Positions 1 through 64,000 of a DNA stretch of 64,000 bases are shown here, piece by piece. The stretch covers positions 2,354-66,353 of the forward strand of contig MFGV01000075.1 of NCBI GenBank assembly GCA_001778375.1, written 5' to 3'. The DNA is from Candidatus Firestonebacteria bacterium RIFOXYD2_FULL_39_29 (GTDB taxonomy: Bacteria; Oederibacteriota; D2-FULL-39-29). Under the pieces are notes generated by a model that searched no databases, had not been told where the DNA came from, and worked only from the letters and a program-made list of their open reading frames with translations. The position numbers and the translations under genes are program-made. How positions within the stretch are numbered: the stretch's first letter is position 1; each line of letters begins with the position of its first letter.

Positions 1-2149
1 TCAAAATCAATGGGTTCATTTTAGAGAAATATTCACGAAGGGCTTCACCGTATGAAGATCTCATCCATTTATTAGATGTTATATAGCAGAATATTCCAGT
101 TTCTTTTTTTACTAGCTGCAGTCCTAATTCATAAAACAAACAATAAATATCTCCTGTTCGCTCAAACGTTTTATACCCTACATTCTCATACAAGTTTGCT
201 AGAGCACCATGGTTTCTCTGTAGCTGAACGTAAGGAGGGTTCCCTATACAAATATCATATCTCTCAACACCAAGCATCATTTTTGAATCAAAGAACAAAG
301 CAGATATATCCGTCCTGAATGGATCATAGCTCTCAAGTTGCTTGCTTAACTCTGATTTCCTAATACCCTTATTATCTTTGTTTTTGGCCTCCATATATTT
401 GTAAAACTTTTCTTTTATTGCCTTTTTAGCTTTGTAATCTCCAGGCACAAAATACTCTTCTCTTGCTTCAGACACTTTACCTTCAAGCGATGTGTCATCA
501 TCAAACGCATATTGTACGCTTTCATTCTTTAGCTTCACCAAGCTGTTAGCGCAAACAAACTTAAAGACAAGGTTCGGAAGTGGATCTATTTTCCCTGTCT
601 TTGCGTGTTCATCCACCACTATTGAAAGCCAAACCCTTAACCTGGCTATCTCAATAGCCATTGGCTCTATATCAACGCCAAAAATACTATTCTTAATGAT
701 TTCCATTTTTTTCTTGTAGTGATCAATGCTTGGCTCTATTCTTTCATAGCTGGCAAGGATAAGATGAAGCATTCCCATCGGAAACGCACCGGAACCGCAG
801 GCAGGATCTATAATCTTAACTTCATCAAGAGCTTTCTCAATATCATATTTGTATTGTTTTAAATCAGCGCGATAGTTTCTTGCCTGATCCCGAAATTCAT
901 GGTCTTTGGTATCAAGGAGGAGCCCAAGAATTTTCTCCTTGTTCTGGTCATCCTTGAGTCGAGTTTTAAGATACTCCCTTAAACTTTCCTTACACATAAA
1001 ATCAACTATTTCCCTGGGAGTATAGAAGGCTCCTTTGGCCTTTCTTGCTTGTTCACCAGTTTCTTCTACCTGTTCGGCAAGGAGGTTCTCAAATATTCTT
1101 CCTAACATTTCAGGATCAATTGCTATTTGCTGGTATGTGCTGGTACTCTCGTCAGTTGTGAAATTATAGTGCTTAAAAAAACCATATAAACGGATGAAGT
1201 AATCTTTAGGGAATTTGAGTTTCTTATCTTCAAAGCCGTCGAACTCTTTAGGTTCGAAGATACCACCGTTCAAGAAAGGGGTTGTTCTATCAACGCCTTT
1301 TTCTCTTTTGTTGACTTCAGTGTTTAACACTTTGAAAAACAGCGTTTCAAGCTTTCCTTTATAATATTTTGTTCCGTCTTCAGCCTCAGCATCAAAGTAT
1401 TTATTGTCTGGACTAATAACACCTTTTTTGTTCAAAAACCAGCAAAAGATAATACGACCTAATAACCTATTTGCAAACTGTGCTGCGTGTTTTTCATCAA
1501 GATATTTTATATCTTCACTTAAGTACTGTCTTAGCTCTGTAAAGAAACCGCTTATATCTTTATAGAACTGCTTATTGACCGGTTCAAGGTCAAAACTTGA
1601 CCAAAGAATTTCGTGCGCTTGGGCTTTGTTACTAAAGTCGATGGGTTGCAGCCACTTCGCAAGAATTTCCTGTTGCGTTACTTTTAATGATTCTTCTAAT
1701 TCCAATGTTCTTATTACATAGTTTTTGCTTAATACAATAATGACTCTATCAGCCTCTTCGGGAATGATGAAATCAATGCCAACATTTAAGTCTGCAAAAT
1801 ATGGAGCATCTTCGAAGTTGGGAGTGAGGGCAACAGCCCAGCTAACATTTGCTTTTGATGAGTTCTTCAGCCAGAATGCTTTTATATCAACATTGTTTCC
1901 GCTTCCATCGGCGATTTTATAAGCTGCCCTTTTATCCGCAAATCCTTCTGCCTGCATAAAGAAACTTGCATTCGAGCGAATCTTACCTTGATTATCATTA
2001 AAGAGAACCCACTTGTCTTTGGAAGGAACATCAAGAAGGGAAATAATACCATCAATAACAGCCTGGGCATTACCAAAGCAATGCTTACTATTTAAAGCTA
2101 TTAATGCTTTATCAATAATGCCTAGCTTATTATTTATTGTCCCTGACAT
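1..2149 (-). CDS. N6-adenine DNA methyltransferase, gamma class (Eco57I/PglX/DrmMI-like), C-terminus beyond window start
   Basis: Continuous minus-strand reading frame from ATG at 2149 to position 1 without stop (hand translation). FYTPREIVDFM motif, then DPACGSGAF (motif I), then NPPY (motif IV), which is the gamma-class order. Long N-terminal extension. Start overlaps the stop of the upstream helicase gene by ~20 nt. Confidence 0.8.
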   Translation of the reverse strand, partial: MSGTINNKLGIIDKALIALNSKHCFGNAQAVIDGIISLLDVPSKDKWVLFNDNQGKIRSNASFFMQAEGFADKRAAYKIADGSGNNVDIKAFWLKNSSKANVSWAVALTPNFEDAPYFADLNVGIDFIIPEEADRVIIVLSKNYVIRTLELEESLKVTQQEILAKWLQPIDFSNKAQAHEILWSSFDLEPVNKQFYKDISGFFTELRQYLSEDIKYLDEKHAAQFANRLLGRIIFCWFLNKKGVISPDNKYFDAEAEDGTKYYKGKLETLFFKVLNTEVNKREKGVDRTTPFLNGGIFEPKEFDGFEDKKLKFPKDYFIRLYGFFKHYNFTTDESTSTYQQIAIDPEMLGRIFENLLAEQVEETGEQARKAKGAFYTPREIVDFMCKESLREYLKTRLKDDQNKEKILGLLLDTKDHEFRDQARNYRADLKQYKYDIEKALDEVKIIDPACGSGAFPMGMLHLILASYERIEPSIDHYKKKMEIIKNSIFGVDIEPMAIEIARLRVWLSIVVDEHAKTGKIDPLPNLVFKFVCANSLVKLKNESVQYAFDDDTSLEGKVSEAREEYFVPGDYKAKKAIKEKFYKYMEAKNKDNKGIRKSELSKQLESYDPFRTDISALFFDSKMMLGVERYDICIGNPPYVQLQRNHGALANLYENVGYKTFERTGDIYCLFYELGLQLVKKETGIFCYITSNKWMRSSYGEALREYFSKMNPLIL

Positions 2150-5100
2150 AATATAACATCTCCCTTGACTCAACAACCTTTGCAGTGATATTGGAACTTG
2201 CTCCCTTGTTTTTGGAGATTTTCACAAGTTCTTTTATTAATTCAAGGATGTCTTTGTTTTCTTTTGCTCTCTTTACAATTTCCCTGGTCAGCTTTTTGAT
2301 TTTCTGACTGTCCAATACATTTTTAGTCTGAAAAGATATTCGAGCTAACTTAATATCTTCCATCTCAAAGTGAAGGTTATACATAAGTTCAAGAACCTTG
2401 TTCTGCTGGCCAATAGGTGAACCAGCTGCTTCCGAAACCGTATATGACTGTGACTTTTGCCTAACAATCTCAGATACCTCCACTTTGCTGATACTAATTT
2501 TATCGGCAACACGCTTATTATCGTCTTTATTTGTCTTTAGCCATTCCAAGGCCTGAAGTTGAGGCACCGCTTTGAAATCATCACCATCTTTTGTTGTGGC
2601 ATAAAAGGCATAGCCAATTCCTTTTTCTTTTTCGGAGTCAAGCCTGCTAAGAATCAAAACATCGCCGCGCTTTTCACCATGGTGTTCACATTCCGGCATT
2701 ACAGCCCACTTGCCTTCTGATATACAGTATATGTCTTTCTTATATGCTTCAGGTATGTTTTCATCTTCATGGAATATTTTAAGATCTGACACATAATCAT
2801 CTTCCGCGAGAAGCAAATCGGACTCCTTTTCAGCCTCCTCAAACGCTTTCATTCTTTTTGCCTGATCATCACTATATATGTCTTTCCAAGTATCTGTAAA
2901 CTCAATAGGATTTTCTTTCTCGTCCAACACCGGAGTATCCGTACCTATTGTATTCTTTATGAGATTGATTTTTCCTTCCAGACGCTCTACCAACCTTAAA
3001 TGCTCTTCAAGCTGCTGTTCTGGGCTTATGTTATATATGTAAACATTTTTAAATTCTGAGCCAATCCTATTTATTCTGCCGTTTCTTTGTATCATCCTTA
3101 CTGGATTCCAATGCAGGTCATAATTTATAAGAATACCGCAATCTTGAAGGTTCTGACCTTCAGATAAAATATCGGTGGAGAATAGCCATTTTATTTCTGG
3201 TTTGCCCTTCAATTCGTATTTTTGTGCTTTAGGTGCAAAGCTTCCTGATAAAATATCTGCATCGACTCTGTTTCTTGAAGAAAGAAAGCCCTCTTTACCT
3301 TTTATGAACGGTGTGTGTTTGGGTAGTTCTCTTTTTAGATATTCAACCGTGTCTGCAAAGAACGAGAAAACCAGTACTTTTCCACCATTAGTATTCTTCT
3401 TGTTAATCTCATTGAGCAGATCGGCAAATGCTTTTATCTTTGAGTCGTCCTTTTCAATAATCGCAAGCTGTTGGTCAAGGACTTTAAGAAGTTGTTTTTC
3501 TTTTTCTATATCTTGCTTTAGCTCCTTGAGCGCATACCTCTTATCATCAACCTTATCAAGCTCAAGTTCTTTGATTTGATCCTGGTCTTCCGCATCTGCC
3601 TCATCATCACTTATCTCAAGTAATTGGCTTATAGCATCGGGATCATCCATACTAACAATTATATTTTTATTCAGTCCCTTTTCGAATATTTCCAGCTTCT
3701 CTCCGTAATTATCAAGAGAATACCGCAAAGCAGAAACAGAAGATTCAAGTCGCTTTAAAAGCGAGGTTCTTAATATCCCATATAAGCTAATCTGCCTGTA
3801 TAAATCCATTCTTTCTTCGCCGGGTAGGTTCAGCGCTTTTATCTGCTCACGCGTTTTTCCATAATACTTTGTCTGATACATTCTCCATTTGTAATGGATA
3901 AAACCTAGCATTAAGAGTGTTTTATAAACATAGCTAATCGGAGACTCATCTGTTTTCTCTTTTTCCATACATTTAATACTTCTAAGTTGCCTTAAAGGAT
4001 GCAGCAGATCTTTTGTATTATCTATAATGTCACCGGTTTGGAGGCAATATATTGTTTTCAAATCTATTTCTTTACTTTTAAGCCCCTGTATTTCCTTTAG
4101 GACTTCTTCCTTAAAACGGTATTTTTTTACTTCGGGATATGGTACCGGAAAGCCTGATTCTTTACCGTCAATTCTCAAACATCCATATTCTTTTATTATC
4201 CCCTGTCTTGTTCTACGCACCACAAAAGCCCTAATAATCGGCGCCATTATCTGCCTTACATAATCAAAATCTATCTCGCCCTTTTCACTATAATCTTGAT
4301 TCATTTTCTTTTTAAGATTTTGTATTGCAGTATAAAAATCAAGAGGAGCTGTGTGTTTAAGTTTATTATCAACAGCAGTGACCCTGAAAACATCAGCCTC
4401 CCCACCTGTGCCAAGAAGGATCTGATTTGACAAGTCATTTATCTGATTGTTAATCGGAGTGGCTGTCAGAAGAAGCACATGGCAGTTTTTATTAGTTCTT
4501 ATCCAATTAACTATCTGGTCAAATCTTTTTCCGGCTTTATTCCGTAGGTTATGGGATTCGTCTAAAACAAACAAGCTTACACCAGCTATTTTATCCAACG
4601 CTATCCGAGATTCTATCTCCTTTTGATTTTGCAGGGTTAGAGGTGTAATGTTTAAAACACCTTGGGTAGTCAATTCCTTGGTCCACTGATTCTTTAACGA
4701 CTTTGGACAAATCACCTCAATCCGCTTCTGTACACCGTCTCCGGTAAGGTACTGTTTGATGACTTCTATTGCCGTGTATGTCTTACCCAAACCGACGGAA
4801 TCGGCAAGCATCGCTACCTTGTATTTTCTTAACCTTCGGATAAGAGCGTGAACATTCTTTATCTGAAAGCTCATGAGATCGTGCGCGCCTTTTAGGCTGG
4901 TATCAAGCTCTTCTTCTTCAAGTTCTTCTTTGTACAGTTCATATAAAGTCTTGATATAAGTTTCATAAGGACTGTAAAGAGTATCTCCTACCGGAGAAAG
5001 CTCCAATATCTCGCTAAATTTTCCATCCCAGTCTTCCGTTGTCGGATCATTCCATAATTCATCAAACCAGAAGAGATGGCCTGCTTCCTGATCTTTACTT

Positions 5101-5609
5101 TTTGGTTGGAAATACACTATTCTATGGTCTGATTCTAAAGCGTTTAGCTCAGTGTTATGGGTCAATCCGCTTTCCGTAAAATTTGATGACCCAATGATGC
5201 CGATACCTTCTTTGCAGGAGTAATCTCCAAATATATAGCACTTGGCATGCAAAAAAGTCTTTCTATATACTTTGACTTCTAGAACCTTTTGATCAATTAA
5301 TTTTTTTAAACAAGTAATTGTATTTTTGAGTTTTCCGCTTGGAGGCATGCTTGCTAAATCATACTTAAAATCTTGATCAGGATAATCCGTTTCGGGGGAA
5401 GTTAATTGATGCCTTGGGATTAACGGCTCGCGTCCTATCAATAGCCGTATTTTCTTATATTTCCTTAGATTATCAATTACAAGGTCTGTTCCAGCAAGAT
5501 TCCAATATCCTGTAGCAATAGAAAGTGTATCAAAATCAGAGGAAATGTTTTTAATTGCATTCAAAAGGGAGACTCTTTTATTGTCAATTATCTTTGGTAA
5601 CCTTGCCAT
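2130..5609 (-). CDS. PLD-family nuclease domain fused to SNF2/DEXH helicase (1159 aa)
   Basis: N-terminal HKD-type motif HAKCYIF followed by GSSNFT (PLD/Nuc-like). Helicase motif I LADSVGLGKT, motif II VLDESHNLRN, motif III LLLTATPINN, motif VI QRNGRINRIGS. RBS AGGGGCGGAG upstream of ATG at 5609. Confidence 0.85.
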   Translation of the reverse strand: MARLPKIIDNKRVSLLNAIKNISSDFDTLSIATGYWNLAGTDLVIDNLRKYKKIRLLIGREPLIPRHQLTSPETDYPDQDFKYDLASMPPSGKLKNTITCLKKLIDQKVLEVKVYRKTFLHAKCYIFGDYSCKEGIGIIGSSNFTESGLTHNTELNALESDHRIVYFQPKSKDQEAGHLFWFDELWNDPTTEDWDGKFSEILELSPVGDTLYSPYETYIKTLYELYKEELEEEELDTSLKGAHDLMSFQIKNVHALIRRLRKYKVAMLADSVGLGKTYTAIEVIKQYLTGDGVQKRIEVICPKSLKNQWTKELTTQGVLNITPLTLQNQKEIESRIALDKIAGVSLFVLDESHNLRNKAGKRFDQIVNWIRTNKNCHVLLLTATPINNQINDLSNQILLGTGGEADVFRVTAVDNKLKHTAPLDFYTAIQNLKKKMNQDYSEKGEIDFDYVRQIMAPIIRAFVVRRTRQGIIKEYGCLRIDGKESGFPVPYPEVKKYRFKEEVLKEIQGLKSKEIDLKTIYCLQTGDIIDNTKDLLHPLRQLRSIKCMEKEKTDESPISYVYKTLLMLGFIHYKWRMYQTKYYGKTREQIKALNLPGEERMDLYRQISLYGILRTSLLKRLESSVSALRYSLDNYGEKLEIFEKGLNKNIIVSMDDPDAISQLLEISDDEADAEDQDQIKELELDKVDDKRYALKELKQDIEKEKQLLKVLDQQLAIIEKDDSKIKAFADLLNEINKKNTNGGKVLVFSFFADTVEYLKRELPKHTPFIKGKEGFLSSRNRVDADILSGSFAPKAQKYELKGKPEIKWLFSTDILSEGQNLQDCGILINYDLHWNPVRMIQRNGRINRIGSEFKNVYIYNISPEQQLEEHLRLVERLEGKINLIKNTIGTDTPVLDEKENPIEFTDTWKDIYSDDQAKRMKAFEEAEKESDLLLAEDDYVSDLKIFHEDENIPEAYKKDIYCISEGKWAVMPECEHHGEKRGDVLILSRLDSEKEKGIGYAFYATTKDGDDFKAVPQLQALEWLKTNKDDNKRVADKISISKVEVSEIVRQKSQSYTVSEAAGSPIGQQNKVLELMYNLHFEMEDIKLARISFQTKNVLDSQKIKKLTREIVKRAKENKDILELIKELVKISKNKGASSNITAKVVESREMLYYVRDNK

Positions 5610-5654
5610 CTATTCTCCGCCCCTGCTAAATTTTCACCCAAACAACATACAACT

Positions 5655-5880
5655 ATTATGATTTTACCATAAAAAAAGGTTTTTAAATAGTGGGAATTTG
5701 CATTTCGATGTAAAAACAAGGCAATATGAGTAGGATTTAAAAGATTTTATTTAGGGGCCGGCGGTCGCCCCTATTCGGTACTCAAGGGGTGAAACGGAGC
5801 GACCTGAAGGAATTGCGTCCGGCCCGTTTTAACTATTCGCTTATTCTATGAATTCTTTAAAAGGCTATCAAGCTAGTTAT
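5655..5880. repeat. Repeat A, copy 1: ~230 bp module with GC-rich imperfect palindrome (approx 5748-5845) plus AT-rich part carrying conserved TGGTAAAAT
   Basis: Homologous to 6455-6700. Conserved arms ATTTAGGGGCCGGCGGTCGCCC and GGAATTGCGTCCGGCCCGTTTTAAC are imperfect inverted repeats of each other; the centre differs between copies. Lies directly upstream of the helicase start. Confidence 0.7.
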
Positions 5881-6143
5881 TAGTTGCAGTTTTGCAGCAC
5901 ATTTTGAATTACTTTTAAATCTGCAATGATATTCTTCATTTCTTCATCATCATTTGTACCAAAAAGAACACTGTCGTACAAGTTTTTTTGTTCTATATGG
6001 AACAGGTGGTCATCACAAATGTTTTTCGTTATCCCTGCTGATTCTTCTTCTAAAATGCGCCTTAAAATCATAATCCGGACTTTATTTTCATCAATGCCAA
6101 AATCGTTCATCTTGCCCCCCTTGAAAATATTGGGGACAGACAC
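5880..6143 (-). CDS. hypothetical small protein (76-87 aa; probable true start MNDFGIDENK near 6110 with RBS AAGGGGGGC)
   Basis: Track ORF. N-terminal part overlaps repeat B copy 1. No recognisable domain. Confidence 0.4.
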   Translation of the reverse strand: MSVPNIFKGGKMNDFGIDENKVRIMILRRILEEESAGITKNICDDHLFHIEQKNLYDSVLFGTNDDEEMKNIIADLKVIQNVLQNCN

Positions 6144-6225
6144 CGCTTATCCTCCAAAAAGATCGGAGGATGAACAATATATAATTTTCACATTATAGTC
6201 GTTCAAAGATGTTGTCAGTCCCCGC
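6124..6225. repeat. Repeat B, copy 1: ~95 bp element with imperfect terminal inverted repeats and internal hairpin
   Basis: GGGGACAGACACC ... TGTTGTCAGTCCCC termini; internal ATCCTCC-N9-GGAGGAT hairpin; three copies in the window. Confidence 0.75.
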
Positions 6226-6253
6226 TATTTCAACCTTTGCCTATCGTAGATTT

Positions 6254-6403
6254 TTAGCCCGCTTCATTAACTTTAACGGCAGATTCATCAAACTTTTTTA
6301 AAAGCTTTATTTCCGCAGGAAGAAGAAACTTAGTATTTGAAAGTGAATTTAGCGTTAGTTTCTCTATTTCCGTCAGCACCACGTTGATTCTATATTCGGG
6401 CAT
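6254..6403 (-). CDS. hypothetical small protein (49 aa from MPEYRINVV; strong RBS AAAGGAGC)
   Basis: Track ORF 6254..6442 trimmed to the internal ATG that is preceded by an RBS. Upstream region is homologous to the helicase upstream region (repeat A module). Confidence 0.45.
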   Translation of the reverse strand: MPEYRINVVLTEIEKLTLNSLSNTKFLLPAEIKLLKKFDESAVKVNEAG

Positions 6404-6454
6404 TGAATTGCTCCTTTCATTTAATAAAAACAATTTTACCACAAAAGTGACTTA

Positions 6455-6700
6455 AAACAAAGGTTTTTGGACCAATATATTCATTACAGAGTAACGCTTT
6501 TCTATGGATTTATGGGAGAGAAAGGAAGTCATTTACGAGGATTTTATTTAGGGGCCGGCGGTCGCCCTCAGAAAAATAGAGCAATAGAAATTCGAAAACA
6601 TGCCTGACGGCATGATGCGAAAGGAATTGCGTCCGGACCGTTTTAACTACTCGTTGATTTTGTTTTTATTCTTTGAAATCTTTAAAAGGCTATCAAGATT
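6455..6700. repeat. Repeat A, copy 2 (~245 bp, GC-rich palindrome approx 6548-6650)
   Basis: Same conserved arms and TGGTAAAAT block as copy 1. The variable centre contains the hairpin GCATCATGCC-GTCAG-GCATGATGC. Confidence 0.7.
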
Positions 6701-6800
6701 GTTGTTAGCTGCTGTTTTTGCGTTATTTTGATCTGAAGTGGTTGTTCGGAATTTCCGAACAACTGATTGCTTTTCTAATTCACCTTCATTAAATATGTTG
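6700..6800 (-). pseudogene. degenerate remnant homologous to the 5880-6143 small ORF
   Basis: Minus-strand translation NIFNEGELEKQSVVRKF...NNAKTAANN resembles NIFKGGKMNDFG...QNVLQNCN of the neighbouring ORF. Flanked by repeat B copy 2 and repeat A copy 2 in the same arrangement as the intact unit. Confidence 0.3.
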
Positions 6801-6895
6801 GGGACAGACACCGGAATATCCTCCTAAGAGATTGGCGGATGAACAAATATGTATTTTACATTATGGTTGTTCAGATGTTGTCAGTCCCCGCTTTT
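6799..6895. repeat. Repeat B, copy 2
   Basis: Near-identical to 6124-6225 and 8020-8115. Overlaps the last ~11 codons of rhuM. Confidence 0.75.
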
Positions 6896-7925
6896 GTTTC
6901 TTCTCAACCTTTTTCTGCACGGTTTTAATGGTTTCCAAATAGGCTCTTTCCACAGGAGAAAGTGTTTTAACATGATATTTAAGGTATTCCTTTTCAGCTT
7001 TTTGCATTGCTTCATTGTGGCTGATTTTACCCGCGTCAGGCAGCACACCCTTCCCATACATTTTAGTAAATTTATCAAGTTCCGCTATCCAGTCTTTCAT
7101 CAGCATCCGGGTATGTTCCCGGGCTTTAATCTCAGCAAGGTCGAAAAATGCCGATACCAGGCGGTTAAGACGAAACAATTCATCTTCGTTAAGGTAATTT
7201 TTGGCGATTTTAGTTTCTGCTTTTATCGGTATCTCACCGGTAAAAGTTGTCAATCCCATAAAATCTTTTTCAGCATCGGCGCGCGAATAAATCGTTTCAG
7301 CTGCGGTTTTTTTATTGACTGCATAATGAAGTTTGTTTTGTACTGTTTTAAAAAACCGTATTGATTCTTGTGTGTCAGGATCATAATCAACACTGGTCGC
7401 GTAGAGCTCAAGGACCTGGCGGTACAGCACTTTTTCGCTGCTGCGGATATCGCGGATACGTTCTAAAAGCTCTTTCCAGTAATTCCCCCCGCCCGAGCCT
7501 TTGAGTCTCTCGTCATCCATGGTGAAACCTTTAATCAAATATTCTTTTAGTCGTTGCGTTGCCCACTGCCTGAATTGAGTGCCGCGAATACTGCTTATTC
7601 TATAACCAACAGAAATGATCATATCAAGGTTATAGAACTCAACATCTCTGGAAACATTGCGTTTACCTTCCTTTTGAACTATTAAGAATTCCTTAATAGT
7701 TGACGCACGCTCAAGTTCGCCCTCCGTGAAAATATTCTTAATGTGAATGTTAATATTGGGAATCGAAGTTTGAAACAATTCCGCCATCAATTGCTGGGAA
7801 AGCCAAACCGTCTCATCCTGAAAACGAACCTCAAGCTTCGTTTTCCCGTCTTCTGCCTGATACATCATAATTGATGAATTATTCATTAAATCCCTGGATA
7901 TTTTGTTGTTCTCAACTTGTGACAT
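6861..7925 (-). CDS. rhuM: RhuM-family virulence/Fic-associated protein
   Basis: 354 aa. Conserved RhuM N-terminal block VWLSQQLMAELFQTSIPNINIHIKNIF and the MIISVGYRISSIRGTQFRQWAT region. RBS AAGGAGC; TAGTAAAAT -10-like sequence upstream. Confidence 0.75.
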   Translation of the reverse strand: MSQVENNKISRDLMNNSSIMMYQAEDGKTKLEVRFQDETVWLSQQLMAELFQTSIPNINIHIKNIFTEGELERASTIKEFLIVQKEGKRNVSRDVEFYNLDMIISVGYRISSIRGTQFRQWATQRLKEYLIKGFTMDDERLKGSGGGNYWKELLERIRDIRSSEKVLYRQVLELYATSVDYDPDTQESIRFFKTVQNKLHYAVNKKTAAETIYSRADAEKDFMGLTTFTGEIPIKAETKIAKNYLNEDELFRLNRLVSAFFDLAEIKAREHTRMLMKDWIAELDKFTKMYGKGVLPDAGKISHNEAMQKAEKEYLKYHVKTLSPVERAYLETIKTVQKKVEKKQKRGLTTSEQP

Positions 7926-8019
7926 TATGCTCCTTATATCTCCCTTCTGCTTGTTTATTTTGTTCTAATATTTTACTACAAATGTAAGGTTTTATAAAGG
8001 AGAAATGCGAGGAGTTCGT

Positions 8020-8115
8020 ACTATTGGGGACAGACACCGAAATATCCTCCTAAGAGATTGGCGGATGAACAAATATGTATTTTACATTATGGTTGTTCAG
8101 ATGTTGTCAGTCCCC
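8020..8115. repeat. Repeat B, copy 3
   Basis: Same element, immediately 3' of the stop of the 8117-9533 gene. Confidence 0.75.
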
Positions 8116-8116
8116 G

Positions 8117-9533
8117 TTATTTCAACACTTTTCTTTTAACGGAGTAATACTTCTGTTTGGGGCTCTTTGGTTTATCCGATATAGTTGGCAGAAGCATTCC
8201 CACCTTAAGCATTGGGCTCAATATCTCTTTTCTAAAATGCTCCCGATCGCTCAATTTCAAATACTTTTGTATTTCAGTTCTTGTTCTCGGCACACGGCAG
8301 AAATCCAATATTTTCTTTACCTTTTTCTCGTCAACTTGCGGGGTAGCTTGCGGGGTGACTTGGGGGGTAACCGGTATGCTGATCTTAAAAATATCCCCCT
8401 CAAAAAGTTTCGGACTCTTGCCGGAATACGCCTTTGAATACTTAAATAAATTACGAACACCGGAACCAAGCTCATCAGCCCGCCCGATTTCTTTAAAAAC
8501 TTTAGCAATTACAGGGTTTTTTGGGTAAGGCGAAAAGTGAGCCGGATTTATTAAGCCATGCCCGTGCGGTTTATTGCTGTTTTCGGTAAACCACGCAATC
8601 ATTTTCAATAACAAGTTTCGCCGGGAAATGATTAGTAAATTCTCTGTGAATTAATATATTGCTGACAACTTCTCTAAAAAGATGGTCACGCAAATTTATC
8701 CTCTGTTTATTTTCAATATAGAACTTATCAGGAAGGTTCTTACCGATAAAAGCCATCAAACGGTCATAACTGTCAATCAGGTTTGTGTTTACAATATCTC
8801 TATCATCATACCGGTCGGTATCAACTCTTCTTACAACAGCATCTGTCTTATAATGCGGCAGAATTGAAGCAATAACAGAATCCTTCCCAAAGAGCAGGAC
8901 AGCCGCAAGTGTAAAACCTTTCTTCCCTGCCTTATAATCTTTACCATACAACTGAGCGCTCTTAAGAAGCTCCAGGTCGTCCATCTCTCCCCAGGCATGC
9001 CCGGGATTTTGAACAACAGCCAGCTTTCTTGCTCTTCGTATTACATCTTTACGGAGCTCCCCAAGAGTTAGAAAAGGAAATATCCTGTTCTCGTAATATT
9101 CCGACTGTTTACGCATATAAAGATTGGCAACCAGATTTGTATTATCAGTAATGTCAAAATCGCCGTCTTCATTTCGATCAAATATCTTCCCATTACACCT
9201 GTGAACCTGTGAACTTTCAGAGACATAAATATAAATAACAGTTTTATCTTTAACTTTCACCTCTTTTGCCGACAGGTAAAATGTGGGAGATATTTTCTGA
9301 GGATTATTTATAGCCGTAATAAATTCATTTTTTACTTTCTGAACACAATCTTCGTCCACACCGACAACATCCCCGTTATCTTCAACTCCAAGTAAAAGCT
9401 CTCCGCCAAATCTATTCAAAAACGCGCAGACAGTCTCATAGATATCTTTACTGAGATTTGACTTGCATTCTTTGAATTCAATTCGCAAGCCTTCTCCTTT
9501 GCTTATAATCGCTTTTAATTCTGACTCGTTCAT
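8117..9533 (-). pseudogene. AlbA_2 (divergent AAA/Schlafen-like) + HATPase_c_4 putative DNA-binding ATPase, split by a frameshift near 8571-8614
   Basis: Track ORFs 8571..9533 (AlbA_2-like N-terminal domain) and 8117..8614 (C-terminal HATPase_c_4-like: VIAKVFKEIGRADELGSGVRNLFKY) overlap in different frames. Together they give the usual ~480 aa architecture. Confidence 0.6.
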
Positions 9534-9682
9534 AATTTATCAGTCCTTTGTTTCTCTTTTTCTAATTCGACTAACCTTAATTAATTTAGATATTGTCGTC
9601 CGCCAGTCTTTTTGGAGGATACGAGTTTAGAGTTTCGAACTTTCTTTTTGCCGATGTTCGTCCTCCGTATTCCCTCTTGCAG

Positions 9683-9703
9683 TTGTCGACAAATTGTCGA
9701 CAG
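9683..9703. promoter_or_regulatory. tandem TGTCGACA palindromes (candidate operator) upstream of the AlbA_2/HATPase gene
   Basis: TTGTCGACAAATTGTCGACAG: two copies of a perfect 8-bp palindrome 3 bp apart in the promoter region. Confidence 0.35.
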
Positions 9704-9840
9704 CTCAGCACCATTTTAACTATTTGAAGCAACTCCCGCTTCCACGATTTTGCTGACCTCAGCAAAATGGTGAGCAATAGGATAGCCGCTATTCTTACAA
9801 GAAAGCTTTGCCTTGTCTAAGACCTTATATGTTCAACACT

Positions 9841-10572
9841 TCATTTTTGGGTCCTGGAAGCGTTGGCACGTGCTAGTAACTCGTACTCTCTAATTAAGCT
9901 GTTATCAGCAAAACTAAAGTATTTGTTGTTTCCAATAATGATATGGTCGAGTACTTTCATTTCCATGATGGTGCCTGCGGTGATTAAGCTCTTTGTGATT
10001 TCTTTATCGGCTTCACTGGGGTCGGTTTCGCCGGACGGGTGGTTGTGGGCGAATATCAAAGCGGCGGCTTTGCAGGAGATGGCTCTCTTGACTATTTCTC
10101 TGGGGTAGATTGAGGTGGAAGTAAGACTGCCTTCAAAGGCGGTTTCGGCTTTTATCAGGTTGTTTTTGACATTCAGGTAGAGGACTTTAAAGACTTCTTT
10201 TTCGAGGCCTCTCATAGATGCGTACAGGTAATCGAATACTTCTTTGGAAGAACGGCATAAGAACTTTTTGTTTTCAAGGCGCTGTTCCAGGTATTTTGAG
10301 AGGATGTCTTTTACCAGACAGATGGCTATACAGTTGTTCTTCCCCACTCCCTTTGTCTTTGTTAGCTCGTCAGGAGATGCATCCAGAACCTCTCTAAGCC
10401 CTCCCAATCGCTCTGTAAGCTCCTTTGCCATCATTCTAACGTCCCGTCTTGGAGTGCCAAATGTGAGAAGAAGTTCGACTATTTCATAGTCGTGAAAACT
10501 TTCTAATCCGGCGCGCAGGTAACGCTCGCGTAAGCGCTCGCGGTGACCGATGCGGTGTTCGTTTAATTCCAT
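9841..10572 (-). CDS. radC: RadC-like JAB/MPN domain protein (UPF0758)
   Basis: HNHPSG metal-binding motif and N-terminal HhH region. Start moved to MELNEHR (10572) because the track N-terminal extension is a translation of an intergenic repeat motif. Confidence 0.8.
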   Translation of the reverse strand: MELNEHRIGHRERLRERYLRAGLESFHDYEIVELLLTFGTPRRDVRMMAKELTERLGGLREVLDASPDELTKTKGVGKNNCIAICLVKDILSKYLEQRLENKKFLCRSSKEVFDYLYASMRGLEKEVFKVLYLNVKNNLIKAETAFEGSLTSTSIYPREIVKRAISCKAAALIFAHNHPSGETDPSEADKEITKSLITAGTIMEMKVLDHIIIGNNKYFSFADNSLIREYELLARANASRTQK

Positions 10573-10777
10573 TTTCACCCCAAGTGAAAAAATTGACGAT
10601 TTACGATTGACAATTGACGATTTTATGTACACGGCGTAAAGATGCCGCGAATATTAAATAAGAACAAAAAAAACAACCTACTGATTAATTTACTTCTGTT
10701 TCACCCCGGAACAAGAAAATAGAACAATAGAGCAATTGACCGCTACCGCTCTGCCAAATTTATCCTTCGGATAAATT

Positions 10778-10855
10778 TGGCGGGGTCGACGGGATTCGAA
10801 CCCGCGACCTTCTGCGTGACAGGCAGACGTGCTGAACCAGCTGCACCACGACCCC
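10778..10855 (-). tRNA. tRNA-Asp (GTC)
   Basis: Hand-folded cloverleaf. Acceptor GGGGTCG/CGACCCC, anticodon loop CTGTCAC, T-loop GGTTCGAATCC, CCA encoded. Confidence 0.85.
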
Positions 10856-10986
10856 ACTCTAAAAGCAAATTCTAAGCACTAAATTCGAAATTCTAAACAA
10901 TGATCAAGAATTTATAAATGTGGCGGAGGCTTTCTTCCGCCTTCATTAATTAGTCATTCGTCAATCGTAAATTCTTAAACACTTTC

Positions 10987-11063
10987 ATGGTGGGCGCTAC
11001 AGGGCTCGAACCTGTGACCCCTGCCTTGTAAGGGCAGTGCTCTAACCAGCTGAGCTAAGCGCC
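10987..11063 (-). tRNA. tRNA-Val (TAC)
   Basis: Acceptor GGGCGCT/AGCGCCC, anticodon loop CTTACAA, CCA encoded. Confidence 0.85.
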
Positions 11064-11226
11064 CTAAACAAGAACAACGTTCATAAAGTTTTTAAGGTTT
11101 GTAAGGTCTATAAGGCAAACGACCAAACATTTTAAAAACATTTAGAGCTCATAAAAATAATAATCATTCCATAATCTAATTTCTATTGTCGATTTTCTAT
11201 TGCTCTAATTTTGCCGAGCAAAATTA

Positions 11227-11301
11227 TGGAGCGGGCGAAGGGGCTTGAACCCTCGACCTTCTCCTTGGCAAGGAGACATTCTACCACTGAACTACGCCCG
11301 C
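11227..11301 (-). tRNA. tRNA-Gly (GCC)
   Basis: Acceptor GCGGGCG/CGCCCGC, anticodon loop TTGCCAA, T-loop GGTTCAAGCCC, CCA encoded. Confidence 0.85.
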
Positions 11302-11391
11302 ATGTTTAGTATTATAGCAAATCGTAAATCTTTTATCAAACCTATTCACTTCTATAATCAGCTATTAGTTATTAGCTATCAGTAATTATAA

Positions 11392-11473
11392 TGCGAGGGG
11401 CGGGAGTTGAACCCGCAACCCGTGAGGGACTGGATCCTAAGTCCAGCGCGTATGCCAGTTCCGCCACCCTCGC
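11392..11473 (-). tRNA. tRNA-Leu (TAG), type II with long variable arm
   Basis: Acceptor GCGAGGG/CCCTCGC, anticodon loop CTTAGGA, long variable arm, no CCA encoded. Confidence 0.8.
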
Positions 11474-11613
11474 TCCTTAAATACATTAAGGTCGAGGTTA
11501 TAATCAAATAAAAACTTTGAAAATAGAAAATCGAGCAATAGATCGAAATTATTTTTATATGTATTCTAACGTCTATTGTTCAATTTCTCCACCAATTTTA
11601 CATTCTGTAAAAT

Positions 11614-11688
11614 TGGTGGGTCATGGGGGAATCGAACCCACGACCTCCCGATTAATATCGTCCACCTAGGTGGATAATCTAATAGCCC
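11614..11688 (-). pseudogene. degenerate tRNA-Lys-like copy (D-arm replaced by palindrome TCCACCTAGGTGGA)
   Basis: 3' half is identical to tRNA-Lys (TCGGGAGGTCGTGGGTTCGATTCCCCCATG) but with an acceptor mismatch, no foldable D-arm or anticodon stem, and an encoded CCA. Overlaps the inverted repeat CCACCAATTTTA-N7-TAAAATTGGTGG. Confidence 0.5.
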
Positions 11689-11781
11689 ATTTTTCAATTA
11701 CTGAAATTTAATGATTATAATCTTTGGGCTTTCTCACTGCCCTGTCCTTAAATACTATTAAAAACAGGGTATTGAATAAAT

Positions 11782-11854
11782 ATGGGCCATGGGGGAATCG
11801 AACCCACGACCTCCCGATTAAGAGTCGGCTGCTCTACCAGCTGAGCTAATGGCC
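11782..11854 (-). tRNA. tRNA-Lys (CTT)
   Basis: Acceptor GGGCCAT/ATGGCCC, D-arm GCTCAGCTGGTAGAGC, anticodon loop CTCTTAA (T33, A37), T-loop TTCGATT. One mismatch each in the anticodon stem and T stem. No CCA. Confidence 0.7.
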
Positions 11855-11920
11855 CATCTTTAATCCAATATAATTTTATCTTTTCTATGTTATTAAGACT
11901 ATTTTCGCCTCTTAATATTT

Positions 11921-11960
11921 GTTAAGAGTCGTCCACCTAGGTGGATGAGCTAATGGCCCA
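11921..11960 (-). pseudogene. 5' half fragment of tRNA-Lys with palindrome TCCACCTAGGTGGA in the D-arm position
   Basis: GGGCCATTAGCTCA-TCCACCTAGGTGGA-CGACTCTTAA aligns with the tRNA-Lys 5' half. Same 5' flank (AATTGAAAATGGGC) as the degenerate copy at 11614-11688. Confidence 0.45.
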
Positions 11961-12088
11961 TTTTCAATTAAACTTAAATAAAAATTTGTTCTAGTATTAT
12001 ATCAAAAATATTGATAAATACAAGATATTTTCTCTAGTAAAAGAAGGTTCTCGGTTTTTACGTGATTGAAACATTAATTTATTGTTTT

Positions 12089-12280
12089 TCATCTTCCTTG
12101 CAGTTTCTTGTAATTTTCAATTGACCTGTCATAGGTTGCTTCACCTTCTTTGGTGAAATAACAGGCGGGTAGTTCTCCGGAAGCGCGGTGATATGTGACA
12201 CATTCACAGCAGATTCCCTTGCGGGAACACTGATATGTACAGTTGCATTCTGTTAAGTTGGTTTTCTTCTTACAGTCCAT
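12089..12280 (-). CDS. cysteine-rich small protein (63 aa)
   Basis: 8 Cys in the CxC / CC-x-C spacing [22 protein letters not shown]. Its stop is 16 nt upstream of the next gene. Confidence 0.45.
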
Positions 12281-12295
12281 TGGCTTGTCCTGTTT

Positions 12296-12667
12296 TCAAT
12301 TTTTTAAAATATTTTCAAGAACATCAAGAAGTTCGTCAGGGCTAAAGGGTTTTCCTATAAAAGCTTTTGCGCCCATACTCATACCTTTATTAATATTTTC
12401 CTGATTGTCAAACGCGGATACAAAAATGAACTTTGCTTCAGGTGCTATTTTCTTGACCTCGTCAAACACCTCAAAACCGGTCTGACCGGGCATCGAAATA
12501 TCGCAAAGTATTACATCGAAATGAGAATTTTTTATAAGGGCTATTGCTTCTGTCCCGCTGCTTGCGGTTACGGCATTGTAACCATAATGCTGTAATAAAT
12601 CGGAAATCAAATCCCTTATCAACTTTTCATCATCAATTGCCAGTATTGTATATTTATTCTTTTCCAT
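12296..12667 (-). CDS. stand-alone response regulator receiver (CheY-like REC domain)
   Basis: ILAIDDE ... DVILCDISMPGQTG ... KPF: phospho-acceptor Asp and Lys signature. 123 aa, no output domain. Confidence 0.8.
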   Translation of the reverse strand: MEKNKYTILAIDDEKLIRDLISDLLQHYGYNAVTASSGTEAIALIKNSHFDVILCDISMPGQTGFEVFDEVKKIAPEAKFIFVSAFDNQENINKGMSMGAKAFIGKPFSPDELLDVLENILKN

Positions 12668-12851
12668 TCCTTTCTTTTCCCTCGTTTTATTGTGCAGGCG
12701 GTTTTGAAAACCACTGGCGTAAGCCCGTGGATCAAAAAACCGCGTATAATAAATAGGCTCCGCTCACAAGAGGATTCCAAAGGAGGATACTCCTTTGGCT
12801 TGAGCATAGCTCAAGTATGAAATGACGCCACGTCCGTAAGGGCGTGGCGTT

Positions 12852-14102
12852 TTACTTAATTCTCTTTATCCTGGCTCCCAGAGCTTCAAGCTTTTTCTCT
12901 ATTTTCTCATAGCCTCTGTCGAGATGATATATTCTAGAAATCTCGGTTGTGCCTTTGGCCCGAAGTCCTGCTAAGACCAGTGACGCACCTGCTCGAAGGT
13001 CTGAGACCATTACAGGGGCTCCGGAAAGCTCTTTAACGCCTTTTACAATTGCAGTGTTGCCTTTTGTTGAGATGCTCGCACCCATTCTGTTTAACTCCGG
13101 GACATGCATAAAGCGCTTTTCCCAGATGGTTTCGTTTATTATACCGGTTCCTGATGAAACTGCCATCAGGGACATCCATTGAGCCTGCATATCTGTCGGA
13201 AAACCGGGATATGGAGCAGTATCAATATTTGACGGTTTTGGTGTTTTGATTCCCCGGATAGTAATGTTTTTCCCGGTCTCTTTGAGCTCTGTTCCTGTTT
13301 CCAGTAACTTCATTTTGACTGCTTCCAAGTTACCGGTAGGGGCGTTTTCAAGTGTTATCTTTCCGTTTGTAATTGCTGCGGCAACCATAAAAGTGCCTGC
13401 TTCAATATAATCAGATATGACCTGATAAGTGCCGCCTTTTAATGAGTTGACGCCCTGAACAGTTATAGTATTGGAGCCTTCCCCTGTTATTTTTGCTCCA
13501 ATCTTATTTAGGAAGTTACAGAGGTCAAGTATATGCGGTTCTTGAGCTGCATTTCTTAATATTGTTTCTCCTTCTGCTAAAACGGAAGCCATCAGAAGAT
13601 TTGCTGTTGCACCTACACTTACCGTATCCAGATATATATCAGCTCCTTTTAATTTTTTTGCGGTGGCTTTAATATATCCGTGCTCTATTTTTATCTTTGC
13701 TCCGAGTTTTTCAAATCCCATAAGGTGCAGATTAATAGGCCGTTCTCCTATGATACAACCTCCGGGCATTGCGACTTCGGCCTTATGATACCGTCCGAGC
13801 AGGGCTCCCATTACATAAACGGAGGCTCTCATGGTTTTTACAAGGTCATATGGGGCTTTAAACTTTTTAATGAGTTTATTATTTGTCCTCACTGTATTAG
13901 ATTCAAAAACTACTTTTCCCCCAAGGCTGTTAATCAGTTTGTTCATTACATTGGTATCATTAAGATGAGGAATGTTTTTCAGTATACATTCTTTGTCTGT
14001 TAGAATGGTCGCGGCTATTATCGGCAGGGCGGCATTTTTACTGCCGGATATTTTAACTCTTCCTTTTAAGGCAACCCCGCCTTCCACTATAAATTTATCC
14101 AT
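12852..14102 (-). CDS. murA: UDP-N-acetylglucosamine 1-carboxyvinyltransferase
   Basis: 416 aa, EPT-family conserved blocks, collinear with MurA. Hairpin ACGCCACG-N-CGTGGCGT immediately after the stop. Confidence 0.9.
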   Translation of the reverse strand: MDKFIVEGGVALKGRVKISGSKNAALPIIAATILTDKECILKNIPHLNDTNVMNKLINSLGGKVVFESNTVRTNNKLIKKFKAPYDLVKTMRASVYVMGALLGRYHKAEVAMPGGCIIGERPINLHLMGFEKLGAKIKIEHGYIKATAKKLKGADIYLDTVSVGATANLLMASVLAEGETILRNAAQEPHILDLCNFLNKIGAKITGEGSNTITVQGVNSLKGGTYQVISDYIEAGTFMVAAAITNGKITLENAPTGNLEAVKMKLLETGTELKETGKNITIRGIKTPKPSNIDTAPYPGFPTDMQAQWMSLMAVSSGTGIINETIWEKRFMHVPELNRMGASISTKGNTAIVKGVKELSGAPVMVSDLRAGASLVLAGLRAKGTTEISRIYHLDRGYEKIEKKLEALGARIKRIK

Positions 14103-14955
14103 TTTTTACCTTTACTACTATAATTCTGTCAATCATCGCATAATCTCTGACTGTTTTCATTATATCAAATTTGCCGCTGTCAATAAACATTGTTTTTAGC
14201 AAGCCTGCCTGATTATACCCGACTTCCAGCGCGAGAAATCCGTTTGGATGCAAATAATAAGGAGCTCTTTTGATTATTTCTCTATAGAATTTTAACCCTT
14301 CTTTGCCGCCATCCAGAGCTTCTTTTGGTTCAAAAAGTCTGACATCATCCATTAAGCTTTTCATTTCTTCTCTTGCTACATAGGGAGGATTGCTGATAAT
14401 GAGATGAAATTTCTTTTCTTTATCAAGACCTCTAAAAAGATCGCTGTGTAAAAATCTAATTTTATCCTCTACTTTGTGTTTCTGCGCATTTATTTTTGCC
14501 ACTTTTAGAGCCTTTTTGGAAATATCCGAAGCTGTCATTTTTACAAAAGGATATTTTCTTGCAACTCCTACAGCGATTGCGCCTGAACCTGTGCAAAGAT
14601 CGAGTATCTCATAACCTTTAACATCTTTTCTTATCATATCAAAACACGTCTCCACCAAAAGCTCGGTTTCCGGACGGGGGATCAAAACATTTTTATCAAC
14701 TATAAGTTCATAATCCAGAAAACCCTTTTTACCGAGTATATAGGCAACAGGTTCTCTCTTTAAACGGCGGGATATATATGAATTGAAAATATCAATTTGT
14801 TCCGCGGGTATGGTATTTCTTGAGTTCATGTAAAGATCCATTTTTTTGCATTTTAAGATCTCACACAAGAAAAGTTCAACATCTTTTGCTGCGTCCGCTA
14901 TATTTGATCCTCTTAGAGTGCCGCAGGCGTTTATCATAAGAGAACTTATTATCAT
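14095..14955 (-). CDS. prmC: release factor glutamine N5-methyltransferase
   Basis: NPPY motif (IISNPPYV), AdoMet motif [10 protein letters not shown], adjacent to prfA. Confidence 0.85.
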
Positions 14956-16025
14956 TTTCCGGTCACTTCCAGTTCCTTAAGACGTTCCGCATGTTCAACT
15001 TCTATCAAAGGATCCAGGAGCCCGTCAATTGAGCCTTCCATTACTTCCGGCAGGTTATATATTGAAACGCCAATTCTGTGGTCTGTAACTCTATTTTGCG
15101 GGAAATTATAAGTTCGTATTTTTTCGCTTCTGTCTCCTGTTCCTATTTGAGAGCGTCTTTCATCACCAATGGCATCATGCTGTTCTTTCATTCTTTGAGC
15201 CAGTAAACGGGATTTTAATACTTTCATTCCCTTTTCGCGGTTCTTTAGCTGGGAGCGCTCATCCTGGCAGGTTACAACTATACCTGTCGGAATGTGAGTG
15301 ATCCTAACTGCGGAATAAGTAGTGTTAACGCTTTGTCCGCCTTTACCACCGGCGCAATAAGTATCTATTTTAAGATCGTCAGGTTTAATACTTACATCAA
15401 CATCTTCAGCTTCCGGTAAAACTGCAACGGTAACTGTAGAAGTGTGAATTCTTCCCGAGGCCTCGGTAGCCGGTACTCGCTGTACTCTGTGCACTCCGCT
15501 TTCATATTTTAGGCGGCTAAAGGCACCTTTTCCGGTAATCTGGAAAATTACCTCTTTAAAACCGCCGATGCCGATAGGATTACTGGATAACATCTCTGTT
15601 TTCCAGTTACGGGCATCTCCGTATCTTGTATATAACCTGAGTAATTCTGCTGCAAAAAGGGCAGATTCATCCCCGCCCGCACCTGCTCTTATTTCTACGA
15701 TTACATTTTTGTCATCGTTGGGATCTTTGGGTAGCAGAAGGAATTTTATATCTTTTTCCAGCAGGGTTTTTCTTTCTTCCAGGATTTTCAACTCTTCCTT
15801 GACCATTTCTTTCATTTCATTATCGCCGGAAATTAAAAGGCCGTTGGAACCGGTAATATCTCCAACGACCTTTTTATATTCGTTATATTTTTCGACAATA
15901 GCGCCAAGAGTAGCAAGTTGTTTAAGTTTAGTCTGATAATCCAAACCACCCCTGGAGTCAGACAGACCATCTGTTAACTCATTATACTTTCGCTCTATGT
16001 CTGTCAAACTGTCAAGGAACCCCAT
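14952..16025 (-). CDS. prfA: peptide chain release factor 1
   Basis: GGQ motif (GGQSVNTT), class I RF domain layout, 357 aa. Confidence 0.9.
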
Positions 16026-16030
16026 TTATA

Positions 16031-16306
16031 TTATGCTTCAGCCGCTACTATTCTCTTTTTTGGTTTGGCAACTTTTTTGGGAGCCGCTTTTACCGGTTTA
16101 GTACTTCCGGCTTTTTTGAAAGTTTTTCTGAATTTGTCAACGCGCCCGGCTACATCAAGGAATTTTTGCTGTCCCGTATAAAAAGGATGGCAATTTGAGC
16201 ATACTTCAATTTTTTGTTCAGGCTTTGTAGATCTGGTCTTTATTTGCGCACCGCAAGTACAGGTTATTACAGTTTCTTTATAAGACGGGTGTATTTTTTC
16301 TTTCAT
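16031..16306 (-). CDS. rpmE: 50S ribosomal protein L31
   Basis: MKEKIHPSY... with CxxC...CxxC zinc ribbon typical of L31, plus a basic C-terminal extension. Confidence 0.8.
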   Translation of the reverse strand: MKEKIHPSYKETVITCTCGAQIKTRSTKPEQKIEVCSNCHPFYTGQQKFLDVAGRVDKFRKTFKKAGSTKPVKAAPKKVAKPKKRIVAAEA

Positions 16307-16433
16307 TGCATCTTCTCCTTTGGATTTCTTTTGTTATGACGTTATGCCAAAGAAAACCCCGAGCAGCCTGTCCGCCAATCTTTTAGGCGGATGAGCTCGT
16401 AGGATGAATTTGGCATGAATAATCTAAAACCTC

Positions 16434-17714
16434 CTATACTTCGCGTATAGTACTCAGGAACTCTTTATTGCTTTTCGTTTTTCTCAGTCTATCATTTAAA
16501 AGATTCATGGCTTCATCAGGAGACATTGTATTCCAAAGCCGCCTTAAAGTCCAGACTTTTTTGAGTTCGCCTTCCGTTAAAAGCAGTTCTTCTTTTCTGG
16601 TGCCAGTCTTATTTACATCTATTGCAGGGAAAATACGCCTGTCAACGAGCTTGCGGTCCAATACTATTTCCATATTTCCGGTACCTTTGAATTCCTCAAA
16701 GATAACCTCGTCCATTCTGCTTCCGGTATCCACAAGCGCTGTTGCGATTATAGTAAGAGAGCCGCCTTCTTCAATATCCCTCGCGGCGCCCAGAAATCTT
16801 TTTGGCTTTTGCAGAGCATTACTGTCAACGCCGCCCGAGAGAACTTTGCCGCTGGGAGGAACGACTGTATTGTACGCCCTGCCAAGACGGGTAATAGAAT
16901 CGAGCAGAATTACAACATCTTTTTTATGTTCTACAAGACGTTTTGCTTTTTCGAGAACCATCTCTGCTACTTGCACATGTCTTTCGGCCGGTTCGTCAAA
17001 AGTAGAACTTATAACTTCTGCTTTAACTGAACGCTGCATGTCTGTAACTTCTTCAGGGCGCTCATCGATTAAAAGTATTATGAGTTTGATTTCCGGATGA
17101 TTCATTGTTATACTGTTGGCCATTTTTTGCAGCAGAATTGTTTTACCGGCTTTGGGTGGGGATACTATCAAACCTCTCTGGCCTTTACCTATCGGCACAA
17201 TAAGGTCCATAACCCGCATTGCAATTTCCAACGGTTCTTTTTCTCTCTCCAATTTTATTCTTCTAAAAGGGTAAAGCGGGGTAAGATTATCAAATAATAT
17301 TCGTTTCTTTGCCGACTCAGGCGGTTCGCCGTTTACAGCTTCTATCTTTAGCAGGGCAAAATATCTTTCGCCTTCTTTTGGCGGTCTTGCCTGACCTGCG
17401 ACTGTATCACCTTTTTTCAGGTCAAATTTTCTAATCTGGGAAGGTGAGACATAAATATCGTCGGGACTCGGCAGGTAATTATAGGCATCCGATCTTAGAA
17501 ACCCAAAACCATCAGGGAGTATTTCAAGAACACCGTCTTTAAAAGTAAGACCGTCTTTTACTTTTGCATCGGTTTTTACCTCTTCTGATTTGGTCTGGAC
17601 AATCTTCAGGATGAGATCCTGCTTTTTTAACCCTCTTGCACCTTCAATCTTCATTTCCGCCGCGATTTCCAAAAGCTCTGCGATCTTCTTCTTCTTTAGT
17701 TCAATTATATCCAT
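16434..17714 (-). CDS. rho: transcription termination factor Rho
   Basis: N-terminal RNA-binding/CSD-like region, Walker A GKTILLQ, RecA-like core, 426 aa. Confidence 0.9.
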
Positions 17715-17950
17715 TAAAACTCCTCCTATTAGAGCGATTCCACAGATTACATATCATTTGATTCCACTGATTAAAGCAAAATTTCTATTTTCTAAAAGCC
17801 TGAAAAGCGTTTTGATTTTAAACGTTTGACTTGCAGATTTAACTGCACTACTGATTAGTTTTTATTATCATCGTAGGTTTATCTAGGCTTTCGTTTTAAG
17901 TATTTTACAGTATTTTATTTATATTGTCAACAAAATATATTTAATGTATA

Positions 17951-19246
17951 ATGTTTTTTATGCTAAAAGACTTTTCGGAGCTTCTTAGAAAAAAGAGCAC
18001 TTTCTGGTTAGGGCTGTTCTTTTTTGCCAATATTATATACGCCCTCACGCGCCATTCGGTGGACTTTTACCAGTTCTGGCTGATCAGCCGTAATGCGATA
18101 TTCACCCCTGGTTATGACATATATTATGTTAACACGGACTTTTCCCAACCACTCTTCTTTTTCTGTCTGGTCTCAGCTTTCTCTATTTTCACCTACAAAG
18201 TAGCTCTTTTCTTCTGGAATATCATGCAGATGCTCCTGGTGGTCTTTACTATTATTATATCCTCAAATATCTTGGGATTCGGCGAACGCTATGACGGTGG
18301 CTGGAACCAGGGAAAGCATTTAAAAACAGGGAATTATGTCCTTCCTTTTATTCTCGGCGCCGTTATAATCTGTGACAACCTATGGCTGGGACAGGCAAAC
18401 ATCATCTCTTTCTTCCTCTGCGTTGCTGCTATCTACAACCATCTTAAAGACAGAAGCTGGGCCGTCGGGCTCTTAATTGCACTAGCGATTTCCGTAAAAC
18501 TAACGCCGGTCTTATTTTTGATCTACTTTCTATATAAAAAGGATTACGAAGTTTTGCCCTGGACCATCGGCGGTGTTTTTTTATTCATGTTCATGGTTCC
18601 TTCTGTGGTATACGGCGTACCGAAAACCATGATCTACCTTCAAGACTATGTCCGCGCAGTCATCATGCCTTTCGTAAATAATGACGTCGCTATCCGCGGG
18701 ACTACGGGGTTCTGGCATTCAAACCAGTCTATTGACGGCTTCTTAGGCAGGCACTTTACGGATTTCGGTAAGAATAATTATCCGATATGGGGCCTTCACA
18801 ATCTTATTGACCCTGCAAATATGACCCTTGTCCAGATAAAAAAACTCGGCCTTATCATAAAACTTTTCCTGGTAGCCGTTGCCGCTCTTGCCTTTACGAG
18901 CAGTAAAAAGAAAAATCCTCATTTGCTAAAATTTGAATACGCTCTTATGTTCCTGCTTATTCTTTTCCTGTCGCCTGCTTCCTGGTTAAATCATTTTGTG
19001 CCGGTTTTCTTTGCCTATTATGTCACTGCTAATTATATGCGGGACGATTCCAACAGTTATTTCGGAAGAATGTTCATGAAGATCAGCTTGATTATCTGTT
19101 TTACACTTATGGCTCTTTCTTCTTTGGGTAAGGATGCTCAAAGCTTCTCAGGGATGTTCCTCGGAAATTTCATTCTCATGATCGCACTATTTATAATTCT
19201 CTTTATCGAAAAATCAAGGATACGAAAAATATGGCAGCCTACTTAA
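17951..19246 (+). CDS. integral membrane glycosyltransferase-like protein, DUF2029/GT87-like (paralog 1)
   Basis: Multi-pass TM protein. DNLWLGQANIISFFLCVAAIY and SVKLTPVLFLIYFLYKKDY blocks shared with the downstream paralog. TTGTCA-17-TATAAT overlaps the first ATG; possible leaderless start at the second ATG (17960). Confidence 0.6.
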   Translation: MFFMLKDFSELLRKKSTFWLGLFFFANIIYALTRHSVDFYQFWLISRNAIFTPGYDIYYVNTDFSQPLFFFCLVSAFSIFTYKVALFFWNIMQMLLVVFTIIISSNILGFGERYDGGWNQGKHLKTGNYVLPFILGAVIICDNLWLGQANIISFFLCVAAIYNHLKDRSWAVGLLIALAISVKLTPVLFLIYFLYKKDYEVLPWTIGGVFLFMFMVPSVVYGVPKTMIYLQDYVRAVIMPFVNNDVAIRGTTGFWHSNQSIDGFLGRHFTDFGKNNYPIWGLHNLIDPANMTLVQIKKLGLIIKLFLVAVAALAFTSSKKKNPHLLKFEYALMFLLILFLSPASWLNHFVPVFFAYYVTANYMRDDSNSYFGRMFMKISLIICFTLMALSSLGKDAQSFSGMFLGNFILMIALFIILFIEKSRIRKIWQPT

Positions 19247-20478
19247 AAGCGCTTTTAAATAAAAAAACCACGCTATACCTTGCGGGTTTCTTTCTGCTTT
19301 TACTTGTTTATACTTTGACAAGACATACAGTGGACTACTTGAACTTCTGGAAGATAGCCAGGGAAACTGTTTACGGTAATATCGACCTTTATAAAAGGTA
19401 TATTGCCTTCTCGTACCCTCCGTTTTTCTACAACATCATAATCTTTTTTGCAATTTTCCCCGTTAAAGTATCCCTGGCGCTCTGGTATTGCTTTAGCGTA
19501 ACAATACTGACATTTTCGATAGCCATGATATTAAAGCTGATCTACCCGGAAAGTACGTTTTTCAGATTTGACTCAAAGAGCCGGACAAAGATGTTTTTAC
19601 CATTCATTCTCGCTCTCCCGATAGTCGCTGACAATCTCTATCTTGGACAGGCAAATATATTTGTCTTTTTCCTTTGTGTTTCTGCTATTTACCTGCTGGA
19701 AAATAAAAATCCTATAGCTTCGGGTCTTTTTATTGCTGCTGCTGCGGCAATAAAGCTTACCCCTGCATTTTTTATAATCTACTTTTTATACAGAAAAGAG
19801 TATAAAGCTGTTATCGCCACGCTAATAGGTCTTCCGGTATTTTTCCTGATTATACCCTCTTTGTTTTACGGTTTTGAAAGAGCGTGGTATCTTTCGGGAG
19901 AGTTCGTAAAACTTGTAGTATTTCCGTTCTTCAAGAATGACGCAATAATTAGAGAAACGGTTTACTATACACATCCAAACCAATCATTGGATGCCTTTTT
20001 GGTAAGACATTTTACTGACCTTGGAATTGTAAACTACCCCGGCTGGCTGCACAGTCATCTTGATATTTCGAAATTCTCACAGGAGCAGATGAAAAGGGTA
20101 GGTTTAATAGTGAAAGCAGTTTTACTTTTACTCTCTGCAGCTGCGCTTTGGAGAACAAGGAAGTTTAAATTAGTAGCAAGGTTCGAATACGCAATAGTAT
20201 TCTTTTTAATACTTTATATTTCACCTTCATCGTGGCTAAGCCACTATATTACGGTCTTATTTGCGTACTATGTTTCAGTAGGCTACATTACCGACATTTA
20301 TGCGGATAGGATCGGGAAGCTGATATTAACTCTTTGCCTCGCTTTGGCGATAATATTCACCTATACCGGAGTGAACCCCTTCATGCAAAGTTTTTCCGGA
20401 ATGTTTATTGGGAATTTTGTATTGTTTTTAGGGATGATATTTGTGTGTTTTAAAGAGTCATATAGAAAAGCGCTGTAG
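19231..20478 (+). CDS. integral membrane glycosyltransferase-like protein, DUF2029/GT87-like (paralog 2)
   Basis: Same conserved blocks (DNLYLGQANIFVFFLCVSAIY; AIKLTPAFFIIYFLYRKEY). Overlaps paralog 1 by 16 nt. Confidence 0.6.
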   Translation: MAAYLKALLNKKTTLYLAGFFLLLLVYTLTRHTVDYLNFWKIARETVYGNIDLYKRYIAFSYPPFFYNIIIFFAIFPVKVSLALWYCFSVTILTFSIAMILKLIYPESTFFRFDSKSRTKMFLPFILALPIVADNLYLGQANIFVFFLCVSAIYLLENKNPIASGLFIAAAAAIKLTPAFFIIYFLYRKEYKAVIATLIGLPVFFLIIPSLFYGFERAWYLSGEFVKLVVFPFFKNDAIIRETVYYTHPNQSLDAFLVRHFTDLGIVNYPGWLHSHLDISKFSQEQMKRVGLIVKAVLLLLSAAALWRTRKFKLVARFEYAIVFFLILYISPSSWLSHYITVLFAYYVSVGYITDIYADRIGKLILTLCLALAIIFTYTGVNPFMQSFSGMFIGNFVLFLGMIFVCFKESYRKAL

Positions 20479-20545
20479 AGTAAGTTTATAAAGTTAGTAA
20501 GGTTTATAAGGTTTGTAAAGTCTAAAATCCTGAAGGATATATAGT

Positions 20546-21997
20546 TTACTTAAATTTAAAATTTGTTTTCTTTATCATTGTTTTAAAGAGTTTCCATGCG
20601 TCATCCAATGCGATCTTTCCTGTCAGAGGATCATTTGCAAAGGCGGTGAAAGCAAGATCTTCGTTTTTTGTTAAAACTGATTTTAAGATTGTTTCCTGGT
20701 TTATTACATGGCGAAGGACAAGCTGTGTAACTTCTTCAGGTAAGGCTCCGCTCTCCACAGGTTTTACACCTTTAGAAGAAAATACGGCATTTGTTTCTAC
20801 AACAGCTCCAAGAGGGACTCCCTTGTGCTGGCCTTTATTCGGGAGATTTACATTAGTTGTAAATTTGCCCTTTCCTGTTACAGCTATCATCTGATTGATA
20901 TATTCCTCACCGCTCCCGTAAAGCTCTTGATGTTTGCCGGAGTTTAATGTTTTTGCAAACTGAATAGGAGCCTCTTTAAACCGTTTTATTCGGTAAGAGT
21001 ACGGGGTCAAATTAAAGCCCCATCTTTTGCATGAGTCCTTGCTTGACAAAAACCAGGGAACAAATTCTGAAAGGTGTCTGTCTCCGGCCGCCGCAATAGC
21101 TCCAAATCTTCTTGTCAGTATGTTAGAGACCTGGCTTTCACTGTTAAAATACAGATCTTTTTTTATACCTTTTGATCTCCCGAGTTTATTTGTGACCTTG
21201 GGAGTTTTTACATGATCCAGGTACATCTTAAAGAGGTCTATGTCTTTGTATTCAGCTTTGGTTAACCAGGTAAAGTGATTGATACCAAGTACATTAACTT
21301 TTATTTCTTCGCGGTCCGGTTTCTCTTCACCGGTTATCTTGCTGTAAATATCCGCTATATGATTTTGGGTGCCAAATACTTCATGACAGCAGCCCCAGGC
21401 TTTTATCTCCGGAAATCCCTGATATAAAGTTCTTGTGCAAATCGTCATTGGATTAGTAAAGTTAATACACCATGCTTTAGGCGCGTACTTTTTTATCGCT
21501 TCTGCAAAGAAAAGATAATCCTTAATTGTCCGGAGTGATCTTATATGCCCTCCGGGGCCTACTGTATCACCTACAGGCTGATATATACCATATTTCATCG
21601 GTTCTAAAATATCAACTCCCATGTCCTCTATTTTTCCGGGTTGTATTGACAGGAAAACGAAATCTGCGTCTTTCAGACATTCTTTAATATTTTTTACCGC
21701 TCTATATTTCCAATTTGACACTGCTTTTGGATTAGTCTGAAGCCAATTGCCATACTTCGCGTTAAAATCAGCTGATTTATAATTTATGTCGTAAAGTCTC
21801 ACTTCACCGTTAAAATGAACCGTTTGAGCCAGGTCATTCATCAAAGCGTGTGCCCAGCCGCGGCTTCCGCCGCCGATATAAGCAATTTTTAAGTCAGAAG
21901 GTTTACCGCATTCTACTTTCCGTATGATAGAGCTTTCCCCTTTTTTTTCTTTTGTAAATACAATTTTTGCCATTGATCCCCCGTTTAATATATTCAA
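20546..21997 (-). CDS. glycoside hydrolase family 4 (NAD-dependent alpha-glucosidase/galactosidase-like)
   Basis: Rossmann motif KIAYIGGGS, CINFTNPM block, GH4-like Cys-His region. Confidence 0.65.
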   Translation of the reverse strand: MNILNGGSMAKIVFTKEKKGESSIIRKVECGKPSDLKIAYIGGGSRGWAHALMNDLAQTVHFNGEVRLYDINYKSADFNAKYGNWLQTNPKAVSNWKYRAVKNIKECLKDADFVFLSIQPGKIEDMGVDILEPMKYGIYQPVGDTVGPGGHIRSLRTIKDYLFFAEAIKKYAPKAWCINFTNPMTICTRTLYQGFPEIKAWGCCHEVFGTQNHIADIYSKITGEEKPDREEIKVNVLGINHFTWLTKAEYKDIDLFKMYLDHVKTPKVTNKLGRSKGIKKDLYFNSESQVSNILTRRFGAIAAAGDRHLSEFVPWFLSSKDSCKRWGFNLTPYSYRIKRFKEAPIQFAKTLNSGKHQELYGSGEEYINQMIAVTGKGKFTTNVNLPNKGQHKGVPLGAVVETNAVFSSKGVKPVESGALPEEVTQLVLRHVINQETILKSVLTKNEDLAFTAFANDPLTGKIALDDAWKLFKTMIKKTNFKFK

Positions 21998-22026
21998 AAA
22001 CGAAATATTAAGATATAGAGCATGTC

Positions 22027-24102
22027 TTACTTAATCAAAGCGTTAATATTAACCTTATATGCAGGATAATATGTTTTTAAAATATTTACAAATTTATTGT
22101 TCAATTTATTCTTATTGATATTGCCGCCTGCATCTTTTAAATTTACTAATTTAATATATTTACCGCTAAAACAAGGTATTAAATCCACAAGATCAAAGTT
22201 TTTAAGAAACCCGTGTAAAATAATTTTATTATCATATTTGAACAGCCTTGTTTCAATAATATCCTGATAAGAGAAAAGCATATCATTAAGGATTAATTCC
22301 TTTATTTTGGGCTGTAATATTCCGGCACATAAAGCCCATATACTTGCTGCGCCATAACCGATTATTCCGATATTATTCTTATCCACATCTTTTCTTCCGT
22401 ACAAATAATCAACCCCCCGAGTTATATCAAATACCCTCATTGCCATTAAAGAAGTCCCCATCATGATTGTATCGTAGTTTAACTTGAATTCAGTACAATA
22501 AATTTCTCCATGGCCCCAGGAAACATTGCGATTTTTCACGGCGCCGACCCCTCTCGGATCAAATACTAAAACAGAATATCCTTTATTTGTAAAACTTTTA
22601 ATTATAGAGAGTTTACTCTCAGCTTCGCTTGTGCCGCCTTCTAAAAGCAATATATATGTTTTGCCGGGTGTTTTTATTTCTAGTGGTTTAAAATAATAAG
22701 CAGTTGCGATGATATCTTTTTCAGCGAAGAAAAACAGACTTTCAATAATATGATCTTTTGTCGTTTCGCTGGAAATTATTCTGGGAAATATCTTCTCCCT
22801 GGAGGCATTAAATTGCAGTAAATTTATCAGCTTCGCCCGGGTTTCTTCAATATAAATATTTAGGGATTTTCCGGTCTTAATAATATTTCTTTCAGGCGCG
22901 TTTTCTTTTGAGAAAGTTTCATTCAGATTATATACCTTATTAGAATCAGGAAATTTATCCAAAATTTGCCCGGTTTGCGTACAATTAAGTTTCGCGGGTT
23001 CTTCTGTTGCAATATTCTTGCTTGTTACAAAATTCATAGGTTCATTTTTAAGATGTTTTTTAAACCAGTTAACCGAGGCCTGTCTTAACACATCAGAATA
23101 AAGATGAACGCTGTCATCTATTACGAGATTTATATTATTTCCGGCTCCATAAAGCGAATAAATCTTTTTTGCTCTTTCAAATGATTTTATTGTTCCTTCT
23201 ATACAGAAGAAATCATAGGATACCGCGCCGATCTGAACGGGTTTTGGCGCCAGAGCCGTCATTATATCATCATGATTAAATCCGTTTTTAACCGCGCCGA
23301 AGATATTCTGTTCGGCATCATGCGACTGCATTGTTTTCATGTATTCGTATCTGTTTGTCAAATAAGTACAGGGGACTGCGCATTTTATTCTTTCATCCGT
23401 CATCATAAGATATGAAGTTTGTGTTCCTCCGCCGGAATTCCCGGTTATCCCAATTCTATCTTTATCAACCTCAGGCCTGCTTATTAAATAATCAATACCT
23501 CTTATTCCGTCCCAAATAAAATACCTTGCTATGCAGGACCCTTCTATAATGTTTTGAGCGCCGGCATAACTATGTTCGATAACCCCCCATTCAACATCTG
23601 TTTTTTTTGTTTTCGGGTTGTAATACTGCATTCTTTCGCCCTGTCCGATAGGATCTGTTGTTAAAACCACAAAACCGTTATTTACAAGGTCAATACAGAC
23701 TTTCTGATAAACCGGGTAAGATTTTGCCTCAAATGCATGCCCGCAGACAAGTAAGATACCGGGAGCTTTACCTTTTAGTTTTTCGGGAACATAAAGATTT
23801 GAAGTAACATAAAATTCGGGCTGACTCTGAAATACTATTTTTTCTATCCTGTAGTTCTCTTTTTTTATTACACCAGAACATATGGGGTTTAGCGGTGTTT
23901 TTTTGCCAGGAAGCCCTCCAATTGCGGCAAGGAATGAATTTTTAATATTTTTTCGTCTTTTTTCAAATTCTTTTACAGTTGTAATGCGGGATTTTTCAAG
24001 CGCTTCCTTTTCAAAAAAAGCTTCCGCTTTCTTAAGAAGGTAATGAGACAGCTGGTCTTTTACATCATAATACCCTTGGGTGAAATCTCCAAACTTATGC
24101 AT
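22027..24102 (-). CDS. alpha/beta hydrolase (acetyl-xylan esterase / peptidase S9-like), tandem domain
   Basis: GITGNSGGG nucleophile elbow (GxSxG) in the first half. Second alpha/beta-like half has the degenerate motif GIIGYGAAS. 691 aa. Confidence 0.55.
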   Translation of the reverse strand: MHKFGDFTQGYYDVKDQLSHYLLKKAEAFFEKEALEKSRITTVKEFEKRRKNIKNSFLAAIGGLPGKKTPLNPICSGVIKKENYRIEKIVFQSQPEFYVTSNLYVPEKLKGKAPGILLVCGHAFEAKSYPVYQKVCIDLVNNGFVVLTTDPIGQGERMQYYNPKTKKTDVEWGVIEHSYAGAQNIIEGSCIARYFIWDGIRGIDYLISRPEVDKDRIGITGNSGGGTQTSYLMMTDERIKCAVPCTYLTNRYEYMKTMQSHDAEQNIFGAVKNGFNHDDIMTALAPKPVQIGAVSYDFFCIEGTIKSFERAKKIYSLYGAGNNINLVIDDSVHLYSDVLRQASVNWFKKHLKNEPMNFVTSKNIATEEPAKLNCTQTGQILDKFPDSNKVYNLNETFSKENAPERNIIKTGKSLNIYIEETRAKLINLLQFNASREKIFPRIISSETTKDHIIESLFFFAEKDIIATAYYFKPLEIKTPGKTYILLLEGGTSEAESKLSIIKSFTNKGYSVLVFDPRGVGAVKNRNVSWGHGEIYCTEFKLNYDTIMMGTSLMAMRVFDITRGVDYLYGRKDVDKNNIGIIGYGAASIWALCAGILQPKIKELILNDMLFSYQDIIETRLFKYDNKIILHGFLKNFDLVDLIPCFSGKYIKLVNLKDAGGNINKNKLNNKFVNILKTYYPAYKVNINALIK

Positions 24103-24135
24103 AATAAAATGCTCCTGGTATTACTCTAGTTACTT

Positions 24136-24516
24136 CTAAATATTTGAAAATTTACTTTCTAGATTTTTTTCTAAATCTGACATTTTCTCGTCAATAGTTA
24201 CCGCTTTCGCTTCTTTTTTTGCTTCCTTCCCCTGCTCTACATTAATATTTTTATCTTTCAACCCGGCAAGGCTGTCTTTGTAAGCTTGCAGGATTCTATT
24301 TTCTATCATTATTCTGGTTTCATTGTTTAACGGATGTGCAATATCTTTGAATGAACCATCCGGTTTTTTCCTCGAAGGCATAGATATAAACATCCCTGTA
24401 TTTCCTTGTATTACTTTTAGATCACGTATTACAAAACAGTCATCTATTGTTATTGTTGCATAAGCTTTTAATTTTTCTTCATTCCTTAAGTGTAGTTTTA
24501 CTTCTGTGATTTCCAT
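24136..24516 (-). CDS. spoVG: septation/regulatory protein SpoVG
   Basis: MEITEVKLHLRNEEKLKAYATITIDDCFVIRDLKVIQG. Start trimmed to MEITEV, which has RBS AAAGGAG. Confidence 0.85.
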   Translation of the reverse strand: MEITEVKLHLRNEEKLKAYATITIDDCFVIRDLKVIQGNTGMFISMPSRKKPDGSFKDIAHPLNNETRIMIENRILQAYKDSLAGLKDKNINVEQGKEAKKEAKAVTIDEKMSDLEKNLESKFSNI

Positions 24517-24701
24517 TAGAACTCCTTTAGAAATAGATTCCACTTCCGCCAGTTATTAGGGCGGATCTTTTGAGGAGATTACAAAGCTACCGGATTCCAC
24601 TGATATAGACAGAAGAACATCCATAAAGGTCCGCAACGTCTTACATTATCGCGGCATTAACATATTCAATAACTCCTAAACGTAAACCTAATCCCCAGAA
24701 C

Positions 24702-25577
24702 CTAGGACCCAGCACCTGTTTTTACTGTTTTTGCCGGAATTACCCGTTCATACTTTTCTTTGAGCTTGCTTGCTATATATTCTGCTTTAGCCTTTGATTC
24801 AGCTACTCCAAAAACTGTCGGGCCGCTTCCGCTCATAAGAGCTCCGATTGCTCCGGCTTCAAGTAAATCTTTTTTTACCTTGAATAAAACAGGGAAAAAC
24901 TTTGCAGCCGGGACTTCCAGATTGTTATAAAGTAACTTTACCAGGTCACCTCCTTTTGCTTCTTTGACTAATTTAAATTCTTCCAGTTTTTTATCAGATA
25001 CTTTGGCGTTTGTCAATGTATTTGTAAATTCCGAATAAATCCTGCCGGTGGAAGGCTTATTCCCTTCTATTACGAGAACAACCCAGGTGTCAGCTACAGG
25101 TCTAAAATCTGTCAGTATTTCACCTCTTCCCTCTCCAAGTACAGTACCGCCTTTTAACAGAAAAGGTACGTCACTTCCCAGTTCTAGTGCAAGTTCCTCC
25201 AGTTTACTTTCGCTATATTTTAAACCAAATATCCGGTTACAACCGTTTAAAACAACCGCCGCATTACTGCTTCCACCGCCAAGTCCGGCGGTTACAGGAA
25301 TATTTTTTTTAATAATTATATTTAAACCTGTTTTAATCTTATTTTTCTTTAAGATGAGTTCTGCAGCTTTGTAGGCAATGTTCCTGTTGTCAAGCGGAAC
25401 TTCAGGATGGTTGCAAATAAGAGTTATATCACTTGAGGTTTTTGATATTGTAACTTCATCAGCAAGATCTATTGTCTGAAAAATGGTTTTAATATTATGA
25501 TAACCGTCCGGACGTTTGCTTCCCGCTTTCAGATACAGGTTAATCTTTGCAAACGACTTGAGCGTTATTTGTTCCAT
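24702..25577 (-). CDS. ispE: 4-diphosphocytidyl-2-C-methyl-D-erythritol kinase
   Basis: GHMP kinase motif PVTAGLGGGSSNAA; N-terminal KINLYL block. Confidence 0.85.
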   Translation of the reverse strand: MEQITLKSFAKINLYLKAGSKRPDGYHNIKTIFQTIDLADEVTISKTSSDITLICNHPEVPLDNRNIAYKAAELILKKNKIKTGLNIIIKKNIPVTAGLGGGSSNAAVVLNGCNRIFGLKYSESKLEELALELGSDVPFLLKGGTVLGEGRGEILTDFRPVADTWVVLVIEGNKPSTGRIYSEFTNTLTNAKVSDKKLEEFKLVKEAKGGDLVKLLYNNLEVPAAKFFPVLFKVKKDLLEAGAIGALMSGSGPTVFGVAESKAKAEYIASKLKEKYERVIPAKTVKTGAGS

Positions 25578-26167
25578 TTAGAAAAATACCTGTTAATCTC
25601 TGATTCGCTTATTCTGCGCGCCTTCTTTGGCGGTGTTAACTCAAAAATACTGTCCGGAATATCTTTGTCCAGGATAGGATCCGTAAATGAAAAAGAAAAT
25701 TTGTATTCACCCGAGCTGAATTCAGCTGCAGCCAAATCCGGAGATTCCGTCGTTTTCCTTGTAAAAACGGAATTTATATCAAGTCCTTTTATTTTAAGTT
25801 TACCGGTTTTATTTAATAAGATCGAAGCTAAAGAATCAGAGTCGGAATCAAATATTTCCCCTTCAAAATAAGCATTGTCCTGAACAAAGTATGCCTGAAT
25901 TTTATTGCCTTTTGAGGTCATCATAAAAAAAGGTTCATTGAAGAATCCCTTTATTTCAAAACGGAGCATGTCGGGAGATTTAACTGCCAGTATGGATTTT
26001 TTTTTGATTTTTGTACCGGGACAGGAATAAGTTGCCATTACGGAAGATTTTAGAGTTTTTATCTTTATAGCTTCAGTTGGTTTAACCTGAGGGCCTCCGC
26101 ATCCTGAAATAAGCAGGGCAATAATTATTGAAGTACTATTTAGACTCAGACTTTTTAAGTTCATCAA
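25565..26167 (-). CDS. lipoprotein, possibly LolB-like
   Basis: Lipobox LISGC. ~200 aa and immediately upstream of ispE, as lolB is in the conserved lolB-ispE arrangement. Confidence 0.4.
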   Translation of the reverse strand: MMNLKSLSLNSTSIIIALLISGCGGPQVKPTEAIKIKTLKSSVMATYSCPGTKIKKKSILAVKSPDMLRFEIKGFFNEPFFMMTSKGNKIQAYFVQDNAYFEGEIFDSDSDSLASILLNKTGKLKIKGLDINSVFTRKTTESPDLAAAEFSSGEYKFSFSFTDPILDKDIPDSIFELTPPKKARRISESEINRYFSKWNK

Positions 26168-28985
26168 GTTTTCTCCTTACAGAAGTATTTTCCATTTGTT
26201 TGAGGGATTTTTCATACATTTCCTTTGCTTTTGCAGATAATTTTTTAACCGAATAGATATCTCCCAGATGCTCAAATACAGTAGGGTCCTCATATCCCGA
26301 TTTTTTAAGTATTATAACAGCGCGTTCTATTTCTTTCTGTGCTTCATCAAATTTCCCCAGACGGTAATAAACCCAGCCCAGACTGTCAATATAAGCTCCA
26401 TTTTCAGGCTCGAGTTTTAAAGCTTCTGAAATCAGAGACACAGCTTCTTCAAGTTTTTCGTTACGGTCGGCATAAATATAGCCTGCATAGTTATATGCAT
26501 CCGCATATCTAGGATTTATGGCTATTACTTTTTTAAAGCAAGCTACGGCTTCTTCATATTTTGCCGTATGTTCTAATAACACACCCAGAGAATAGAGGGT
26601 CCGCTCGTCGTTTTCTTTTTTCTTTAAAATCTCTCTATAAGCAGCTTCAGCTTTTTCGTAGTTTTTAATCTCATAATAAGCTCCTCCTAAATACAGCAAA
26701 AGATCAATGTTATCAGGGATAATCTTTATGCCTTTTTCAAGAAGAGGTATCATCTTCGATTGTTCGTTATTTTTTGCGTAGAGATATGACAGGTAGATAT
26801 ATCCCAATGGATTTTTGAAGTCTAATTCCACAAATTTATTATAAGCAATAATAGCTTCGTCCTTTTTCCCAAGCTCAGTGTAATCTGACCCCATAATTTG
26901 ATATGCATCCGCATTATTAGGGTCGGATGCTGCAAGTGTTTTAGCAATTTCCAAAGAACCGTTAAAATCCTTTTCCTGATAAAGCATCACTGCAACTCTC
27001 TGCAAGCTGTCAAGATCAGAGGAATCCAGCTCTATTGCTTTTTTGAGATTTTCTATGGACTCTTTATATTTTTTCATCTGTCCGTAGGCCAGACCCATAT
27101 TTTTATAAACTCTGGCATCATAACCTGATAAGGAGAGAAGTTTCTTATATACTTCTATAGATTTCTCAGGTTGACCTTGAACTTGATATAATAAACCAAG
27201 AGCGAAAACAGGTGAAGTATATTCAGAGTTAATTTCTGCGGCTTTTTTGTAATTTTTCTCTGCCGAATTAAAATCCCCTTTTTTTCCATAAGCCAGTCCA
27301 AGATTAAAATAAGTAGTATCTGCCTTTGGATCTAATTCTATAACTTTATTGAACATATTAATTGCTTCGTCGGTTTTATCCTGTTTGTAATATATATTCC
27401 CGAGATAAAAATAAGCATCAGGGCTTATTGGTTCTTTTTGAATAATTCTGCTGCAGATCTCTATAGCCCGGTCGAATTTATCATTTTCTATATAAAATGC
27501 CGCGCTTTGAAGCAGTGTTTTTAAATCCCCGCTAAGAGACGACAACTTATCATAAATCTTTAATGCTTCATCAGGCTTTCCAATTCTTGTATACTCGCTT
27601 GCAAGGGTTTGGTTTATAACTTCTGACTCAGGATCTAAAGTTAAAGCTTTCTTGTATTTTTCGATTGCTTCATCGAAAAGCCAGTTGCGGGATAACAGCG
27701 CTCCTTGGCTATAATAAAGATAGGATTGATATGGCGGATAATATGCTTTTTTTTCTTCTTTTATAGCAGGCGCGGTTCCGCAGCCATGAAAAAATAGCGC
27801 AATAAAAGTAATAAAAAAAAGATACTTTAAAATCTTTCTAATAGAAATCTTATTAAAATCCATATCTCCGGTCATAAACTTTTCCAAAATCCCCTTTTTT
27901 CTCGCTGCGGCAGAAAAAAATGCTTTATGAAAACCAAGCGGAAGCAGCTTCTTAATGACTTTAGAAAGATTATATTCCTTTTTGAATCTATCATCAATCA
28001 AAATTTTAAATTCCTTTAAGGTATTTAAGCTGTAATTACCTTTATGAAGAGCTTTTTCCGCGGTTAAGGCCGCAAATTCTCCGCTTTTTATTGCATAATA
28101 TATTCCTTCACCTGTAACTGGATTTGCCAGACCGGCAGCATCTCCTATTAAAAGCCATCCGTCACCTGCTATTTTCTTCGGATAATCACATGGAATAATC
28201 CAGGTATGCGGTTTTGTAAGGACTTTTACTCCGTTTAAATATTTCTCGTGCATTTGAAAGTATTCTTTTTTTAGATTTACATTTTTTTCAAGTCCAAAGC
28301 CGGCAAAACCGTACTCTTTTCCGGAAACAAAAGGAAAATACCAGAAATAACCGGGAAGAAGCGTTTTGTCAAAATAAAACTCAAAATGCTCTTTTTCTCC
28401 AGGCCTAGGCGGTTCACAAATAGTATTTACAGCTCTAACTAAATGATGTTTATTAAAACCGGACAGTATCCTTGTAACAGGGGAAGATGCTCCTTCTGCA
28501 ATTATGACTATTTTTGCGCGTGCTTCTTTTACAAATACCAGACTGTTTTCAACTTTTTTATATTTAACACCGCAAACGCAGCCATTTTCCAGTATGGGCT
28601 CAAAAACCTCCGCTGCTTCAATGAGTTTTGCCCCGGATTTGACAGCTTTTTTCGCAAGCAATTCATCAAAATATTTTCTGTTGACAGTGGCTCCGAAATC
28701 ACCTTCAAAAGTCCCGGTATAGCTTAGGTTTTCAAGAAATACTTTTACCCCTATTATTTTTTTAATATTGACTGTATCAGAAAAAAGTTCTTTATAAGAA
28801 ATAATATCTATTTCATTTAATAATTTGATTGTTTTAGGAGTTAAGCCCCCTGCGCATATTTTTTTTCTTGGAAAAATAGTTTTTTCGAGGAGCAATACTT
28901 GAAAACCTTTTCTAGAAAGGAGATTTGCTGCGGTAGATCCTGCAGGTCCGGAACCTGTTATAATTACATCATAATTCATTTGCAC
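26136..28985 (-). CDS. FAD-dependent geranylgeranyl-reductase-like oxidoreductase fused via a TM helix to a ~12-TPR-repeat domain
   Basis: N-terminal DVIITGSGPAGSTAANLL (FAD/NAD Rossmann), GDAAG block, predicted TM ILKYLFFITFIALFF, then many TPR repeats. 949 aa. Confidence 0.65.
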   Translation of the reverse strand: MQMNYDVIITGSGPAGSTAANLLSRKGFQVLLLEKTIFPRKKICAGGLTPKTIKLLNEIDIISYKELFSDTVNIKKIIGVKVFLENLSYTGTFEGDFGATVNRKYFDELLAKKAVKSGAKLIEAAEVFEPILENGCVCGVKYKKVENSLVFVKEARAKIVIIAEGASSPVTRILSGFNKHHLVRAVNTICEPPRPGEKEHFEFYFDKTLLPGYFWYFPFVSGKEYGFAGFGLEKNVNLKKEYFQMHEKYLNGVKVLTKPHTWIIPCDYPKKIAGDGWLLIGDAAGLANPVTGEGIYYAIKSGEFAALTAEKALHKGNYSLNTLKEFKILIDDRFKKEYNLSKVIKKLLPLGFHKAFFSAAARKKGILEKFMTGDMDFNKISIRKILKYLFFITFIALFFHGCGTAPAIKEEKKAYYPPYQSYLYYSQGALLSRNWLFDEAIEKYKKALTLDPESEVINQTLASEYTRIGKPDEALKIYDKLSSLSGDLKTLLQSAAFYIENDKFDRAIEICSRIIQKEPISPDAYFYLGNIYYKQDKTDEAINMFNKVIELDPKADTTYFNLGLAYGKKGDFNSAEKNYKKAAEINSEYTSPVFALGLLYQVQGQPEKSIEVYKKLLSLSGYDARVYKNMGLAYGQMKKYKESIENLKKAIELDSSDLDSLQRVAVMLYQEKDFNGSLEIAKTLAASDPNNADAYQIMGSDYTELGKKDEAIIAYNKFVELDFKNPLGYIYLSYLYAKNNEQSKMIPLLEKGIKIIPDNIDLLLYLGGAYYEIKNYEKAEAAYREILKKKENDERTLYSLGVLLEHTAKYEEAVACFKKVIAINPRYADAYNYAGYIYADRNEKLEEAVSLISEALKLEPENGAYIDSLGWVYYRLGKFDEAQKEIERAVIILKKSGYEDPTVFEHLGDIYSVKKLSAKAKEMYEKSLKQMENTSVRRKLDELKKSESK

Positions 28986-29095
28986 GCTATAGGTTGTGGT
29001 TTGATTTTAAATTAACACAAGTAAAATCGCCTTCGACTGCAGCTAGAAAAAAAGAAGCCCCTTAATTAAAAGAGGCTTCTTTGTTAAACTTTATG

Positions 29096-29368
29096 TTAGA
29101 TTACTGCCTGTTTCAGAGACTTGCTTGCTCTGAAGCGAACAGCTTTTTTCGCAGGAACGTCAACCATTGCACCGGTTTTCGGATTCCTTGCTTTTCTTGC
29201 TGCTCTTTCCTTCATTACAAACGTACCAAGTCCTGCTACTTTCACTTTGTTACCAACCTTTACTTCCGCTGTTATGTATGCAACCAAACTGTCCAGCGCT
29301 CTTCCTGCTTCTGCCTTGTTGATCTTTGCTATATCTGCTATCTTCTGTACTATGTCCGTTTTTGCCAT
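29096..29368 (-). CDS. hup: DNA-binding protein HU
   Basis: 90 aa, HU/IHF fold with the arm signature RNPKTG. Confidence 0.9.
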   Translation of the reverse strand: MAKTDIVQKIADIAKINKAEAGRALDSLVAYITAEVKVGNKVKVAGLGTFVMKERAARKARNPKTGAMVDVPAKKAVRFRASKSLKQAVI

Positions 29369-29474
29369 TTAGGCACCTCCGTTTTTTTAATCCTTTCACA
29401 AGGATTTACTATCTTTAGAGAATTATATACAAAAAGACCTTATTTGTCAATAGTATTTTCAATATAAATTGCAC

Positions 29475-29503
29475 TTGACAAAAATTCTCAAGTTTAGTAG
29501 TAT
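29475..29503 (+). promoter_or_regulatory. sigma70-like promoter for the PBP gene (TTGACA-17-TAGTAT)
   Basis: TTGACA at 29475-29480, 17 nt spacer, TAGTAT; RBS AAGGAG 8 nt before ATG at 29534. Confidence 0.5.
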
Positions 29504-29533
29504 GTAATATCCGAATCAAAAAGGAGCAAAATA

Positions 29534-31309
29534 ATGCCAATATTAAGGAGAAATCCTTTATTTTCCAATAAGGCAAGAAGAAGCCGTACTTTGCAAGTAG
29601 TCATAATAATCATTGTTTTTATTGGGCTTTTCTTTGGGGTTAAAGCTTTATTCTTCAAGAGTTCTAAGATTACCAACCATTTAAAGACAGCGAAAAACAG
29701 TATATTAAAAGGTAATTATGATACCGGTTTGGATGAGCTAAACAAAGCACTGGCGATTGATCCGGAAAATGCTCTTACATATGATGGTTTTGGTTATTTA
29801 TATGTACATAAAGGTGAAGTTGATAAAGCAAAAGAGTTCTATACAAAAGCAGAAGAAAAAAAGGTTACCAATAGTGGAATATTTGATCATAGAAATACAG
29901 GTTTTGATTATATTTCTAAGGGAAAATATTCTCTGGCTTTTGCAGAATTTGAACACTTGAATAAAATTGTCGAGCGGGATTTAAAAGGTGTCTTTGGGAT
30001 GGGATTGGCTTATCATGGTATGGGAAAAATAAAAGAAGCCATTGATACTTATGAAAATGCCTTGAATATCAGTCCAAAAAATACGCAAATAATCAGTTAT
30101 TTTGAAAAAGCAAAAAAAGAAAAGGAATCCGGAAGTATTGTATGTGTTTTAGACAGGAATGCTCAACCCCTTCTTAAAAAAGATGTTAAACACGGAAAAT
30201 CTCTGTATCCTGCCGAAAGCGCTACTGATAAAATAATTGGTATGAACTCTGAAGAATTTGGAAAATTTGGAATTGAATATGCTTTAAGAGAATATATTCC
30301 GGGTAACGAGATTACGCTTACTCTTGATTTAAATCTTCAAAAGGCTGCAACATCAGTTTTATACGACCAGATGGGATCAATTGTAATTTTAAAACCTCAA
30401 ACAGGGGAAATATTAGCGGCAGTCAGCCATCCAAAATTCAGCCCCAGTGGAATAGATAAGAAATTTAACAGTTATAAATACAATTCAAATAAAGTGTTTT
30501 TAAATCGTGCTTTTGAAATGCTGTATGAACCGGGTTCTATATGTAAAATTATTACAACATCAGCAGCAATAGAATCGAATGCAGACATGAAAGATATTTT
30601 TCCGGTAAATTGTAAAGGCTCTGTAGTAATAGATAAACAAACCTTCTGGTGCTGGGAAAAACACGGAAGTGTTAAAGATATTCAGCAAGCTATTGATTTA
30701 TCCTGCAATGTCGCTTTTGCCGCTATCGGAAATTATATCGGGAATGATAAATTGGTTGATTTTGCCAACAGATTTGGATTTAACAATCCCTTTGATATGC
30801 AGCTGCCTGTTGCAGCCAGCACAATAGGAATTGAAGCGGAAAATAAATTTGAGGTTGCTGAAAAAGCCAACGGTTTGGGAAAAAATTATAAAATAACGCC
30901 TCTTCAAGCAGCTATGCTTGCGGCTACAATTGCTAATAACGGGATTTGTATGAAGCCCTATCTCGTAAAAGAAATCAAAAACATTAAAGGGGATATAATT
31001 TATAAAAATGACCCTGTGGTATTAAAGAATACCGTAAAAAAAGAAACTGCTGAAACTGTTAAGAAACTTATGATAGATGCTGTTGTTCACGGACTCGGGA
31101 AAAAAGCTAAAGTTGACAATATTACGATCGCAGGTAAAACAGGTACAGCGAGATCTTCCAAAAAAGGTCTTGACGGTTGGTTTATCTTCCTTGCCCCGGC
31201 AGAAAATCCGGAAATTGCAGTAGCTATAATTTGTGAAACCGGCGGGAAAGGCATGGACGTCGCCGCTCCAAAAGCAAAATTGCTGGTACAGCAAATATTA
31301 AAGAAATAG
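29534..31309 (+). CDS. penicillin-binding protein transpeptidase domain with N-terminal TM and TPR region
   Basis: SICK (SxxK), SCN, KTGT transpeptidase motifs; N-terminal TM helix followed by TPR-like repeats. Confidence 0.75.
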   Translation: MPILRRNPLFSNKARRSRTLQVVIIIIVFIGLFFGVKALFFKSSKITNHLKTAKNSILKGNYDTGLDELNKALAIDPENALTYDGFGYLYVHKGEVDKAKEFYTKAEEKKVTNSGIFDHRNTGFDYISKGKYSLAFAEFEHLNKIVERDLKGVFGMGLAYHGMGKIKEAIDTYENALNISPKNTQIISYFEKAKKEKESGSIVCVLDRNAQPLLKKDVKHGKSLYPAESATDKIIGMNSEEFGKFGIEYALREYIPGNEITLTLDLNLQKAATSVLYDQMGSIVILKPQTGEILAAVSHPKFSPSGIDKKFNSYKYNSNKVFLNRAFEMLYEPGSICKIITTSAAIESNADMKDIFPVNCKGSVVIDKQTFWCWEKHGSVKDIQQAIDLSCNVAFAAIGNYIGNDKLVDFANRFGFNNPFDMQLPVAASTIGIEAENKFEVAEKANGLGKNYKITPLQAAMLAATIANNGICMKPYLVKEIKNIKGDIIYKNDPVVLKNTVKKETAETVKKLMIDAVVHGLGKKAKVDNITIAGKTGTARSSKKGLDGWFIFLAPAENPEIAVAIICETGGKGMDVAAPKAKLLVQQILKK

Positions 31310-31434
31310 TTTATAAGGTTTTTAAGGTTCATAAGGTCAAAATTCTCGATAAATATTTACGATAACAGTATTTAAGTCTTATATAATATCCATCCCGATC
31401 TTTAACCTTATAAACATTACAAACTTTAGGAACT

Positions 31435-32001
31435 TTACAAACTGCTATTTTTAAGCTTAAACTCTGCCAAATCCTTGTATCCCACTGTATTTCCCACGAG
31501 TTCACTCTTGACTAAGTAGAATGCCTCTACCTTCTGCTTTATTTCCGGAAAAACAGTGTTTAATAGGCTTTCTGAGAGTTTAGAGATGTTTGTTACACTT
31601 CTACACCTTCCAAGAGTTATATGCGGGTTAAAGGGCTTTTCCTCGCGTTTAAAGGCGGCTTTAACGAGCATTTCATCTATTTTTTTTGATAAAGCGATTG
31701 TCTCATCTTTCCCGGAGGAAAATCCTGAAAACAGTACTTTCGGCTTTTCTATTTCCGGAAAAGCTCCTAGTTTTCCTGTAATAATGGTGAATGGTTTTGA
31801 TGCTTTGGCTATTTCTGAGAGCATAGGTATAATCCCTTTAACACGGCTTTTATCAGTATCTCCAAGGAATTTCAGGGTAAGATGAAGAGCTTCTTTATTT
31901 ATCCATTTTACATCAGCGTTTGCCGTTTTTAGAGACACGATTGTTTGTTCTACTTTTGATTTTATTTCTTCGGAAAGGTGTATAGCAATAAACAATCTCA
32001 T
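31435..32001 (-). CDS. thpR: RNA 2',3'-cyclic phosphodiesterase (2'-5' RNA ligase LigT family)
   Basis: Two H-x-T/S-x motifs: HLTLKFLG and HITLGR. Confidence 0.8.
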   Translation of the reverse strand: MRLFIAIHLSEEIKSKVEQTIVSLKTANADVKWINKEALHLTLKFLGDTDKSRVKGIIPMLSEIAKASKPFTIITGKLGAFPEIEKPKVLFSGFSSGKDETIALSKKIDEMLVKAAFKREEKPFNPHITLGRCRSVTNISKLSESLLNTVFPEIKQKVEAFYLVKSELVGNTVGYKDLAEFKLKNSSL

Positions 32002-32014
32002 ACCGGAACTCCAT

Positions 32015-33256
32015 TTAAATTTTTAAAAGATAACGCCTGAGCATATCCAAGGCTGTTTGAGCAGCTCTTTCTTTTATCAGAATACGCTCTCCGCTGAATC
32101 TGCATTCTCTGCTTATGGTTTCATTATCGGTTGAAAGTGCAATATAAACCAGACCTACGGGTTTTTGTTCTGTCCCTCCGCCCGGACCTGCTATACCCGT
32201 AATACCAAGTCCGATATCCGTACCTGCTACTTTTCTTACACCCTCCGCCATCTCCTCGGCAACTTGTTTACTGATGGCTCCGTACATGTCGAGAGTGATT
32301 CTTTTAACATCAAGAGTATCTATTTTTGATTGGTTTGAATAGCATACAACTCCGCGAATAAAGTAACCGGATGAACCGGGTACGTCTGTGATTTTATTTG
32401 AAATCAAACCTCCGGTACAGGATTCTGCGGTTGCTATTGTGCGTTTCTGCATGGTCAAAAGCATCCCGATATTCTTTTCCATAGTTTCATCATCTACCCC
32501 AAATATATTTTCATCAAGACGTTCTCTTATTTTTACCTCAAGTCCGGATATCAATAATTCCGCCTCGGCCTCATCTTTCGCTCTTGCAGTTAATCTTATC
32601 TTTACTTCCGTACCTGAGGCCAAAAGAGCAATCGTGGGATTGGTGCTCGAGCGGAATAAATCCCCAATAATTTCATCCACTCTTGATTCTCCGAGTCCGA
32701 ATGTTTTATATACCCGTGATTTTATTATACCTTCTGTTTTAAAATGTGTTTTAAGAAAAGGAATTACAACCTCAGTCATCATGGGTTTCATTTCTCTGGG
32801 AACTCCCGGCATGATAAAAAAGAATTTATTATTGTAAGGAATGAGGAGCCCTGGAGCGGTACCGTTTTTATTTTCAATTATGGTTGCGCCGTTCGGAACC
32901 AATGCCTGGGAAACATTATTTTGGGACATCTTAATCTTTCGCAAATCAAAAAAAGATTGAATATTCTTCAATACATGCTCATTTAAAACCAGTTTTAGAT
33001 TTAATGTTTTTACCAGTGCAGCTCTGGTTACATCGTCAACCGTAGGTCCCAGCCCCCCTGTTATAATCACCGCATCAGAGCGCGAAATGGCAAGTTTAAG
33101 AACTTCCGACATGCGTTTTTCGTTGTCGCCGACAGAGCTCTTGAAATAAAGATTGATCCCCGCCTCGGCAAGTCTCTCAGCGATAAAAGCAAAGTTTGTA
33201 TCAATAATTTGCCCTAAAAGAAGTTCTGTCCCAACTGTAATAATTTCTGCATTCAT
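32015..33256 (-). CDS. cinA: competence/damage-inducible protein CinA with C-terminal NMN deamidase domain
   Basis: N-terminal MoCF-binding domain (MNAEIITVGTELLLGQIIDTN), C-terminal PncC-like domain, 413 aa. Confidence 0.85.
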   Translation of the reverse strand: MNAEIITVGTELLLGQIIDTNFAFIAERLAEAGINLYFKSSVGDNEKRMSEVLKLAISRSDAVIITGGLGPTVDDVTRAALVKTLNLKLVLNEHVLKNIQSFFDLRKIKMSQNNVSQALVPNGATIIENKNGTAPGLLIPYNNKFFFIMPGVPREMKPMMTEVVIPFLKTHFKTEGIIKSRVYKTFGLGESRVDEIIGDLFRSSTNPTIALLASGTEVKIRLTARAKDEAEAELLISGLEVKIRERLDENIFGVDDETMEKNIGMLLTMQKRTIATAESCTGGLISNKITDVPGSSGYFIRGVVCYSNQSKIDTLDVKRITLDMYGAISKQVAEEMAEGVRKVAGTDIGLGITGIAGPGGGTEQKPVGLVYIALSTDNETISRECRFSGERILIKERAAQTALDMLRRYLLKI

Positions 33257-33388
33257 GCTTAATTATACCTTATGGATGAAAATAATTACAGATATTTATG
33301 ACGTTATGCCAAAGCTCGGAGAGGTTCATATCAAATGAATCAACGTTAATGAAAAATAGCAGAGGCTTGAGACTGACTTGGAGTTTTA

Positions 33389-34537
33389 CTAAAAATAGAA
33401 TATCAGGTTAGCAGCAAATGAGGGCCCAAATTTTGCCATCGGGAATTTCATGATGGTAGTATTGTAATTGTATATAGTTTCAATATCCGACGAATTAAAT
33501 AACGGATACTTGCCGAATATGTCTATTCCTATTCCGGAGCTAAAACGCCATTCTATTCCATATGAAAGCGTAACGCTTGAAAAATTTAAAAATTCACCCC
33601 CGCCAATCGACCAGAGTTCATATCCCGGTCCTATAAAGAAATCAGTGGCAGGATTAATCGGATAAACACCATACAACGTAAAGGCCGTCCCAAATGAGGT
33701 TCCAAAGGACTTGACCGAATCAAGATTGTTATTTACTTTAAAAGAAATATTATCGACATATGCAAGAGCATGATCACCCGAAGATCTATAACCCATAAGC
33801 ATTGCAATATCAAAAGCAACATAGTCTGAAAAAAATGCCCTTCCGCCAAAAATAATAACATCAAGCATATTATTAAGCAATGAAACATCCGAGATAGTCA
33901 CACCATTTTTTGTGGTTGTTACTCCGGTAACGGGTGTAACATAATTAGAAAGATATCCAAAATAAAATGCGGTTGATTCTCTCCGCTGTATTATATAATG
34001 TTTTGCTTTGTTTTCAAATTCCGTTATAGGCAAAGCTGTTTTATAACTTGCCAGAATTTTTCCTGTTTCCGTTGATACGGCCCGGGCATTAACTGCGTAT
34101 GCATCACCTTCAATAGAAATGTCCCCTGTAATAAGTATTTTTACCCCTAAAACCTTCCCGACTTTTTCTACTGCAGACTGTTCGGTCATACCGGACAGAT
34201 AGATTTTCTGTTCTTCAAGCACTTTGCTTATCTGGTTTCTTTCAATCAGAATAATTGTATCACCTTTTTCTTTATTTAAAGCGCTTACCAGAAGTTCTGC
34301 TATTCCCGTGCCTATTTGACGCTGGCTCATGCTTAAATCAAGACAGTTAAAGTTGGAAACACCAAGAGTTACTGACTTGCCCATTCCCGATCTTTCTATT
34401 TCACCTGCAAATTTTCTGGACATTGTGGATAATTCGCGGTCAAGAAACGAGGCGTATGATATACTTGCAGTCATCAAAAATATAACTACAATTATCATCT
34501 TTTTTTCTGTTCTTCTGCTATGTTTTGTATTTAGCAT
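33389..34537 (-). CDS. secreted protein with CsgG-like N-terminal domain (paralog 1)
   Basis: Signal peptide; LGVSNFNC...QRQIGTGIAELLVSAL...ERNQISKVLEEQKIYLSGM...GKVLGVKILITGDI matches the CsgG/lipoprotein-activator-like fold signature; beta-rich C-terminus. Confidence 0.55.
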   Translation of the reverse strand: MLNTKHSRRTEKKMIIVVIFLMTASISYASFLDRELSTMSRKFAGEIERSGMGKSVTLGVSNFNCLDLSMSQRQIGTGIAELLVSALNKEKGDTIILIERNQISKVLEEQKIYLSGMTEQSAVEKVGKVLGVKILITGDISIEGDAYAVNARAVSTETGKILASYKTALPITEFENKAKHYIIQRRESTAFYFGYLSNYVTPVTGVTTTKNGVTISDVSLLNNMLDVIIFGGRAFFSDYVAFDIAMLMGYRSSGDHALAYVDNISFKVNNNLDSVKSFGTSFGTAFTLYGVYPINPATDFFIGPGYELWSIGGGEFLNFSSVTLSYGIEWRFSSGIGIDIFGKYPLFNSSDIETIYNYNTTIMKFPMAKFGPSFAANLIFYF

Positions 34538-34549
34538 CTTTGTACCCTT

Positions 34550-35854
34550 TTAAAAGTAAAAACCCAGTTTCATCTGCAGGAAAAGAGGTGAAAAAGTTCC
34601 CACAGGCATACTCACTTTATTAATCACCATATTATCATTTGGTACGGTTATCGAGATGTCTGTTCCGCTTAAGAAATAGTTGGCATAGATCCCCAGTCCA
34701 ACCCTTTTTTTTAATCTTAACTCATAACCTAAAATAGCCGTCGGAACAAATGTTCCGCCGGGCGAAGTTTTCTGAAAATAATGCACGCCAAAACCTGCGG
34801 ATATTTTGCCCGGACCAAGTTCCTCCAGCCATGATAAACTTGCGCAAACCGGTACATGAAACCATAATTCTTCTACACCTTCAAGTTTAGGACTGCCTGA
34901 AGAATCAATAATATCATATTTTACAGAGATACTTGTAAGGTTCGTAAATTGTGTTCCGAAATCAAATAATATATGTTCAAAAAATATGCGTTTTATTCCA
35001 AACCCTACTTTTACGACATCGCTAAATGTACTGATATTACTGTATGTCAGGGTTCCGTTTGATGCGGCTCCTGCGGTCTGGGTTACCCTGCCATAATTCC
35101 AACTTATATAAAAACACCAATCTTCAGGCGCTATAAGGTATTCATCCGCTTCCTTTCTGAGTTCTTTTAACGGAAGTTTAACAGATTCCGTTGAAAGAAC
35201 TTTTGCGGTCACGGTATCCACTACCCTTGCGCTTACAAGGTAAAAATCTCCGACTACAGAAATACTGCCGATTATTATTGCTTCTGTATTTAATATTTTC
35301 CCGGTTTTTATTGCGGAGGCCTCAGATATCAGACCGCTTAGACTTAGTTTCTGCTCTTCAAGTATTTGTTTCAAATCACTGCGCGAAGCGGTTTCAATAC
35401 TGTCTTTCTCGTATTCTACTATATAGTCTGTCATTAATTCCGCTATGCCAAAACCCACCTGTTGTTTAGCTAACCTGCTGTCTTCAGTTTGGAAAGGAAT
35501 AACAACAATCTTTATATTTTTTCGGGTATTTTCCTGGGCGGTTTTGTAAGATTTAATCAGATTTTCAACAAGGTTTATTATCTGTTTTTTTATGCCTGTA
35601 ATAACTGCTTTTGGAGTATCTTCTTTTCCTTCATCATCTTTTAAAACAGATACAATATTTTCTTTTTGCAGTGTTAATTCCCCAAATTGATCTGTCTTTA
35701 CTGTGCTTGTACTGCCATTTTCCTTGACTAAAGTGCCTACTACACGACTGCCGTCTTTTAAAAAGTATGTATCACAATATGCAGTGTTAATAAAAAAAAC
35801 AACTAAAAACAAGTAAATCCAAACTCCGGGTATTTTAGGACCAGATAACTTCAT
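34550..35854 (-). CDS. secreted protein with CsgG-like N-terminal domain (paralog 2)
   Basis: Signal peptide; VVIPFQTEDSRLAKQQVGFGIAELMTDYIV...LKQILEEQKLSLSGL...GKILNTEAIIIGSI. Confidence 0.55.
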   Translation of the reverse strand: MKLSGPKIPGVWIYLFLVVFFINTAYCDTYFLKDGSRVVGTLVKENGSTSTVKTDQFGELTLQKENIVSVLKDDEGKEDTPKAVITGIKKQIINLVENLIKSYKTAQENTRKNIKIVVIPFQTEDSRLAKQQVGFGIAELMTDYIVEYEKDSIETASRSDLKQILEEQKLSLSGLISEASAIKTGKILNTEAIIIGSISVVGDFYLVSARVVDTVTAKVLSTESVKLPLKELRKEADEYLIAPEDWCFYISWNYGRVTQTAGAASNGTLTYSNISTFSDVVKVGFGIKRIFFEHILFDFGTQFTNLTSISVKYDIIDSSGSPKLEGVEELWFHVPVCASLSWLEELGPGKISAGFGVHYFQKTSPGGTFVPTAILGYELRLKKRVGLGIYANYFLSGTDISITVPNDNMVINKVSMPVGTFSPLFLQMKLGFYF

Positions 35855-36020
35855 ATACCCCCATAACTGATAATTTTTTTATATATATTAATTATACACA
35901 AAATAAATATTATGTCAAGCCCTGTCTGCATCAAAGAGTGACATCTATGAAAGTGACTATCAAGACAAAAGAGTCCACTTATATATTTAACTGGAAAATA
36001 AAAACAACCAGGAAGGCTGG

Positions 36021-38153
36021 TCAGCGCTGGAGCAAATCCAATTCTGAGATAAGGTCATCACAACTTCTTAATTTAAAGGAAGTCTGATTTTTATTTTTAA
36101 TTGTTGGCGTATGGCTCGGATAAGACAACCAATACTTTCCGGAATCATCTTGAACTACATTGTAATTTGAAATGAATTGAAATACTATTTTAAATTTGCT
36201 CCAATTATTTCCATCTTTTGAATACGAAAGATTTACACTTTGACCTTGATAATTAAAATATGAAACAAATAATACGTTATTGTTATCACAGAATATATTT
36301 ATATTGGCAATATGTGCAGAATGTTTTATTTTCTCTGAAAGGTTTTCTGTATTCACCAATTCAACAGGTTTACTCCAGTTTTTGCAGTCACTTGATGACG
36401 CAATCATAAGTTGATCATATTTCCCACTATTGTTTTTAAAAAATATCGTCTGCCATATTGCCCAATAAATCCCTTTTTTATCACGGATTATTTTATTTTC
36501 ACCAAATAACGTATCTTTCGGCAGTTGATCGCAAATGGAGGCAATATCATTACCGCTTTTTCCAATTTTACTATATTCTATTTTTAAACCCTTTTCAACT
36601 CCGTTATATTTTAAAGTAGTTATCATCCCATCATTTAATGCATACACAGTTGGTGTGATATATACACTTTTCTTTATAAATATGGGATCTTCCCAATTGA
36701 CGCCTTTGTCATGGCTCAAACTCAAGTAATAACCTGGTTTATCGACTATCTTATCTCCTTCAGAAATTAAAGCCGAACTGTCTTGCCTAGTTTCAAATAC
36801 CACACAATAATCCCCGTTTGGACGCATATAGCTTCCGAGAAGAATGTTCCTCATATTTGAACTTAAAAACAGTTTCCTCGGAGTTGACCACTCATTTTTC
36901 TCCTTTGTATTATCAGTAGAAATATATATTTCCGTGTCTTTAAAGGTATAACCCTGCTGTTGCCAAACTATTATACTTTTTTGATTAGTCTCATCAAAAT
37001 ACATGCTGAATTTATCCACCCCGCCACAATCAACAATATTTATTTCACTGCTCCACATTTTATTGGCAGTCGGATGAGCATAAGGCGGTCTCTTTACTAC
37101 CTGCTCCCATTTGCTGGACTTTCCATGAAGCACATCGCCGGCTTTCTCGATATTGAATAATAAAAGTTCTTTTATTTTAGCACCCAAGTATTCAATATGA
37201 GACAAATAATCACTTTCGGTCATTTTTAATTCTCGTGTATTATTATTTGGATTGTTTCTAATATTTTTACACTTTTCTTTAAATATATCATTTGCTCTAT
37301 TTAATACTTCCTCGGCCGTCCTATAATCCTTCAATTCATCCATGCAAATCCTTCCAACCTCCATGCGCAACAGTATTTCCCATTCTTCGCTTAAATTATT
37401 TGCATGTTTAAACATCTCAACATATTCAATTACCGAATGCCTATATTCCCCTAAATAATAATATATTTTAGCAAGGCTAAATCTTGGTTTATCATAATTG
37501 CTGTCTTTATTCTTTGACTGCATAAATGCAGCAAACGCGCTCTGATAATTACCGCCGTCAAAGTATTCCAAGCCTTCATAGTATTGCTGTAGTGCATTTA
37601 ATGAATTTGTCGGCCTTACTTTAATTCTCATATTTTCGTCTAAGGATAATTTAATATCGATATTATTAATTATCTTAAAAGCCAATTCTTTTTCCAGGTC
37701 TATAAAATCATCGAATCGGCTTTCCACTTTTACGGTTTTTACTACTTTTCCCGTTTCGATATCCATTAATACCGCTTCTATTGTCAGTTTTTCTCCCTGC
37801 TTAATATAGCTGCCGTATAACACATACTTCGCACTGCCGATTTCTCCTATTTTTTTTGCCGTAGCCTCATCTACAAGCCCGGTTAAACCTAATTTCAGTT
37901 CTTTAATGATCCTTTGCATTCTTTCTCTTTCAATTATCCGGAAGGAATCGCATTTAGACAAATCTGTTATTAACATATCCATGATCCCTTTTGATAGCCA
38001 CTGGCATTCTTTGCCTTTGTTTTCAAAAGAAGCAACGGCAAAATTATCACGCACATTTTTGCTATTTTGCGCGGGTTCGCTTTGAGCATAGCCGTTATAC
38101 GGGCAGGCGATTATTATTAATATTGCCAGAATATATTTAATTGTTCTGTTCAT
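36021..38153 (-). CDS. secreted CsgG-like + TPR + BNR/Asp-box repeat protein
   Basis: Signal peptide; FAVASFENKG...ERERMQRIIKELKLGLTGL block; TPR-like middle; Asp-box motifs SHDKGVNW and SKDGNNWS. 710 aa. Confidence 0.55.
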   Translation of the reverse strand: MNRTIKYILAILIIIACPYNGYAQSEPAQNSKNVRDNFAVASFENKGKECQWLSKGIMDMLITDLSKCDSFRIIERERMQRIIKELKLGLTGLVDEATAKKIGEIGSAKYVLYGSYIKQGEKLTIEAVLMDIETGKVVKTVKVESRFDDFIDLEKELAFKIINNIDIKLSLDENMRIKVRPTNSLNALQQYYEGLEYFDGGNYQSAFAAFMQSKNKDSNYDKPRFSLAKIYYYLGEYRHSVIEYVEMFKHANNLSEEWEILLRMEVGRICMDELKDYRTAEEVLNRANDIFKEKCKNIRNNPNNNTRELKMTESDYLSHIEYLGAKIKELLLFNIEKAGDVLHGKSSKWEQVVKRPPYAHPTANKMWSSEINIVDCGGVDKFSMYFDETNQKSIIVWQQQGYTFKDTEIYISTDNTKEKNEWSTPRKLFLSSNMRNILLGSYMRPNGDYCVVFETRQDSSALISEGDKIVDKPGYYLSLSHDKGVNWEDPIFIKKSVYITPTVYALNDGMITTLKYNGVEKGLKIEYSKIGKSGNDIASICDQLPKDTLFGENKIIRDKKGIYWAIWQTIFFKNNSGKYDQLMIASSSDCKNWSKPVELVNTENLSEKIKHSAHIANINIFCDNNNVLFVSYFNYQGQSVNLSYSKDGNNWSKFKIVFQFISNYNVVQDDSGKYWLSYPSHTPTIKNKNQTSFKLRSCDDLISELDLLQR

Positions 38154-38965
38154 TTAGCCTCAATCCTTGTCCCGGGAATATTTTTCATACAAATATTTAT
38201 TTTTTCTTTCACTATTTGAACAATTTTCGAGTTAATTGTTATTCCCAGCAGTCTTTCATAATCAAACATGGCATGCCGGTAATCTTTTAACTCAAAATAA
38301 CATTCGGCCCTTAAAAACAATGAATCGTAGTAGGAATAGTCACCTTCTTTTATTTTCATGGATTCAAATATGGCTTTATCATATTCCCCGGAATAATAAA
38401 ACCTCACGACGTTTGATAACCGGGGATCAATTGTTTTTACTTTATTTGAAATGTTCTCTTTATTTGCTGCGGTATTATTAAGTAATTTTTTAACAATTAT
38501 TCCGGAAAGTTTCACTATTTCCACCAGGCTTCCGGTTATTTCCTCTGATCTTAGTAATTTGGCTGTTTCAACATCATGGATATGAATATTTATTTTCAAC
38601 TCCGTCCCGGAAAGGACAAAACCTCCGGTTACAATATTATCCGTACCTATTATTTTCCCTACCTTTATAGTTAATTCTTCAGGCAAAGCCCCCGTTAAAC
38701 TTCGTTTTTGTTCCTTAATGATCTCATCAAGATTTTCTCTTTCCAAAACCTGAATATTATTATTCAATAAATCGATTGTGACCAGCTCTTTCAGATATAC
38801 TCCTAAATACTCATATTTATCACTGCCGGTTGAATTTTCCAGGGGAAATACTACAATATTTTTGGATCCTGCAGGATACAAATAACCGCATAACACAAAT
38901 ACTATCATAATAAATATTGCCCTGCTTTTCATAATTTGATTCCCTCTTATTTTAATTTTGACCAT
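38150..38965 (-). CDS. secreted CsgG-like domain protein with TPR-like C-terminus
   Basis: Signal peptide; VVFPLENSTGSDKYEYLGVYLKELVTIDL...ERENLDEIIKEQKRSLTG...GKIIGTDNIVTGGF. Confidence 0.5.
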   Translation of the reverse strand: MVKIKIRGNQIMKSRAIFIMIVFVLCGYLYPAGSKNIVVFPLENSTGSDKYEYLGVYLKELVTIDLLNNNIQVLERENLDEIIKEQKRSLTGALPEELTIKVGKIIGTDNIVTGGFVLSGTELKINIHIHDVETAKLLRSEEITGSLVEIVKLSGIIVKKLLNNTAANKENISNKVKTIDPRLSNVVRFYYSGEYDKAIFESMKIKEGDYSYYDSLFLRAECYFELKDYRHAMFDYERLLGITINSKIVQIVKEKINICMKNIPGTRIEAK

Positions 38966-40182
38966 TTAACACGGATCAAATCTTTTTCCTTGATAACACT
39001 ATCAAGTAAAACAAAATAATGCTGTTTTTCTTCTTCAATAGAAACCTTCCTGTATTTTGAAACCCATATTTTTCCATTTGACTTAAATGCTTTTAGTCGT
39101 CCACCGAATTCAGAAATATCCATAAATGAAACATCCAGATCAATCCTGTATAAAATATTTTCTCTGATTAGATAAAGCCCGTCCTTCCCAGGAACAGACC
39201 CTTTCGACAAGTATATCATTTCGGAATTATTTAATCGAAGTGCCCCGATTATATTATTATCATTAACAAGTTCACAGCATTCCAATACATCATTTCTTTC
39301 TTTCGAATTAATTTCCGGATCAATATTTCTGTCCGAAAGCTTCCAGGTCGACCCGGTGTAAACATAGGTTTTCCATTCTTTGTACTTTGGGTGAAGTCCC
39401 TCTGAATCATATGCTATCCAGTCCGAAGAATAGATATTATATGATTCATAGGATTTCGTTGCATTAACACAAAGGACATTATTATCAATAAAAAAAGGAG
39501 CTTGAAATCCGTTCCATCCACTGATTTCACAGGAATAAGTGCACCATTTTCCTTTTTGATAGTATCTTAAGCGCGAAGCTTTGAACTCTTTAATAGCTGT
39601 CTTTTCATAAAAAATAATGGAAATATTTTTCATGACCGGCTTGTCAGGACAAATATAAAAGACAGTTCCATCAGTATTTACAAATGGCTCAATAGTTTTA
39701 CCGTTTCCAACAAAATGCATCTTACCGTTGTTCTTATCAATGGCAAGAGCAAGAATATCTTCATACGGTCCGGTTTGTATCCGTCCTATTTTAGGATCAT
39801 AAATAATGGCAAAATAATCAAAGTCTACTGTCTCGTTTTTTATTAAAACAATAATCCAAATACGCCCTTCTGAGTCAAGAAAAAGTCTTTTTAAGGATTT
39901 AAAATACGGAATTATTGACTTTGTTTGATCTATTAAACGGCCTAAAGATTGGATCTTTATCTCCGCTCCATTTTTTCCCTCTGCTATCAGAGCAAAATCA
40001 GATTCATCTTCCGACGACTTAAAATACCAAACTGTTTCATCCTGACCTAAAATCGGGCGCATGAAGACTGTTCGAGTATTTGCATCTAAAAGAGGATTTC
40101 TGACAATTGATAACGACTGATCTTCAGCAGACGATACTAATGAAGCTAATAATACTATTATAAAAATCATACCATTCATCAT
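38947..40182 (-). CDS. secreted hypothetical protein (beta-rich)
   Basis: Signal peptide. No recognised motifs. Overlaps the neighbouring genes in an operon-like arrangement. Confidence 0.45.
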   Translation of the reverse strand: MMNGMIFIIVLLASLVSSAEDQSLSIVRNPLLDANTRTVFMRPILGQDETVWYFKSSEDESDFALIAEGKNGAEIKIQSLGRLIDQTKSIIPYFKSLKRLFLDSEGRIWIIVLIKNETVDFDYFAIIYDPKIGRIQTGPYEDILALAIDKNNGKMHFVGNGKTIEPFVNTDGTVFYICPDKPVMKNISIIFYEKTAIKEFKASRLRYYQKGKWCTYSCEISGWNGFQAPFFIDNNVLCVNATKSYESYNIYSSDWIAYDSEGLHPKYKEWKTYVYTGSTWKLSDRNIDPEINSKERNDVLECCELVNDNNIIGALRLNNSEMIYLSKGSVPGKDGLYLIRENILYRIDLDVSFMDISEFGGRLKAFKSNGKIWVSKYRKVSIEEEKQHYFVLLDSVIKEKDLIRVKWSKLK

Positions 40183-40289
40183 GTAATCCTTTAGACGGAC
40201 TTTCTTTTATTTGAATCCATTTTTTTCGACATTCATACACCTTTGAAAAAGTTATGACATTTTACATTAAAATAATCTTCAATATCAGA

Positions 40290-42524
40290 TTAATTTCCAA
40301 ATCTCTTTCTATTTTTGCTTTTAACATACATGCCAGATTTAATATCTCTCATATTAATTTCTTCTAAAACATTTGGAATATTTTCTTTTTTTATTCTGAT
40401 CCAAGTATCATTGTTGCTTATCCAGAGGGTGTCATAAACATCAATAAACGTACCGCTCAAGTCTATATCTTCGCTATAAAACTCCCAGGGAATATTAATT
40501 AACCTGTGAATAGAGTCACGTTTTTTTAAAAACAATCCGGGGCTCTTAAGCGTAAATATAACTATTTCCGGTTTACATTCTATGGTTTGCCCTATATTTT
40601 CAGCTCCAAACATATTACTTATTTTAGCAGATAGCTTATTTTCTTCCTTTATTTGAAGTTTTGGATCAGATTTTAATTCAGATATATAAGATTTTGCCCA
40701 ATCGTCTTTATCGAAAACATAATAACTTTTCTTGGAGAAATTATTTAACGTTGTAATATATGTTTTTCCTTCAGAAGTCTTGTTGAATCCCTCCAAAAAC
40801 AACTCACGGACGTCAGTTTTGCTAAAAACTTTTGCAATATTTGGAGATTTCCCAGTAAATGTAATAATTTCTCTGAATGCATCTGAAGGCATTCTGGTTA
40901 ACTTAGCAGGCAATGGTTTTCCCTTAATAAATAAAGTATCAGGAGCTGAAAAATATAAATCCATTTCTCCATTAATCAGTTTCAGTTGAAAATTATTATT
41001 ATCTTTATATTTATCAAGATATGCTTTATAAATACTCTCTATTATATATGTACCATCACTTTTTAATATAGCCACATGCATGTTTGCAAAGACCAACCAT
41101 ATACTATCATTCGAGTCTATTCCAAAAGATATAAAATAACTATCCTTGAGCTCTGCATTGACTGATCCAATTTGGCCCCAAAAATCATAGGCGGAGACAA
41201 CTTTTACAGTATTTTTTCCATCATATTTGTAAAGAGTTTTATGACCGAATCTTAATTCTCTTTTGTCCCAGTAGTAATTATTTTTACTGTCAGATATAAC
41301 TTTACCGTAATTCTGAAATTCCGCACAATATTTTTCAACTTTCAAAGAACTTAATGTTTTGGCAGCGTTCTTCTTGAGGATCTGAAAAAGAGTACTTGGC
41401 CTCAATCCATTACTTATATCATTTATAAGAAGAATATTTCCGTCAGGAAGTTTTAATATTTGTTTTATATTTACAAGATTTACTCCTTGAGAAGCGTCAA
41501 AAGAATACAATTTACCATCAGGAAGAATTAGATTTACGCCGCGTCCTTCTCCTTTCAGCATCCACACAAAACCATTGTCTTCAAGCATAAAATATTGCCG
41601 GTCTTTAGGATAAAATGTATTTTCTACAACATTTGTAGCATATTTTATGAACTTACTCTCGGAAACATAGAACAATTCATAGACAAGTTTATCAATCATA
41701 CTCAATACCCATAATTTTCCATCATCTGAATGATGATGTAAAACTGGAACAAAGCTGTTCTCATTAAAAACAGCATCTTTTTTAAATTCCAGCACATCAT
41801 TGTTTGTACTGTAATTTATCTTTGCACATTTAAAATCATTAACAAATTGGCTGATATAAACAGCTCCTGATATCTCAAAAATGTCATTTACAATTATCAA
41901 ACCTAATTTATCGCACGGTATTTTATGAATATTTTTGTTCTTAATAAGTATGATATTTTTATCGAAAAGGCTCTCATGCGCTGTCTTTTCTGTGGCCCAG
42001 ATCCAAACATTACCGGATGCCTCTTCAGAGAACATTATTGAATCGACATTTATGCGCCCAACGCCGGATTGTTTTCCTTGAATGCGCTCTTTAATAAGAC
42101 CATTGATTTTTATTTCCCCGTCAATATTAACAGTTATTCTCTTCCCATTCTTTGTTAGAAAGAAATTAAATATTTTGGAGTTTTTCTCCAGTATTTTCAG
42201 TTTCCCGCCTTCAACCGTTTCCAAAGTATAAATATCTTTATGTTTGCACAAAGCATATAACGTATCAAAACACCAGATGCGTATAATTCCGGAATCTTTA
42301 TCGGCAATTTTTCTAAGTCCGTCGGGGGAATACTTGTAAAGTTCGGAATCTATTACTGTCCATACATTTGAAGCTGAATCTCTTTCCGTTTTAAAAGAAG
42401 CCGCTTTTTCAATATTAGTATCAAGGTAAATATTTTTTGCTGAAATATTGACTTCTTCAGATAGGCAAAGGCAAACAATTAAGGTTAAAAATAAAACTGT
42501 CTTGAGAAAAATATATTTTTTCAT
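40290..42524 (-). CDS. secreted beta-propeller repeat protein (two-component-regulator-propeller-like repeats)
   Basis: Signal peptide; repeated xGxxWIxTxxGL-type blocks (SGNVWIWATEKTA, NGFVWMLKGEG, DSIWLVFANMHVAILKSDG, YDTLWISNNDTWIRI). 744 aa. Confidence 0.5.
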   Translation of the reverse strand: MKKYIFLKTVLFLTLIVCLCLSEEVNISAKNIYLDTNIEKAASFKTERDSASNVWTVIDSELYKYSPDGLRKIADKDSGIIRIWCFDTLYALCKHKDIYTLETVEGGKLKILEKNSKIFNFFLTKNGKRITVNIDGEIKINGLIKERIQGKQSGVGRINVDSIMFSEEASGNVWIWATEKTAHESLFDKNIILIKNKNIHKIPCDKLGLIIVNDIFEISGAVYISQFVNDFKCAKINYSTNNDVLEFKKDAVFNENSFVPVLHHHSDDGKLWVLSMIDKLVYELFYVSESKFIKYATNVVENTFYPKDRQYFMLEDNGFVWMLKGEGRGVNLILPDGKLYSFDASQGVNLVNIKQILKLPDGNILLINDISNGLRPSTLFQILKKNAAKTLSSLKVEKYCAEFQNYGKVISDSKNNYYWDKRELRFGHKTLYKYDGKNTVKVVSAYDFWGQIGSVNAELKDSYFISFGIDSNDSIWLVFANMHVAILKSDGTYIIESIYKAYLDKYKDNNNFQLKLINGEMDLYFSAPDTLFIKGKPLPAKLTRMPSDAFREIITFTGKSPNIAKVFSKTDVRELFLEGFNKTSEGKTYITTLNNFSKKSYYVFDKDDWAKSYISELKSDPKLQIKEENKLSAKISNMFGAENIGQTIECKPEIVIFTLKSPGLFLKKRDSIHRLINIPWEFYSEDIDLSGTFIDVYDTLWISNNDTWIRIKKENIPNVLEEINMRDIKSGMYVKSKNRKRFGN

Positions 42525-42597
42525 GAAATCCCCCTCGTAATAATCTTTATAAATGTATTATAATTGTTCTCTATTCATATAGCAACCCCCAAATTCA

Positions 42598-45513
42598 TCA
42601 CGATAAAATCTTACTCAGCACCGATAGATCGATCGGGATTTGGAGGATTCTTTCGTCTTTGGTTTTATAAAGGAAATGGTGTTTTTCGATTAGGTATTCG
42701 AAAAGTTCTTTTGTGATGGCTACGTCATGTTTGCAATATTCTATTATCAGGTCTATTTTACCCTCTTTAAACCATTGCAGGGACTGCAGGCCGTCGGAGG
42801 ATTTTCCTTTGTTCAGGTTTACTGAACTTAAATGGTTAAGGGACAAACGGAAACCAAGCTGGTCGTAAACCAGATCCAGCATATCAAGAGTGGGGATTTT
42901 TGTAAAATCAATATTGGTGTAACCTCGGAGGACACCCCAATCAAAACGTTTAATATTAAAACCGACTACCAGATCCGCCTGAAGGAACATATTTATCATC
43001 TCTTTTACTTTATCCTCGGTAAAGGAATAGTATTTGTCATCTTTAAAGGAATATACCACACCGACAGCAAGACCCATAAGATGCGGGTTGTTCCAGCCTC
43101 CGACTTCGGCGGCGCTTCTTTGTGTTTCCGCGTCGAAAACCAGGACGTTTTTGCCTTTCAGTTTTTGTTTTACATCTTCTTCGTCTATACCGGCTTCAAC
43201 AAGTTTTAGAAGGTCTGTTTTATCCTTATGAACTAATTCAACACAATCCAGCTTATCCGTACTGTTTATAAAACTATTTAGCAGGGTTATCGCGACATTT
43301 TTATCTAAAGGTTTATTACCGCTCCCGCATTTTGAGGATTGTATGCAGGAAGGGCAGCCAAAATCACACGGGCAGCTGTTTAACATCTCAAGAGTCGTCT
43401 TCATCAGATCAGGGGCTAATTCATAAGCTTTCTCCGAAAGACCCACGCCTCCGGGATGCGCGTCGTAAATAAATATAGCGGGACATTTCAGATTCCCGTT
43501 AAACTCCATTGAAACACCGCCTATATCCTGGCGGTCAGAGAGAGTAAGTAACGGCAGCATAGATATTACGGCGTGTTCTATTGCGTGAATACCCCCGGCA
43601 AAATCACCGATATCACACGTAATGATCTTTCCTTTAAGAGCATCAGGTATCTCCATCCAGATGGAAACCGTTTCAAATATATGCGGAGGCAGTGTGAGTT
43701 CATGCTCGTCAAATATCACCTGGCTGTATATCTTTTTCCTGACATAACCTACAACTTTTTCCGTAACCCGGACTTTCCCAAGTTTTATTATTATCTCTCC
43801 CAGCTGCTTTTGTTTGAAAGTATCAATAACTTCTATTTCTTCGGTGGCTCTTGTTTCCGTAAAATAATCAACGTCCGCTTCCTTTACTCTTACTTTTTTT
43901 GCGGTAAGGTCAAGCTCAATAACTTCATATTGACTCCCGGAATGCAGGTAAATGGCGTTCTGATGACATTCCCGCAGTACTCTGGGATAATCTACCTCAC
44001 CTATTACTTTATTTTTTGCGGCATCAACGACGACAAAAGAATCTCCAATAGACCTGATGGACAAGAACCTTGAAGGCTGTCTTTCAAAACTGTGGTATTT
44101 TCCGTCATTACTTTTTTGAAGTTTGTTATCCCTGGTCAGCTCGCTCAGGAAATATGGCAATGTATCGCCGTAAATATCTTTATCAGTTTCGACATCTAAA
44201 GGAGATTCAGAAGCTGCGCAGGCCAGATGGGCCTTTGAGATAACCGGATTATGAAAATCAACAACTGCGGATTCACACGGTTTTTCGAATAATTTCACGG
44301 GATTGGTCATAAAATACTGATCCAGCGCATCCTGAAGCCCGATAAGGATTACGAGCGCATCGCCTACTCTTCCCACCCTTCCGCTTCTCTGCCACGTGCT
44401 CATGATACTGCCCGGATATCCGACCAGAATACATACATCCAAACCACCTATATCAATACCGACTTCAAGCGCAGAGGTTGAGATCACGCCGACAAGTTCT
44501 TCTGAAAACAGTTTTCTTTCGATCTCCCGCCTTTCCTCCGGCAAATATCCGGATCTGTAAGCTGCGATCTTACTTGTGTATTTTAAACCAAGCGCAGAGA
44601 TCCACTGATAAATCAGCTCCGTTACCTTTCTGGCTTTTGTGAAAACAATCGTTTTCATATCATTACTCACGCATTCTCTGAGCAGGTGAGCCGCTTCCGT
44701 ATACGGACTTTCAGATGGGTTCCAGAGTAAAAAATACTTTGAGGAAGAAGGCGCGCCGTTCTTTTCCACCATTTCAAAATCCAACCCTGTAAGTCCGGTA
44801 ACAAATTCGTAAGCGTTTGATATTGTAGCGCTGGAACAGATAAATACAGGATCACTTCCATAATGCCGGCAGATCCTTCTTAAACGTCTTATTATATGCG
44901 CCACATGGGAGCCAAAGACACCTCTATAAGAATGTACTTCATCTATAACCACATATTTTAAATTCTTGAAAAACTCGATCCAGCCGCCATGATACGGTAA
45001 AATACCAAAATGAAGCATGTCCGGATTTGTCAGTATAATTCTTGGCAACTCTTTTTTTATTTTAGAACGCTGATAGGCCGAAGTATCTCCGTCATAGATA
45101 GAAGCTAAAGGAAAATCCCCGGCAAAAAGATCTTTTTTAAAATCCATAACGGTATTAAACTGGTCATGCGCAAGAGCCTTAATAGGATAGAGATAAAGCG
45201 CCCGGGTATTTGGCTCCTTAAGGATACTGTCAATTACGGGGATATTATATATGAGAGTTTTTCCGCTGGCTGTCGGCGTTACAACACAGACATTTTTATT
45301 TTTTCGTATGAGCTCAATTGCCTCAGTCTGATGCGAGTAGAGTTGTTTTAACCCCTGAAAATGAAGATAATTTATTAAAGACTCTGATATCCCTTCCGGA
45401 AAATCAGAATAAGACCCTTTTTTAGCCTGGATATAATGGGCATGAACAAGACATTTGGAATGACTGCTGTCACTGCTTAGATGATTTATAAACGACTTTA
45501 TGTCTGAAACCAT
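42598..45513 (-). CDS. MrfA-like DEAD/DEAH helicase with DUF1998 zinc ribbon, fused to a C-terminal DnaQ-like DEDDh 3'-5' exonuclease (MrfB-like)
   Basis: Walker A TPTASGKT, DEVH box, motif VI QRSGRVGR. DUF1998-type Cys cluster CPCDFGCPSC...C. C-terminal exonuclease motifs LVFDAETQ (Exo I), VGFNIKRFDWGVL (Exo II), YCKHDVAITKELF (Exo III, H-x4-D). Confidence 0.75.
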   Translation of the reverse strand: MVSDIKSFINHLSSDSSHSKCLVHAHYIQAKKGSYSDFPEGISESLINYLHFQGLKQLYSHQTEAIELIRKNKNVCVVTPTASGKTLIYNIPVIDSILKEPNTRALYLYPIKALAHDQFNTVMDFKKDLFAGDFPLASIYDGDTSAYQRSKIKKELPRIILTNPDMLHFGILPYHGGWIEFFKNLKYVVIDEVHSYRGVFGSHVAHIIRRLRRICRHYGSDPVFICSSATISNAYEFVTGLTGLDFEMVEKNGAPSSSKYFLLWNPSESPYTEAAHLLRECVSNDMKTIVFTKARKVTELIYQWISALGLKYTSKIAAYRSGYLPEERREIERKLFSEELVGVISTSALEVGIDIGGLDVCILVGYPGSIMSTWQRSGRVGRVGDALVILIGLQDALDQYFMTNPVKLFEKPCESAVVDFHNPVISKAHLACAASESPLDVETDKDIYGDTLPYFLSELTRDNKLQKSNDGKYHSFERQPSRFLSIRSIGDSFVVVDAAKNKVIGEVDYPRVLRECHQNAIYLHSGSQYEVIELDLTAKKVRVKEADVDYFTETRATEEIEVIDTFKQKQLGEIIIKLGKVRVTEKVVGYVRKKIYSQVIFDEHELTLPPHIFETVSIWMEIPDALKGKIITCDIGDFAGGIHAIEHAVISMLPLLTLSDRQDIGGVSMEFNGNLKCPAIFIYDAHPGGVGLSEKAYELAPDLMKTTLEMLNSCPCDFGCPSCIQSSKCGSGNKPLDKNVAITLLNSFINSTDKLDCVELVHKDKTDLLKLVEAGIDEEDVKQKLKGKNVLVFDAETQRSAAEVGGWNNPHLMGLAVGVVYSFKDDKYYSFTEDKVKEMINMFLQADLVVGFNIKRFDWGVLRGYTNIDFTKIPTLDMLDLVYDQLGFRLSLNHLSSVNLNKGKSSDGLQSLQWFKEGKIDLIIEYCKHDVAITKELFEYLIEKHHFLYKTKDERILQIPIDLSVLSKILS

Positions 45514-45519
45514 TGTCTT

Positions 45520-46401
45520 TTACCTTATGAGATATAAAAATACCGGTATTGTTATAAGCGAAATAGCAGTTGTTAAAAGCGCCCCTGCTGCCGCATAATC
45601 CGTATCTTTCTTGTACTCTGTGGCAAAAAGTATTGCCGAGAAAGCGCAAGGCATTGAGGCCTGCAGTACTATTATAGATCTTACAACGGGATCAAGGTTA
45701 AAAAGCCCCGTTAAAAATACTATTATTGCAGGAGCTATAAAAAGTTTAAGCGCGACAGTTAACACCATGTCTTTGCTTCTAAGCATTGTTTTTGCGTTAT
45801 GGATTTCAACATTTGATATAATGGCTCCGGTTATTAGCATCGCAAGGGGTGTTGTAATACTTCCTATAGATTTAAGAGGAGAAATAATTATTTGGGGCAG
45901 TTTGATCTCAAGCATGGCGAGTATGAAACCGATAAACAACGCTACAATAGCGGGATTAACGAATTGTTTCCAGGAGATCTTAGTTTTACCTGAATCATAC
46001 AGTCTTACACCCAGGGTCCACAAAACCATGTCTGCGATAAAACTGTAAAGAAAGATATAAACAACTCCAATGTCGCCAAAAAGTAACAACGCAAGAGGCA
46101 AAGAAATGTAATAGTAGTTCTGTATCAAATTTAAATAGATAAATTGATTGCGCCTTTCTTCTTTAATCTTGAAGATCCTGGAAGCAAGAAAACCCATAGG
46201 CAGGTTAACAAGGATCATAGTAATAAAAGCAAAAACCGGAAGAGCTAATGTTTTCATTAGCATCTCCCGGTTGTAAGTGGTCACCATATTTGCAACTATT
46301 AAACAGGGAATAGAGATCTTGAAAACTATCTTTGTAAGATCCGCTGTCAGTTCCTGCTTAATAAGTTTCAACTTTCCGGCAATAAATCCTATACCTATCA
46401 T
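45520..46401 (-). CDS. AEC-family (auxin efflux carrier-like) membrane transporter
   Basis: ~10 TM segments, AEC-like internal repeat, 293 aa. Confidence 0.6.
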   Translation of the reverse strand: MIGIGFIAGKLKLIKQELTADLTKIVFKISIPCLIVANMVTTYNREMLMKTLALPVFAFITMILVNLPMGFLASRIFKIKEERRNQFIYLNLIQNYYYISLPLALLLFGDIGVVYIFLYSFIADMVLWTLGVRLYDSGKTKISWKQFVNPAIVALFIGFILAMLEIKLPQIIISPLKSIGSITTPLAMLITGAIISNVEIHNAKTMLRSKDMVLTVALKLFIAPAIIVFLTGLFNLDPVVRSIIVLQASMPCAFSAILFATEYKKDTDYAAAGALLTTAISLITIPVFLYLIR

Positions 46402-46447
46402 TATAAAAATAACAGTTATAGAAAATAAAATATTGCGGGAAGCTTCG

Positions 46448-47881
46448 TTAAAGATTGTCGCCTTCTCCGAGTATTTCTCTCTTTGCTTCCGTTATTGCCT
46501 CTTCCAGGCATTTTACGCCGTCCATAATCGCAGGAATGGTCATAATAAGAGGCGGGGCTATCTTTACCGTACCGCCGCCTAAACCTACCGGCGCAAATAC
46601 CATCAGTCCTTTTTCCACACATTTACCGCAGATAAGGTGTGCAAGATCGCCATCCGGATCTTTAGAGCCTTCTTTCACTATATGTATCCCGTAAACCATA
46701 CCTTCACCCTGTACTTCTCCGATTATATCGCTGTGTCTCTCTTTGATTTTGAAAAGCTCGGATTTTAGTACAGCGCCAACTTTTGCCGCATTCTGAACTA
46801 CTTTATGTTTTAACATATAATCTATATTCGCTGTCGCGGCCGCAACACATATAGGATTTCCGGTATGCGTGCTGGTCATAGTGTTTGCTTCATAAATATC
46901 CATTACATCGGGCCTTCCCGCAACTGCGGAAAGAGGCATAGAACTTGTAATGCCTTTTCCAAAAGTCGTAAGATCAGGAACAATATTGTAATGCTGGAAG
47001 GAGAACATCTTTCCGCTTCTGCCAAAACCGGCCTGTACTTCATCGCAGATCAAGAGAATCTTATTTGCCGTACAGAATTTTCTGAGCAGTTTCATAAAAC
47101 CTTTTGGCGCAAATGTAGCGCCGCCGCCCTGGAAGCTTTCAAGAATAATACCGGCAATTTTGTCTTTAGGTTTCGCACCTATCTTTTTATTTAAGAATTT
47201 AGAAAAGTTATTGAAACATTCCGTGTCGCACCCCTGGTAATTGGGTTTGCCCCAGGGACAACGGTAACAATTTGGAAAAGGAGCATTGTGCAAATCCTTA
47301 TCCATGTTTACGATCCAATCTTTCAGAGCGGGAGAACCGCCGATCATCTGGGCCCCGAGGGTTCTGCCATGAAAAGCGGCGCTGAAAGAAATTATAGCAA
47401 TTTTCTTTTTATCCGCGACTTTCTGACCGTAAGTTCTGGCTAATTTAAGACAGACTTCCACAGCTTCCGAACCTGTAGTTAAAAGAAATACTTTTTTCAA
47501 AGGTTTTGGAAGAAGTTTGGATATTTTTTCCGTGAGATTTGCCCTGGCTTCCGAAGGAAAGCAGTAGTTATGAAGCAAATTATGATTGATCTGTTTGATC
47601 ATGGCCTTTTTTATTTCAGGGTTTGAATGTCCTATATTTGCCACCAGAACACCCGAACTCCAATCCAGCCATTTGTTGCCGTATTTATCAAATACATTTA
47701 CGCCTGATGCATGGTCCCAGACAGCAAGCGGCTGTCCTGACATAGACCTGGGCTCGTATTTTCTCAGTCTTTTTAGAACTTCAATAGATCTTGGCACAGG
47801 GAACCTGTCAGAAACCATCTTTCGAAAAGGTGTACAAACTTTTTGGATCTTTTTCATATCTATTGCGTATTCTTTTGCCAT
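46448..47881 (-). CDS. class-III pyridoxal-phosphate aminotransferase
   Basis: LICDEVQAGFGRSGKMFSFQHY...TFGKGI (PLP-lysine region). Start trimmed to MAKEY, preceded by RBS GGAGGC. Confidence 0.8.
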   Translation of the reverse strand: MAKEYAIDMKKIQKVCTPFRKMVSDRFPVPRSIEVLKRLRKYEPRSMSGQPLAVWDHASGVNVFDKYGNKWLDWSSGVLVANIGHSNPEIKKAMIKQINHNLLHNYCFPSEARANLTEKISKLLPKPLKKVFLLTTGSEAVEVCLKLARTYGQKVADKKKIAIISFSAAFHGRTLGAQMIGGSPALKDWIVNMDKDLHNAPFPNCYRCPWGKPNYQGCDTECFNNFSKFLNKKIGAKPKDKIAGIILESFQGGGATFAPKGFMKLLRKFCTANKILLICDEVQAGFGRSGKMFSFQHYNIVPDLTTFGKGITSSMPLSAVAGRPDVMDIYEANTMTSTHTGNPICVAAATANIDYMLKHKVVQNAAKVGAVLKSELFKIKERHSDIIGEVQGEGMVYGIHIVKEGSKDPDGDLAHLICGKCVEKGLMVFAPVGLGGGTVKIAPPLIMTIPAIMDGVKCLEEAITEAKREILGEGDNL

Positions 47882-48071
47882 AATGAATGCCTCCAAGCAT
47901 TGTGTTCCGGACATTTAAGTCCCAGAAGAATTATATCGTTACCGCTAATTTCCAGAATCGATTATAACACATCCGAACAAATATTTGTAACTTGGTTTTT
48001 TATAATCCGGCGGATGCTTCTACCGCCTTCCTTCAATCGTCAATTGTCATTGGTCAATCGTAAATTTCTTT

Positions 48072-49274
48072 TTAAATCCATCCTCTGTTTTCCATGGCGT
48101 GGATAACTTCCTGTACCGCCAAAACCAGACCTGCTTCTTTGCTGGTTAGATCCCTGCTCTTCGAAAGAGCCAGCAATTTTTCGAAACTCTTCTCAATAGT
48201 CCTGTCAATAAACTCAAAAACCTCTTCAGCTGAAGTAAGCGAACCTGATTTTGCGCTCTTCCATTCTATATAAGAAGCGATAACTCCGCCCGAGTTAGCC
48301 AGAAAATCAGGAATCACCTCGACTCCTTTATTGTTTAATACTTCATCGCCTTCTTTTGTAGTAGGCCCGTTTGCGCCCTCTACAACCAGTTTTGCTTTTA
48401 CCTTTTGCGCGGTTTTATTCGTAATTACATTCTCACACGCGGCAGGAATTAATATTTCCGCGTCAACGCCGAGCAGTTCTTCGTTGGTAATAGAATCACC
48501 CTCGAAACCTTTTACAAATCTGTTTTTATTGGTGTATTCCATAAGTTTTTTTATATCCAGACCATTCGCATTGAACAAGCCTCCGTTAACATCGGATACG
48601 GCGACAATTTTAGCCCCCATCTCCTGCAGAAAATAGGCAGTCCAGCTTCCTACATTTCCAAAACCCTGTATCGCTACTTTAAGACCTTTTACGTCACACT
48701 TTAAAAGTTTCTTTGAGGCGTAAGATGCGGAGAAAGCAACTCCTCTACCGGTCGCCTCTTTTCTACCGGGAAGACCGCCTATTCCTATAGGCTTTCCTGT
48801 TACGCATTCTGAAATGTGAAGTTCTCCATAAATTGCCGCCATTTCTCTTGGACCAGTCCCCATATCAGGAGCAGGTATATAGTAACCGGAAGAAAGATCC
48901 CCTCTAATTATATGAACGAGTTCTTTCATTATCTCCTTTTTCATATAGGAGTCGAGCTTCAAACTGTCCAGGCAAATACCGGTTTTTCCGCCGCCAAAAG
49001 GAATACCTGTAAGAGCGGTTTTTAAGGTCATACGCTCCGCAAGATCCGTGGTTTCTTCAAGCGTGACATTTTTATCGATCCTTATCCCGCCTTTAGCGGG
49101 CCCTCTTGCAGTATTGTGATAAACCACATAAGCATCAGCTACCACTAAGGTTTTATTATCAATCCAGATATTAAGATTGATTATCTTTTTTTCTTCTGAT
49201 TTTAGAAGAAGTTTTTTTGCATTTTCCTTACCTTCCAGTTCGGATTTTATTATATCCAGATCAAATATGGACAT
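48072..49274 (-). CDS. gdh: Glu/Leu/Phe/Val-family amino-acid dehydrogenase (glutamate dehydrogenase-like)
   Basis: GIPFGGGKTGI catalytic Lys region; NAD Rossmann motif GFGNVG. Start trimmed to MSIFDL with RBS AAAGGAGG. Confidence 0.8.
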   Translation of the reverse strand: MSIFDLDIIKSELEGKENAKKLLLKSEEKKIINLNIWIDNKTLVVADAYVVYHNTARGPAKGGIRIDKNVTLEETTDLAERMTLKTALTGIPFGGGKTGICLDSLKLDSYMKKEIMKELVHIIRGDLSSGYYIPAPDMGTGPREMAAIYGELHISECVTGKPIGIGGLPGRKEATGRGVAFSASYASKKLLKCDVKGLKVAIQGFGNVGSWTAYFLQEMGAKIVAVSDVNGGLFNANGLDIKKLMEYTNKNRFVKGFEGDSITNEELLGVDAEILIPAACENVITNKTAQKVKAKLVVEGANGPTTKEGDEVLNNKGVEVIPDFLANSGGVIASYIEWKSAKSGSLTSAEEVFEFIDRTIEKSFEKLLALSKSRDLTSKEAGLVLAVQEVIHAMENRGWI

Positions 49275-49377
49275 GATTCCTCCTTTAAGTACAATCACTA
49301 ATGACTAAATTCTAAATCCTAAACAAAATCTTTGAATTCATATCATAACTCATTAATACAAACCCAGTACCCAGCCC

Positions 49378-49698
49378 CTAAGACCTAGAGCCTTTCTTTT
49401 TTTTCAATTCTTCCGGCCAGGTGGCGGCATAGATATATTCAAAATCATTTGACAGAGCTTTGAACTGATGCGGAACACCGGCGGGGACATAAACAACGGT
49501 TCCGGGTCCGACATTTTTATACTTTTTACCCAAAAGCAAACGGCCTTTACCTTTTAAAACAATATACACCTCTTCCTCATCCAAATGAAGACCAAGAGCA
49601 GTCAACTGATCCTTTTTCTTTTTCACAAGACCAAGTTCAAGGTTTATCGATGTCTTTCTATCAAGCAAAATACCGTTTTTGAACTTTTTAAGATACAA
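49378..49698 (-). CDS. cupin-domain protein
   Basis: 106 aa; cupin motifs G(x)5HxH-like region PGTVVYVPAGVPHQF. Confidence 0.55.
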   Translation of the reverse strand: MYLKKFKNGILLDRKTSINLELGLVKKKKDQLTALGLHLDEEEVYIVLKGKGRLLLGKKYKNVGPGTVVYVPAGVPHQFKALSNDFEYIYAATWPEELKKKKGSRS

Positions 49699-49838
49699 TC
49701 ATACCTCCGTTCAGAACGTTACACGTTACAACGTTACTCACGTTTTACAATATAGTATTTTTATATATTTTATTTAGCGGAGGTTTTTATCCGCCTACCT
49801 TAAATCGTCAATTGTCATTCGTCAATCGTAAATATCTT

Positions 49839-51554
49839 TTAAAACAGTCCTACCACTTTTCCATCTTTATCAATGTCAACCTTTGTGCCTGCGGGTACAG
49901 AAGGAAGTCCGGGCATTGTTCTCATGTCACCGCAGATCGGATATAGAAACCCTGCGCCTATTGAAGCTCTGATATCTCTGACAGGTAAAGTAAAGCCGGT
50001 CGGACGCCCTTTTAGCGCCGGATCATGAGAAAGGGAAAGGTGGGTCTTAGCCATGCAAATAGGAAGTTTGTCCCAGCCTAAACCGCTATAAAGCTTGATC
50101 TTATCCTCAGTGGCCGCAGTGTAAGAAACATTTTTTGCGCCGTAGATCTTAGTGGCAATAATTTCAATCTTTTCTTTAATTGAAGCTTCAAGAGGATAAA
50201 GAAATTTGAATTTTGATTTCTTTTCGCAGGCTTTAACCACTGCTTGTGCAAGTTCTTTTCCGCCTTCTCCGCCTTTTTCCCAGACTTCAGAAAGTACGGC
50301 ATCCTCCGCTCCGGCCTGAATTGCTTTTTGTCTGATATATTCAATTTCTTTATCAGTGTCCGTTGTGAATTTATTTATAGCGACAACCACAGGAACGCCA
50401 AAGAGTTTTGCATTTTCTATCTGTTTTTCAAGATTACAGATCCCCTCTTCAATTGCTGTCATATTTTCTTTTAACAAATCGTCCGGAATCGATTTACCCG
50501 GAATTATCGTAAATTGCCCCGAGTGCATCTTTAAAGCTCTGACCGTACAAACCATCACTACGCAGTTAGGTACAAGTTTGCTGTAACGGCATTTAATATT
50601 CATAAATTTTTCCATGCCCATATCCGCGGCAAAACCGGATTCTGTGACAACGTAATCCGCGAGTTTCACAGCCATCTGATCCGCAAGTATGGAGTTATTT
50701 CCATGCGCAATATTGGCAAAAGGACCGGCATGAACAAAACAGGGTGTATGTTCCGTGGTTTGAAGGAGCGTCGGTTTTATTGCATCTCTCATTAGCACTG
50801 TCATGGAGCCCGCAACTCCGAGATCTTCAGCGGTAACAGGTTTACCGTCTTTTGTAAAAGCAACCACAATGCGCCCCAGGCGCTGCCTTAAGTCTTTTAA
50901 ACTTGTAGTCAAAGCAAGTATAGCCATAACTTCAGAAGCCACAGAAATATCAAATCCGCTCTGTCTTGCAATACCATCGTCTTTACCGCCGAGACCAATT
51001 ATAACATTTCTCAGAGCCCTGTCGGATATGTCAACCACCCTTCTCCAAAGGATCTGATTTAAATCTATGTTAAATTTGTTTCCTTTATGAAGATGATTAT
51101 CAAGAAAAGCTGCACAAAGGTTATGAGCAATAGAAACCGCGTGAACATCCCCGGTCAGATGGAGGTTAAAATCTTCCATTGGTACAACCTGGGAATACCC
51201 ACCGCCTGCAGCCCCGCCTTTAATACCAAATACAGGCCCCAGTGACGGTTGTCTTATTGCTGTAATAACCTTTTTTCCGATTTTTGCCAACCCGAGTGAT
51301 AATCCGATTGTTGTTACTGTTTTCCCCTCTCCAAGCGGAGTCGGGGTGATCGCTGTAACATCAATATATTTACCGGTGTGTTTTGCTTTTAAGCGGTTTA
51401 AAAGTTCGAGCTTTACCTTGGCTTTATTATCCCCGTACAGCTCAAGTTCTTCTCTTTTAATCCCTATTTTTGAAGCTATTTCAGTTATAGGTTTAAGCTT
51501 TATACCCTGTGCAATAGTAATATCCGAAGGTACTTTCGACTTTTTAACTTTCAT
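49839..51554 (-). CDS. fhs: formate--tetrahydrofolate ligase
   Basis: TPTPLGEGKTVTTIGL signature, 571 aa. Confidence 0.9.
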   Translation of the reverse strand: MKVKKSKVPSDITIAQGIKLKPITEIASKIGIKREELELYGDNKAKVKLELLNRLKAKHTGKYIDVTAITPTPLGEGKTVTTIGLSLGLAKIGKKVITAIRQPSLGPVFGIKGGAAGGGYSQVVPMEDFNLHLTGDVHAVSIAHNLCAAFLDNHLHKGNKFNIDLNQILWRRVVDISDRALRNVIIGLGGKDDGIARQSGFDISVASEVMAILALTTSLKDLRQRLGRIVVAFTKDGKPVTAEDLGVAGSMTVLMRDAIKPTLLQTTEHTPCFVHAGPFANIAHGNNSILADQMAVKLADYVVTESGFAADMGMEKFMNIKCRYSKLVPNCVVMVCTVRALKMHSGQFTIIPGKSIPDDLLKENMTAIEEGICNLEKQIENAKLFGVPVVVAINKFTTDTDKEIEYIRQKAIQAGAEDAVLSEVWEKGGEGGKELAQAVVKACEKKSKFKFLYPLEASIKEKIEIIATKIYGAKNVSYTAATEDKIKLYSGLGWDKLPICMAKTHLSLSHDPALKGRPTGFTLPVRDIRASIGAGFLYPICGDMRTMPGLPSVPAGTKVDIDKDGKVVGLF

Positions 51555-51825
51555 TTAAACAATCCCCCTTTACAAAAAAGATTCCACTGATACAGTGTAA
51601 ATCCAATAACTAAGATTTAAATTCTAAGCACTAAACAAACTTAAAACCAAGCACTAAGAATAAAATTGTAAACAAAATCATTGCACTTATATAAACATCT
51701 TCCTTTTTAGTGCTTAGTGCTTTGACCTTAGTTATTGTTTTAAATTTAGTGCTTAATCCTTAGTAATTCACCCGCTGTGCTTTTTCCTAGTCCCCAGTAC
51801 CCAGAATCAGGCACCTAGTTTTTAT

Positions 51826-52656
51826 TTAATATTCATCAGGCAGATCTTTCAGCTGCGCATATGTAAAGACGGGTCCATCTTTGCAAATATAAAGATGCTT
51901 CACATTACACCTGCCGCATTTACCCAAACCACACTTCATTTTCATCTCAAGTGTAGTAACAATTTGTTCAGGAGTAAAGCCGAGATCCAGAAGTTCTTTA
52001 AGAACAAACTTAATCATTATCGGTGGTCCGCAAATTATTGCAACCGTATCTTTTGGTGAAGGGTGTACTTCTTTTAATACTGCAGGCACAAATCCGACTT
52101 TATGTTTCCAGCCATCAGCGCCTTTATCGGCAGTCAGTATCATTTGCGTGTCTTTTACTTTTTCCCAATCCGAGAACTTATCTTTATAGCAAAGATCCAT
52201 CGGGCTTCTCGCGCCGTAAAGAATCGTAATATTTTTAAAATCTTTTTTGTTATCCAGTGAAAATTCTATCGGGGATCTTAAAGCAGCCAGACCGACACCG
52301 CCTGCCACATAAAGCAGGTTCTTTTCGTGCCAGTTATCGAACGGGAACCAGTTCCCATAAGGACCTCTGATTCCGACAGTATCTCCGATCTCCAGTTCAT
52401 GAACGGCTTCACTGATAAGCCCGACTTTTCTTATAGAGCATTCAATATATTCGTTTCTTGTTTGCGGGTTCGCAAAAGTAAACACCGCTTCGCCTATACC
52501 AAAAAGATTAAGAATCAAAAATTGACCTGCTTTCCAGGTGAACTCTTTTTGAGCAGCCTGGTCCACAAATTGAAATTTGAAACTTTTAATGTCGCCGGTT
52601 TCAACCTTAATATCGACTACCTTTGCAATATGAGGCTTATATATATTGCCCGTCAT
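51826..52656 (-). CDS. FAD/NAD(P)-binding oxidoreductase with C-terminal [2Fe-2S] (FlxA/AsrB/PyrK-like)
   Basis: Flavin reductase-like fold; C-terminal CGLGKCGRC cluster. Start trimmed to MTGNIYKPH with RBS AGGAG. Confidence 0.7.
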   Translation of the reverse strand: MTGNIYKPHIAKVVDIKVETGDIKSFKFQFVDQAAQKEFTWKAGQFLILNLFGIGEAVFTFANPQTRNEYIECSIRKVGLISEAVHELEIGDTVGIRGPYGNWFPFDNWHEKNLLYVAGGVGLAALRSPIEFSLDNKKDFKNITILYGARSPMDLCYKDKFSDWEKVKDTQMILTADKGADGWKHKVGFVPAVLKEVHPSPKDTVAIICGPPIMIKFVLKELLDLGFTPEQIVTTLEMKMKCGLGKCGRCNVKHLYICKDGPVFTYAQLKDLPDEY

Positions 52657-52839
52657 AACACTCCTGTAATAAACATTTTTCTGTAACACTATCGCTTTAA
52701 AAAGAAAACAAATCACTAAGATCTAAGCACTAAATTTTAAACAATTACTAATACTTAATAAAACAATACTTAAACTACATCATTGAAATTATATTTATTA
52801 TACTTCCTTCCGTTTAGTGCTTTGACCTTAGTTATTGTT

Positions 52840-53865
52840 TTACTTTATTCCCTCTATCACTTTTCTAAGGTCTATACTGACCGGGCAGGCTTTAATACAT
52901 CGGCCGCAACCCGTGCAGAGTTCTTCTTTAAAATTATCAACATGGTAATTGAATTTATGCATAAACCTCTGTCTGAAGCGTTTTTTTGTGTCTGACCTGG
53001 GATTGACCCCGCCTGCCATTCTGGTGAAGATCTCGCTCATACACGTATCCCAGCTTCTCACTCTTTCCGAATTTATATTATCAAAAGCTTTTTCGGTAAT
53101 ATCAAAGCAGAAACAAGTAGGGCATACAAAAGTGCAGGCCCCGCATTTTACACAGGGTAAATGAACCGTATCCCAGTAAGCCGATTCAAAAGCAGGTTCC
53201 ATAAGTTTCTTGATCGCCGAAAGGTCAAGTTTCTTTACTATCTTCGACTCAGAAGCAGCCTTAAATATTTCTTTCTCTTTTGCATCGGTCTCAGAAGCTT
53301 CAGCAAAATACTTAGAATTGTCATTTATTACTTTCTTTCCTTTATCAGAATATGCTTCCGCAAGGTATTTCCCGTTTTTTAGAGGTGTCAACAATAAGTC
53401 GCTTCCTGTTTCGTTAACGGGACTACCCTTAACAAAGGAAGTACAAAAACAGGTACTCTCCGGCTTTTCGCAGGAAATAGTGACAATAGTAGTTTTCGCC
53501 ATTCTTTTTGTGTAATATTCGTCAACAAAATCACTCCAATTAAAGAGCTTATTAATAACATCAAACCCTCTTGCGTCACAAGGACGGCAGCCGAAAATAA
53601 CTATCTCTTCCGGTTCAGCAGGATCTTCGATAGTAACTCCGTTCTTATCTTTTTTTATCTTAAAAAACCTTTCCGATTGTAAATACACCTTATCTTTTGC
53701 AGTAGTATGCGTAAGCAGTGAATCTCCGTGCCATTCGGAAGCATTCGATAGTTTTCCAAATAATACGGTGTCTTCGGCATCCCTTTTAGGAGCGTAAACA
53801 ATTTTCGCCGCTATCAGGGCATTTAACAATTCTTTTATGTTTTCTTTTGAAATTAAATAAGCCAT
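52840..53865 (-). CDS. 4Fe-4S cluster protein (FlxB/AsrA-like)
   Basis: CVKCGACTFVCPTCFC and CTGCGRCIKACP ferredoxin motifs. Confidence 0.65.
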   Translation of the reverse strand: MAYLISKENIKELLNALIAAKIVYAPKRDAEDTVLFGKLSNASEWHGDSLLTHTTAKDKVYLQSERFFKIKKDKNGVTIEDPAEPEEIVIFGCRPCDARGFDVINKLFNWSDFVDEYYTKRMAKTTIVTISCEKPESTCFCTSFVKGSPVNETGSDLLLTPLKNGKYLAEAYSDKGKKVINDNSKYFAEASETDAKEKEIFKAASESKIVKKLDLSAIKKLMEPAFESAYWDTVHLPCVKCGACTFVCPTCFCFDITEKAFDNINSERVRSWDTCMSEIFTRMAGGVNPRSDTKKRFRQRFMHKFNYHVDNFKEELCTGCGRCIKACPVSIDLRKVIEGIK

Positions 53866-53980
53866 ATTCTCCCGTTTATCCCGTTAGAAAATCACAATAC
53901 ACAGGACTCTAAATTTACCTATTCTTCTCGTGTTCGTTCGTATTTAGTTTCAACCCGTCTGTAACATTTTCTAACGGGAC

Positions 53981-54820
53981 TTACATAATATCAGATTCAG
54001 AATCACCTTCATCATACGTGGAAAGAGGAGGTCTTGCATCCGTATCCGCTCCGCTTTCATAGTTAAACAACTCTTTTGCATCTTTTGCAAGTTTTTTAGT
54101 AAGAATGCTTAAAGGTATATTTACCGGGCACGCCGTATCACAAGCTTTGCAATCCGTACAGCGGCCAAAAACATGCTGCATCCGAATCATGTGAAACAGC
54201 TTATTCTTATTCGCATCCACGTGCTTGCTCAAATACTCCGGCATGCTTCTCAAGGCAAAACAATCCGGACAGTAGCATACCGGACATACATTCCTGCAGG
54301 CATAGCATCTGATGCACTTTTCAAACTGCCTGTTCCAGAACTCCATTTTCTCTTTTGAACTTTTCTTTTCAAAAAGAGAAACATCTTCAAAACTTTTAGG
54401 ATTTTCGGAATTTTTAGCCGTACCAATAGTAAAATCTCCGCCTTTCGGCTGCTTAACCTGACAGTTCTCGCACTTTTCCAGAAGTTTATTTGTTCTTTTA
54501 TCCAGGACACCATCACACGCCACACTGATTATAATTACATTCTCTCTTTTGAACTGTTTTTCCCTGATTAACTCAAAAACTGTAGCTATATCACAACCTT
54601 TGCAGACCACCGCAAGCTTGTTCTTTTTAAGTTTCGTGAGGTATAAACCCAGATTATTAATACAATATTTATTAAATATCAAGCGTGAAGTATCACCCGG
54701 ATCAGCTACAAATGCCGGTCTCGTAGAAAATTCATCATAAGCTTTTTCATAACCGATAGCCCACTCCGCTTTTTTCTCGGTTAAAAGTTTCTTTATCAGT
54801 TCCTGTAATTCTTTATCCAT
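53981..54820 (-). CDS. 4Fe-4S dicluster protein (FlxC-like)
   Basis: CIRCYACRNVCPVCYCPDC and CTDCKACDTACP motifs. Confidence 0.6.
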   Translation of the reverse strand: MDKELQELIKKLLTEKKAEWAIGYEKAYDEFSTRPAFVADPGDTSRLIFNKYCINNLGLYLTKLKKNKLAVVCKGCDIATVFELIREKQFKRENVIIISVACDGVLDKRTNKLLEKCENCQVKQPKGGDFTIGTAKNSENPKSFEDVSLFEKKSSKEKMEFWNRQFEKCIRCYACRNVCPVCYCPDCFALRSMPEYLSKHVDANKNKLFHMIRMQHVFGRCTDCKACDTACPVNIPLSILTKKLAKDAKELFNYESGADTDARPPLSTYDEGDSESDIM

Positions 54821-55226
54821 TTTCCTGCCAGTCCTTTACCTCAGCTACTACTTTTTTTACTACTTCCGCAAATTTCTTACCTTCAGAAGCTGAAACCCAG
54901 CTCGCGTGGAATCTTCTTTTATCAATTCCAAAATGCTCGAGCAAGCTTTTTAAATGAGGATAACGCCGTCTCCAGTAAAAATTACCTTCACTGTAGTGAC
55001 AATCTCCTGGGTGACAACCGGAAACAAGAACTCCATCCGCTCCGTTATGAAACGCCTCAATTATCATCATAGGATCCATTCTTCCCGTGCAGGGAATCCG
55101 AATGATCTTAATGTTAGAAGGATAAATATTCCTTCCGAGCCCGGTCATATCCGCACCGGCGTAAGAACACCAGTTGCAGAGAAAACCGACTACGTTGAGC
55201 TTCTTCTTATCGTCTACCATAACCAC
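54813..55226 (-). CDS. mvhD: methyl-viologen-reducing hydrogenase delta subunit-like (MvhD/FlxD)
   Basis: 137 aa MvhD fold with conserved Cys (CNWCSYAGAD, CTGRMDP); directly upstream of hdrA. Confidence 0.7.
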   Translation of the reverse strand: MVMVDDKKKLNVVGFLCNWCSYAGADMTGLGRNIYPSNIKIIRIPCTGRMDPMMIIEAFHNGADGVLVSGCHPGDCHYSEGNFYWRRRYPHLKSLLEHFGIDKRRFHASWVSASEGKKFAEVVKKVVAEVKDWQENG

Positions 55227-55325
55227 CTTCTGTTTAATGACTAAGTACTAATGACTACTGACTATTTATTGTAGCGGGTAAAAGCTCCCGCCATATTTAT
55301 AAGATCATGACTCCTAAAATAGTCA

Positions 55326-57317
55326 TTAGTCACTAGTACTTAATTCCGTTGTCGCTGCTTCTATCTGATTCATCACCTGTCTATCGGAGAAACCTTTCAG
55401 GTCTACTGCTTTACAATAGCAAGAGCCGACACAGGCACCGCAGCCTTTACATACGCTTTCCAGTACTTTAGCGACGTGGCGCATATCGCCTCTTTTAACT
55501 TCTTTATCTTCCATTTCAATCGCACTGTACGGGCAGACGTTGTAACAGGTTTCACAACCCGAACAGGTCAATTGATTTACATTTGCTATTAAAGGCTCGA
55601 CTTCTAACTTTTCTTTTGAAAAGAGAGCGCATACTTTTGCGGCAGTAGCCGAAGCCTGGGCAACCGTATCAGGTATATCTTTGGGTGAAATACAGCAGCC
55701 TGCTACAAAAACACCGGAAATTGCAGTTTCAACCGGCGCAAGTTTCGGATGAAGTTCGTTATAAAAACCGTACTGATCATAAGACATATGGAAAAGCTGG
55801 GCAAGCTCTTTTGCGTTGGCTTTCGGTTCAAGCCCGTTTGCAAGGACTACCATATCCGCTTCTACTTCTACCTGAGCACCGGATAAAGTATCTGCACCCT
55901 TTACTATTAATTTATCCCCGCGCTCATAGATCTTTGAGACTCTGCCTCTCAAATAGACAACACCATAATCATTTTGGGCACGCTGTACGAACTCTTCGTA
56001 GTTTTTACCCGCAGATCTTATATCAATATAGAATACGTAAGACTGTGTTTCAGGATAATGATCTTTAAGGAGCATCGCCTGTTTTGCAGTGTACATACAG
56101 CAAACTCTTGAACAATAAGGACGGTGTTTTGATTCATCCCGTGAACCCACGCACTGAATGAAAACAACATTTTTCACTTCTTTATGATCTGAAGGCCGCA
56201 CGACATGCCCGTCAGTAGGACCTGATGAATTGATCAGTCTTTCAAATTGCAGGCTGGAAATAACATCCTTTATCTCGCCATAGCCATATTCACCGTAGTT
56301 TGAGTGATCATAAATGTTGAATCCGGTAGCAACGACCACCGCTCCGAATTTTTCTTTTATTATTTCATCCTGCTGAGTATAGTCAATAGCTCCGGTAGGG
56401 CAGACTTTTTCGCAAATTTTGCATTTGCCTGTTTTGAAGAAAGTACAGGTTTCTCTGTCTATTACGGGAACATTGGGCACGGCTTGAGGAAAAGGCGTGT
56501 AAATTGCTTTTCTGGGCGCCAGATTTTCGTTAAACTCGGATAAAGCTTTTTTATTGGGACATTTGGTTACACACACACCGCAACCGATGCATTTCGAGTT
56601 AACAGATTTTGCTTTCTGTTTGATCTTAACTTCAAACTGTCCGACATACCCGCATACTTCCACGACTTCGGCGTAGGTCATAAGAGTAATATTTGGGTCC
56701 TGCGCTACTGCAACCATTTTTGGAGTTAGAATACAGGCAGAACAATCAAGCGTAGGAAAGGTCTTGTCAAGCTGGGACATGCGGCCGCCAATAGAAGGTT
56801 CTTTTTCGACTAGCACCACTTTATAACCAGCGCCTGCTATATCTATTGCCGCTTGAATACCGGCAATACCGCCGCCGATAACCAAAGCACGCTTTTCTAT
56901 TGAAGCATACATCTTGGAGAGCGCTTCACTGCGTCTTACTTTCGCAACCGCCATCTCCATCACTTTCATAGCTTTTTGCGTTGCTAATTCTTTGTCGTCA
57001 CCATGCACCCACGAAACATGTTCGCGGATATTTGCCATTTCCATTAAATAAGGATTTAACCCGGCCCGTTCCATTGTTTTTCTAAAAGTACCTTCGTGCA
57101 TTCTGGGAGAACATGCGGAAACAACAATCCTATCCAGATTATATTTTTTAATTGCCTCAATGACCGTATTTTGTCCCGGATCAGAACACATATATTTGTA
57201 ATCAACGGCAACACGGACACCGGGTAATGATTCGGCATATTTTGCAACACGGGTTACATCGACTACCCCCGCGATATTTGTGCCGCAATGGCAGACAAAA
57301 ACTCCGATCCTGGCCAT
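55326..57317 (-). CDS. hdrA: heterodisulfide reductase subunit A-like flavoprotein
   Basis: FAD motif ALVIGGGIAGIQAA, multiple 4Fe-4S motifs, N-terminal Cys-rich region, 663 aa. Confidence 0.8.
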   Translation of the reverse strand: MARIGVFVCHCGTNIAGVVDVTRVAKYAESLPGVRVAVDYKYMCSDPGQNTVIEAIKKYNLDRIVVSACSPRMHEGTFRKTMERAGLNPYLMEMANIREHVSWVHGDDKELATQKAMKVMEMAVAKVRRSEALSKMYASIEKRALVIGGGIAGIQAAIDIAGAGYKVVLVEKEPSIGGRMSQLDKTFPTLDCSACILTPKMVAVAQDPNITLMTYAEVVEVCGYVGQFEVKIKQKAKSVNSKCIGCGVCVTKCPNKKALSEFNENLAPRKAIYTPFPQAVPNVPVIDRETCTFFKTGKCKICEKVCPTGAIDYTQQDEIIKEKFGAVVVATGFNIYDHSNYGEYGYGEIKDVISSLQFERLINSSGPTDGHVVRPSDHKEVKNVVFIQCVGSRDESKHRPYCSRVCCMYTAKQAMLLKDHYPETQSYVFYIDIRSAGKNYEEFVQRAQNDYGVVYLRGRVSKIYERGDKLIVKGADTLSGAQVEVEADMVVLANGLEPKANAKELAQLFHMSYDQYGFYNELHPKLAPVETAISGVFVAGCCISPKDIPDTVAQASATAAKVCALFSKEKLEVEPLIANVNQLTCSGCETCYNVCPYSAIEMEDKEVKRGDMRHVAKVLESVCKGCGACVGSCYCKAVDLKGFSDRQVMNQIEAATTELSTSD

Positions 57318-58189
57318 TATAATATTCCTTTTGCTTTAAGCAGCGGTTTCGGGTCAATAAAATGTTTATTCATCATTAAGTCCATATAATCATAACCAAG
57401 CGCAAGTCCCATAACCTGGGTAAAATAAAGAACAGGTATATTAAGGTTTGTTTTTAACAACTTAGATATTTCCGGCTGTCTTGCATCAAGATTACTGTGG
57501 CAGAGCGGGCATGCGACCATTACCAGGTCAGCTCCGCAAGCTTTCGCTTCTTTTAAAATATCACCGGAAAGTTTCCTTACGATCTCTGTTTTTGTAAGAG
57601 AAAACGCTGCGCCGCAGCATTCGGTTTTATAATACCATTTTATAGATTCAGCTCCGAGAGCTTCTACAAGATTATCCATGATCATCGGATTTTCCACTCT
57701 ATCGTTCTCACAAACCTCAGCGGGCCTGGTCATCAAGCAGCCGTAATAGCAGGCAATCTTTAGACCTTTAAGCTGCTTTTTTATTTTTGCTTTAATATTT
57801 TCCAAACCATATTTTTCAAGCATTACGCGTGTAAGATGTAAGACCTCAGCTTTACCGTTGTAAGTTTCTCCTGTCACCTCTTCAACTTCTTTTTTAAGTT
57901 TTGCATCTTTCTCCATATTGAGATGAGCCATCTTTAAACGGGAAAAACAAGCAGAACAAGGAGAAGTAATAGGCATATTGTGTTTTTCTGCCCAGATAAG
58001 CGACTTTGCAGGTAAAGCTGCCGCTGTCAGTTCGGAAGTAATATGAGCAGTAGTGGCCCCGCAGCAGGTCCATTCAGGAATTTCAACCAGATTTATTTCC
58101 AGGTCTTCACAAACCAACCGCGTAGCAACATCATATTCTTTCGCAGTGGATGAAAGCGAACAACCCGGGAAGTAAGCAACTTTAAGCAT
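57317..58189 (-). CDS. hdrB: heterodisulfide reductase subunit B-like (CCG domains)
   Basis: Two CCG-type Cys-rich motifs (WTCCGATTAH, ECCGAAF). Confidence 0.75.
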   Translation of the reverse strand: MLKVAYFPGCSLSSTAKEYDVATRLVCEDLEINLVEIPEWTCCGATTAHITSELTAAALPAKSLIWAEKHNMPITSPCSACFSRLKMAHLNMEKDAKLKKEVEEVTGETYNGKAEVLHLTRVMLEKYGLENIKAKIKKQLKGLKIACYYGCLMTRPAEVCENDRVENPMIMDNLVEALGAESIKWYYKTECCGAAFSLTKTEIVRKLSGDILKEAKACGADLVMVACPLCHSNLDARQPEISKLLKTNLNIPVLYFTQVMGLALGYDYMDLMMNKHFIDPKPLLKAKGIL

Positions 58190-58814
58190 TCTTTTCGTAT
58201 ATCCTTTCCCTGTCTTTTTTCTTTATTCTCTTGAACATTCTGATGTTTTTTATCATTTCAAAGGGATTGTATATCAGATGAGGTATAAAACTAATTTTAC
58301 CCTTAAGGATCATCTTGACTCCCATCGGGAATACATCTTTAAAAGGATTTAATGAGAGCATATTATACGCCCCTATCATCCCTATTTCGTATATTTTTCC
58401 TGTTAATTCGATTGATTTAAGGAATATCCAGTCAAATATCGGTATTTCATTATCGGATAGTTTGTACTTTCCCGCCTGTGCCATTATTTTCAAAGTATCC
58501 ATAACCTTTGCTATATCAATCTCTCTGGGACAACGAGTAGTGCAGGTTTCACAGGAAACGCAAAACCAGGAGGTATTTGCAGACATTAAACGGTCATGCA
58601 TACCAAGCTGAATCATGCGCATAGCCATTGTGGGAGGGTATTCCATAGCATAAGCCACAGGACATCCCGCGGAACATTTTCCGCATTGATAACAGTTGGA
58701 TATCTTTTGCTGGCTAAGCCTTTCGACATCCTTCCGGAACCCTTCTTTTATGTTCTTTAACTGAAGCTCGTATTTCACAAATACCCCATTTCTAAAAAGA
58801 GTAAGTAAATACAA
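58182..58814 (-). CDS. hdrC: heterodisulfide reductase subunit C-like (2x 4Fe-4S)
   Basis: CYQCGKCSAGCP and CVSCETCTTRCP motifs. Confidence 0.75.
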   Translation of the reverse strand: MYLLTLFRNGVFVKYELQLKNIKEGFRKDVERLSQQKISNCYQCGKCSAGCPVAYAMEYPPTMAMRMIQLGMHDRLMSANTSWFCVSCETCTTRCPREIDIAKVMDTLKIMAQAGKYKLSDNEIPIFDWIFLKSIELTGKIYEIGMIGAYNMLSLNPFKDVFPMGVKMILKGKISFIPHLIYNPFEMIKNIRMFKRIKKKDRERIYEKNA

Positions 58815-58902
58815 AGAAATCTTGAGTATTTTAGCATAGCAATTGAAGAAAAGTCAATTGGAATAAAGCTAACGAAATACGGCAAGAATATCCAAATTTA
58901 GA

Positions 58903-59391
58903 CTATTTTTTAGACTTTCTCGAGGTTTTTACCGGTTTATTTACTTTTTTCTTTGTCCGCTTTACAGGTTTTTGTTCTTTGGTGTCATACATAAAGTACC
59001 CGAAAATTATTACGACAAAGAGAATAAGTAGCAAGGGCCAGTAGTCAAGGGAGTTTTTTGTTTCTACTTTGACTTTTTCAGCTATTTTATTGGAAATATC
59101 TATAACTTTTGCGGGAGCAGCTTTAAGTGTTTCCATTGCGGTTTTTGGTGCAGGCACGGGCAAAGGTTTTGCCGGTTCAGGAGTAATAATAACCGGTGGT
59201 TTTTCCGGGGCTGGTTTTACTTCCGGGGTTAAAATGATATTTTCAGGAGTGATTTGCACTGACTGTACAATATTAATATTTTTGGAAGTATCCACTACGT
59301 CAGAATTATCTTTAAGCTGGATAGTACGGCAAGAAAATGTGAAGAAAACGAGTGTAGACAAAATTATTGTGGAAAAATATTTATTTTTCAT
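58903..59391 (-). CDS. secreted Pro-rich protein with C-terminal TM anchor and basic tail, hypothetical
   Basis: Signal peptide, PEKPPVIITPEPAKPLPVPAP low-complexity region, C-terminal TM helix followed by a KR-rich tail. Confidence 0.4.
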   Translation of the reverse strand: MKNKYFSTIILSTLVFFTFSCRTIQLKDNSDVVDTSKNINIVQSVQITPENIILTPEVKPAPEKPPVIITPEPAKPLPVPAPKTAMETLKAAPAKVIDISNKIAEKVKVETKNSLDYWPLLLILFVVIIFGYFMYDTKEQKPVKRTKKKVNKPVKTSRKSKK

Positions 59392-59514
59392 TTATTTTGC
59401 CTTAAATACGGAACTGTTTTAAAAACACAAAATTACAAAAAAAGACGCTGGATCCCCGATAAAAGCACTCGGGGATGACATTAATTCTTTTATATTACGA
59501 TTGGAGAATTAATG

Positions 59515-60807
59515 TCACTTTTTTTCCCATTTTAATAAATCCATTACGGAAGACAGGGTGCTGCCTTCAAGGATCTCTTTTGTTAGGCGGTTTTCTTTTT
59601 CTAGAACGTCCATTGCTCTATTTGCGTATTCAACGGCTTTTTCTTTTGGGATAACTATTACTCCATCGTCATCACCGACAATCCAGTCTCCGGGGAATAT
59701 TTTTACTCCGGATATTGTTATCGGGATATTAATTTCGCCAAAACCTTTAGGCTCTCCGGCATTTGACATGATTAGTTTAGAAAAAGCCGGGAACTTAAAG
59801 TTTTTAATCTCTTCAGTATCTCTGATAGCGCCATTGATGACCACGCCGCCGATCTTCTTTCTTACACAGCTGGTCGTTGCAAGTCCTCCCCAAACTGCGG
59901 GACCGACTCCTGCAACATCAACAACTATCACTTCACCGGGTTTTGCTATATCAATTGCTTCTACGGGTTTTGCCCAGTCACCGGGATAAGTTTTTACAGT
60001 AACAGCCTGGCCGACCATCTTTAGACCGTTTAAAACAGGCTTTATATCCGGGAGCGACGGAGTTCTATGAAGAGCATCAGAGATGTTAGCGGTTGAAACC
60101 TGCTTTAATATCTTCAAGATATCAGCCTCTCCGCCTCTTTTAAACAAAGTCGTTTCAATTTTCTTTAACGATGACATTGCTTTTTTTATATCCGCCGCAG
60201 CTTTCTTTGCATCTTTTGCTTTTGTAATTGAGCCGCCGACTATCACTATACTCGCGCCCGCCTTAACAGCATCAACAACATTTTCAGAATTTATCCCGCC
60301 AGCCACCGCTACAGGTATTTTCACTGCAGCTGTTACTTGTTTTAATATTTCAAAGGGAGACTTACCCCGCATTTGGTCATCTATGGAAGTATGAATGGCT
60401 ATATAATTTGCACCAAGTTTTTCAACCTCTATAGCCCTTTTCACAACATCTTTTACAGCTATCATATCAACGACAACTTCACACCCATAATTTTTTGCCG
60501 CTTCAACACACTCTGAAATAGTAGAATCAGCAGCAGCACCCAGTACATCAACGACTTTCGCTCCCGCCTTAGCCGCTATCTCAACTTCTGCCCGCCCTGC
60601 ATCCATTGTTTTCATATCCGCAACTATAACTTTATTGGGAAACTTTGCTTTAAGTTCGCGAATGGCATTTAAACCTTCTGCCTTAATAAGCGGTGTTCCC
60701 GCTTCCAGCCAGTCAGCTCCGCCGGCAACCGCCTCTTTAGCCGCTAAAAGTGCGCGGTGCATATCAACAAAGTCTAAAGCGACTTGTAAAATAGGTTTCT
60801 TCTGCAT
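59515..60807 (-). CDS. 3-hexulose-6-phosphate synthase (OMP-decarboxylase fold) fused to RraA/DlpA-like domain
   Basis: N-terminal half PILQVALDF...GADWLEAGTPLIK...VADMKTMDAG (HPS/KGPDC family). C-terminal half has RraA-family blocks (GDWIVGDDDGVIVIP). Confidence 0.65.
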   Translation of the reverse strand: MQKKPILQVALDFVDMHRALLAAKEAVAGGADWLEAGTPLIKAEGLNAIRELKAKFPNKVIVADMKTMDAGRAEVEIAAKAGAKVVDVLGAAADSTISECVEAAKNYGCEVVVDMIAVKDVVKRAIEVEKLGANYIAIHTSIDDQMRGKSPFEILKQVTAAVKIPVAVAGGINSENVVDAVKAGASIVIVGGSITKAKDAKKAAADIKKAMSSLKKIETTLFKRGGEADILKILKQVSTANISDALHRTPSLPDIKPVLNGLKMVGQAVTVKTYPGDWAKPVEAIDIAKPGEVIVVDVAGVGPAVWGGLATTSCVRKKIGGVVINGAIRDTEEIKNFKFPAFSKLIMSNAGEPKGFGEINIPITISGVKIFPGDWIVGDDDGVIVIPKEKAVEYANRAMDVLEKENRLTKEILEGSTLSSVMDLLKWEKK

Positions 60808-61015
60808 ACATATTCCTTTTTATTGAGATAGGTTATTTTAGCATGGAAGTAGAACAAAGTCTATAAAAGTCTGTAATAGTCCATAAAGGTCTTTAAAAGT
60901 CTAAAATCTTGATAGTTATTATATTAAAAACAAATATTCTTGATTTTTATCTTGATTAGGCTATATATAAAGACTCATCTGAATACAACTTTACAAACCT
61001 TATAAACTTTATGAA

Positions 61016-61294
61016 CTATATTTCATACTTTTCCTTGATCTTCCACACTTCTTCGCCGATTATATGGCCTACGTTGGATATTCCTAAGGAGTCTTTAAAA
61101 TCACGGCTGATTTCTCTGATAACTTCTTCTTTAAGTTTGAATTTGGTAATGGTAACCAAAATCCTGCAGGCTTCCGGGTCATATTCATCTTCAGGACAGC
61201 CGCTCATAAGTCCGGCCGGATCTGTTTTAATCAATAAAGCAGTAATTTCTTCGAGGCACTTTATAAATTTATTTTTATCCTGATCACTGACCAC
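61016..61294 (-). CDS. hypothetical small protein (GTG start)
   Basis: Track ORF, 92 aa, RBS AAGG upstream. Its promoter region carries CACGTTA tandem repeats. Confidence 0.4.
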   Translation of the reverse strand: MVSDQDKNKFIKCLEEITALLIKTDPAGLMSGCPEDEYDPEACRILVTITKFKLKEEVIREISRDFKDSLGISNVGHIIGEEVWKIKEKYEI

Positions 61295-61365
61295 CTGAAC
61301 CGTACCTTAAGAAGTTACGTTAAAACGTTTCACGTTATCACGTTACTAACGTATTTGCTTTATCT

Positions 61366-61625
61366 TTACTTTCCGCCACAAAGCGTTGGCGGACTGCTCG
61401 CCTAGATACCAGCGACCAGGCTTTTTTTTGCTTCCTGTATTTGCCGTATTTGCTGTTTGTGCTTCTCTTGCTTCCCCTGCTTTACTTTCCGCCATAAAGC
61501 GTTGGCGGACCCGCCCTTAGCGAGGTCTCACCACTAAAGAGTGGTGGACTGCTCACCCAGATACCGGCGACCAGGCTTTTTTTACTTCCTGTACTTGCTT
61601 TATTTGCTGTCTTTGCTTCCCTTGC
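61366..61625 (+). repeat. tandem direct repeat (2 units, ~105 and ~155 bp), each with a TCCGCCA-N8-TGGCGGA hairpin and T-run; unit 2 has an extra CACCACTAAAGAGTGGTG hairpin
   Basis: Units start CTTTACTTTCCGCCA(C/T)AAAGCGTTGGCGGAC and end GCGACCAGGCTTTTTTT, each followed by a pyrimidine-rich tail (GCTTCCTGTATTTGC...). Confidence 0.6.
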
Positions 61626-61631
61626 TTCTTT

Positions 61632-62051
61632 TCACTTGCCCATGATTTGAAGGATCACTTCCCTGTCGCGAGGGCGGTTGTCAAAATCCAGAAAGATTAT
61701 ATGTTGAAATATACCGAGAAGAAGTTTTTTATCGGTATAAGGCACTACAAGTGAAGGTCCAAGGAGAGTGGCTCTGATATGAGAATGCCCATTTTTATCT
61801 GAATGTGTTACATTATGTTTGTATTTATCATTTTCCGGAATTATCTTTTCCATAAACTCTTTGAGGTCAGTCACAAGTCCGGGTTCGTACTCTATTGTTG
61901 TAAGCGCACCGGTAGCCCCGGGAACAAAGATCGTTACCGTTCCGGTATTCATTGCGCAGTCCTGCACCGCCCTGTCAATAAGATTTGTAATATCTTTTAC
62001 ATCTAAATTACCTGTAGTCTTGAACTTCAACTTTTCGGTGCATACCTGCAT
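61632..62051 (-). CDS. YjbQ/UPF0047 family protein
   Basis: GTVTIFVPGATGALTTIEYEPG and HSHIRATLLGPS blocks. Start trimmed to MQVCTEK with RBS AAAGGA. Confidence 0.65.
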   Translation of the reverse strand: MQVCTEKLKFKTTGNLDVKDITNLIDRAVQDCAMNTGTVTIFVPGATGALTTIEYEPGLVTDLKEFMEKIIPENDKYKHNVTHSDKNGHSHIRATLLGPSLVVPYTDKKLLLGIFQHIIFLDFDNRPRDREVILQIMGK

Positions 62052-62079
62052 GTTGTTCCTTTCAGATCTCAATTTGTCA

Positions 62080-62619
62080 TTACTTTTTCCCGATCTCATA
62101 ACCTTTCTCGATAGCTTTTTTATTTATTGCAACAAGTTCTTTGTATTTTTCAGAGGCATAACTTTCCATAGCCTCAATAATTGATGCAATCTTAACAACT
62201 TTAGTTTTTCCTGCGTAAACGCCAAGCGCCAGCATATTAGTTATTCTTGCATTTCCAAGTTCTCTTGCAAGATCAGTAATAGGAACTTGATATAATTCAG
62301 CATCTTTACGTTTTACTTCTCTTTTAATAAGAGAAGAGTTTAAAATAATCAACCCCTTATCGGCAAGGGAATTCTCATAATTATCAAAGCCTATATTATC
62401 CAGCGCAATTATAACCTCCGGCCTTCCGATCACAGGTGAAGCAATAGGTGCATCAGAAATTACCACAGCACAATAAGAAAGCCCGCCCCGCTTTTCCGCG
62501 CCATAAGAAGGAAGCCAGGTAACATATTTATTTTCTAAAAGCCCTGCTTTGCAAAGCACTGTACCCGCAAGCAGTACACCTTGTCCCCCGCTGCCGCAGA
62601 TGATTACGTTGTTCTCCAT
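62080..62619 (-). CDS. 2-oxoacid:ferredoxin oxidoreductase gamma subunit
   Basis: VIICGSGGQGVLLAG motif, 179 aa. Confidence 0.75.
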   Translation of the reverse strand: MENNVIICGSGGQGVLLAGTVLCKAGLLENKYVTWLPSYGAEKRGGLSYCAVVISDAPIASPVIGRPEVIIALDNIGFDNYENSLADKGLIILNSSLIKREVKRKDAELYQVPITDLARELGNARITNMLALGVYAGKTKVVKIASIIEAMESYASEKYKELVAINKKAIEKGYEIGKK

Positions 62620-62706
62620 TTCATTTTCCTACCTTTTTCTTTTCTTCCATCTATTCAGCCTTTTTCCTGTTTTTCTTACAATTTTCAGCAGGTGATATCG
62701 CTGATT

Positions 62707-63531
62707 TTAAAAGCTGATGGCGCTGATAAATTCATTTTCAATATTACGTTCTTTTCTTCTCTTACTTTGTCGACTGTACTTGCTTTCTTTGCTTCCATTG
62801 CTGTCTTTAATCACTCCCAGTTTATAATAATCCATCATTTTTTCTTTAACGAACTTTAAGGCATCTAAAGGTTTAAGTCCCCAGTTGATAGGACAGGGGG
62901 AAAGAACTTCAACAAAGGAAAACCCGACTTTGTCTATCTGATTTTGAAAAGCTTTCTTAATGGCTTTTTTTGCTTTAATAACATTAGCAGGATCTATAAC
63001 GGTAACACGTTCTATGTAAACCGCACCTTCAATTGAAGATAAAAGTTCGGAAACCCGGAGAGGATATCCGGCAACTTTGACATCCCTGCCACTCTGAGTT
63101 GTAGTCGTTTTCATACCTGCTAATGTTGTCGGCGCCATTTGACCGCCGGTCATTCCATAATTAGCATTATTAATAAAGATGACTGTTATATTTTCGCCTC
63201 TATTAGCGGCATGTATGATTTCATTGGTACCTATTGAAGCAAGATCACCGTCGCCCTGATAAGTAAAAACTATCCTGTCAGGCAAACAGCGTTTAATAGC
63301 GGTAGCTACCGCCGGCGGTCTGCCATGAGGCGCTTCAGTTACATCAAAATTAAAATAATCGTAAGCAAATACGGCGCAGCCCACCGGGGCTATCCCGATA
63401 GTTTTTTCCCGGACATCAAGTTCGTCTATTACTTCCGCAACTATACGGTGCACGAGTCCGTGCCCGCATCCGGGGCAATAGGAATTTGCCGCTTCTTTCA
63501 GACTTTCAGGTCTTTTGTAGACTACTTTCAT
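62707..63531 (-). CDS. 2-oxoacid:ferredoxin oxidoreductase beta subunit (TPP-binding)
   Basis: CPGCGHG near the N-terminus, GDG TPP-binding motif. Confidence 0.8.
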   Translation of the reverse strand: MKVVYKRPESLKEAANSYCPGCGHGLVHRIVAEVIDELDVREKTIGIAPVGCAVFAYDYFNFDVTEAPHGRPPAVATAIKRCLPDRIVFTYQGDGDLASIGTNEIIHAANRGENITVIFINNANYGMTGGQMAPTTLAGMKTTTTQSGRDVKVAGYPLRVSELLSSIEGAVYIERVTVIDPANVIKAKKAIKKAFQNQIDKVGFSFVEVLSPCPINWGLKPLDALKFVKEKMMDYYKLGVIKDSNGSKESKYSRQSKRRKERNIENEFISAISF

Positions 63532-64000
63532 TTTGCGAGTTCCTTTATTTTTTCAAATACTTCTTCTTTTGTTGCAACTGCCCCGCCCGGCCTGCCGTGG
63601 AAAGATATTTTTTTATTATCTTCCACTGCCAGACGGATATCCTCGACCATCTGGCCGAGATTTAATTCCACAACAAGAACTTTCTTTGCCTTCTTCCCAA
63701 GCTCTGATACAATATCTGAAGCAAAGGGCCATACTGTAACCGGCCTGAATAAACCTGCTTTAATATCCGCTTTTCTTGCCATATCAACAGCGCCTTTACA
63801 GATTCTGCCCATAATGCCGTATGCGCAAATCAGTATTTCGGCATCTTCCGTATGGTATGTTTCATGGCGTACTTCGACTTCCATCTTTTTAAATTTTTCG
63901 GAAAGTTTCCAATTATGTTTTTCCAATATAGTAGGATTTTGCATCATTAACGAAAATATGGACCTCGGGGCCCTTCCTTTTGCTCCGTCAAGGATCCAGT
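63528..64000 (-). CDS. 2-oxoacid:ferredoxin oxidoreductase alpha subunit, C-terminal part (N-terminus beyond window end)
   Basis: Reading frame open to the window edge; overlaps the beta-subunit start by 4 nt; sequence is KorA/PorA-like. Confidence 0.6.
   Translation of the reverse strand, partial: WILDGAKGRAPRSIFSLMMQNPTILEKHNWKLSEKFKKMEVEVRHETYHTEDAEILICAYGIMGRICKGAVDMARKADIKAGLFRPVTVWPFASDIVSELGKKAKKVLVVELNLGQMVEDIRLAVEDNKKISFHGRPGGAVATKEEVFEKIKELAK

Follow-up and report, generated by a model that had tools for sequence, protein, structure and literature searches.

Two GC-rich palindromes beside candidate defence genes are probably differently shortened copies of one longer stretch of DNA

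Among GC-rich intergenic repeats, REPINs are dispersed in tens to hundreds of copies whose flanks differ, together with a RAYT transposase. The element described here is like a REP or REPIN (BIME) in being GC-rich and intergenic, in lying after the end of a gene, and in carrying inverted arms around a less conserved spacer within about 100 nt. It differs from them in having three copies in one duplicated context and partly complementary arms, and no RAYT gene was found among the annotated parts of the window (positions 1 to ~57,000), the window being the whole 64-kb stretch of DNA that was analysed. The element also recalls an attC site in that it lies downstream of a small ORF, its inverted repeat is imperfect, some of its bases are unpaired and its middle varies in length, but it is without core motifs, an IntI integrase or a cassette array, and its middle appears to be a deletion remnant. 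Here we argue, with a probability of roughly 0.6, that the palindromes are differently shortened copies of one longer stretch, a product of ordinary genome decay rather than a novel RNA or a novel site of recombination. Judged from the sequence comparisons below, the element would be low-copy, lineage-specific intergenic DNA, duplicated and decaying, between the end of ORF76 and a shared extended -10 promoter.

Two copies, A and B, lie in the window, and a third, C, lies at a second locus (L087, here locus C) recovered from the same groundwater metagenomes. The minus strand is the strand of all genes in the region, and the window measures 38.3% G+C, somewhat above the 35% given in the preliminary description. 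The two GC-rich arms reported there for each copy are where they had been placed: the pattern ATTTAGGGGCCGGCGGTCGCCC occurs at 5749-5770 and 6546-6567, inside an exact 28-nt repeat (5743-5770 and 6540-6567), and the pattern GGAATTGCGTCCGG(C/A)CCGTTTTAAC at 5809-5833 and 6623-6647. Each pattern has exactly two occurrences in the 64-kb window, against a chance expectation of 0.00-0.03. The centres between the arms measure 38 nt in copy A and 55 nt in copy B, and MAFFT could not align them. The features are as follows, by window position.

2130..5609, minus strand: gene for a PLD (HKD) nuclease-SNF2 helicase of 1159 aa (Pfam; PADLOC C3a139 'HKD+Snf2', E = 3e-50)
5661..5671, minus strand: extended -10 of predicted promoter A, TATGGTAAAAT; the PLD-SNF2 start codon (ATG 5609) lies 52 nt downstream
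5743..5769, minus strand: arm3 of copy A, GGCGACCGCCGGCCCCTAAATAAAATC, 27/27 nt identical across A, B and C
5770..5806, minus strand: centre of copy A, composed of c1 (CAGGTCGCTCCGTTTCACCC, 5787-5806), c3 (CTTGAGTACCG, 5776-5786) and a 6-nt filler (three-way alignment and BLAST of L087)
5807..5836, minus strand: arm5 of copy A, on the gene strand ATAGTTAAAACGGGCCGGACGCAATTCCTT, 97% identical to locus C and 93% to copy B
5843..5871, minus strand: promoter-like block of A, TTGATA-17-TAGAAT (promoter scan)
5880..6110, minus strand: ORF76, a small gene of a rare family, with a good Shine-Dalgarno sequence
6132..6223, minus strand: hairpin repeat P1, GGGGACTGACAAC...GGTGTCTGTCCCC, fold z = -4.0, at the upstream edge of module A
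6254..6403, minus strand: ORF49, a small conserved gene (49 aa)
6433..6503, minus strand: promoter module B, including the extended -10 TGTGGTAAAAT (6433-6443), predicted to drive ORF49
6540..6566, minus strand: arm3 of copy B, the same 27 nt as in A and C
6567..6620, minus strand: centre of copy B, ~25 nt weakly matching the interior of C, then c5 (TTCGAATTTCTATTGCTCTATTTTTCTGAG)
6621..6650, minus strand: arm5 of copy B, with a G-to-T change within the GGGCCGG stem half
6668-6696, minus strand: promoter-like block of B, TTGATA-17-AAGAAT
6731..6799, minus strand: RhuM relic, 69 nt, codons for NIFNEGELEKQSVVRKFRTT, from another RhuM-family gene than the intact one
6800..6889, minus strand: hairpin repeat P2, at the upstream edge of module B
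8026..8115, minus strand: hairpin repeat P3, on the upstream side of the intact RhuM gene; over 93 nt it shares 98.9% identity with P2
Locus C: promoter-like block, TTGGTA-17-TAAAAT

At ~290 nt (L087 8678-8963) the third copy is the longest version, with its arms ~225 nt apart, and these are recognizably the arms of the window: arm5 is 97% identical, differing in sequence (GTTATAAAC), and arm3 matches at 27/27 positions. With nhmmer, window positions 6615-6433 aligned to C positions 240-431 (E = 2e-32). Copy A retains two interior pieces of C, c1 and c3 (20 and 11 nt), and copy B retains another, c5, which corresponds by homology to the 3' end of the locus C interior (~30 nt shared). The centres of A and B look unrelated because A keeps c1 and c3 whereas B keeps c5. 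Given that the two copies hold different leftovers of one interior, the unrelated variable centre of the preliminary description is better read as the residue of independent internal deletions than as a designed feature.

All three copies share the same flanks, an ORF76-type 3' block upstream and the promoter module downstream, which argues that the element spread by segmental duplication and not by insertion. Identity between the copies is mosaic: left of the centre it is 94-97% for A and C, and right of arm3 it is 51% for A and C and 87% for B and C. The duplicated unit is larger than the ~230 bp originally proposed and extends upstream through the ORF76-type segment to a 90-nt hairpin repeat, P, giving the unit order P, ORF76, element, promoter module. 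P is itself present in three copies, each just past the end of a gene, and the intact RhuM ORF runs 11 codons into P2; a search of IMG/VR with P returned five matches, without the second arm, which we judged to be chance. The sequences of A, B and C all come from one groundwater population, the contigs of which break exactly at these repeats in the assemblies. All contigs that carry the window locus present one sequence, with a single SNP in ORF76 and none in the elements. When the ends of the window contig and the locus C contig were compared for abutment, nothing was shared.

Further copies, for which the preliminary description had proposed a search, amounted to the one at L087: nhmmer and blastn over the window and ~60 kb of further sequence from these organisms revealed no other, and no exact match to either arm was found in IMG/VR. 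Exact matching of one arm (arm1) against 185,579 species genomes (GTDB) gave two matches, both in high-GC genomes and without the second arm, which is consistent with chance, and exact matching of one arm (arm2) against JGI metagenomes gave none. These collection scans detect exact matches, so that diverged copies escape them, as the difference in arm5 of locus C itself illustrates. At eight loci that encode relatives of the helicase (52-63% identity), the GC-rich element is absent and an HTH_17 gene lies upstream in its place. Similarity to plasmid and phage DNA was confined to the RhuM relic, and the full locus C element had no match among plasmids.

The neighbours of the copies are candidate defence genes. 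PLD-SNF2 is the first gene of the promoter A operon; next comes a methyltransferase gene of the MmeI/Eco57I type, which continues beyond the edge of the window. ORF76 shares 96% nucleotide identity with its locus C homologue; a word-index search returned ORF76 alone, and a full HMMER search recovered a relative, P0006, with 60% protein identity, which rules out that ORF76 is an orphan. Relatives of ORF49 (75-98% identity) occur in other gene contexts. In copy B the 69-nt RhuM relic is fused to P2 on one side and on the other passes directly into sequence homologous to the ORF76 3' end, beyond which come the shortened element and the promoter leading into ORF49. The relic was identified by tblastn (E = 8e-6) and by the PADLOC PDC-S05 HMMs (E = 4e-9), and blastn matched it to at least 40 RhuM genes, down to E = 6e-14. 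The relic includes the RhuM palindrome (6741-6763); in genes of the RhuM family a perfect palindrome lies within the coding sequence, after the EGEL motif, and is kept by changes on both arms.

A RhuM origin was also considered for the arms themselves, read as pseudogene codons (TGRTQF for RGTQFRQWA and GDRRPL for DDERLK) colinear with RhuM residues ~107-141. In matches to RhuM profiles (full-length PADLOC models and a 20-sequence HMM), the copy B arms add ~2.5-5 bits (8/2000 shuffles). We rejected this origin because the arms of locus C lie ~225 nt apart, or 75 codons versus 24 in copy B, and because the block between the relic and arm5 is ORF76-derived, as judged by P0006, which leaves 6731-6799 as the only RhuM-derived segment. 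The translations had no match in Pfam or PHROGs, and neither a homologue search with the composite translation of copy B nor a scan of viral contigs yielded candidates.

Downstream of the arms, an extended -10, TGGTAAAAT, follows each window copy and leads into a minus-strand gene, as had been described: one precedes the helicase-methylase operon and the other ORF49, where it sits 30 nt upstream of the start codon (ATG 6403). Copy B had previously been bounded at 6455-6700, which omits its own -10 at 6433-6443. Both sites have the TGn and TATAAT-like hexamer of a sigma-70 extended -10, with a GGAG-type Shine-Dalgarno sequence before both start codons, and we regard the modules as predicted promoters. 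Two sequences at locus C (L087 9000-9070 and 6221-6299) match module B at 86-87% identity, so that the ~80-nt AT-rich promoter module has four occurrences over two loci; one of the four is armless. That armless module (L087 6221-6299) lies upstream of an AlbA_2/HATPase_c_4 gene and directly after an ordinary terminator. Duplication of the promoter region is supported, and the outcome comes closest to the simple local duplication that the preliminary description had set against its own proposals.

We favour relic DNA over a designed site, and the course of events under this reading can be sketched. The unit would have spread by segmental duplication or gene conversion within a mosaic defence island, and its copies would then have been shortened by internal deletions. 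The duplicated promoter would now serve ORF49, and the promoter of copy A the PLD-SNF2/methyltransferase operon. The arms would be the halves of an inverted repeat that started right after the ancestral ORF76 stop codon, and, once transcribed or as single-stranded DNA, they could pair into a split helix of 15-17 bp. Such a hairpin most likely explains why the interior was lost and the ends spared, through slippage across its base. Its role would at most be that of a stem separating ORF76 from the promoter downstream, as a 3' end or an insulator, and the working part is presumably the ~80-nt AT-rich module. Most likely, then, the element is an inverted repeat that survives as a relic at the ORF76 3' end.

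The alternative that fares best grants the hairpin a function. In this explanation, which we consider unlikely, the stem stops or stabilizes the ORF76 transcript and shields the promoter from read-through; it would be under selection, with the interior dispensable. Arm5 of copy A begins at the end of the longer ORF76-family protein P0006, as aligned with the C-terminal codons of the latter, and arm3 is identical in 3/3 copies. In copies A and C, arm5 and c1 pair with arm3 in a split helix of 15-17 bp (-25.9 kcal/mol; 7/2000 shuffles, ~0.4%). The duplex of copy A is formed by arm5 plus the adjoining 9 nt against arm3, which in the minimum-free-energy fold pairs with arm5 (GGGCCGG, C) and with c1 (GGTCGCTCC). 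Both arms are kept in 3/3 copies although three or four deletions took most of the interior; for random deletions in the spacer, we roughly estimate the chance that both arms survive at 0.02-0.05. Arm retention and 100% arm3 identity could therefore reflect selection on the helix. Against this, copy B has lost half of the helix and carries an uncompensated mismatch (-14.3 kcal/mol; 1048/2000 shuffles equal or better), so that the original view of the two arms as imperfect inverted repeats holds in part, for copy A and not for copy B. The helix also has a 12-nt bulge on its 5' strand, and no U-tract was found after the stem (CUAAAUAAAAUC), which is not a canonical intrinsic terminator; a scan for intrinsic terminators did not flag the element (tail CTAAATAAAATC, loop of at least 23 nt).

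Two RNA-centred explanations follow. The broader one, which we hold to be rather improbable, is that the full ~290-nt element is an undescribed non-coding element of the defence-island scaffold, of which A and B are minimal working versions; such an element might be small mobile DNA or a transcript of the block promoter, with the closing helix under selection. The narrower one, a shade less probable again, posits a gene for a small non-coding RNA that is transcribed from a promoter of its own (TTGATA-17-TAGAAT) and closed by a stem of the two arms; it would measure ~290 nt at C and ~100 nt in the window. Its promoter would be the block upstream of arm5, which is the best sigma-70-like match in the region (10/12 positions); in A, B and C the hexamers stay promoter-like and the 17-nt spacing is constant, and an RNA may start there. 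The closing helix, moreover, is significant in A and C. However, the block is homologous to LNNLLKTLDKE, the C-terminal codons of the longer ORF76 homologue P0006, and thus derives from coding sequence; two thirds of the interior were deleted, in two different ways; and a terminator is absent. Within the 7-bp stem there is a single substitution: in B a G has changed to T, which disrupts a pair and is uncompensated. Fold z-scores for the whole element on the gene strand are -2.1 (A), -0.9 (B) and -0.4 (C), with values of ~0 on the opposite strand, and no whole-element fold is significant. The element matched no Rfam family in the window or at related loci: the whole window gave five tRNAs only at the gathering score, window 5500-7000 and L087 8100-9700 gave sub-threshold snoRNA/sRNA noise only at E up to 10, and loci L083-L086 gave nothing save one tRNA. 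The structured RNA suggested in the preliminary description is not borne out by these results.

Mobility of the element itself is improbable. A MITE or other mobile DNA with terminal inverted repeats, of which A and B would be internally deleted, non-autonomous versions, would account for ends that resemble such repeats (present in A and C, lost in B) and for deletions that alter the interior yet leave the ends in place, a pattern typical of non-autonomous elements. Yet the three copies share one flanking context, no target-site duplication is visible at their ends, and no other copy occurs in the 64-kb window, in ~60 kb of further sequence or in the collections. No transposase lies nearby, save for a possible IS at the far contig end, which is our own putative reading.

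Still harder to sustain is the idea that a regulator, perhaps the neighbouring AlbA_2/HATPase_c_4 protein, binds the GC arms and so controls the helicase operon and ORF49 together. Both promoters do have these arms upstream of them, and an AlbA_2/HATPase_c_4 gene adjoins both loci, but arm3 lies 71 nt from the -10 in A as opposed to 96 nt in B and C, identity between the two AlbA_2 proteins is only 24%, and at locus C an armless promoter module lies upstream of the regulator gene. An operator, if any, would more likely consist of the small palindromes within the AT-rich module than of the arms, and the regulator-binding platform first proposed is not supported for the arms. An attC-like or other site-specific recombination site that exchanges cassettes, also among the original suggestions, is barely credible: mosaic flank identity with apparent break points at the arms and an imperfect inverted repeat architecture would suit it, but the ends of the element are GTTAAAAC...CCCCTAAAT when read along the gene strand and ATTTAGGGG...GTTTTAAC along its complement, neither of which is RYYYAAC...GTTRRRY (GTTRRRY was absent from the element ends, and the nearest look-alikes are in reverse order), no integrase or recombinase is annotated in window positions 1 to ~57,000 (Pfam on gene calls), and the three copies have the same neighbours and centres that differ by deletion and not by cassette.

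Taken as relic DNA, the element has little import beyond this genome, and its annotation as an RNA gene or an attC site is unwarranted. Its lesson is that conserved arms around a variable centre can arise through independent internal deletions of one longer repeat. The locus also illustrates the rewiring of a defence island, in which a promoter was copied onto a neighbouring small gene while a relic of a replaced RhuM gene was left behind. The palindrome in RhuM coding sequence is a more promising lead than the GC-rich element. If the arms proved to be selected, they would offer a small, tractable example of a hairpin that insulates the promoter of a defence operon.

Set beside known systems, the element shares with MITEs the retention of inverted-repeat ends around an interior deleted to differing extents, but it lacks a target-site duplication, independent flanks and a transposase-bearing parent. 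It is like Rho-independent terminators and 3'-UTR hairpins in placing a GC-rich stem right after an ancestral upstream stop codon; it differs in having no U-tract, a loop or interior of 23-225 nt and a 12-nt bulge on the 5' strand. The remaining comparison is with the segmental duplicates and debris of defence islands. From these the element differs in that it keeps both GC arms, with arm3 100% identical, which goes somewhat beyond neutral decay, whereas it resembles them in its three copies with identical flanks, mosaic identity and independent deletions, in the fused RhuM relic, in the promoter duplicated onto another gene and in its candidate defence neighbours.

The repeat in the window is real; most of the interpretation placed on it in the preliminary description is incorrect. 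What has been duplicated, and is now eroding, is an intergenic segment of low copy number, specific to the lineage, within a mosaic defence island. In the reading that we favour (probability about 0.6), segmental duplication would have come first, with internal deletions arising afterwards around what is left of an inverted repeat at the 3' end of the small gene ORF76, and the duplicated extended -10 promoter would be functional. The window comes from a genome assembled from Rifle aquifer metagenomes (NCBI GCA_001780375.1, contig MFGU01000016.1), and the genes of the repeat region all lie on the minus strand (listed as transcribed, from high to low coordinates):

10572-9841, minus: RadC
9533-8117, minus: AlbA_2/HATPase_c_4/Fic-like_C gene, frameshifted
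8115-8026, minus: hairpin repeat P, copy P3
7925-6861, minus: RhuM-family gene, intact
6889-6800, minus: hairpin repeat P, copy P2
between P2 and ORF49, minus: module B
6403-6254, minus: ORF49
6223-6132, minus: hairpin repeat P, copy P1
6110-5880, minus: ORF76
between ORF76 and the helicase gene, minus: module A
5609-2130, minus: PLD(HKD)-SNF2 helicase, 1159 aa
after the helicase, extending beyond the window edge, minus: MmeI/Eco57I-type methyltransferase

The conserved outer parts of the GC-rich element, arm5 and arm3, lie where they had been placed, with two occurrences each in the window where chance predicts 0.00-0.03. The centres between them (38 nt in copy A, 55 nt in copy B) cannot be aligned with each other. 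As also described, an extended -10 lies behind each copy (TATGGTAAAAT at 5671-5661 in A, TGTGGTAAAAT at 6443-6433 in B), and a start codon preceded by a Shine-Dalgarno sequence follows within a short distance; the range given for copy B excluded its own -10. G+C content is 38.3% rather than ~35%, and the unit, put at ~230 bp, is larger: on its upstream side it takes in an ORF76-type segment and extends as far as the P repeat. Contigs with the locus are all identical in sequence, leaving nothing in the element to compare within its own population; several assemblies end exactly at the repeats.

Near-identical homologues of ORF49 exist, one of which (P0003) lies at a second locus from the same samples (L087-L096, L085). 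Here, at locus C on L087, an AlbA_2/HATPase_c_4 gene is followed by ORF49, P and an ORF76 96% identical to that of the window, then by the same promoter-like block and arm5, ~225 nt of interior, an identical 27-nt arm3, a promoter module 87% identical to module B and a leader like that of the helicase; the helicase is absent. In a three-way alignment, copy A is C with two stretches of the interior missing and the pieces c1 (CAGGTCGCTCCGTTTCACCC) and c3 (CTTGAGTACCG) left, and copy B is C without most of its interior, of which c5 (TTCGAATTTC.ATTGCTC...) remains. Searching with the full C element by nhmmer recovered exactly the A and B pieces in the window and nothing beyond them. Because A and B keep different pieces of the C interior, the centre, once described as unrelated sequence flanked by arms, is the residue of differing deletions. 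Identity between A and C is 94-97% left of the centre (ORF49, ORF76, arm5), 100% in the 27 nt of arm3 and 51% from the end of arm3 to the -10; for B and C the values are 90% (arm5 only), 100% and 87%. Such mosaic identities suggest gene conversion or recombination among copies.

Pairing between the arms differs among the copies. The whole arm3 stretch GG(GG)CGACC-G-CCGGCCC is base-paired in A and C, its partner being divided between arm5 (GGGCCGG + C) and c1 (GGTCGCT(CC)), and the energy of the arm duplex (-25.9 kcal/mol) was equalled by 7 of 2000 shuffles. In copy B, with c1 gone and a G-to-T change uncompensated, the duplex is no better than shuffles; the view of the arms as inverted repeats of each other therefore stands for A, where complementarity exceeds chance, and not for B. 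Both arms were retained through three or four separate deletions, for which we roughly estimate a chance of ~2-5%; this is compatible with weak selection on the helix, or with slippage across a hairpin as the way the deletions arose. A functional 3'-end or insulator hairpin, the kind of helix that selection might preserve, is an unlikely explanation. The whole 301-nt C element folds no better than shuffles (z = -0.4), and the fold energies of A and B are unremarkable (z = -2.1 and -0.9 on the gene strand, ~0 on the opposite strand). A small RNA with its own promoter is less probable again; an Rfam scan returned tRNAs and nothing on the element, and the C element had no match in Rfam, Pfam or plasmids. 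We consider a MITE-like element, a mobile origin for the paired arms, distinctly improbable. Exact-pattern scans found no arm copy in IMG/VR, no match to one arm in JGI metagenomes and only two matches in GTDB species genomes, both in high-GC genomes and due to chance.

We count four copies of the AT-rich promoter module. A shortened one precedes the helicase operon and another precedes ORF49; the remaining two are at locus C, one downstream of arm3 and one, armless, ahead of the AlbA_2/HATPase_c_4 gene and directly behind an ordinary terminator. The armless occurrence makes the promoter a separable repeat and the likeliest functional part. The proposed co-regulation of the helicase operon and ORF49 is reasonable, but any such control would reside in the AT-rich module, not in the GC arms; that the element is a regulator-binding site is very doubtful. 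An attC-like recombination site, with its variable middle, can be practically dismissed, the centres being deletion residues.

A full HMMER search found one longer ORF76 relative, P0006 (96 aa, 60% identity). The promoter-like block (TTGATAGCCTTTTAAAGAATTCATAGAAT) matches the C-terminal codons LNNLLKTLDKE of P0006 in the alignment and is thus decayed ORF76 coding sequence; the beginning of arm5 lines up with the P0006 stop codon, so the arms begin directly after the ancestral stop codon. P0006 has a weak, sub-threshold match to CdiI (CDI immunity protein). At two loci (window 6254-6403 and 5880-6110; L087 8001-8634), ORF49 and ORF76 stand together as a conserved pair of small genes, adjoined at both by an AlbA_2/HATPase_c_4 gene; neither ORF has a Pfam family. 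The loci behind their relatives are L083, L084 and L086, beside the window and L087. In other organisms, ORF49 occurs without ORF76 (75-86% identity), where it follows a PilZ gene and lies upstream of a gene for a membrane protein. Downstream of P0006, L086 820-965 folds very stably (-64.7 kcal/mol, z = -8.3); the structure has no Rfam match and is unrelated to the window element.

Translation of module B holds a clear RhuM-family fragment, NIFNEGELEKQSVVRKFRTT (tblastn E = 8e-6; PADLOC PDC-S05 models E = 4e-9; blastn to >40 RhuM genes); by the P0006 alignment, only 6731-6799 is RhuM-derived. The copy B arms at first seemed to extend the match (TGRTQF versus RGTQFRQWA, GDRRPL versus DDERLK), and a profile of 20 RhuM proteins gained ~2.5-5 bits over them, equalled by 8 of 2000 shuffles. 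A RhuM origin of the arms was rejected, as those of locus C lie 75 codons apart. With RhuM genes as a control, we saw a perfect 25-29-nt palindrome in their coding sequence, right behind the EGEL motif (for example CAGTTGTTCGGAAATTCCGAACAACTG, encoding SVVRKFRTT; loci L034-L076, with L053 the sole exception). Across 21 distinct RhuM genes, the longest perfect stem after EGEL has a median of 13 bp; 90-nt windows elsewhere in these genes average 4.3 bp (maximum 5-8). Variants change both arms and keep the pairing (AACCTGTCGGAATTTCCGACAGGTT, AACTGTTCGGAAATTCCGAACAGTT and the window's AACTATTAAGGAATTCTTAATAGTT), and the palindrome is present in both the window's divergent intact RhuM gene (7677-7701, minus) and the module B relic (6741-6763). 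This pattern is suggestive of selection acting on the DNA or RNA itself within a candidate defence gene; a literature search on RhuM and palindromes found nothing relevant.

The window and locus C islands abound in segmental repeats. P is a 90-nt hairpin repeat (GGGGACTGACAAC...GGTGTCTGTCCCC; fold z = -4.0 for P1) at 6132-6223, 6800-6889 and 8026-8115 and at L087 8152-8245, directly behind the ends of three different genes and spanning ~115 nt with ~20 nt of shared 5' flank; IMG/VR held no real match. P2 and P3 (98.9% identical over 93 nt) are direct repeats either side of the intact RhuM gene, whose ORF extends 11 codons into P2. A short AT-rich motif related to c5 (TCGAATTTC.ATTGCTCTATTTTT) lies between window tRNA genes (~10710-10735, 11180-11225, 11515-11545) and at locus C (L087 9355-9395). 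Two degenerate tRNA-Lys-like copies (~11920-11960 and 11615-11690, minus), each interrupted by TCCACCTAGGTGGAC, lie one upstream and one downstream of a nearby intact tRNA-Lys gene and may be scars of repeated integration at the tRNA cluster. At locus C, L087 5720-5830 and 9440-9560 are, by eye, ~110-nt intergenic direct repeats (AAAACCCTT...CCTGAGTTGTATAGAAA...TTCCTTCC.ACTTTTTGG).

The operon under promoter A (window 1-5609, on into L001 13962-18327) comprises the PLD(HKD)-SNF2 helicase (PADLOC C3a139 'HKD+Snf2'), the 1051-aa MmeI/Eco57I-type methyltransferase and two small ORFs (292 and 84 aa); the terminal gene of its contig resembles, as read from sequence, a transposase. Relatives of the helicase (52-63% identity) have a small HTH_17 gene upstream, in place of the element. 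Five tRNA genes are clustered directly upstream of RadC, and the region looks like a defence island beside a tRNA hot spot.

Follow-up and report, generated by a model that had tools for sequence, protein, structure and literature searches.

Three copies of a hairpin-forming element of 90–92 nt were found within 2 kb of a defence island that lies beside a tRNA cluster in the genome of Candidatus Firestonebacteria bacterium RIFOXYD2_FULL_39_29, and the 11–13 bp box that closes this element also forms the end stem of no fewer than 123 hairpin repeats, from at least 120 loci and at least five phyla. The DNA analysed was a stretch of 64,000 nt (hereafter the window). With belief and doubt about evenly balanced, we consider the window copies to be members of a class of small imperfect-palindrome repeats that resembles REP/REPIN sequences and is copied as single-stranded DNA, local duplication and recombination having yielded the three copies.

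The copies c1 (6132–6223, 92 nt from box to box), c2 (6800–6889, 90 nt) and c3 (8026–8115, 90 nt) all lie in the same orientation, F (GGGGACAGACA...TGTCAGTCCCC), which corresponds to the + strand, and the neighbouring genes are on the − strand. Both end probes of 16–17 nt, allowing up to three mismatches, gave exactly three matches, a number reached in 0 of 100 shuffles. An earlier note on this DNA had recognized the three-copy element, although the limits it gave (6124–6225, 6799–6895 and 8020–8115) were 4–8 nt too wide. The sequences of c2 and c3 are identical at 92 of 93 positions (99%), and the identity of c1 to either is about 82–84%. The terminal inverted repeats and internal hairpin described in the note are present, but the repeat is only 11 bp long with one mismatch (GGGGACAGACA versus GGGGACTGACA), the ends being unrelated inward of it, and the inner hairpin (ATCCTCC-N9-GGAGGAT) is perfect in c1 only, c2 and c3 having GGCGGAT. 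In every copy the fold consists of an end stem, formed by GGGGACAGACA and TGTCAGTCCCC with a single A.A mismatch, and the two inner hairpins that it encloses. The folding z-score of c1 is −6.0 for the gene strand and −5.5 for the + strand.

As the note had claimed, this discrete, hairpin-forming element is located at gene 3′ ends, and the neighbouring reading frames are altered. Copy c2 overlaps the 3′ end of an intact rhuM (PF13310; 6861–7925, − strand; Pfam E = 4.8e-109), the final 29 nt of which (6861–6889) lie within the element. The stop and last codons of rhuM are indeed supplied by c2, but they comprise part of an Arg codon and eight sense codons rather than 11 codons. When C-termini were aligned with those of 14 homologues, this c2-derived tail stood where the family usually has ...KDE(N/K)HH(D/E), and the element has taken the place of the final codons and stop of RhuM. 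On its other side c2 is fused in frame to a fragment (equivalent to residues 52–94) of a second rhuM paralogue (6674–6799, − strand), which in BLASTP shares 22 of 44 residues with RhuM P0049 (E = 1e-11). The ‘KKTSEQI’ tail of RhuM P0049 was considered as a second element-derived tail and rejected, as the DNA there is without the element. Copy c3 lies 100 nt upstream of the rhuM ATG and begins 1 nt past the stop codon of an HATPase_c_4/Fic-like_C ORF (8117–8614, − strand), in accordance with its reported position right after the stop of an AlbA_2/HATPase gene, and c1 begins 30 nt past the stop of a 49-aa ORF.

The similarity among the copies extends into their flanks. On the gene-upstream side of c1, pairwise alignment revealed a flank, AAAGGTTGAAATAGC (6224–6238, − strand), that is common to c1 and c3 (8116–8131) and is also present at c2 (6890–6912) after an 8-nt gap. 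These 15 nt may belong to the unit itself or be left over from a gene 3′ end; Fic-like_C homologues have variable tails. On the gene-downstream side, the flank AATATTTTCAA (6121–6131, − strand), which matches the rhuM codons for Asn-Ile-Phe, is common to c1 and c2 (6789–6799), and the intact rhuM reads AAGAATATTTTCACGGAGGGC. A 5′-truncated rhuM paralogue is joined to c1 and to c2 at the same codon, and c2 and c3 are direct repeats 1226 bp apart that bracket the intact rhuM. Since the flanks are common to copies, the element appears to have spread together with its neighbours and not by three independent insertions, and duplication plus recombination at the element is a better account of the three copies than three transpositions. 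The best account starts from one ancestral copy associated with rhuM; a module of ~670 bp (element, rhuM fragment, a hairpin of a second repeat type, B, and a small ORF) would then have been duplicated in tandem to give c1 and c2, and later recombination at the element, either unequal crossing-over or the Campbell-type insertion of a circle made up of rhuM and the element, would have placed the intact rhuM between the near-identical direct copies c3 and c2. The order of these events is our reconstruction.

In ~84 kb of this genome no copies were found beyond c1–c3, and these showed no presence/absence variation, being identical in about 20 metagenome contigs. Likewise, this population showed neither an excision nor an empty-site variant, and strain comparisons via RhuM, AlbA_2 and the 49-aa ORF revealed no allele without a copy. 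With the element confined to the island, free of target duplication and fixed in all population contigs, the picture is essentially the one that the earlier note had named as contrary to mobility. An independent copy, about 89% identical to c1, is carried by another low-GC contig (L130), where 33 nt separate it from a rhuM gene downstream; its homology runs from box to box only, which shows that the element is a discrete unit. Scanning JGI metagenomes with a pattern from the element interior gave one true relative and four chance matches, and the window subfamily is very rare. Between the window and a related contig (L155), homology stops ~17 nt before the c1 box.

A recombination site of a gene-cassette system would give a similar layout, a site-specific recombinase moving rhuM together with the element as its attC-like site. 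It is well known that attC sites are imperfect palindromes of 60–140 bp that lie at ORF 3′ ends in one orientation, with mismatched bases in the folded strand and with ends that are conserved around a variable centre. The window element is like them in that all copies have one orientation, each follows an ORF, and the element overlaps an ORF 3′ end and stop codon, as attC often does; furthermore, the near-identical direct copies on either side of rhuM are what an integrated circle would leave, the second hairpin type, B, alternates with the element and varies between strains (missing from the corresponding position in L155 and enlarged in L156), and several contigs break at the element and at B. 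However, the attC core motifs RYYYAAC...GTTRRRY are absent, the c1 flanks (CTTGAAAATATT ... GCTATTTCAAC) reading 5′-TTG...CAA-3′ and not AAC...GTT, and even this pairing is absent in c2 and c3. Neither a recombinase nor an integrase was found among the island ORFs scanned (RadC, AlbA_2, Fic-like_C, RhuM, SNF2/PLD helicase and MmeI/Eco57I-like methyltransferase), the contig ending ~9.5 kb beyond the window. Given also that the element itself is invariant in this population, in contrast to B, and that its relatives in other phyla are dispersed singly among housekeeping genes, with housekeeping genes between paired copies, instead of being arrayed, we regard a cassette site as unlikely.

It had also been proposed that each copy acts as a terminator and as a promoter and ribosome-binding-site donor for the next gene. 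The hexamers occur as written, CTGACA-N15-TATAAT in c1 and CTGACA-N13-CATAAT in c2 and c3, but their spacers are only 15 and 13 nt, for which reason a sigma-70 scan of the gene strand detected nothing within the copies; for rhuM, the closest promoter-like site (7998–7970) lies downstream of c3. No T/U run directly follows the stem in the window copies, and a terminator scan called no site at any copy on either strand. As judged from the sequence, a Shine-Dalgarno-like GGAGGA and a GTG are supplied. The GGAGGAT, which had been taken for the end of the element, actually lies 19–20 nt inside it, pairs with an upstream ATCCTCC or ATCCGCC, and is followed by GTG after 5 nt in c1 (6141–6155, − strand) and after 6 nt in c2 (6809–6824, − strand) and c3 (8035–8050, − strand). 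The ORFs 5880–6143, whose start had correctly been assigned to copy 1, and 6647–6811 both begin at this GTG, and the element sets a hairpin-folded, Shine-Dalgarno-like GGAGGA and a GTG before downstream sequence.

These features could be those of a cis-regulatory RNA, in which an anti-SD/SD hairpin (AUCCUCC...GGAGGAU) and a GUG in the end stem control rhuM-linked translation or stability. The structure is kept in four copies, as is GGAGGAU-N5/6-GUG in 4/4, with the strongly negative z-score of c1, and the element stands upstream of rhuM in two different organisms. Nevertheless, compensatory changes were absent among the four known copies (c1, c2, c3 and L130), and Rfam searches of the window at gathering and permissive thresholds and of 18 loci at the gathering threshold returned tRNAs only; Rfam is without a family of this kind. 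The GTG belongs to a box, GGTGTC[A/T]GTCCCC, that is conserved across phyla, and its retention is thus a by-product of the box. In addition, no homologues were found for the ORF that follows c1, and the one following c2 is a gene fragment. Such an element is missing from rhuM in three other lineages, c3 is upstream of rhuM's own promoter-like site, and the wider family is without orientation bias to genes among the matches listed. A regulatory RNA therefore seems a very improbable explanation of the copies.

The repeats closed by the box are 44–102 nt in length and come from unrelated bacteria of soil and water, among them Acidobacteriota, Armatimonadota, Nitrospirota and Planctomycetota; complete genomes with the element include Nitrospira AP038806.1 and Terriglobia OZ252023.1. 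What defines the class is GGGGACAGACA(C/G)C ... G(G/C)TGTCAGTCCCC, the two boxes pairing with the A.A mismatch, and the interior varies by lineage. When representatives were scored by folding, with bulges in the stems, a single long hairpin was predicted for 40 of 48. Among the matches listed, the F strand folded better than its complement in 80 cases versus 28, and element orientation followed the local GC skew 85:28 (p = 7e-8, odds ratio 10), a relation that is independent of gene direction and present in every subfamily. The polarity of the window copies and L130 is opposite to that of the majority, F being on the G-poor strand. The elements are mostly intergenic; based on crude gene calls, which also underlie the orientation statistics, convergent gene pairs (26) exceeded divergent ones (11) among the matches listed, and no orientation bias relative to genes and no recurrent neighbouring gene were observed in the same set. 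Many copies in other phyla are flanked by inverted A-tract/T-tract pairs around a G+C-rich stem. Box pairs 0.5–4 kb apart were considered as a full-length element and rejected, as they consisted of chance matches with one mismatch, of truncated copies or of distinct copies on either side of housekeeping genes.

The earlier note had likened the window copies to the Correia elements of Neisseria. Correia elements (CREE/NEMIS) are ~100 bp long, have inverted ends, give hairpin transcripts, overlap or adjoin genes and carry promoter-like hexamers (PMC2649163, PMC10969869). The window element is like them in size class, inverted ends, changes at gene ends and promoter-like hexamers, and the description as a small hairpin repeat with short inverted ends holds; however, CREE have 26-bp inverted repeats, a TA duplication, an IHF site, proven promoters and RNase III cleavage, and they occur in more than 100 dispersed copies only in Neisseria, whereas the window has three clustered copies with an 11-bp repeat. 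The bases flanking GGGG..CCCC are ATT and GCT in c1, GTT and GCT in c2, and ATT and GTT in c3, with no TA and no direct repeat. An end stem of 11 bp is also short for RNase III. Ends starting with GGGG are found in Tn3-derived miniature elements as well, which have 38-bp inverted repeats and a 5-bp duplication; a Tn3-type origin was rejected because the window repeat is 11 bp and a 5-bp duplication is absent. The A/T-flanked copies in other phyla resemble a bidirectional intrinsic terminator and, in having a G+C-rich stem between such tracts, terminator-like dispersed repeats such as SPRITE of pneumococcus and the uptake-sequence inverted pairs of Neisseria; the window copies differ in the missing T-run.

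For the family as a whole, a classical Correia-like MITE would be a deletion derivative of an IS with a DDE transposase, mobilised in trans and donating promoters or terminators. The short inverted ends, small size, noncoding nature and several copies fit this explanation, as do the hexamers and GGAGGA and the fact that at one orthologous site in other lineages the element is present in L107 and the site is empty in L053 and L066. Nevertheless, no target duplication was detected in the window or in 38 Solibacter copies (offsets 0–5, lengths 2–5), the flanks are often the inverted A-tract/T-tract pairs, and neither a transposase nor a box-bounded long element was present in the window or in the loci of other phyla, 826 kb in total. 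Taking these together with the spacers and the failed promoter and terminator calls, and with a GC-skew strand bias that is unexpected for cut-and-paste transposition of double-stranded DNA, we think a classical MITE improbable. A 2024 review of prokaryotic MITEs has the box-carrying phyla absent from the MITE hosts (PMC10969869).

The end box is common to a large cross-phylum class of hairpins, and a mobile origin is therefore likely, REP-like rather than Correia-like. REP sequences are extragenic imperfect palindromes that form hairpins (PMC2817692, PMC3337134), and their hallmark is a GT(A/G)G head on the 5′ side of the palindrome (PMC2817692). Neither GTAG nor GTGG adjoins the box in c1–c3 or in the consensus sequence built from 48 representatives. 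The box elements are like REPIN (~70–110 nt) in having two conserved inverted segments that form a long hairpin with a variable spacer, and like REP in being extragenic, in favouring gene 3′ ends, in lacking a target duplication and a transposase beside most copies, in forming tandem or partial clusters, and in persisting at orthologous sites; at one such site (L004/L019) the 22-nt stems are identical and the loop has diverged. REP and REPIN are mobilised by RAYT proteins, Y1 HUH transposases related to those of IS200/IS605, and IS200/IS605 transposition is coupled to replication. The strand asymmetry of the box family fits a single-stranded DNA substrate, as in the REP/RAYT reading, and we infer that an enzyme whose gene lies elsewhere in the genome would copy the hairpins as single-stranded DNA at the replication fork. 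With an IS200 TnpA sequence as the query, phmmer gave no Y1/RAYT match to any ORF in these loci (826 kb). Unlike in REP, what is conserved in the box element is the base of a single long stem, which includes an A.A mismatch; the box element has no linked RAYT, and the window element is of low copy number in one island. REP sequences are normally lineage-specific, whereas the box is identical across phyla, which sets it apart from known REP–RAYT pairs. In the window, the present role of the element is probably mostly structural, as portable homology at the joints of modules.

A bolder proposal, possible in our view but doubtful, is that GGGGACAGACA/TGTCAGTCCCC with its conserved A.A mismatch marks an undescribed cross-phylum superfamily of single-stranded-DNA hairpin elements, for which an enzyme that spreads horizontally would make copies on one replication strand. 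In Firestonebacteria and other low-GC lineages, its members would have come to mark the joints of rhuM-type defence genes, where insertion, duplication and truncation amount to an exchange of cassettes unrelated to integrons. A full-text literature search with the box sequences returned primer coincidences only and no relevant paper, and a keyword search on MITEs in the box-carrying phyla gave nothing useful. BLAST against plasmids gave no match, and one locus only was found in viral contigs.

For this genome alone the element is of modest interest: it accounts for the odd RhuM tail, the patchwork of rhuM fragments downstream and the break points of the assembly. The wider result matters more, since the same stem, mismatch included, closes repeats that are otherwise unrelated. 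If one enzyme recognises the box, a hairpin-DNA copying system may be widely shared and could be traced via genes that co-occur with the box.

The second repeat type of the island is represented by B1 (5745–5893, − strand), a G+C-rich hairpin with a variable centre that follows a degenerate rhuM segment, and by its partner B2 (6545–6718). A TTGATA-N17-TAGAAT upstream of the B hairpins was considered as a designed promoter and rejected, since it most likely derives from degenerate coding sequence of rhuM, with codons for NLDMIIS..YRIS.

The element is present in exactly three copies in the window, as the earlier note had claimed, by both end probes: TTGGGGACAGACACCG (left end) and GATGTTGTCAGTCCCCG (right end) each gave three matches in the window at up to 3 mismatches, and no shuffle gave three. 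With F denoting the strand that reads GGGGACAGACA...TGTCAGTCCCC, and measured from end box to end box (11–13 bp each), the copies lie at 6132–6223 (c1), 6800–6889 (c2) and 8026–8115 (c3); all three have the same orientation, with F on the plus strand and the local genes all on the minus strand. c2 and c3 are identical at 92/93 positions, and c1 is about 82–84% identical to either. The element ends pair as an 11-bp stem with one mismatch (A·A on F, U·U on the gene strand), which encloses two inner hairpins in the folds of c1, c2 and c3. The previously described inner hairpin ATCCTCC-N9-GGAGGAT is perfect in c1 but not in c2 or c3. No target-site duplication was found at any of the three copies.

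In Rifle-type groundwater samples, all three copies recur at identical places in about 20 contigs, and no further copy was found in the ~20 kb past the window. Several contigs end at one of these copies or at B, a second repeat type. In the variant contig L155, the 49-aa ORF next to c1 lies in a different neighbourhood with radC next, and homology to the window stops ~17 nt short of the c1 box; in L156, which represents a strain variant, the B hairpin is enlarged, a module is added and the downstream genes differ. The only other subfamily member found in the JGI metagenomes, L130 (38% GC), precedes another, truncated rhuM by 33 nt, and its homology to the window element is confined to the box-to-box span. 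The element is absent from the rhuM genes of three other lineages. Our verdict is that, in this genome, the element is a relic, fixed and low in copy number, that serves as a joint in a patchwork of rhuM sequence.

The proposed location at gene 3′ ends holds: c2 provides 29 nt of rhuM, c3 starts 1 nt past the Fic-like_C stop, and c1 starts 30 nt past the stop of the 49-aa ORF. RhuM ends here in ...KKQKRGLTTSEQP, and in ...KKVEKKxKDE(N/K)HH(D/E) or similar in 13 homologues of other organisms. The suggestion that the element donates a promoter is not supported: the hexamers are present but spaced by 15 nt (c1) or 13 nt (c2, c3); a consensus scan called no promoter-like site on the gene strand within any copy, and a promoter-like site for rhuM lies at 7998–7970, downstream of c3. 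Action as an intrinsic terminator was rejected, as the consensus scan called no terminator-like site at c1, c2 or c3. As for donation of a ribosome-binding site, GGAGGAT is indeed followed 5–6 nt on by a GTG, and the arrangement is conserved, but this GTG is part of a box conserved across phyla. Two listed ORFs begin at the element's GTG, each reading VSVPNIF; a search of 5.8 billion proteins gave no homologue of the ORF after c1, and the ORF after c2 is a rhuM-paralogue fragment.

The flanks bear on the history of the copies. The gene-downstream flanks of c1 (AATATTTTCAAGGGGGGC) and c2 (AACATATTTAATGAAGGTGAA) are rhuM-like, both from the codons Asn-Ile-Phe, where intact rhuM reads AAGAATATTTTCACGGAGGGC; the c2 flank aligned to RhuM residues 52–94 (E = 1e-11). 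The gene-upstream flank AAAG(T)GTTGAAATA(G/A)C is common to c1 and c3, and a gapped version of it occurs at c2 within the rhuM 3′ end. c1 therefore matches c3 at its upstream junction and c2 at its downstream one, and c2 and c3 form direct repeats, 1226 bp apart, that bracket intact rhuM. In the simplest history, a single ancestral copy would have been joined to a truncated rhuM, a module of ~670 bp would then have been duplicated in tandem to give c1 and c2, and recombination at the element would have placed rhuM between two near-identical copies.

The observation is confirmed, and the earlier interpretation of a Correia/MITE-like element is partly supported; membership of the Correia family is not. 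The Correia element has a 26-bp inverted repeat and a TA duplication (PMC2649163, PMC10969869), whereas the inverted repeat here is 11 bp, there is no TA duplication, the promoter spacing is wrong and the copy number is low. Canonical REP membership was rejected, since the GT(A/G)G head that is a feature of canonical REPs (PMC2817692) is missing and there is no known RAYT partner, as was attC membership, the core motifs being missing and no integrase being present among the island ORFs scanned. Rfam holds no family matching the element, and a literature search with the box sequences found no relevant paper. We place the element among the small palindromic repeats, as a new variant.

Scanning one genome per species for GGGGACAGACA-N50-80-TGTCAGTCCCC gave at least 120 loci, about two being expected by chance for 22 fixed bases by our own estimate. 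The matches listed include Acidobacteriota (a Solibacter bin with at least about 45 loci, and Bryobacterales), Armatimonadia, Nitrospira (including a complete genome), Planctomycetota, Hydrogenedentales and others; some bins, e.g., Arcobacter and Bathyarchaeia, may be mis-binned. Among these matches, interiors differ wholly between lineages and have the base composition of the host, and many copies have an A-tract 5′ and a T-tract 3′ of the hairpin. In 48 representatives drawn from them, one long hairpin was folded by 40, and the conserved part is the box alone, extended to GGGGACAGACA(C/G)C ... G(G/C)TGTCAGTCCCC. No target duplication was found at 38 Solibacter copies among the matches listed, and the loci listed showed neither a recurrent neighbour gene nor a Y1 transposase; genes between their paired copies are housekeeping genes, and convergent and divergent gene pairs around them number 26 vs 11 by crude gene calls. 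At one orthologous intergenic site, L107 carries the element and L053 and L066 do not; at a second such site, shared by L004 and L019, the loop has diverged and the 22-nt stems are identical. Short box elements of 44–53 nt occur in several phyla (L031, L049, L054, L015, L118, L110, L120); in these loci one half is tandemly duplicated, including the A/T-tract flank, and three short forms (labelled Planctomycetota and Bathyarchaeia) have the loop CAAAC(T/A)GCCG in common.

Among the loci listed, F coincides with the locally G-rich strand in 85 of 113 (binomial p = 7e-8), the split is 69 to 10 where absolute skew exceeds 0.03, and the odds ratio of F orientation against skew is 10. The bias does not depend on gene direction (56:57) and appears in every subfamily, as 12:1 in Armatimonadia, 21:7 in the Bryobacterales type, 21:14 in Solibacter and 35:8 in the others; the better fold belongs to the F strand in 80 cases and to its complement in 28. 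The polarity is reversed in the window copies and in L130, where F is on the G-poor strand. In the IS200/IS605 family, orientation linked to the replication strand signals a single-stranded DNA substrate on the lagging-strand template. From this and the skew-linked orientation we infer that the box-bearing class may be REP/REPIN-like. By its end box, the window element is tied to a class of hairpin repeats that is widespread, strand-biased and worth a study of its own.

The B repeats (5745–5893 and 6545–6718; GGGCCGGACGC...GCGACCGCCGGCCCC on the gene strand) form a G+C-rich hairpin in a genome of 38% GC, with conserved ends and a variable centre, are preceded by a degenerate rhuM segment and have no Rfam match. 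As B is missing from the matching place in L155 and is 230 nt longer in L156, it looks like a further small element of insertion or recombination and a site at which strains differ. A ~54-nt repeat rich in TCGTCAAT/GTCAATCGTAAAT motifs occurs at 10937–10990, 48023–48076 and 49791–49844, and inverted at 10587–10651, close to the tRNA cluster and upstream of the genes for glutamate dehydrogenase and formate-tetrahydrofolate ligase; at the first of these repeat copies, a rearrangement is present in contig L147. Two 53-nt sequences on the plus strand, opposite the local genes (61376–61428 and 61531–61583; 83% identical, 155 nt apart), terminate in a run of seven T and are possibly small RNA genes or terminators. 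A direct repeat (11842–11895 and 11946–11999, 70% identical) begins within the 5′ end of the minus-strand tRNA-Lys and runs past the gene, with the second copy ~100 nt on; this may be a partial duplicate of the tRNA, as integration leaves behind.

Window positions 1–10,700 form a defence-type island adjoining a cluster of five tRNA genes, the remainder of the window holding housekeeping genes. The island encodes RadC, an AlbA_2 ORF overlapping a HATPase_c_4/Fic-like_C ORF, RhuM, small ORFs and an SNF2/PLD helicase, next to which, outside the window, is an MmeI/Eco57I-like methyltransferase. In the extended stretch (window 1–5609 and on; 12317–19810 of contig L131), the PLD + SNF2 helicase (1159 aa), the methyltransferase (1051 aa) and a domain-less protein of 292 aa make up a candidate defence system; L156 has an AAA_14/DUF4143 gene in place of this candidate system. 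The AlbA_2 (8571–9533) and HATPase_c_4/Fic-like_C (8117–8614) ORFs share 44 nt, read in different frames; since homologues carry these domains on a single protein, the pair looks like a frameshifted or split gene, and L139 has a deletion of ~80 nt within the AlbA_2 part. The 49-aa ORF (6254–6403; 4001–4150 in L155) has no Pfam match and is probably a real small gene; its protein is identical in L155, with two synonymous DNA changes, and the non-coding flanks are ~90% identical. The window is from Candidatus Firestonebacteria; its RhuM matches a protein of bin RIFOXYC2_FULL_39_67 at 100% identity. RhuM homologues (P0002–P0120) are ~70–83% identical among Syntrophales, Omnitrophica, Patescibacteria, Auribacterota and others, which points to frequent horizontal transfer; elsewhere RhuM is found within type I restriction-modification operons or beside a DDE transposase.

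Follow-up and report, generated by a model that had tools for sequence, protein, structure and literature searches.

A variable island of putative cell-envelope genes, four with an LpoB/CsgG-like module, in a Candidatus Firestonebacteria genome

Gene layout and variability of the locus

The window analysed here is a stretch of 64,000 nucleotides from Candidatus Firestonebacteria bacterium RIFOXYD2_FULL_39_29, in which six consecutive open reading frames on the minus strand, P6-P5-P4-P3-P2-P1, extend from 42524 to 33389; an ORF check recovered all six exactly where the initial annotation had placed them. The description of these genes as tightly packed holds for part of the cluster, where the start of P3 and the stop of P4 overlap by 4 nt (ATGA) and P2 and P1 are spaced by 12 nt, but not for the gaps of 107 nt between P6 and P5 and of 166 nt between P3 and P2. 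The latter contains a terminator-like hairpin with a T-run directly 3' of the P3 stop (36005..36023, minus strand; a 7-bp stem followed by TTTTTATTTT) as well as a perfect sigma-70 consensus promoter upstream of P2 (35891..35918, minus strand; TTGACA-16-TATAAT, 12/12), which is the best match within the 10-kb region scanned. Judged by these signals, hairpin and promoter divide the cluster into two putative transcription units, P6-P5-P4-P3 and P2-P1. A further promoter-like site, a consensus match only, lies upstream of P6 (42557..42585, minus strand; TTGCTA-17-TATAAT, 10/12), and the P6 ATG is preceded by the Shine-Dalgarno sequence GAGGGGGA. The overlap of 19 nt that had been reported probably results from the choice of a wrong start codon, since a strong Shine-Dalgarno sequence (AAGAGGGA) precedes an ATG of P4 at 38932, 14 nt past the P5 stop; with this probable start P4 would comprise 260 rather than 271 residues. 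The signal peptides ascribed to all six proteins stand as signal-like N-termini that are visible by eye in each of them.

The genes occupy a variable island (33270..42601, not assigned to a strand) in a slot between conserved MrfA-type helicase and CinA genes. In blastn, the collinearity with another Firestonebacteria locus (L007), at about 80% on the nucleotide level, ends at 42602 and restarts at 33269, and no DNA similarity was found between these two positions. The flanking proteins are 89-92% identical between the window and the close relative, in which the same slot holds a different gene set, and P6 reaches an identity of merely 33% where the flanking proteins are about 90% identical. 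The GC content is 31-37% within the island versus 39-41% outside. A mobile element was considered and rejected, as the island borders carry neither flanking direct or inverted repeats nor an integrase or tRNA gene; D1, the longest direct repeat, corresponds to the module shared by the paralogs P3 and P4. An anti-phage defence island was likewise discarded, as PADLOC matched nothing. No envelope-biogenesis, flagellar or polysaccharide genes were found near the island. A TPR-containing transpeptidase (PBP) is encoded at 29534-31309, three genes downstream of P1 and outside the island, and is kept in the relative that lacks the island genes.

The module common to P1-P4

An N-terminal module of about 120 residues is common to P1, P2, P3 and P4. 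Pairwise BLASTP comparisons among the four proteins give E values of 4e-30 to 1e-7, far beyond chance, and Pfam CsgG (PF03783) is the top-scoring family in each of them, above its gathering score (28-53 bits versus a cut-off of 20.8; E 4e-14 to 4e-7), so that the proposal of four paralogs with a CsgG/lipoprotein-activator-like N-terminal domain is borne out. The best CsgG stretches span profile positions ~6-99 of 210 only, and the NCBIfam CsgG equivalog reaches 17 bits versus a cut-off of 505. Secondary matches of the modules are to FlgO, LpoB and TolB_N. FlgO (PF17680) exceeds its cut-off of 22.6 bits in P1 (29.1) and P2 (27.4) and stays under it in P3 (19.6), while P3 scores above the cut-off for the Pfam LpoB domain; the NCBIfam LpoB equivalog TIGR02722, at 30.6 bits in P3, does not reach its cut-off of 110.55 and has no match in P1, P2 or P4. 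Relatives are named 'CsgG/HfaB family protein' in the databases. The signal region of P3 contains a lipobox-like IIAC, those of P4 (FVLC) and P2 (TAYC) are atypical and that of P1 has no Cys; since the lipobox-like Cys is atypical in P4 and P2 and is not conserved among orthologs, lipid anchoring is uncertain.

In the AF2 model of P3 the N-terminal module and the helices have pLDDT values of 85-93, the module showing the strands E110-119, E122-131 and E136-146 followed by a helix, and the module of P1 is predicted with the same topology at pLDDT 60-84. The three C-terminal strands of the module are linked in the models by turns of 2-4 residues with no insertion between them. Foldseek superimposes the P3 module on LpoB (4q6z) with an rmsd of 2.8 A over 114 columns and a TM score of 0.65, and the matches to the LpoB structures 4q6z, 4q6l and 2mii range from E 6e-7 to 3e-4 (rmsd 2.8-4.2 A, TM <=0.66); for LpoB and GNA1162 against the P1 and P3 modules, E lies between 6e-7 and 6e-5 at a TM of about 0.65. 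LpoB, GNA1162, FlgT and TolB-N all rank above CsgG for both proteins: with P1, LpoB is matched at E 6e-7 versus E 0.08 for CsgG at rank 13, and with P3, CsgG is not among the best 50 matches.

According to these models, the module of P1-P4 is a minimal LpoB-type alpha/beta core, the predicted structures of which leave no space for the CsgG membrane hairpins. The same minimal core occurs in the outer-membrane-associated proteins LpoB, GNA1162, FlgT, FlgO, TolB-N, PelC, LptE, PqiC and CsgG, and in the characterised proteins it lies on the periplasmic side of the outer membrane, where it mediates docking or oligomerisation. An alpha/beta core common to LptE-, PelC-, CsgG- and PqiC-type outer-membrane lipoproteins has been described, as has the requirement of the CsgG pore for four extra strands per subunit, namely two beta-hairpins that build a 36-strand pore (PMC13631591). 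Because both membrane-spanning hairpins are missing, the module as modelled cannot form a CsgG-type pore, and hence the initial argument from CsgG-like domains to rings or pores is not directly transferable to an LpoB-type core. The label 'CsgG' should therefore be read with caution, as it does not imply a secretion pore.

Fused domains, neighbouring proteins and conservation

P1 (382 aa; 33389..34537, minus strand) has a signal peptide without Cys and carries the LpoB/CsgG/FlgO-like module at residues 53-174 (Pfam CsgG E 4e-14, FlgO E 1e-6), followed by a predicted barrel at residues 184-382. P2 (434 aa; 34550..35854, minus strand) is its full-length paralog (29% over 347 aa, E 4e-30) with a signal peptide, the module at residues 111-232, a predicted barrel at residues 239-434 and a small N-terminal beta motif at residues ~28-100, where NCBIfam LA_3334 / Lepto_7_Nterm matches. 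The C-terminal domains of about 200 residues have the composition of outer-membrane barrels, with 12-15% charged residues versus 23-31% elsewhere, 16-19% aromatics and 10% Gly (in P1 12%, 19% and 10%, respectively). P1 ends in ...LIFYF and P2 in ...LGFYF, both with hydrophobic residues at -3, -5, -7 and -9, and such an F-terminal beta-signal is present in 2 of the 44 ORFs in the window, P1 and P2 only. The alternation of hydrophobicity in the two domains exceeds that of shuffled sequences (z = 1.1 and 2.8). AF2, given a 3-sequence alignment, modelled the P1 domain as scattered hairpins at pLDDT <40, and neither Pfam nor the PDB contains a match to the P1/P2 domain even at E 10. Composition, C-terminal signal and alternation point to a probable outer-membrane beta-barrel, which would be the most unusual feature of the region and had been missed initially.

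A fusion of the module to such a barrel was found in none of 93 related proteins. A word-indexed search for relatives of P1 and P2 found nothing but an incomplete copy of P1 itself, which does not prove their absence, and two metagenome scans with poor peptide patterns matched nothing. The CsgG-like proteins of 355-414 aa in planctomycete-type clusters were considered as equivalents of P1 and P2 and dismissed, as their alpha/beta C-terminal domain differs.

P3 (710 aa; 36021..38153, minus strand) combines the lipobox-like signal (IIAC) with the LpoB/CsgG-like module at residues 34-165, identified by Pfam, NCBIfam and AF2, TPR-like helices at residues 171-299 and a BNR/Asp-box propeller at residues ~383-707, in agreement with the TPR and BNR repeats originally assigned to one of the paralogs. 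Pfam BNR_2 stays below threshold (25.1 bits versus a cut-off of 31.4), yet P3 contains one canonical Asp-box, SHDKGVNW, and a further three or four that are degenerate, 17 relatives share four or five of the Asp-box positions, and Foldseek relates the propeller to those of sialidases and GH43/GH93 enzymes, with E values from 2.5e-6 upwards. Across these 17 homologs the propeller retains only the structural S/D/W/P positions of the Asp-box. With regard to the sialidase Arg triad, the Tyr/Glu pair and the acid/base Asp, no Arg, Tyr or Glu was found in columns conserved in >=80% of the 17 members, and Asp in such columns occurs at Asp-box or strand-motif positions only. The propeller thus appears to be non-catalytic, a result that is indicative rather than final, as diverged sequences were aligned and model quality is moderate. 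P4 (271 aa, probably 260; 38150..38965, minus strand) consists of the LpoB/CsgG-like module (Pfam CsgG E 3.6e-7) and a short TPR (TPR_2 E 2e-4) that was absent from the initial annotation. NCBIfam also gives a weak YbgF/CpoB TPR match.

Orthologs of P4 adjoin those of P3 in L001 (38% identity) and L002 (33%), and the P4-P3 pair is kept in L001, L002, L010, L014, L015 and L016, so that its adjacency persists across phyla. The P3/P4 subfamily is present in 134 species genomes, and at least two adjacent paralogs occur in 55 of 83 related loci. The synteny comparison gave no sign of all six genes being kept together; the P4-P3 pair alone recurs.

P5 (411 aa; 38947..40182, minus strand) is an ORFan with a signal-peptide-like N-terminus. 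In a phmmer search of 1.84 billion representatives it found only itself, and no PDB or Pfam family matched apart from a single Reg_prop motif at E 0.11; descent as a diverged paralog of P6 was rejected, as hhalign against the P6 family gave a probability of 5.8%. P6 (744 aa; 40290..42524, minus strand) is a secreted protein of a tiny family with a hydrophobic, signal-like N-terminus and only 3 homologs among 5.8 billion sequences. Members of this family occur as tandem paralogs in L004, L006 and L008, and no CsgG-like gene is present at the loci of P6 homologs. Reg_prop matched 4 of 8 family members (best E 2e-6) and did not match P6 itself, and the family profile aligns with virginiamycin B lyase, a 7-bladed propeller, at E 0.007. 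P6 is possibly built of Reg_prop-like beta-propeller repeats; of the two beta-propeller proteins that had been proposed, P6 is therefore weakly supported at the family level, while no such support was found for P5.

Possible roles and related systems

The proposal of a six-gene envelope system survives in its domain calls, including the CsgG/LpoB-like assignment of the N-terminal domains, but the shared module is a minimal core without pore hairpins and the six genes are not co-conserved. At least three modules and two transcription units make up the island, which is better described as a strain-variable mosaic of six genes than as a conserved apparatus. A literature search found no description of such a system.

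The best explanation, with a probability of roughly 0.45, is a lineage-specific island of cell-envelope genes that is subject to rapid replacement and in which LpoB-like modules would act as a scaffold under the outer membrane. The modules of P1 and P2 would be held beneath this membrane by the fused integral beta-barrel and those of P3 and P4 by a lipid anchor or protein contacts. The four modules may come together, possibly in a mixed oligomer, to build this scaffold, on which TPR surfaces would be available to bind proteins and the non-catalytic BNR propeller to bind glycan or peptidoglycan in the periplasm; P6 and P5 would be co-transcribed passengers of a separate fast-evolving family and not obligate partners. 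An obligate complex of six proteins is argued against because the gene set is not conserved together, and conservation suggests an interaction among the six for P4-P3 only. It is decidedly doubtful that P1 and P2 represent an undescribed outer-membrane class, with a ring-forming core fused to its own barrel, that together with P3 and P4 would form a hetero-oligomeric gate or tether, the widespread clusters being an uncharacterised envelope machine.

The slot might instead be a recombination-prone site that has gathered genes for secreted or surface proteins without a common function or joint complex, for example because phages or predators impose diversifying selection. Its clean replacement in the close relative, the 33% identity of P6 versus about 90% for the flanking proteins, the ORFan P5, the occurrence of the modules at different loci in other genomes, the GC content below that of the flanks and the two transcription units would all be consistent with such a history. 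This is unlikely but has to be reckoned with, since P4 and P3 are translationally coupled through their ATGA overlap and adjacent across phyla, P1 and P2 are full-length paralogs 12 nt apart, and four proteins with one docking-type module exceed what co-location would lead one to expect. The combination of a ring-type alpha/beta core, a barrel, TPRs and a sialidase/GH43-like propeller also parallels a Pel-, alginate- or PNAG-like module for exopolysaccharide export and processing at the outer membrane, in which a PelC-like ring would guide the polymer to a PelB/AlgE/PgaA-like barrel, complemented by TPRs as a scaffold and by a propeller resembling those of glycosidases. Such a role is improbable, as neither the island nor the 64 kb of the window encodes a synthase, glycosyltransferase or c-di-GMP receptor, the P3 propeller lacks conserved catalytic-type residues, the predicted barrel of ~200 aa (~10 strands) is small compared with known polysaccharide-exporter porins, and the glycosyltransferase and dTDP-sugar genes that flank the distant L002 cluster are found at that one locus only.

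LpoB is an outer-membrane lipoprotein activator of PBP1B that binds this class A PBP via its UB2H domain and spans the periplasm by a long disordered linker, and GNA1162 is a Neisseria lipoprotein of the DUF799 family. Both share the compact alpha/beta fold of the P1 and P3 modules, but here four paralogs lie at one locus and are fused to TPRs, a BNR propeller or a predicted barrel. If the proteins were LpoB-like regulators of peptidoglycan synthases or hydrolases, their modules would reach PBPs and their TPRs would act like CpoB/YbgF, which accords with LpoB as the best structural match, the Pfam LpoB and weak YbgF/CpoB matches and the transpeptidase encoded nearby. We give this only a small chance: the LpoB equivalog remains far below its cut-off, the modules lack the long flexible linker and begin ~16 residues past the putative Cys, the PBP gene is not part of the island and is retained in the relative without the island genes, and LpoB is not known to occur in multi-paralog clusters. 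That the proteins form a genuine CsgG-type channel secreting curli-like amyloid or other unfolded substrates is extremely improbable, and this reading is largely refuted. CsgG/HfaB proteins share with P1-P4 a detectable homology of the alpha/beta core and an envelope setting, as the top Pfam family and the database names reflect, but the matches are confined to the first half of the profile, CsgG is a poor structural match to the ~120-aa module without transmembrane hairpins, and neither the six proteins nor the flanking genes match Pfam or NCBIfam families for curlin CsgA/B, CsgE/F or HfaA/D. Unlike in CsgG, membrane insertion of P1 and P2 is apparently delegated to the separate fused, predicted barrel. 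FlgO, FlgP and FlgT form rings beneath the outer membrane, and the FlgO domain in P1 and P2 and the Foldseek match to FlgT recall them; a flagellar ring is ruled out on genomic context, as neither the island nor the 64-kb window contains flagellar genes and the FliI-family matches belong to Rho.

Returning to the envelope scaffold, PelC-PelB and LptE-LptD likewise combine an alpha/beta core of the same superfamily with an outer-membrane barrel, and PelB also bears TPRs (PMC13631591). In these systems core and barrel are separate proteins, whereas in P1 and P2 the core and a predicted small barrel of ~200 aa form one polypeptide; no sequence-level similarity to PelC or LptE and no Pel or Lpt genes were detected. 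Machines that transport or construct material at the outer membrane repeatedly make use of the LpoB/PelC/LptE/PqiC/CsgG core, and the barrel fusion, if true, would be a further way to anchor it. P3 and P4 belong to the 'CsgG/HfaB family' clusters of Planctomycetota, Myxococcota, Bacteroidota and others, in which several paralogs are grouped with TPR and BNR proteins; these clusters occur across many phyla without an assigned function and therefore mark a gap in what is understood of the bacterial envelope. A connection of such relatives with the envelope is suggested by the ECF sigma/anti-sigma pairs with which the clusters in L002, L010 and L013 start, and by an HtrA-type protease and a PDZ protein encoded within the L015 cluster. 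The clusters in L002, L010 and L013 also contain a third type of paralog, whose alpha/beta C-terminal domain is conserved, whereas the window has neither this paralog type nor the sigma/anti-sigma pair and instead has P1 and P2 with their predicted barrels as well as P5 and P6.

Gene layout and the variable slot

The six genes lie consecutively on the minus strand, exactly at the coordinates of the initial annotation, and are transcribed in the direction P6 (40290-42524, 744 aa), P5 (38947-40182, 411 aa), P4 (38150-38965, 271 aa), P3 (36021-38153, 710 aa), P2 (34550-35854, 434 aa) and P1 (33389-34537, 382 aa). Each of the six proteins starts with a few polar residues and then has 10-15 hydrophobic ones, a pattern that fits signal peptides. 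The tight packing that had been described holds for P4/P3, which overlap by 4 nt (ATGA), and for P2/P1, which are 12 nt apart, but not for P6/P5 and P3/P2, which are separated by gaps of 107 and 166 nt. The P5/P4 overlap of 19 nt is probably spurious and due to the start codon chosen, since a P4 ATG at 38932, 14 nt past the P5 stop, is preceded by a strong Shine-Dalgarno sequence (AAGAGGGA). Within the P3/P2 gap, a terminator-like hairpin with T-run (36023-36005, minus strand) begins at the P3 stop codon and is followed by a perfect promoter (TTGACA-16-TATAAT; 35918-35891, minus strand), the top match within the 10 kb scanned. Owing to these elements, the genes are read as two putative transcription units, P6-P5-P4-P3 and P2-P1.

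The window is Candidatus Firestonebacteria DNA. The flanking gene set (Mem_trans, MrfA-type helicase, CinA, LigT, TPR-transpeptidase) has an identical order in Firestonebacteria RIFOXYA2_FULL_40_8, and its proteins are 89-92% identical to those encoded on contigs of this relative, except for LigT (77%) and a partial Mem_trans match (80%). Collinearity at the DNA level (~80% identity) ends at 42602 and restarts at 33269. Between these borders the relative carries an unrelated 11.4 kb, which encodes a GH4 glycosidase, a protein of 567 aa, two members of the P6 family (33% identity to P6) and a DUF4139 protein; this slot contains no CsgG-like gene. The GC content of the island is below that of its flanks; its borders show no repeats, tRNA or integrase, and the island has no defence-system matches. 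An intergenic element of ~60 nt, in which four tandem heptamers like (A/G)ATTGAC precede a GC hairpin (GGCGG...CCGCC), occurs twice in the window (48009-48065 and 49782-49841). A further copy, in reversed orientation, borders the relative's variable slot (L007 14555-14618); the window's own slot border lacks the element.

The shared module and its C-terminal partners

The CsgG-like N-terminal domain attributed to four paralogs is borne out, as Pfam CsgG (PF03783) scores over the gathering threshold in P1-P4 (E 4e-14 to 4e-7) and the sequences are clearly paralogous by BLASTP (P1/P2 4e-30, P3/P4 3e-17, between the two pairs 1e-7 to 1e-12), with a common core of ER..L..I..EQK..L.G. The best CsgG stretches span only profile positions ~6-99 of 210, secondary Pfam matches are FlgO, LpoB and TolB_N, and both NCBIfam equivalog models, CsgG and LpoB, score far under their cut-offs. 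AlphaFold models support a compact module: that of P3 (14-sequence alignment, pLDDT 85-93) predicts beta-alpha-beta-alpha-alpha-beta-beta-beta-alpha, with turns of only 2-4 residues joining the last three strands, and that of P1 (3-sequence alignment, pLDDT 60-84) has the same topology. In Foldseek searches of the PDB with both modules, the nearest structures are LpoB (4q6z; rmsd 2.8 A over 114 columns, TM 0.65, E down to 6e-7), the Neisseria lipoprotein GNA1162, FlgT and the TolB N-domain; CsgG ranks 13th for P1 (E 0.08) and is absent from the top 50 for P3.

P4 combines the module with a short TPR region by Pfam. In the P3 model, residues 171-299 form confident TPR-like helices, beyond which lies a C-terminal beta region. 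This region is concluded to be a predicted BNR propeller because of a sub-threshold BNR_2 score (25.1 bits vs 31.4), one canonical Asp-box (SHDKGVNW), conservation across a 17-homolog alignment, in which the columns conserved to at least 80% are the Asp-box S/D/W/P positions at ~422, 480-490, 558-564, 587-593 and 647-651, and Foldseek matches to sialidase, GH43, GH32 and GH93 propellers. The combination of TPR and BNR repeats proposed for one paralog is thus found in P3. Neither an Arg triad nor a Tyr/Glu pair is conserved in the same alignment, and the propeller probably serves in binding rather than catalysis.

P1 and P2 are paralogous over their full length (29% identity across 347 aa), and their C-terminal ~200 aa are sharply unlike all other domains of the cluster. 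A predicted integral outer-membrane barrel is what these domains point to, because of their low content of charged residues (12-15% vs 23-31% elsewhere), their richness in aromatic residues (16-19%) and Gly (10%), an alternating hydrophobicity exceeding that of shuffled controls (z = 1.1 and 2.8) and a terminal beta-signal (...LIFYF and ...LGFYF, with hydrophobic residues at -3, -5, -7 and -9) that occurs in just 2 of the 44 window ORFs, namely P1 and P2. The domain has no match among Pfam or PDB profiles, AF2 gives it pLDDT values below 40, and none of 93 module-bearing proteins of related loci carries the barrel signature. P2 contains an extra N-terminal beta motif (residues ~28-100; YFLKDGSRVVGTLV...) that is absent from P1 and weakly matches the Leptospira LA_3334, Lepto_7_Nterm and PTPDL families, all under cut-off.

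Two beta-propeller proteins had also been proposed. P6 may be one, as its family profile matches a seven-bladed propeller (E 0.007) and four of eight family members match Reg_prop. For P5 the proposal is unsupported. This protein matches itself alone among 1.84 billion representatives, and its profile shows no resemblance to that of the P6 family.

Related loci and interpretation

Only three P6 homologs were found among 5.8 billion sequences; in other genomes the family forms two to three tandem paralogs (L004 4610-14129, L006 6399-14327, L008 969-7437), followed by a DUF4139 protein gene in L004 and L006 and preceded by a 7TM-PAS histidine kinase gene in L004. Of ~185,000 species genomes, 134 carry the P3-type N-terminal region; they come from Planctomycetota, Myxococcota, Bacteroidota, Spirochaetota and other phyla, and at least two adjacent paralogs are present in 55 of 83 loci. 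The P4-P3 pair is kept in six loci (L001, L002, L010, L014, L015, L016), the first being in another Firestonebacteria genome near gidA/parAB. Envelope function is pointed to by the ECF sigma factor heading the clusters L002, L010 and L013 and by the HtrA-type protease and PDZ protein embedded in L015.

In those three ECF-headed loci of distant relatives (L002 6367-16250, L010 1951-12643, L013 1279-8066), the sigma factor gene is followed by an anti-sigma-like gene, an unknown gene, a CsgG-like protein of 360-414 aa, and then small TPR and large TPR-BNR paralogs, an arrangement resembling an as yet uncharacterised envelope operon under ECF control. The CsgG-like protein ends in a conserved alpha/beta domain with the motifs PE.H.NR...DPAAETE ... 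SC.ARLE. Many Bacteroidota loci among L044-L088 (e.g. L066 9323-12729) hold a strongly conserved adjacent pair encoding first a ~440 aa protein with the module at ~240-350 and next a ~694 aa protein with the module N-terminal; the Myxococcota pair encodes proteins of ~225 and ~393 aa.

The cluster is a three-part mosaic: P6(+P5), from a family that evolves fast and is restricted to Firestonebacteria; the P4-P3 pair, which is widely conserved; and the P2-P1 pair, a putative transcription unit of its own with an unusual architecture of module and predicted barrel. The earlier observation is for the most part correct as regards the domains, and its reading as one six-gene system is only partly supported. 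Most likely, the P1-P4 modules would act as docking or oligomerisation units on the periplasmic side of the outer membrane, with P1/P2 anchored by their predicted barrels and P3/P4 by lipid or contacts to other proteins, and together they may display TPR and BNR domains to periplasmic partners.

As a rival explanation, the genes could encode unrelated envelope proteins merely co-located in a variable slot; the exchanged contents of the relative's slot fit this, and the recurrence of the P4-P3 pair speaks for a linkage of at least these two. The alpha/beta core is common to LptE-, PelC-, CsgG- and PqiC-type outer-membrane lipoproteins (2026 JBC paper, PMC13631591), and a Pel-like polysaccharide export module is a further rival; the 64-kb window holds no polysaccharide-synthase or flagellar genes. 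Regulation of PBPs in the manner of LpoB would suit the closest structural match, though not the equivalog scores. A true CsgG channel is essentially excluded. The CsgG pore arises from four extra strands per subunit that the other groups lack (PMC13631591); the P1-P4 modules are homologous to CsgG but, as modelled, are without these strands and so are not CsgG-type channels. The searchable literature yielded no description of such clusters, in line with the initial annotation, and the features worth pursuing are the fusion to a predicted barrel and the wider set of multi-paralog clusters, of which three are ECF-headed.

Other genes of the window

The remaining genes belong to housekeeping and anaerobic energy metabolism. 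Elsewhere in the window lie a penicillin-binding transpeptidase of uncommon architecture with an N-terminal TPR region (29534-31309, plus strand; 89% identity in the relative), a 949-aa protein with an N-terminal FAD-binding monooxygenase-type domain and a long TPR array (26136-28985, minus strand), a 1159-aa SNF2-type helicase (2130-5609, minus strand) with sub-threshold similarity to the anti-phage helicases DISARM DrmD and DpdE (169 bits vs cut-off 610), and five tRNA genes clustered in ~1.1 kb (10781-11855, minus strand).

Follow-up and report, generated by a model that had tools for sequence, protein, structure and literature searches.

A single gene in the window (the whole 64,000-nucleotide stretch of DNA analysed, from Candidatus Firestonebacteria bacterium RIFOXYD2_FULL_39_29) encodes a MrfA-type DEAD/DUF1998 helicase followed by a DEDD-superfamily exonuclease domain in the same chain. 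We consider it likely, with a probability of about 0.72, that this protein is a self-contained helicase-nuclease providing a one-protein excision route similar to that of MrfA plus MrfB, and that it serves genome maintenance rather than phage defence. MrfAB is the sole described UvrABC-independent excision-repair route in bacteria, and the cooperation between its helicase and its nuclease is still unexplained (PMC7797055, PMC11194089).

The gene and its helicase module

The gene lies on the minus strand at 42598..45513 (stop codon included), where the ORF list and translation give one unbroken reading frame of 971 aa, as the earlier note had claimed. All of the features described below are on this strand. 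The closest homologue among the matches listed is a Candidatus Firestonebacteria protein with 91% identity, and more than 120 homologue clusters span approximately 99% of the query; the gene is genuine and conserved. When the surroundings of the gene were scanned for promoters and terminators, the counts equalled the shuffled expectation and were uninformative.

Residues 1-735 are assigned, from their sequence, as a full-length SF2 helicase of the MrfA/YprA type. The sequence of the B. subtilis MrfA crystal structure (PDB 6ZNP) gives a collinear match over residues 8-727 (E=2.4e-160), and a separate comparison of the helicase module with B. subtilis MrfA shows 38% identity (E=9e-177). Four Pfam families match above their cut-offs: DEAD in the RecA1 domain (PF00270, 114 bits; aa 60-234, 44812..45336), Helicase_C in the RecA2 domain (PF00271, 57.8 bits; aa 277-384, 44362..44685), the Hrq1/MrfA-type winged helix WHD_HRQ1 (PF22982, 52.1 bits; aa 418-489, 44047..44262), which also aligns with B. 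subtilis MrfA, and the zinc-binding MZB/DUF1998 domain (PF09369, 80 bits; aa 645-724, 43342..43581). The NCBIfam model TIGR03817 (DECH_helic) scores 726.9 bits, under its cut-off of 874.1, although the match still spans positions 1-739 of the 742 in the model.

The helicase motifs and the DUF1998 Cys cluster reported in the earlier note are all in place. RecA1 contains motif I (TPTASGKT, aa 79-86, 45256-45279) and motif II (DEVH, aa 191-194, 44932-44943), and RecA2 contains motif VI (QRSGRVGR, aa 375-382, 44368-44391); the residues of these motifs are invariant in the homologue alignment. Also invariant are the cysteines C714, C716, C720 and C723 (43345-43374), which fall within the PF09369 match and form a CPCxxGCPSC pattern common to the query and B. 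subtilis MrfA.

The two modules are joined by a linker (aa 736-785, 43159..43308) that, in the AF2 model, consists of one short helix and then a low-confidence segment. Residues 752-779 have a pLDDT below 50 in the full-length model (whole-model pTM 0.73), and the stretch from K738 to D794, leading from the zinc-binding domain to Exo I, varies from 38 to 86 residues across homologues. This tether of approximately 50 residues is therefore predicted to be largely disordered.

The C-terminal exonuclease domain

The remaining 186 residues (aa 786-971, 42601..43158) match PF13482 with 25.8 bits, the cut-off being 22, so that the C-terminal region does align with DEDD exonucleases in a profile search, with the D/E ligands present. 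The same Pfam family is matched by 29 of 30 exonuclease-family members (best E 3.3e-12). An AF2 model of the domain is confident (pLDDT 94.9), and its best Foldseek matches in the PDB are the proofreading exonuclease domains of PolB, T7, RB69 and Pol-epsilon (E down to 7e-7, TM 0.64-0.68), the top matches all being DEDDy domains. An NCBIfam scan of the domain returned nothing relevant, and single-sequence and profile searches against PDB sequences gave no meaningful matches, neither of them retrieving the MrfB structure 8UN9.

The earlier note had described a complete Exo I/II/III set belonging to a DEDDh domain with an H-x4-D variant. The set is indeed complete: Exo I is FDAET (aa 793-797, 43123-43137; D794 and E796), Exo II is GFNIKRFD (aa 851-858, 42940-42963; D858) and Exo III is YCKHD (aa 926-930, 42724-42738; Y926-x3-D930). 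The class, however, had to be revised, as there is no His five residues ahead of D930 and the catalytic position is held by Tyr926. All 41 sequences in an alignment of homologues that are 44-91% identical to the query keep D794, E796, D858, Y926 and D930, together with N853 and F857 of Exo II, whereas His929, adjoining D930, is variable (K15, Q7, H4, M3, others). Because the residue four before the last Asp is this invariant Tyr, which falls within model helix 920-944, and the neighbouring His is not conserved, the sequence places the domain in the DEDDy rather than the DEDDh class. Wider samples agree: Tyr occupies the Exo III catalytic position in 117/121 sequences (the query and 120 listed homologues), in 147/149 cluster representatives (the other two were unreadable) and in 80/80 genome loci (the best 80 of at least 576 species genomes). 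A His is found there in four fused homologues ('EHCRRDV').

The description of the nuclease as MrfB-like stands at the level of the superfamily and of PF13482, but not below it. The four acidic DEDD ligands of the MrfB class are kept (D794, E796, D858 and D930), MrfB D107/E109 falls on Exo I of the fused domain in an alignment and D172 on Exo II, and Tyr926 is equivalent in position to MrfB His258, four before Asp262 (residue numbers from PMC11194089). MrfB also has the same proofreading exonuclease domains as structural neighbours (PMC11194089), and the fused partner is termed a MrfB/YprB homologue in the literature. These points, together with the four fused homologues carrying His, would fit a MrfA fused to a true DEDDh MrfB orthologue and excising mitomycin adducts exactly as in B. 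subtilis. We regard this reading as unlikely. All 120 MrfB homologues examined have H-N-E-x-D, whereas the fifth residue of the fused domain is conserved as Tyr. The N-terminal extension of approximately 100 residues that precedes Exo I in MrfB is absent, and MrfB possesses a TPR domain (PMC11194089; residues 291-359 of B. subtilis MrfB gave weak TPR matches that stayed under the cut-off), whereas the 971-aa protein has no TPR matches and its chain ends 41 residues past D930. On PF13482, B. subtilis MrfB scores 136.6 bits against the marginal 25.8 of the fused domain. Beyond the motif-level alignment, comparisons of the two were non-significant by BLASTP, by hhalign (1.7% probability against a 30-sequence MrfB family profile and 3.2% in a further comparison) and by reciprocal hmmsearch in databases of 120 and 269 sequences (none at E<=1e-3; best E 0.0018 and 0.021). 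The MrfB structure 8UN9 was not retrieved from the PDB by the fused-domain profile at E<=1, and lay outside the top 50 Foldseek matches of the fused-domain model. The fused domain was consequently not classed as a MrfB orthologue.

The marginal Pfam score might also be read as a sign that the domain has degenerated or has a purely structural role, as do the inactivated RNase H-fold domains fused to TALON YprA helicases, which would leave the protein with helicase activity alone; a 2025 survey finds that loss of activity is frequent among the nuclease domains of the YprA family (10.1101/2025.09.15.676423). The invariance of the five catalytic residues and of N853 and F857 over the 41 sequences, and the confident AF2 model with its canonical fold, make this highly improbable. 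It is also possible, though less likely than not, that the fused nuclease does not descend from MrfB and was recruited independently as a minimal DEDDy exonuclease resembling those of polymerase proofreading. The same module is also found as a stand-alone gene (approximately 180 aa), in SWIM-domain fusions and in a phage Gp157 fusion.

Distribution, gene context and proposed function

The earlier note had suggested an uncharacterised repair or defence enzyme and had proposed comparing fused and split forms. By ORF length and tblastn, approximately 70 of the best 80 genome loci, drawn from at least 576 species genomes in which the exonuclease domain is present, encode the two modules as a fusion, while at one locus (L003) the helicase and the exonuclease are adjacent separate ORFs. 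Fused homologues occur in Firestonebacteria, Desulfobacterota, Myxococcota, Methylomirabilota, Acidobacteriota, Scalindua and KSB1, and the carriers include the cultured species Desulfosarcina variabilis and Desulfoluna butyratoxydans. A MrfA-MrfB fusion is mentioned by Burby & Simmons 2018/2019 (10.1101/426304) and again in the 2025 YprA-family survey (10.1101/2025.09.15.676423); in the passages covered, the papers do no more than mention it, and the term 'DEDD' does not appear in their text. The architecture is thus not new: the protein is a typical member of a large group that had already been noticed, and the gene in the window is not exceptional within it. Our literature search found no paper characterizing a fused member and no biochemistry for any. 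Fused proteins now carry the label 'DEAD/DEAH box helicase' alone, so that the nuclease half is overlooked.

The gene context also bears on whether the protein might be an anti-phage or anti-plasmid defence enzyme, a single-gene relative of DISARM DrmA, Druantia DruE and the Dpd helicases in which the exonuclease is the effector degrading invading DNA. The PADLOC models BrxHI, DruE, SngC, DrmA and DpdJ/F do match the protein, and in one member of the exonuclease family the chain also contains a phage Sipho_Gp157 domain. In addition, nuclease domains are found at the C-terminus of many YprA helicases with a defensive role (10.1101/2025.09.15.676423). The PADLOC matches are, however, limited to the generic helicase core or the MZB region and none covers a whole model, the NCBIfam DrmA models reach no more than 25 and 17 bits where their cut-offs are 999 and 950, and the repair helicase MrfA is by far the best match. 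Around the gene lie genes of metabolism and the envelope, namely those for a transporter, an aminotransferase, a dehydrogenase, formate-THF ligase and envelope lipoproteins; a methylase, a PLD nuclease and DrmB are all absent from this neighbourhood. Across the 80 loci there is no conserved neighbour or operon partner, only antisense shadow ORFs and lineage-specific synteny of housekeeping genes; one recurrent flanking gene has an N-terminus that resembles elongation factor P when read by eye, and we take it to be of that kind. The lack of a conserved partner argues against both a multi-gene system and a defence island. The 2025 survey assigns the helicases that are associated with MrfB or fused to it to the DNA-repair branch (10.1101/2025.09.15.676423). 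A DrmA/DISARM-like role, raised in the earlier note, therefore finds no support in the gene context, and we consider a defence function quite improbable.

Genome maintenance by a helicase-nuclease acting in one chain is the reading that we prefer, and the proposal of such a unit in the earlier note is borne out at the level of predicted activities by Pfam, the 6ZNP match, AF2 and Foldseek. The N-terminal module would be an ATP-driven SF2 helicase composed of RecA1, RecA2, a winged helix, an OB-CON canopy and the zinc-binding MZB domain. By homology, it would translocate 3'->5' on single-stranded DNA, MrfA homologues being 3'-5' DNA helicases (PMC7797055). The C-terminal module would be a two-metal-ion DEDDy 3'-5' exonuclease using D794, E796, D858, Y926 and D930. 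The helicase may open or strip the damaged or nicked strand, after which the tethered exonuclease would degrade the freed 3' end, making the fusion a single-protein version of the B. subtilis MrfA+MrfB excision route. A functional link between the modules is suggested by the prevalence of the fusion among the best 80 loci and by the adjacent ORFs at L003. As DEDDy enzymes include RNases (RNase D and NrnC), an RNA substrate for the fused exonuclease is also possible.

In B. subtilis, there is a physical interaction between MrfA and MrfB, and the two are epistatic in mitomycin C (MMC) repair, as stated by Burby & Simmons (10.1101/426304); MrfB acts on DNA as a 3'-5' exonuclease (PMC11194089). 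Transfer of the MMC-repair role to the fusion is weak, because its exonuclease is not demonstrably a MrfB orthologue; distant MrfAB homologues from P. aeruginosa failed to complement, according to Burby & Simmons (10.1101/426304). The consistent replacement of His by Tyr, together with the missing TPR and N-terminal regions, suggests that the parts specific to MrfB may be dispensable once the modules are tethered. Covalent fusion sets the helicase:nuclease stoichiometry at 1:1, and the protein could serve as a single-chain subject for structural or single-molecule study of helicase-nuclease coupling.

Comparison with known systems

The nearest known system is MrfA (YprA) and MrfB (YprB) of B. 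subtilis. The helicases have the same domain order and zinc cluster, and the partner activity is likewise a PF13482 DEDD-superfamily 3'-5' exonuclease; however, MrfAB is encoded by two adjacent genes (locus L081) and the query by one. The query exonuclease is a minimal DEDDy domain of approximately 186 aa with Tyr926, whereas MrfB is a DEDDh enzyme (His258) with an N-terminal region of approximately 100 aa and a C-terminal TPR. In eukaryotes, a similar pairing is seen in the RecQ helicase WRN, an SF2 3'-5' enzyme with an N-terminal DEDDy 3'-5' exonuclease in the same chain. WRN differs from the fusion in the N-terminal position and PF01612 class of its exonuclease, in being a true RecQ helicase and in having no MZB, and its origin is independent. 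If the exonuclease of the fused proteins was independently recruited, the fusion would be a case of bacterial convergence on the WRN arrangement, with a substrate range unlike that of the mitomycin-specific MrfAB. Relatives of MrfA (Hrq1) have been placed among the RecQ4-like helicases (PMC7797055).

The query has its SF2 core and DUF1998/MZB in common with DISARM DrmA and the remaining defensive YprA helicases, but the matches to DrmA are partial and far under the cut-offs, and the DISARM partner genes are absent at the locus. In the defensive YprA clades, the helicase is combined with PLD, Vsr or PD-(D/E)xK nucleases or with RNase H-fold domains that have been inactivated, and not with an active DEDD exonuclease (10.1101/2025.09.15.676423). 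The fused MrfA-MrfB homologues mentioned in the literature have the same architecture as the query. DinG of Staphylococcus aureus is also a natural helicase-exonuclease fusion and is implicated in tolerance of MMC and crosslinks (PMC12345164). Its helicase is a 5'-3' enzyme of an unrelated family, and its exonuclease is an N-terminal, canonical DEDDh domain (DnaQ/RNase T-like).

The fusion gene and its helicase module

The gene at 42598-45513 (minus strand) is a single uninterrupted open reading frame (ORF) of 971 codons, and is genuine and conserved. Among the database matches listed, the closest protein (91% identity) is from a Candidatus Firestonebacteria MAG, and more than 120 homologue clusters (90% identity clustering) span approximately 99% of the protein length at 43-91% identity. 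A 92%-identical orthologue lies behind the same upstream transporter gene in Candidatus Firestonebacteria RIFOXYA2_FULL_40_8 (locus L001).

Residues 1-735 form the helicase module, as determined by Pfam and by alignment to B. subtilis MrfA. Four Pfam matches exceed their cut-offs: DEAD (114 bits), Helicase_C (57.8), Hrq1-type winged helix (52.1), and MrfA zinc-binding MZB/DUF1998 (80.0). In a search of PDB sequences, residues 8-727 are collinear with YprA/MrfA (6ZNP, E=2.4e-160), and BLASTP gives 38% identity to B. subtilis MrfA (E=9e-177). Motif I (TPTASGKT, residues 79-86), motif II (DEVH, 191-194), motif VI (QRSGRVGR, 375-382) and the zinc cluster (C714-P-C716-DFG-C720-PS-C723) are invariant among 41 homologues. 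The match to NCBIfam TIGR03817 spans the full model at 727 bits, below the strict cut-off of 874. The earlier note had proposed an MrfA-like DEAD/DUF1998 helicase with motifs I, II and VI and a Cys cluster, fused to an exonuclease in one polypeptide; the helicase is fully borne out, and both modules are identified within the one ORF.

The two modules are confident in the full-length model (pLDDT 86.4, pTM 0.73), with residues 752-779 below pLDDT 50. Homologues differ in the length of the segment separating the zinc-binding domain from Exo I (38 to 86 residues). Such a low-confidence, length-variable junction is what would be expected of a flexible tether.

The exonuclease domain and its catalytic motif

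The C-terminal module (residues 786-971, minus strand) is, on its Pfam match and predicted structure, a DEDD-fold exonuclease domain. In isolation it scores 25.8 bits against Pfam PF13482 ("RNase_H_2"; cut-off 22), with sub-threshold matches to PolA- and PolB-type 3'-5' exonuclease families. Among 30 members of the exonuclease family, 29 match PF13482 (best E 3.3e-12), 26 match DNA_pol_A_exo1 and 22 match DNA_pol_B_exo2. An AlphaFold2 model built from the alignment of 30 sequences is very confident (pLDDT 94.9, pTM 0.90), with the topology beta1-3/alphaA/beta4/alphaB/beta5/alphaC. Its Foldseek matches in the PDB (E down to 6.9e-7, query TM 0.64-0.68) are proofreading exonuclease domains: those of archaeal family-B polymerases, T7 DNA polymerase, RB69 gp43, HSV polymerase and yeast Pol epsilon. 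The earlier note would have abandoned its assignment had this region failed to align to DEDD exonucleases; it does align, best to these polymerase domains, and the assignment therefore survives.

The active sites of both modules are intact, that of the exonuclease comprising Exo I (F-D794-A-E796-T), Exo II (GFNIKRF-D858) and Exo III (Y926-C-K-H-D930). The catalytic residues of B. subtilis MrfB are D107, E109, D172, H258 and D262 (PMC11194089), placing the catalytic His at position -4 relative to the last Asp. The position equivalent to His258 is Tyr926. Across all 41 aligned homologues Y926, C927, D930 and V931 do not vary; the position of His929, the sole His nearby, does, with Lys in 15, Gln in 7 and His in 4 of them. 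The Exo III Tyr is present in 117 of 121 sequences (the fusion protein and the 120 homologues listed), in 147 of the 149 top-matching representatives of the wider family (two have an unreadable motif), and at all of the best 80 loci from at least 576 genomes; all 120 Bacillaceae MrfB homologues listed have H-N-E-x-D. In the full-length model, Y926 falls within a long helix (920-944), the arrangement given for DEDDy enzymes in the MrfB paper (PMC11194089). The domain is thus DEDDy. The DEDDh type with an H-x4-D variant, claimed previously, must be withdrawn: H-x4-D is absent from the exonuclease domain of the fusion protein, and Exo III reads Y926-x3-D930 with a conserved Tyr and a variable His929.

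His replaces the Exo III Tyr in the remaining four of the 121 sequences (homologues P0021, P0023, P0025 and P0042), a small clade of fused proteins. Their motif, EHCRRDV, has the H-x3-D spacing of B. subtilis MrfB, indicating that Tyr and His have been interchanged at Exo III within the fused family.

Distribution and genomic context

An exhaustive search with the exonuclease-domain profile recovers 4061 cluster representatives with E<=1e-3, of which 568 reach E<=1e-30. The top 149 include 30 full-length fusions, 27 fragments with a zinc motif upstream, and at least 26 proteins in which the domain is N-terminal (most are 175-250 aa long, but five are longer fusions of 344-544 aa). Other architectures are SWIM-exonuclease (Pfam-confirmed N-terminal SWIM zinc finger in homologues P0163 and P0228; N-terminal sequence pattern only in P0177, P0179 and P0231), exonuclease joined to phage Sipho_Gp157 (P0196), and forms in which the domain carries long, unassigned extensions (including P0176, with an uncharacterised C-terminal region of approximately 360 aa). 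In P0133 and P0151 (approximately 350 aa), an N-terminal DEAD-domain fragment is joined directly to the exonuclease domain; these may have arisen from the fusion by internal deletion, or may reflect misassembly or faulty gene calling.

At least 576 species-representative genomes carry the domain, and approximately 70 of the best 80 loci are fusions, in Desulfobacterota, Myxococcota, Methylomirabilota, Acidobacteriota, Firestonebacteria and others (cultured carriers include Desulfosarcina variabilis and Desulfoluna butyratoxydans). The fusion is therefore widespread and old rather than a particularity of the window. In an Actinomycetota MAG (L003), the helicase (3645-5810) and exonuclease (5989-6555) are adjacent in different reading frames, so that the two are a genuinely split pair or the product of a frameshift. 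Stand-alone exonuclease genes encoding 190-220 aa occur in Candidatus Poribacteria (L048, L062) and Nitrospina (L058, L073), with no MrfA-like gene within 6 kb.

The fusion gene ATG is 6 nt past the stop codon of an AEC-family transporter gene (45520-46401; junction 45514-45522), an adjacency kept in L001, which suggests co-transcription with an unrelated membrane transporter. Further upstream are genes for an aminotransferase, a Glu/Leu/Phe/Val dehydrogenase and formate-THF ligase; downstream are uncharacterised secreted proteins and CsgG-like lipoproteins. The downstream region 36021-42524 (minus strand) has a GC content of 0.31-0.34 vs approximately 0.40 on either side, and contains a run of four genes whose products are probably secreted or located in the envelope: a 744-aa protein (40290-42524) that starts with a signal-like sequence, matches nothing in Pfam or NCBIfam and has a weak relative (32% identity) in L001 only; a 411-aa protein (38947-40182) with no match; and two lipoproteins resembling CsgG/LpoB, in which TPR or BNR-like regions occur (38150-38965 and 36021-38153), all on the minus strand. 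A promoter-like site (TTGCTA-17-TATAAT, 10/12 positions; 42557-42585, minus strand) lies in the 73-nt gap between the fusion gene stop and the next gene start; as such sites are as frequent in the region as in shuffled sequence, it is a lead only.

The target gene is the sole gene common to the 80 loci. All-against-all comparison of their flanking ORFs reveals no partner gene that recurs; the repeated matches are antisense shadow ORFs and housekeeping synteny. One recurrent flanking ORF we take, from its N-terminus read by eye, to be elongation factor P. A 166-aa antisense ORF inside the helicase gene (43573-44073, plus strand) has counterparts in 60 of the 80 loci. We read these recurring ORFs as shadows of helicase coding-strand conservation and not as genes.

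Probable function and relation to MrfB

With a probability of about 0.7, the protein is a single-chain equivalent of MrfA plus MrfB acting in genome maintenance. By analogy with its homologues, from which polarity, substrate, coupling and role are drawn, the MrfA-type motor would translocate 3'-5' on ssDNA and unwind or strip a damaged or nicked strand, and the tethered DEDDy nuclease would degrade the released 3' end. Fused MrfA-MrfB homologues have been mentioned before, by Burby & Simmons (10.1101/426304) and in a 2025 survey of YprA-family helicases. The words "fused" and "fusion" are absent from the MrfA and MrfB structure papers, and the literature searched (DUF1998/helicase/exonuclease fusions; MrfA/MrfB) yielded no paper on the biochemical behaviour of a genuine MrfA-exonuclease fusion.

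That the nuclease is a strict DEDDh orthologue of MrfB, as the earlier note had it, is unlikely. We rebuilt the B. subtilis MrfA sequence from the PDB alignment, traced it through its database entry to the locus, and translated the adjoining 413-aa yprB/mrfB. MrfB scores 136.6 bits on PF13482, making it a core member, and both nucleases therefore belong to one Pfam family. Little similarity remains beyond this: the BLASTP alignment is limited to Exo II (E=0.017). With hhalign, the domain profile aligns to MrfB with Exo I and Exo II in correct register, at 3.2% probability; against a 30-sequence MrfB family profile the probability is 1.7%. Reciprocal hmmsearch in small local databases gives best E-values of 0.0018 and 0.021 (none <=1e-3), and a PDB search with the domain profile at E<=1 misses the MrfB structure 8UN9 while weakly matching T7 polymerase exonuclease. 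A defence role is less likely still: PADLOC matches (BrxHI, DruE, DrmA, Dpd) exist but are confined to the shared helicase core, and nothing among the window neighbours, the flanks of the 80 loci or the PADLOC results points to a defence island. An inactive exonuclease domain, given the intact catalytic residues, is very improbable.

Genome maintenance by a helicase-nuclease remains our preferred reading. The earlier note identified the fusion correctly, overstated its novelty and mistook its motif type; the modest value added here is the DEDDy assignment, with evidence for a nuclease subfamily distinct from MrfB. "MrfB-like" holds insofar as a 3'-5' DEDD exonuclease of the PF13482 family is attached to an MrfA helicase. 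In contrast to MrfB, which has approximately 100 residues before Exo I and a C-terminal TPR domain, the fused domain has neither, and with its Exo III Tyr and non-significant profile matches it fails several tests of membership in MrfB proper. The two nonetheless have unusual structural neighbours in common, the PolB-type exonucleases, as seen by Foldseek for the fused domain and as described for MrfB (PMC11194089).
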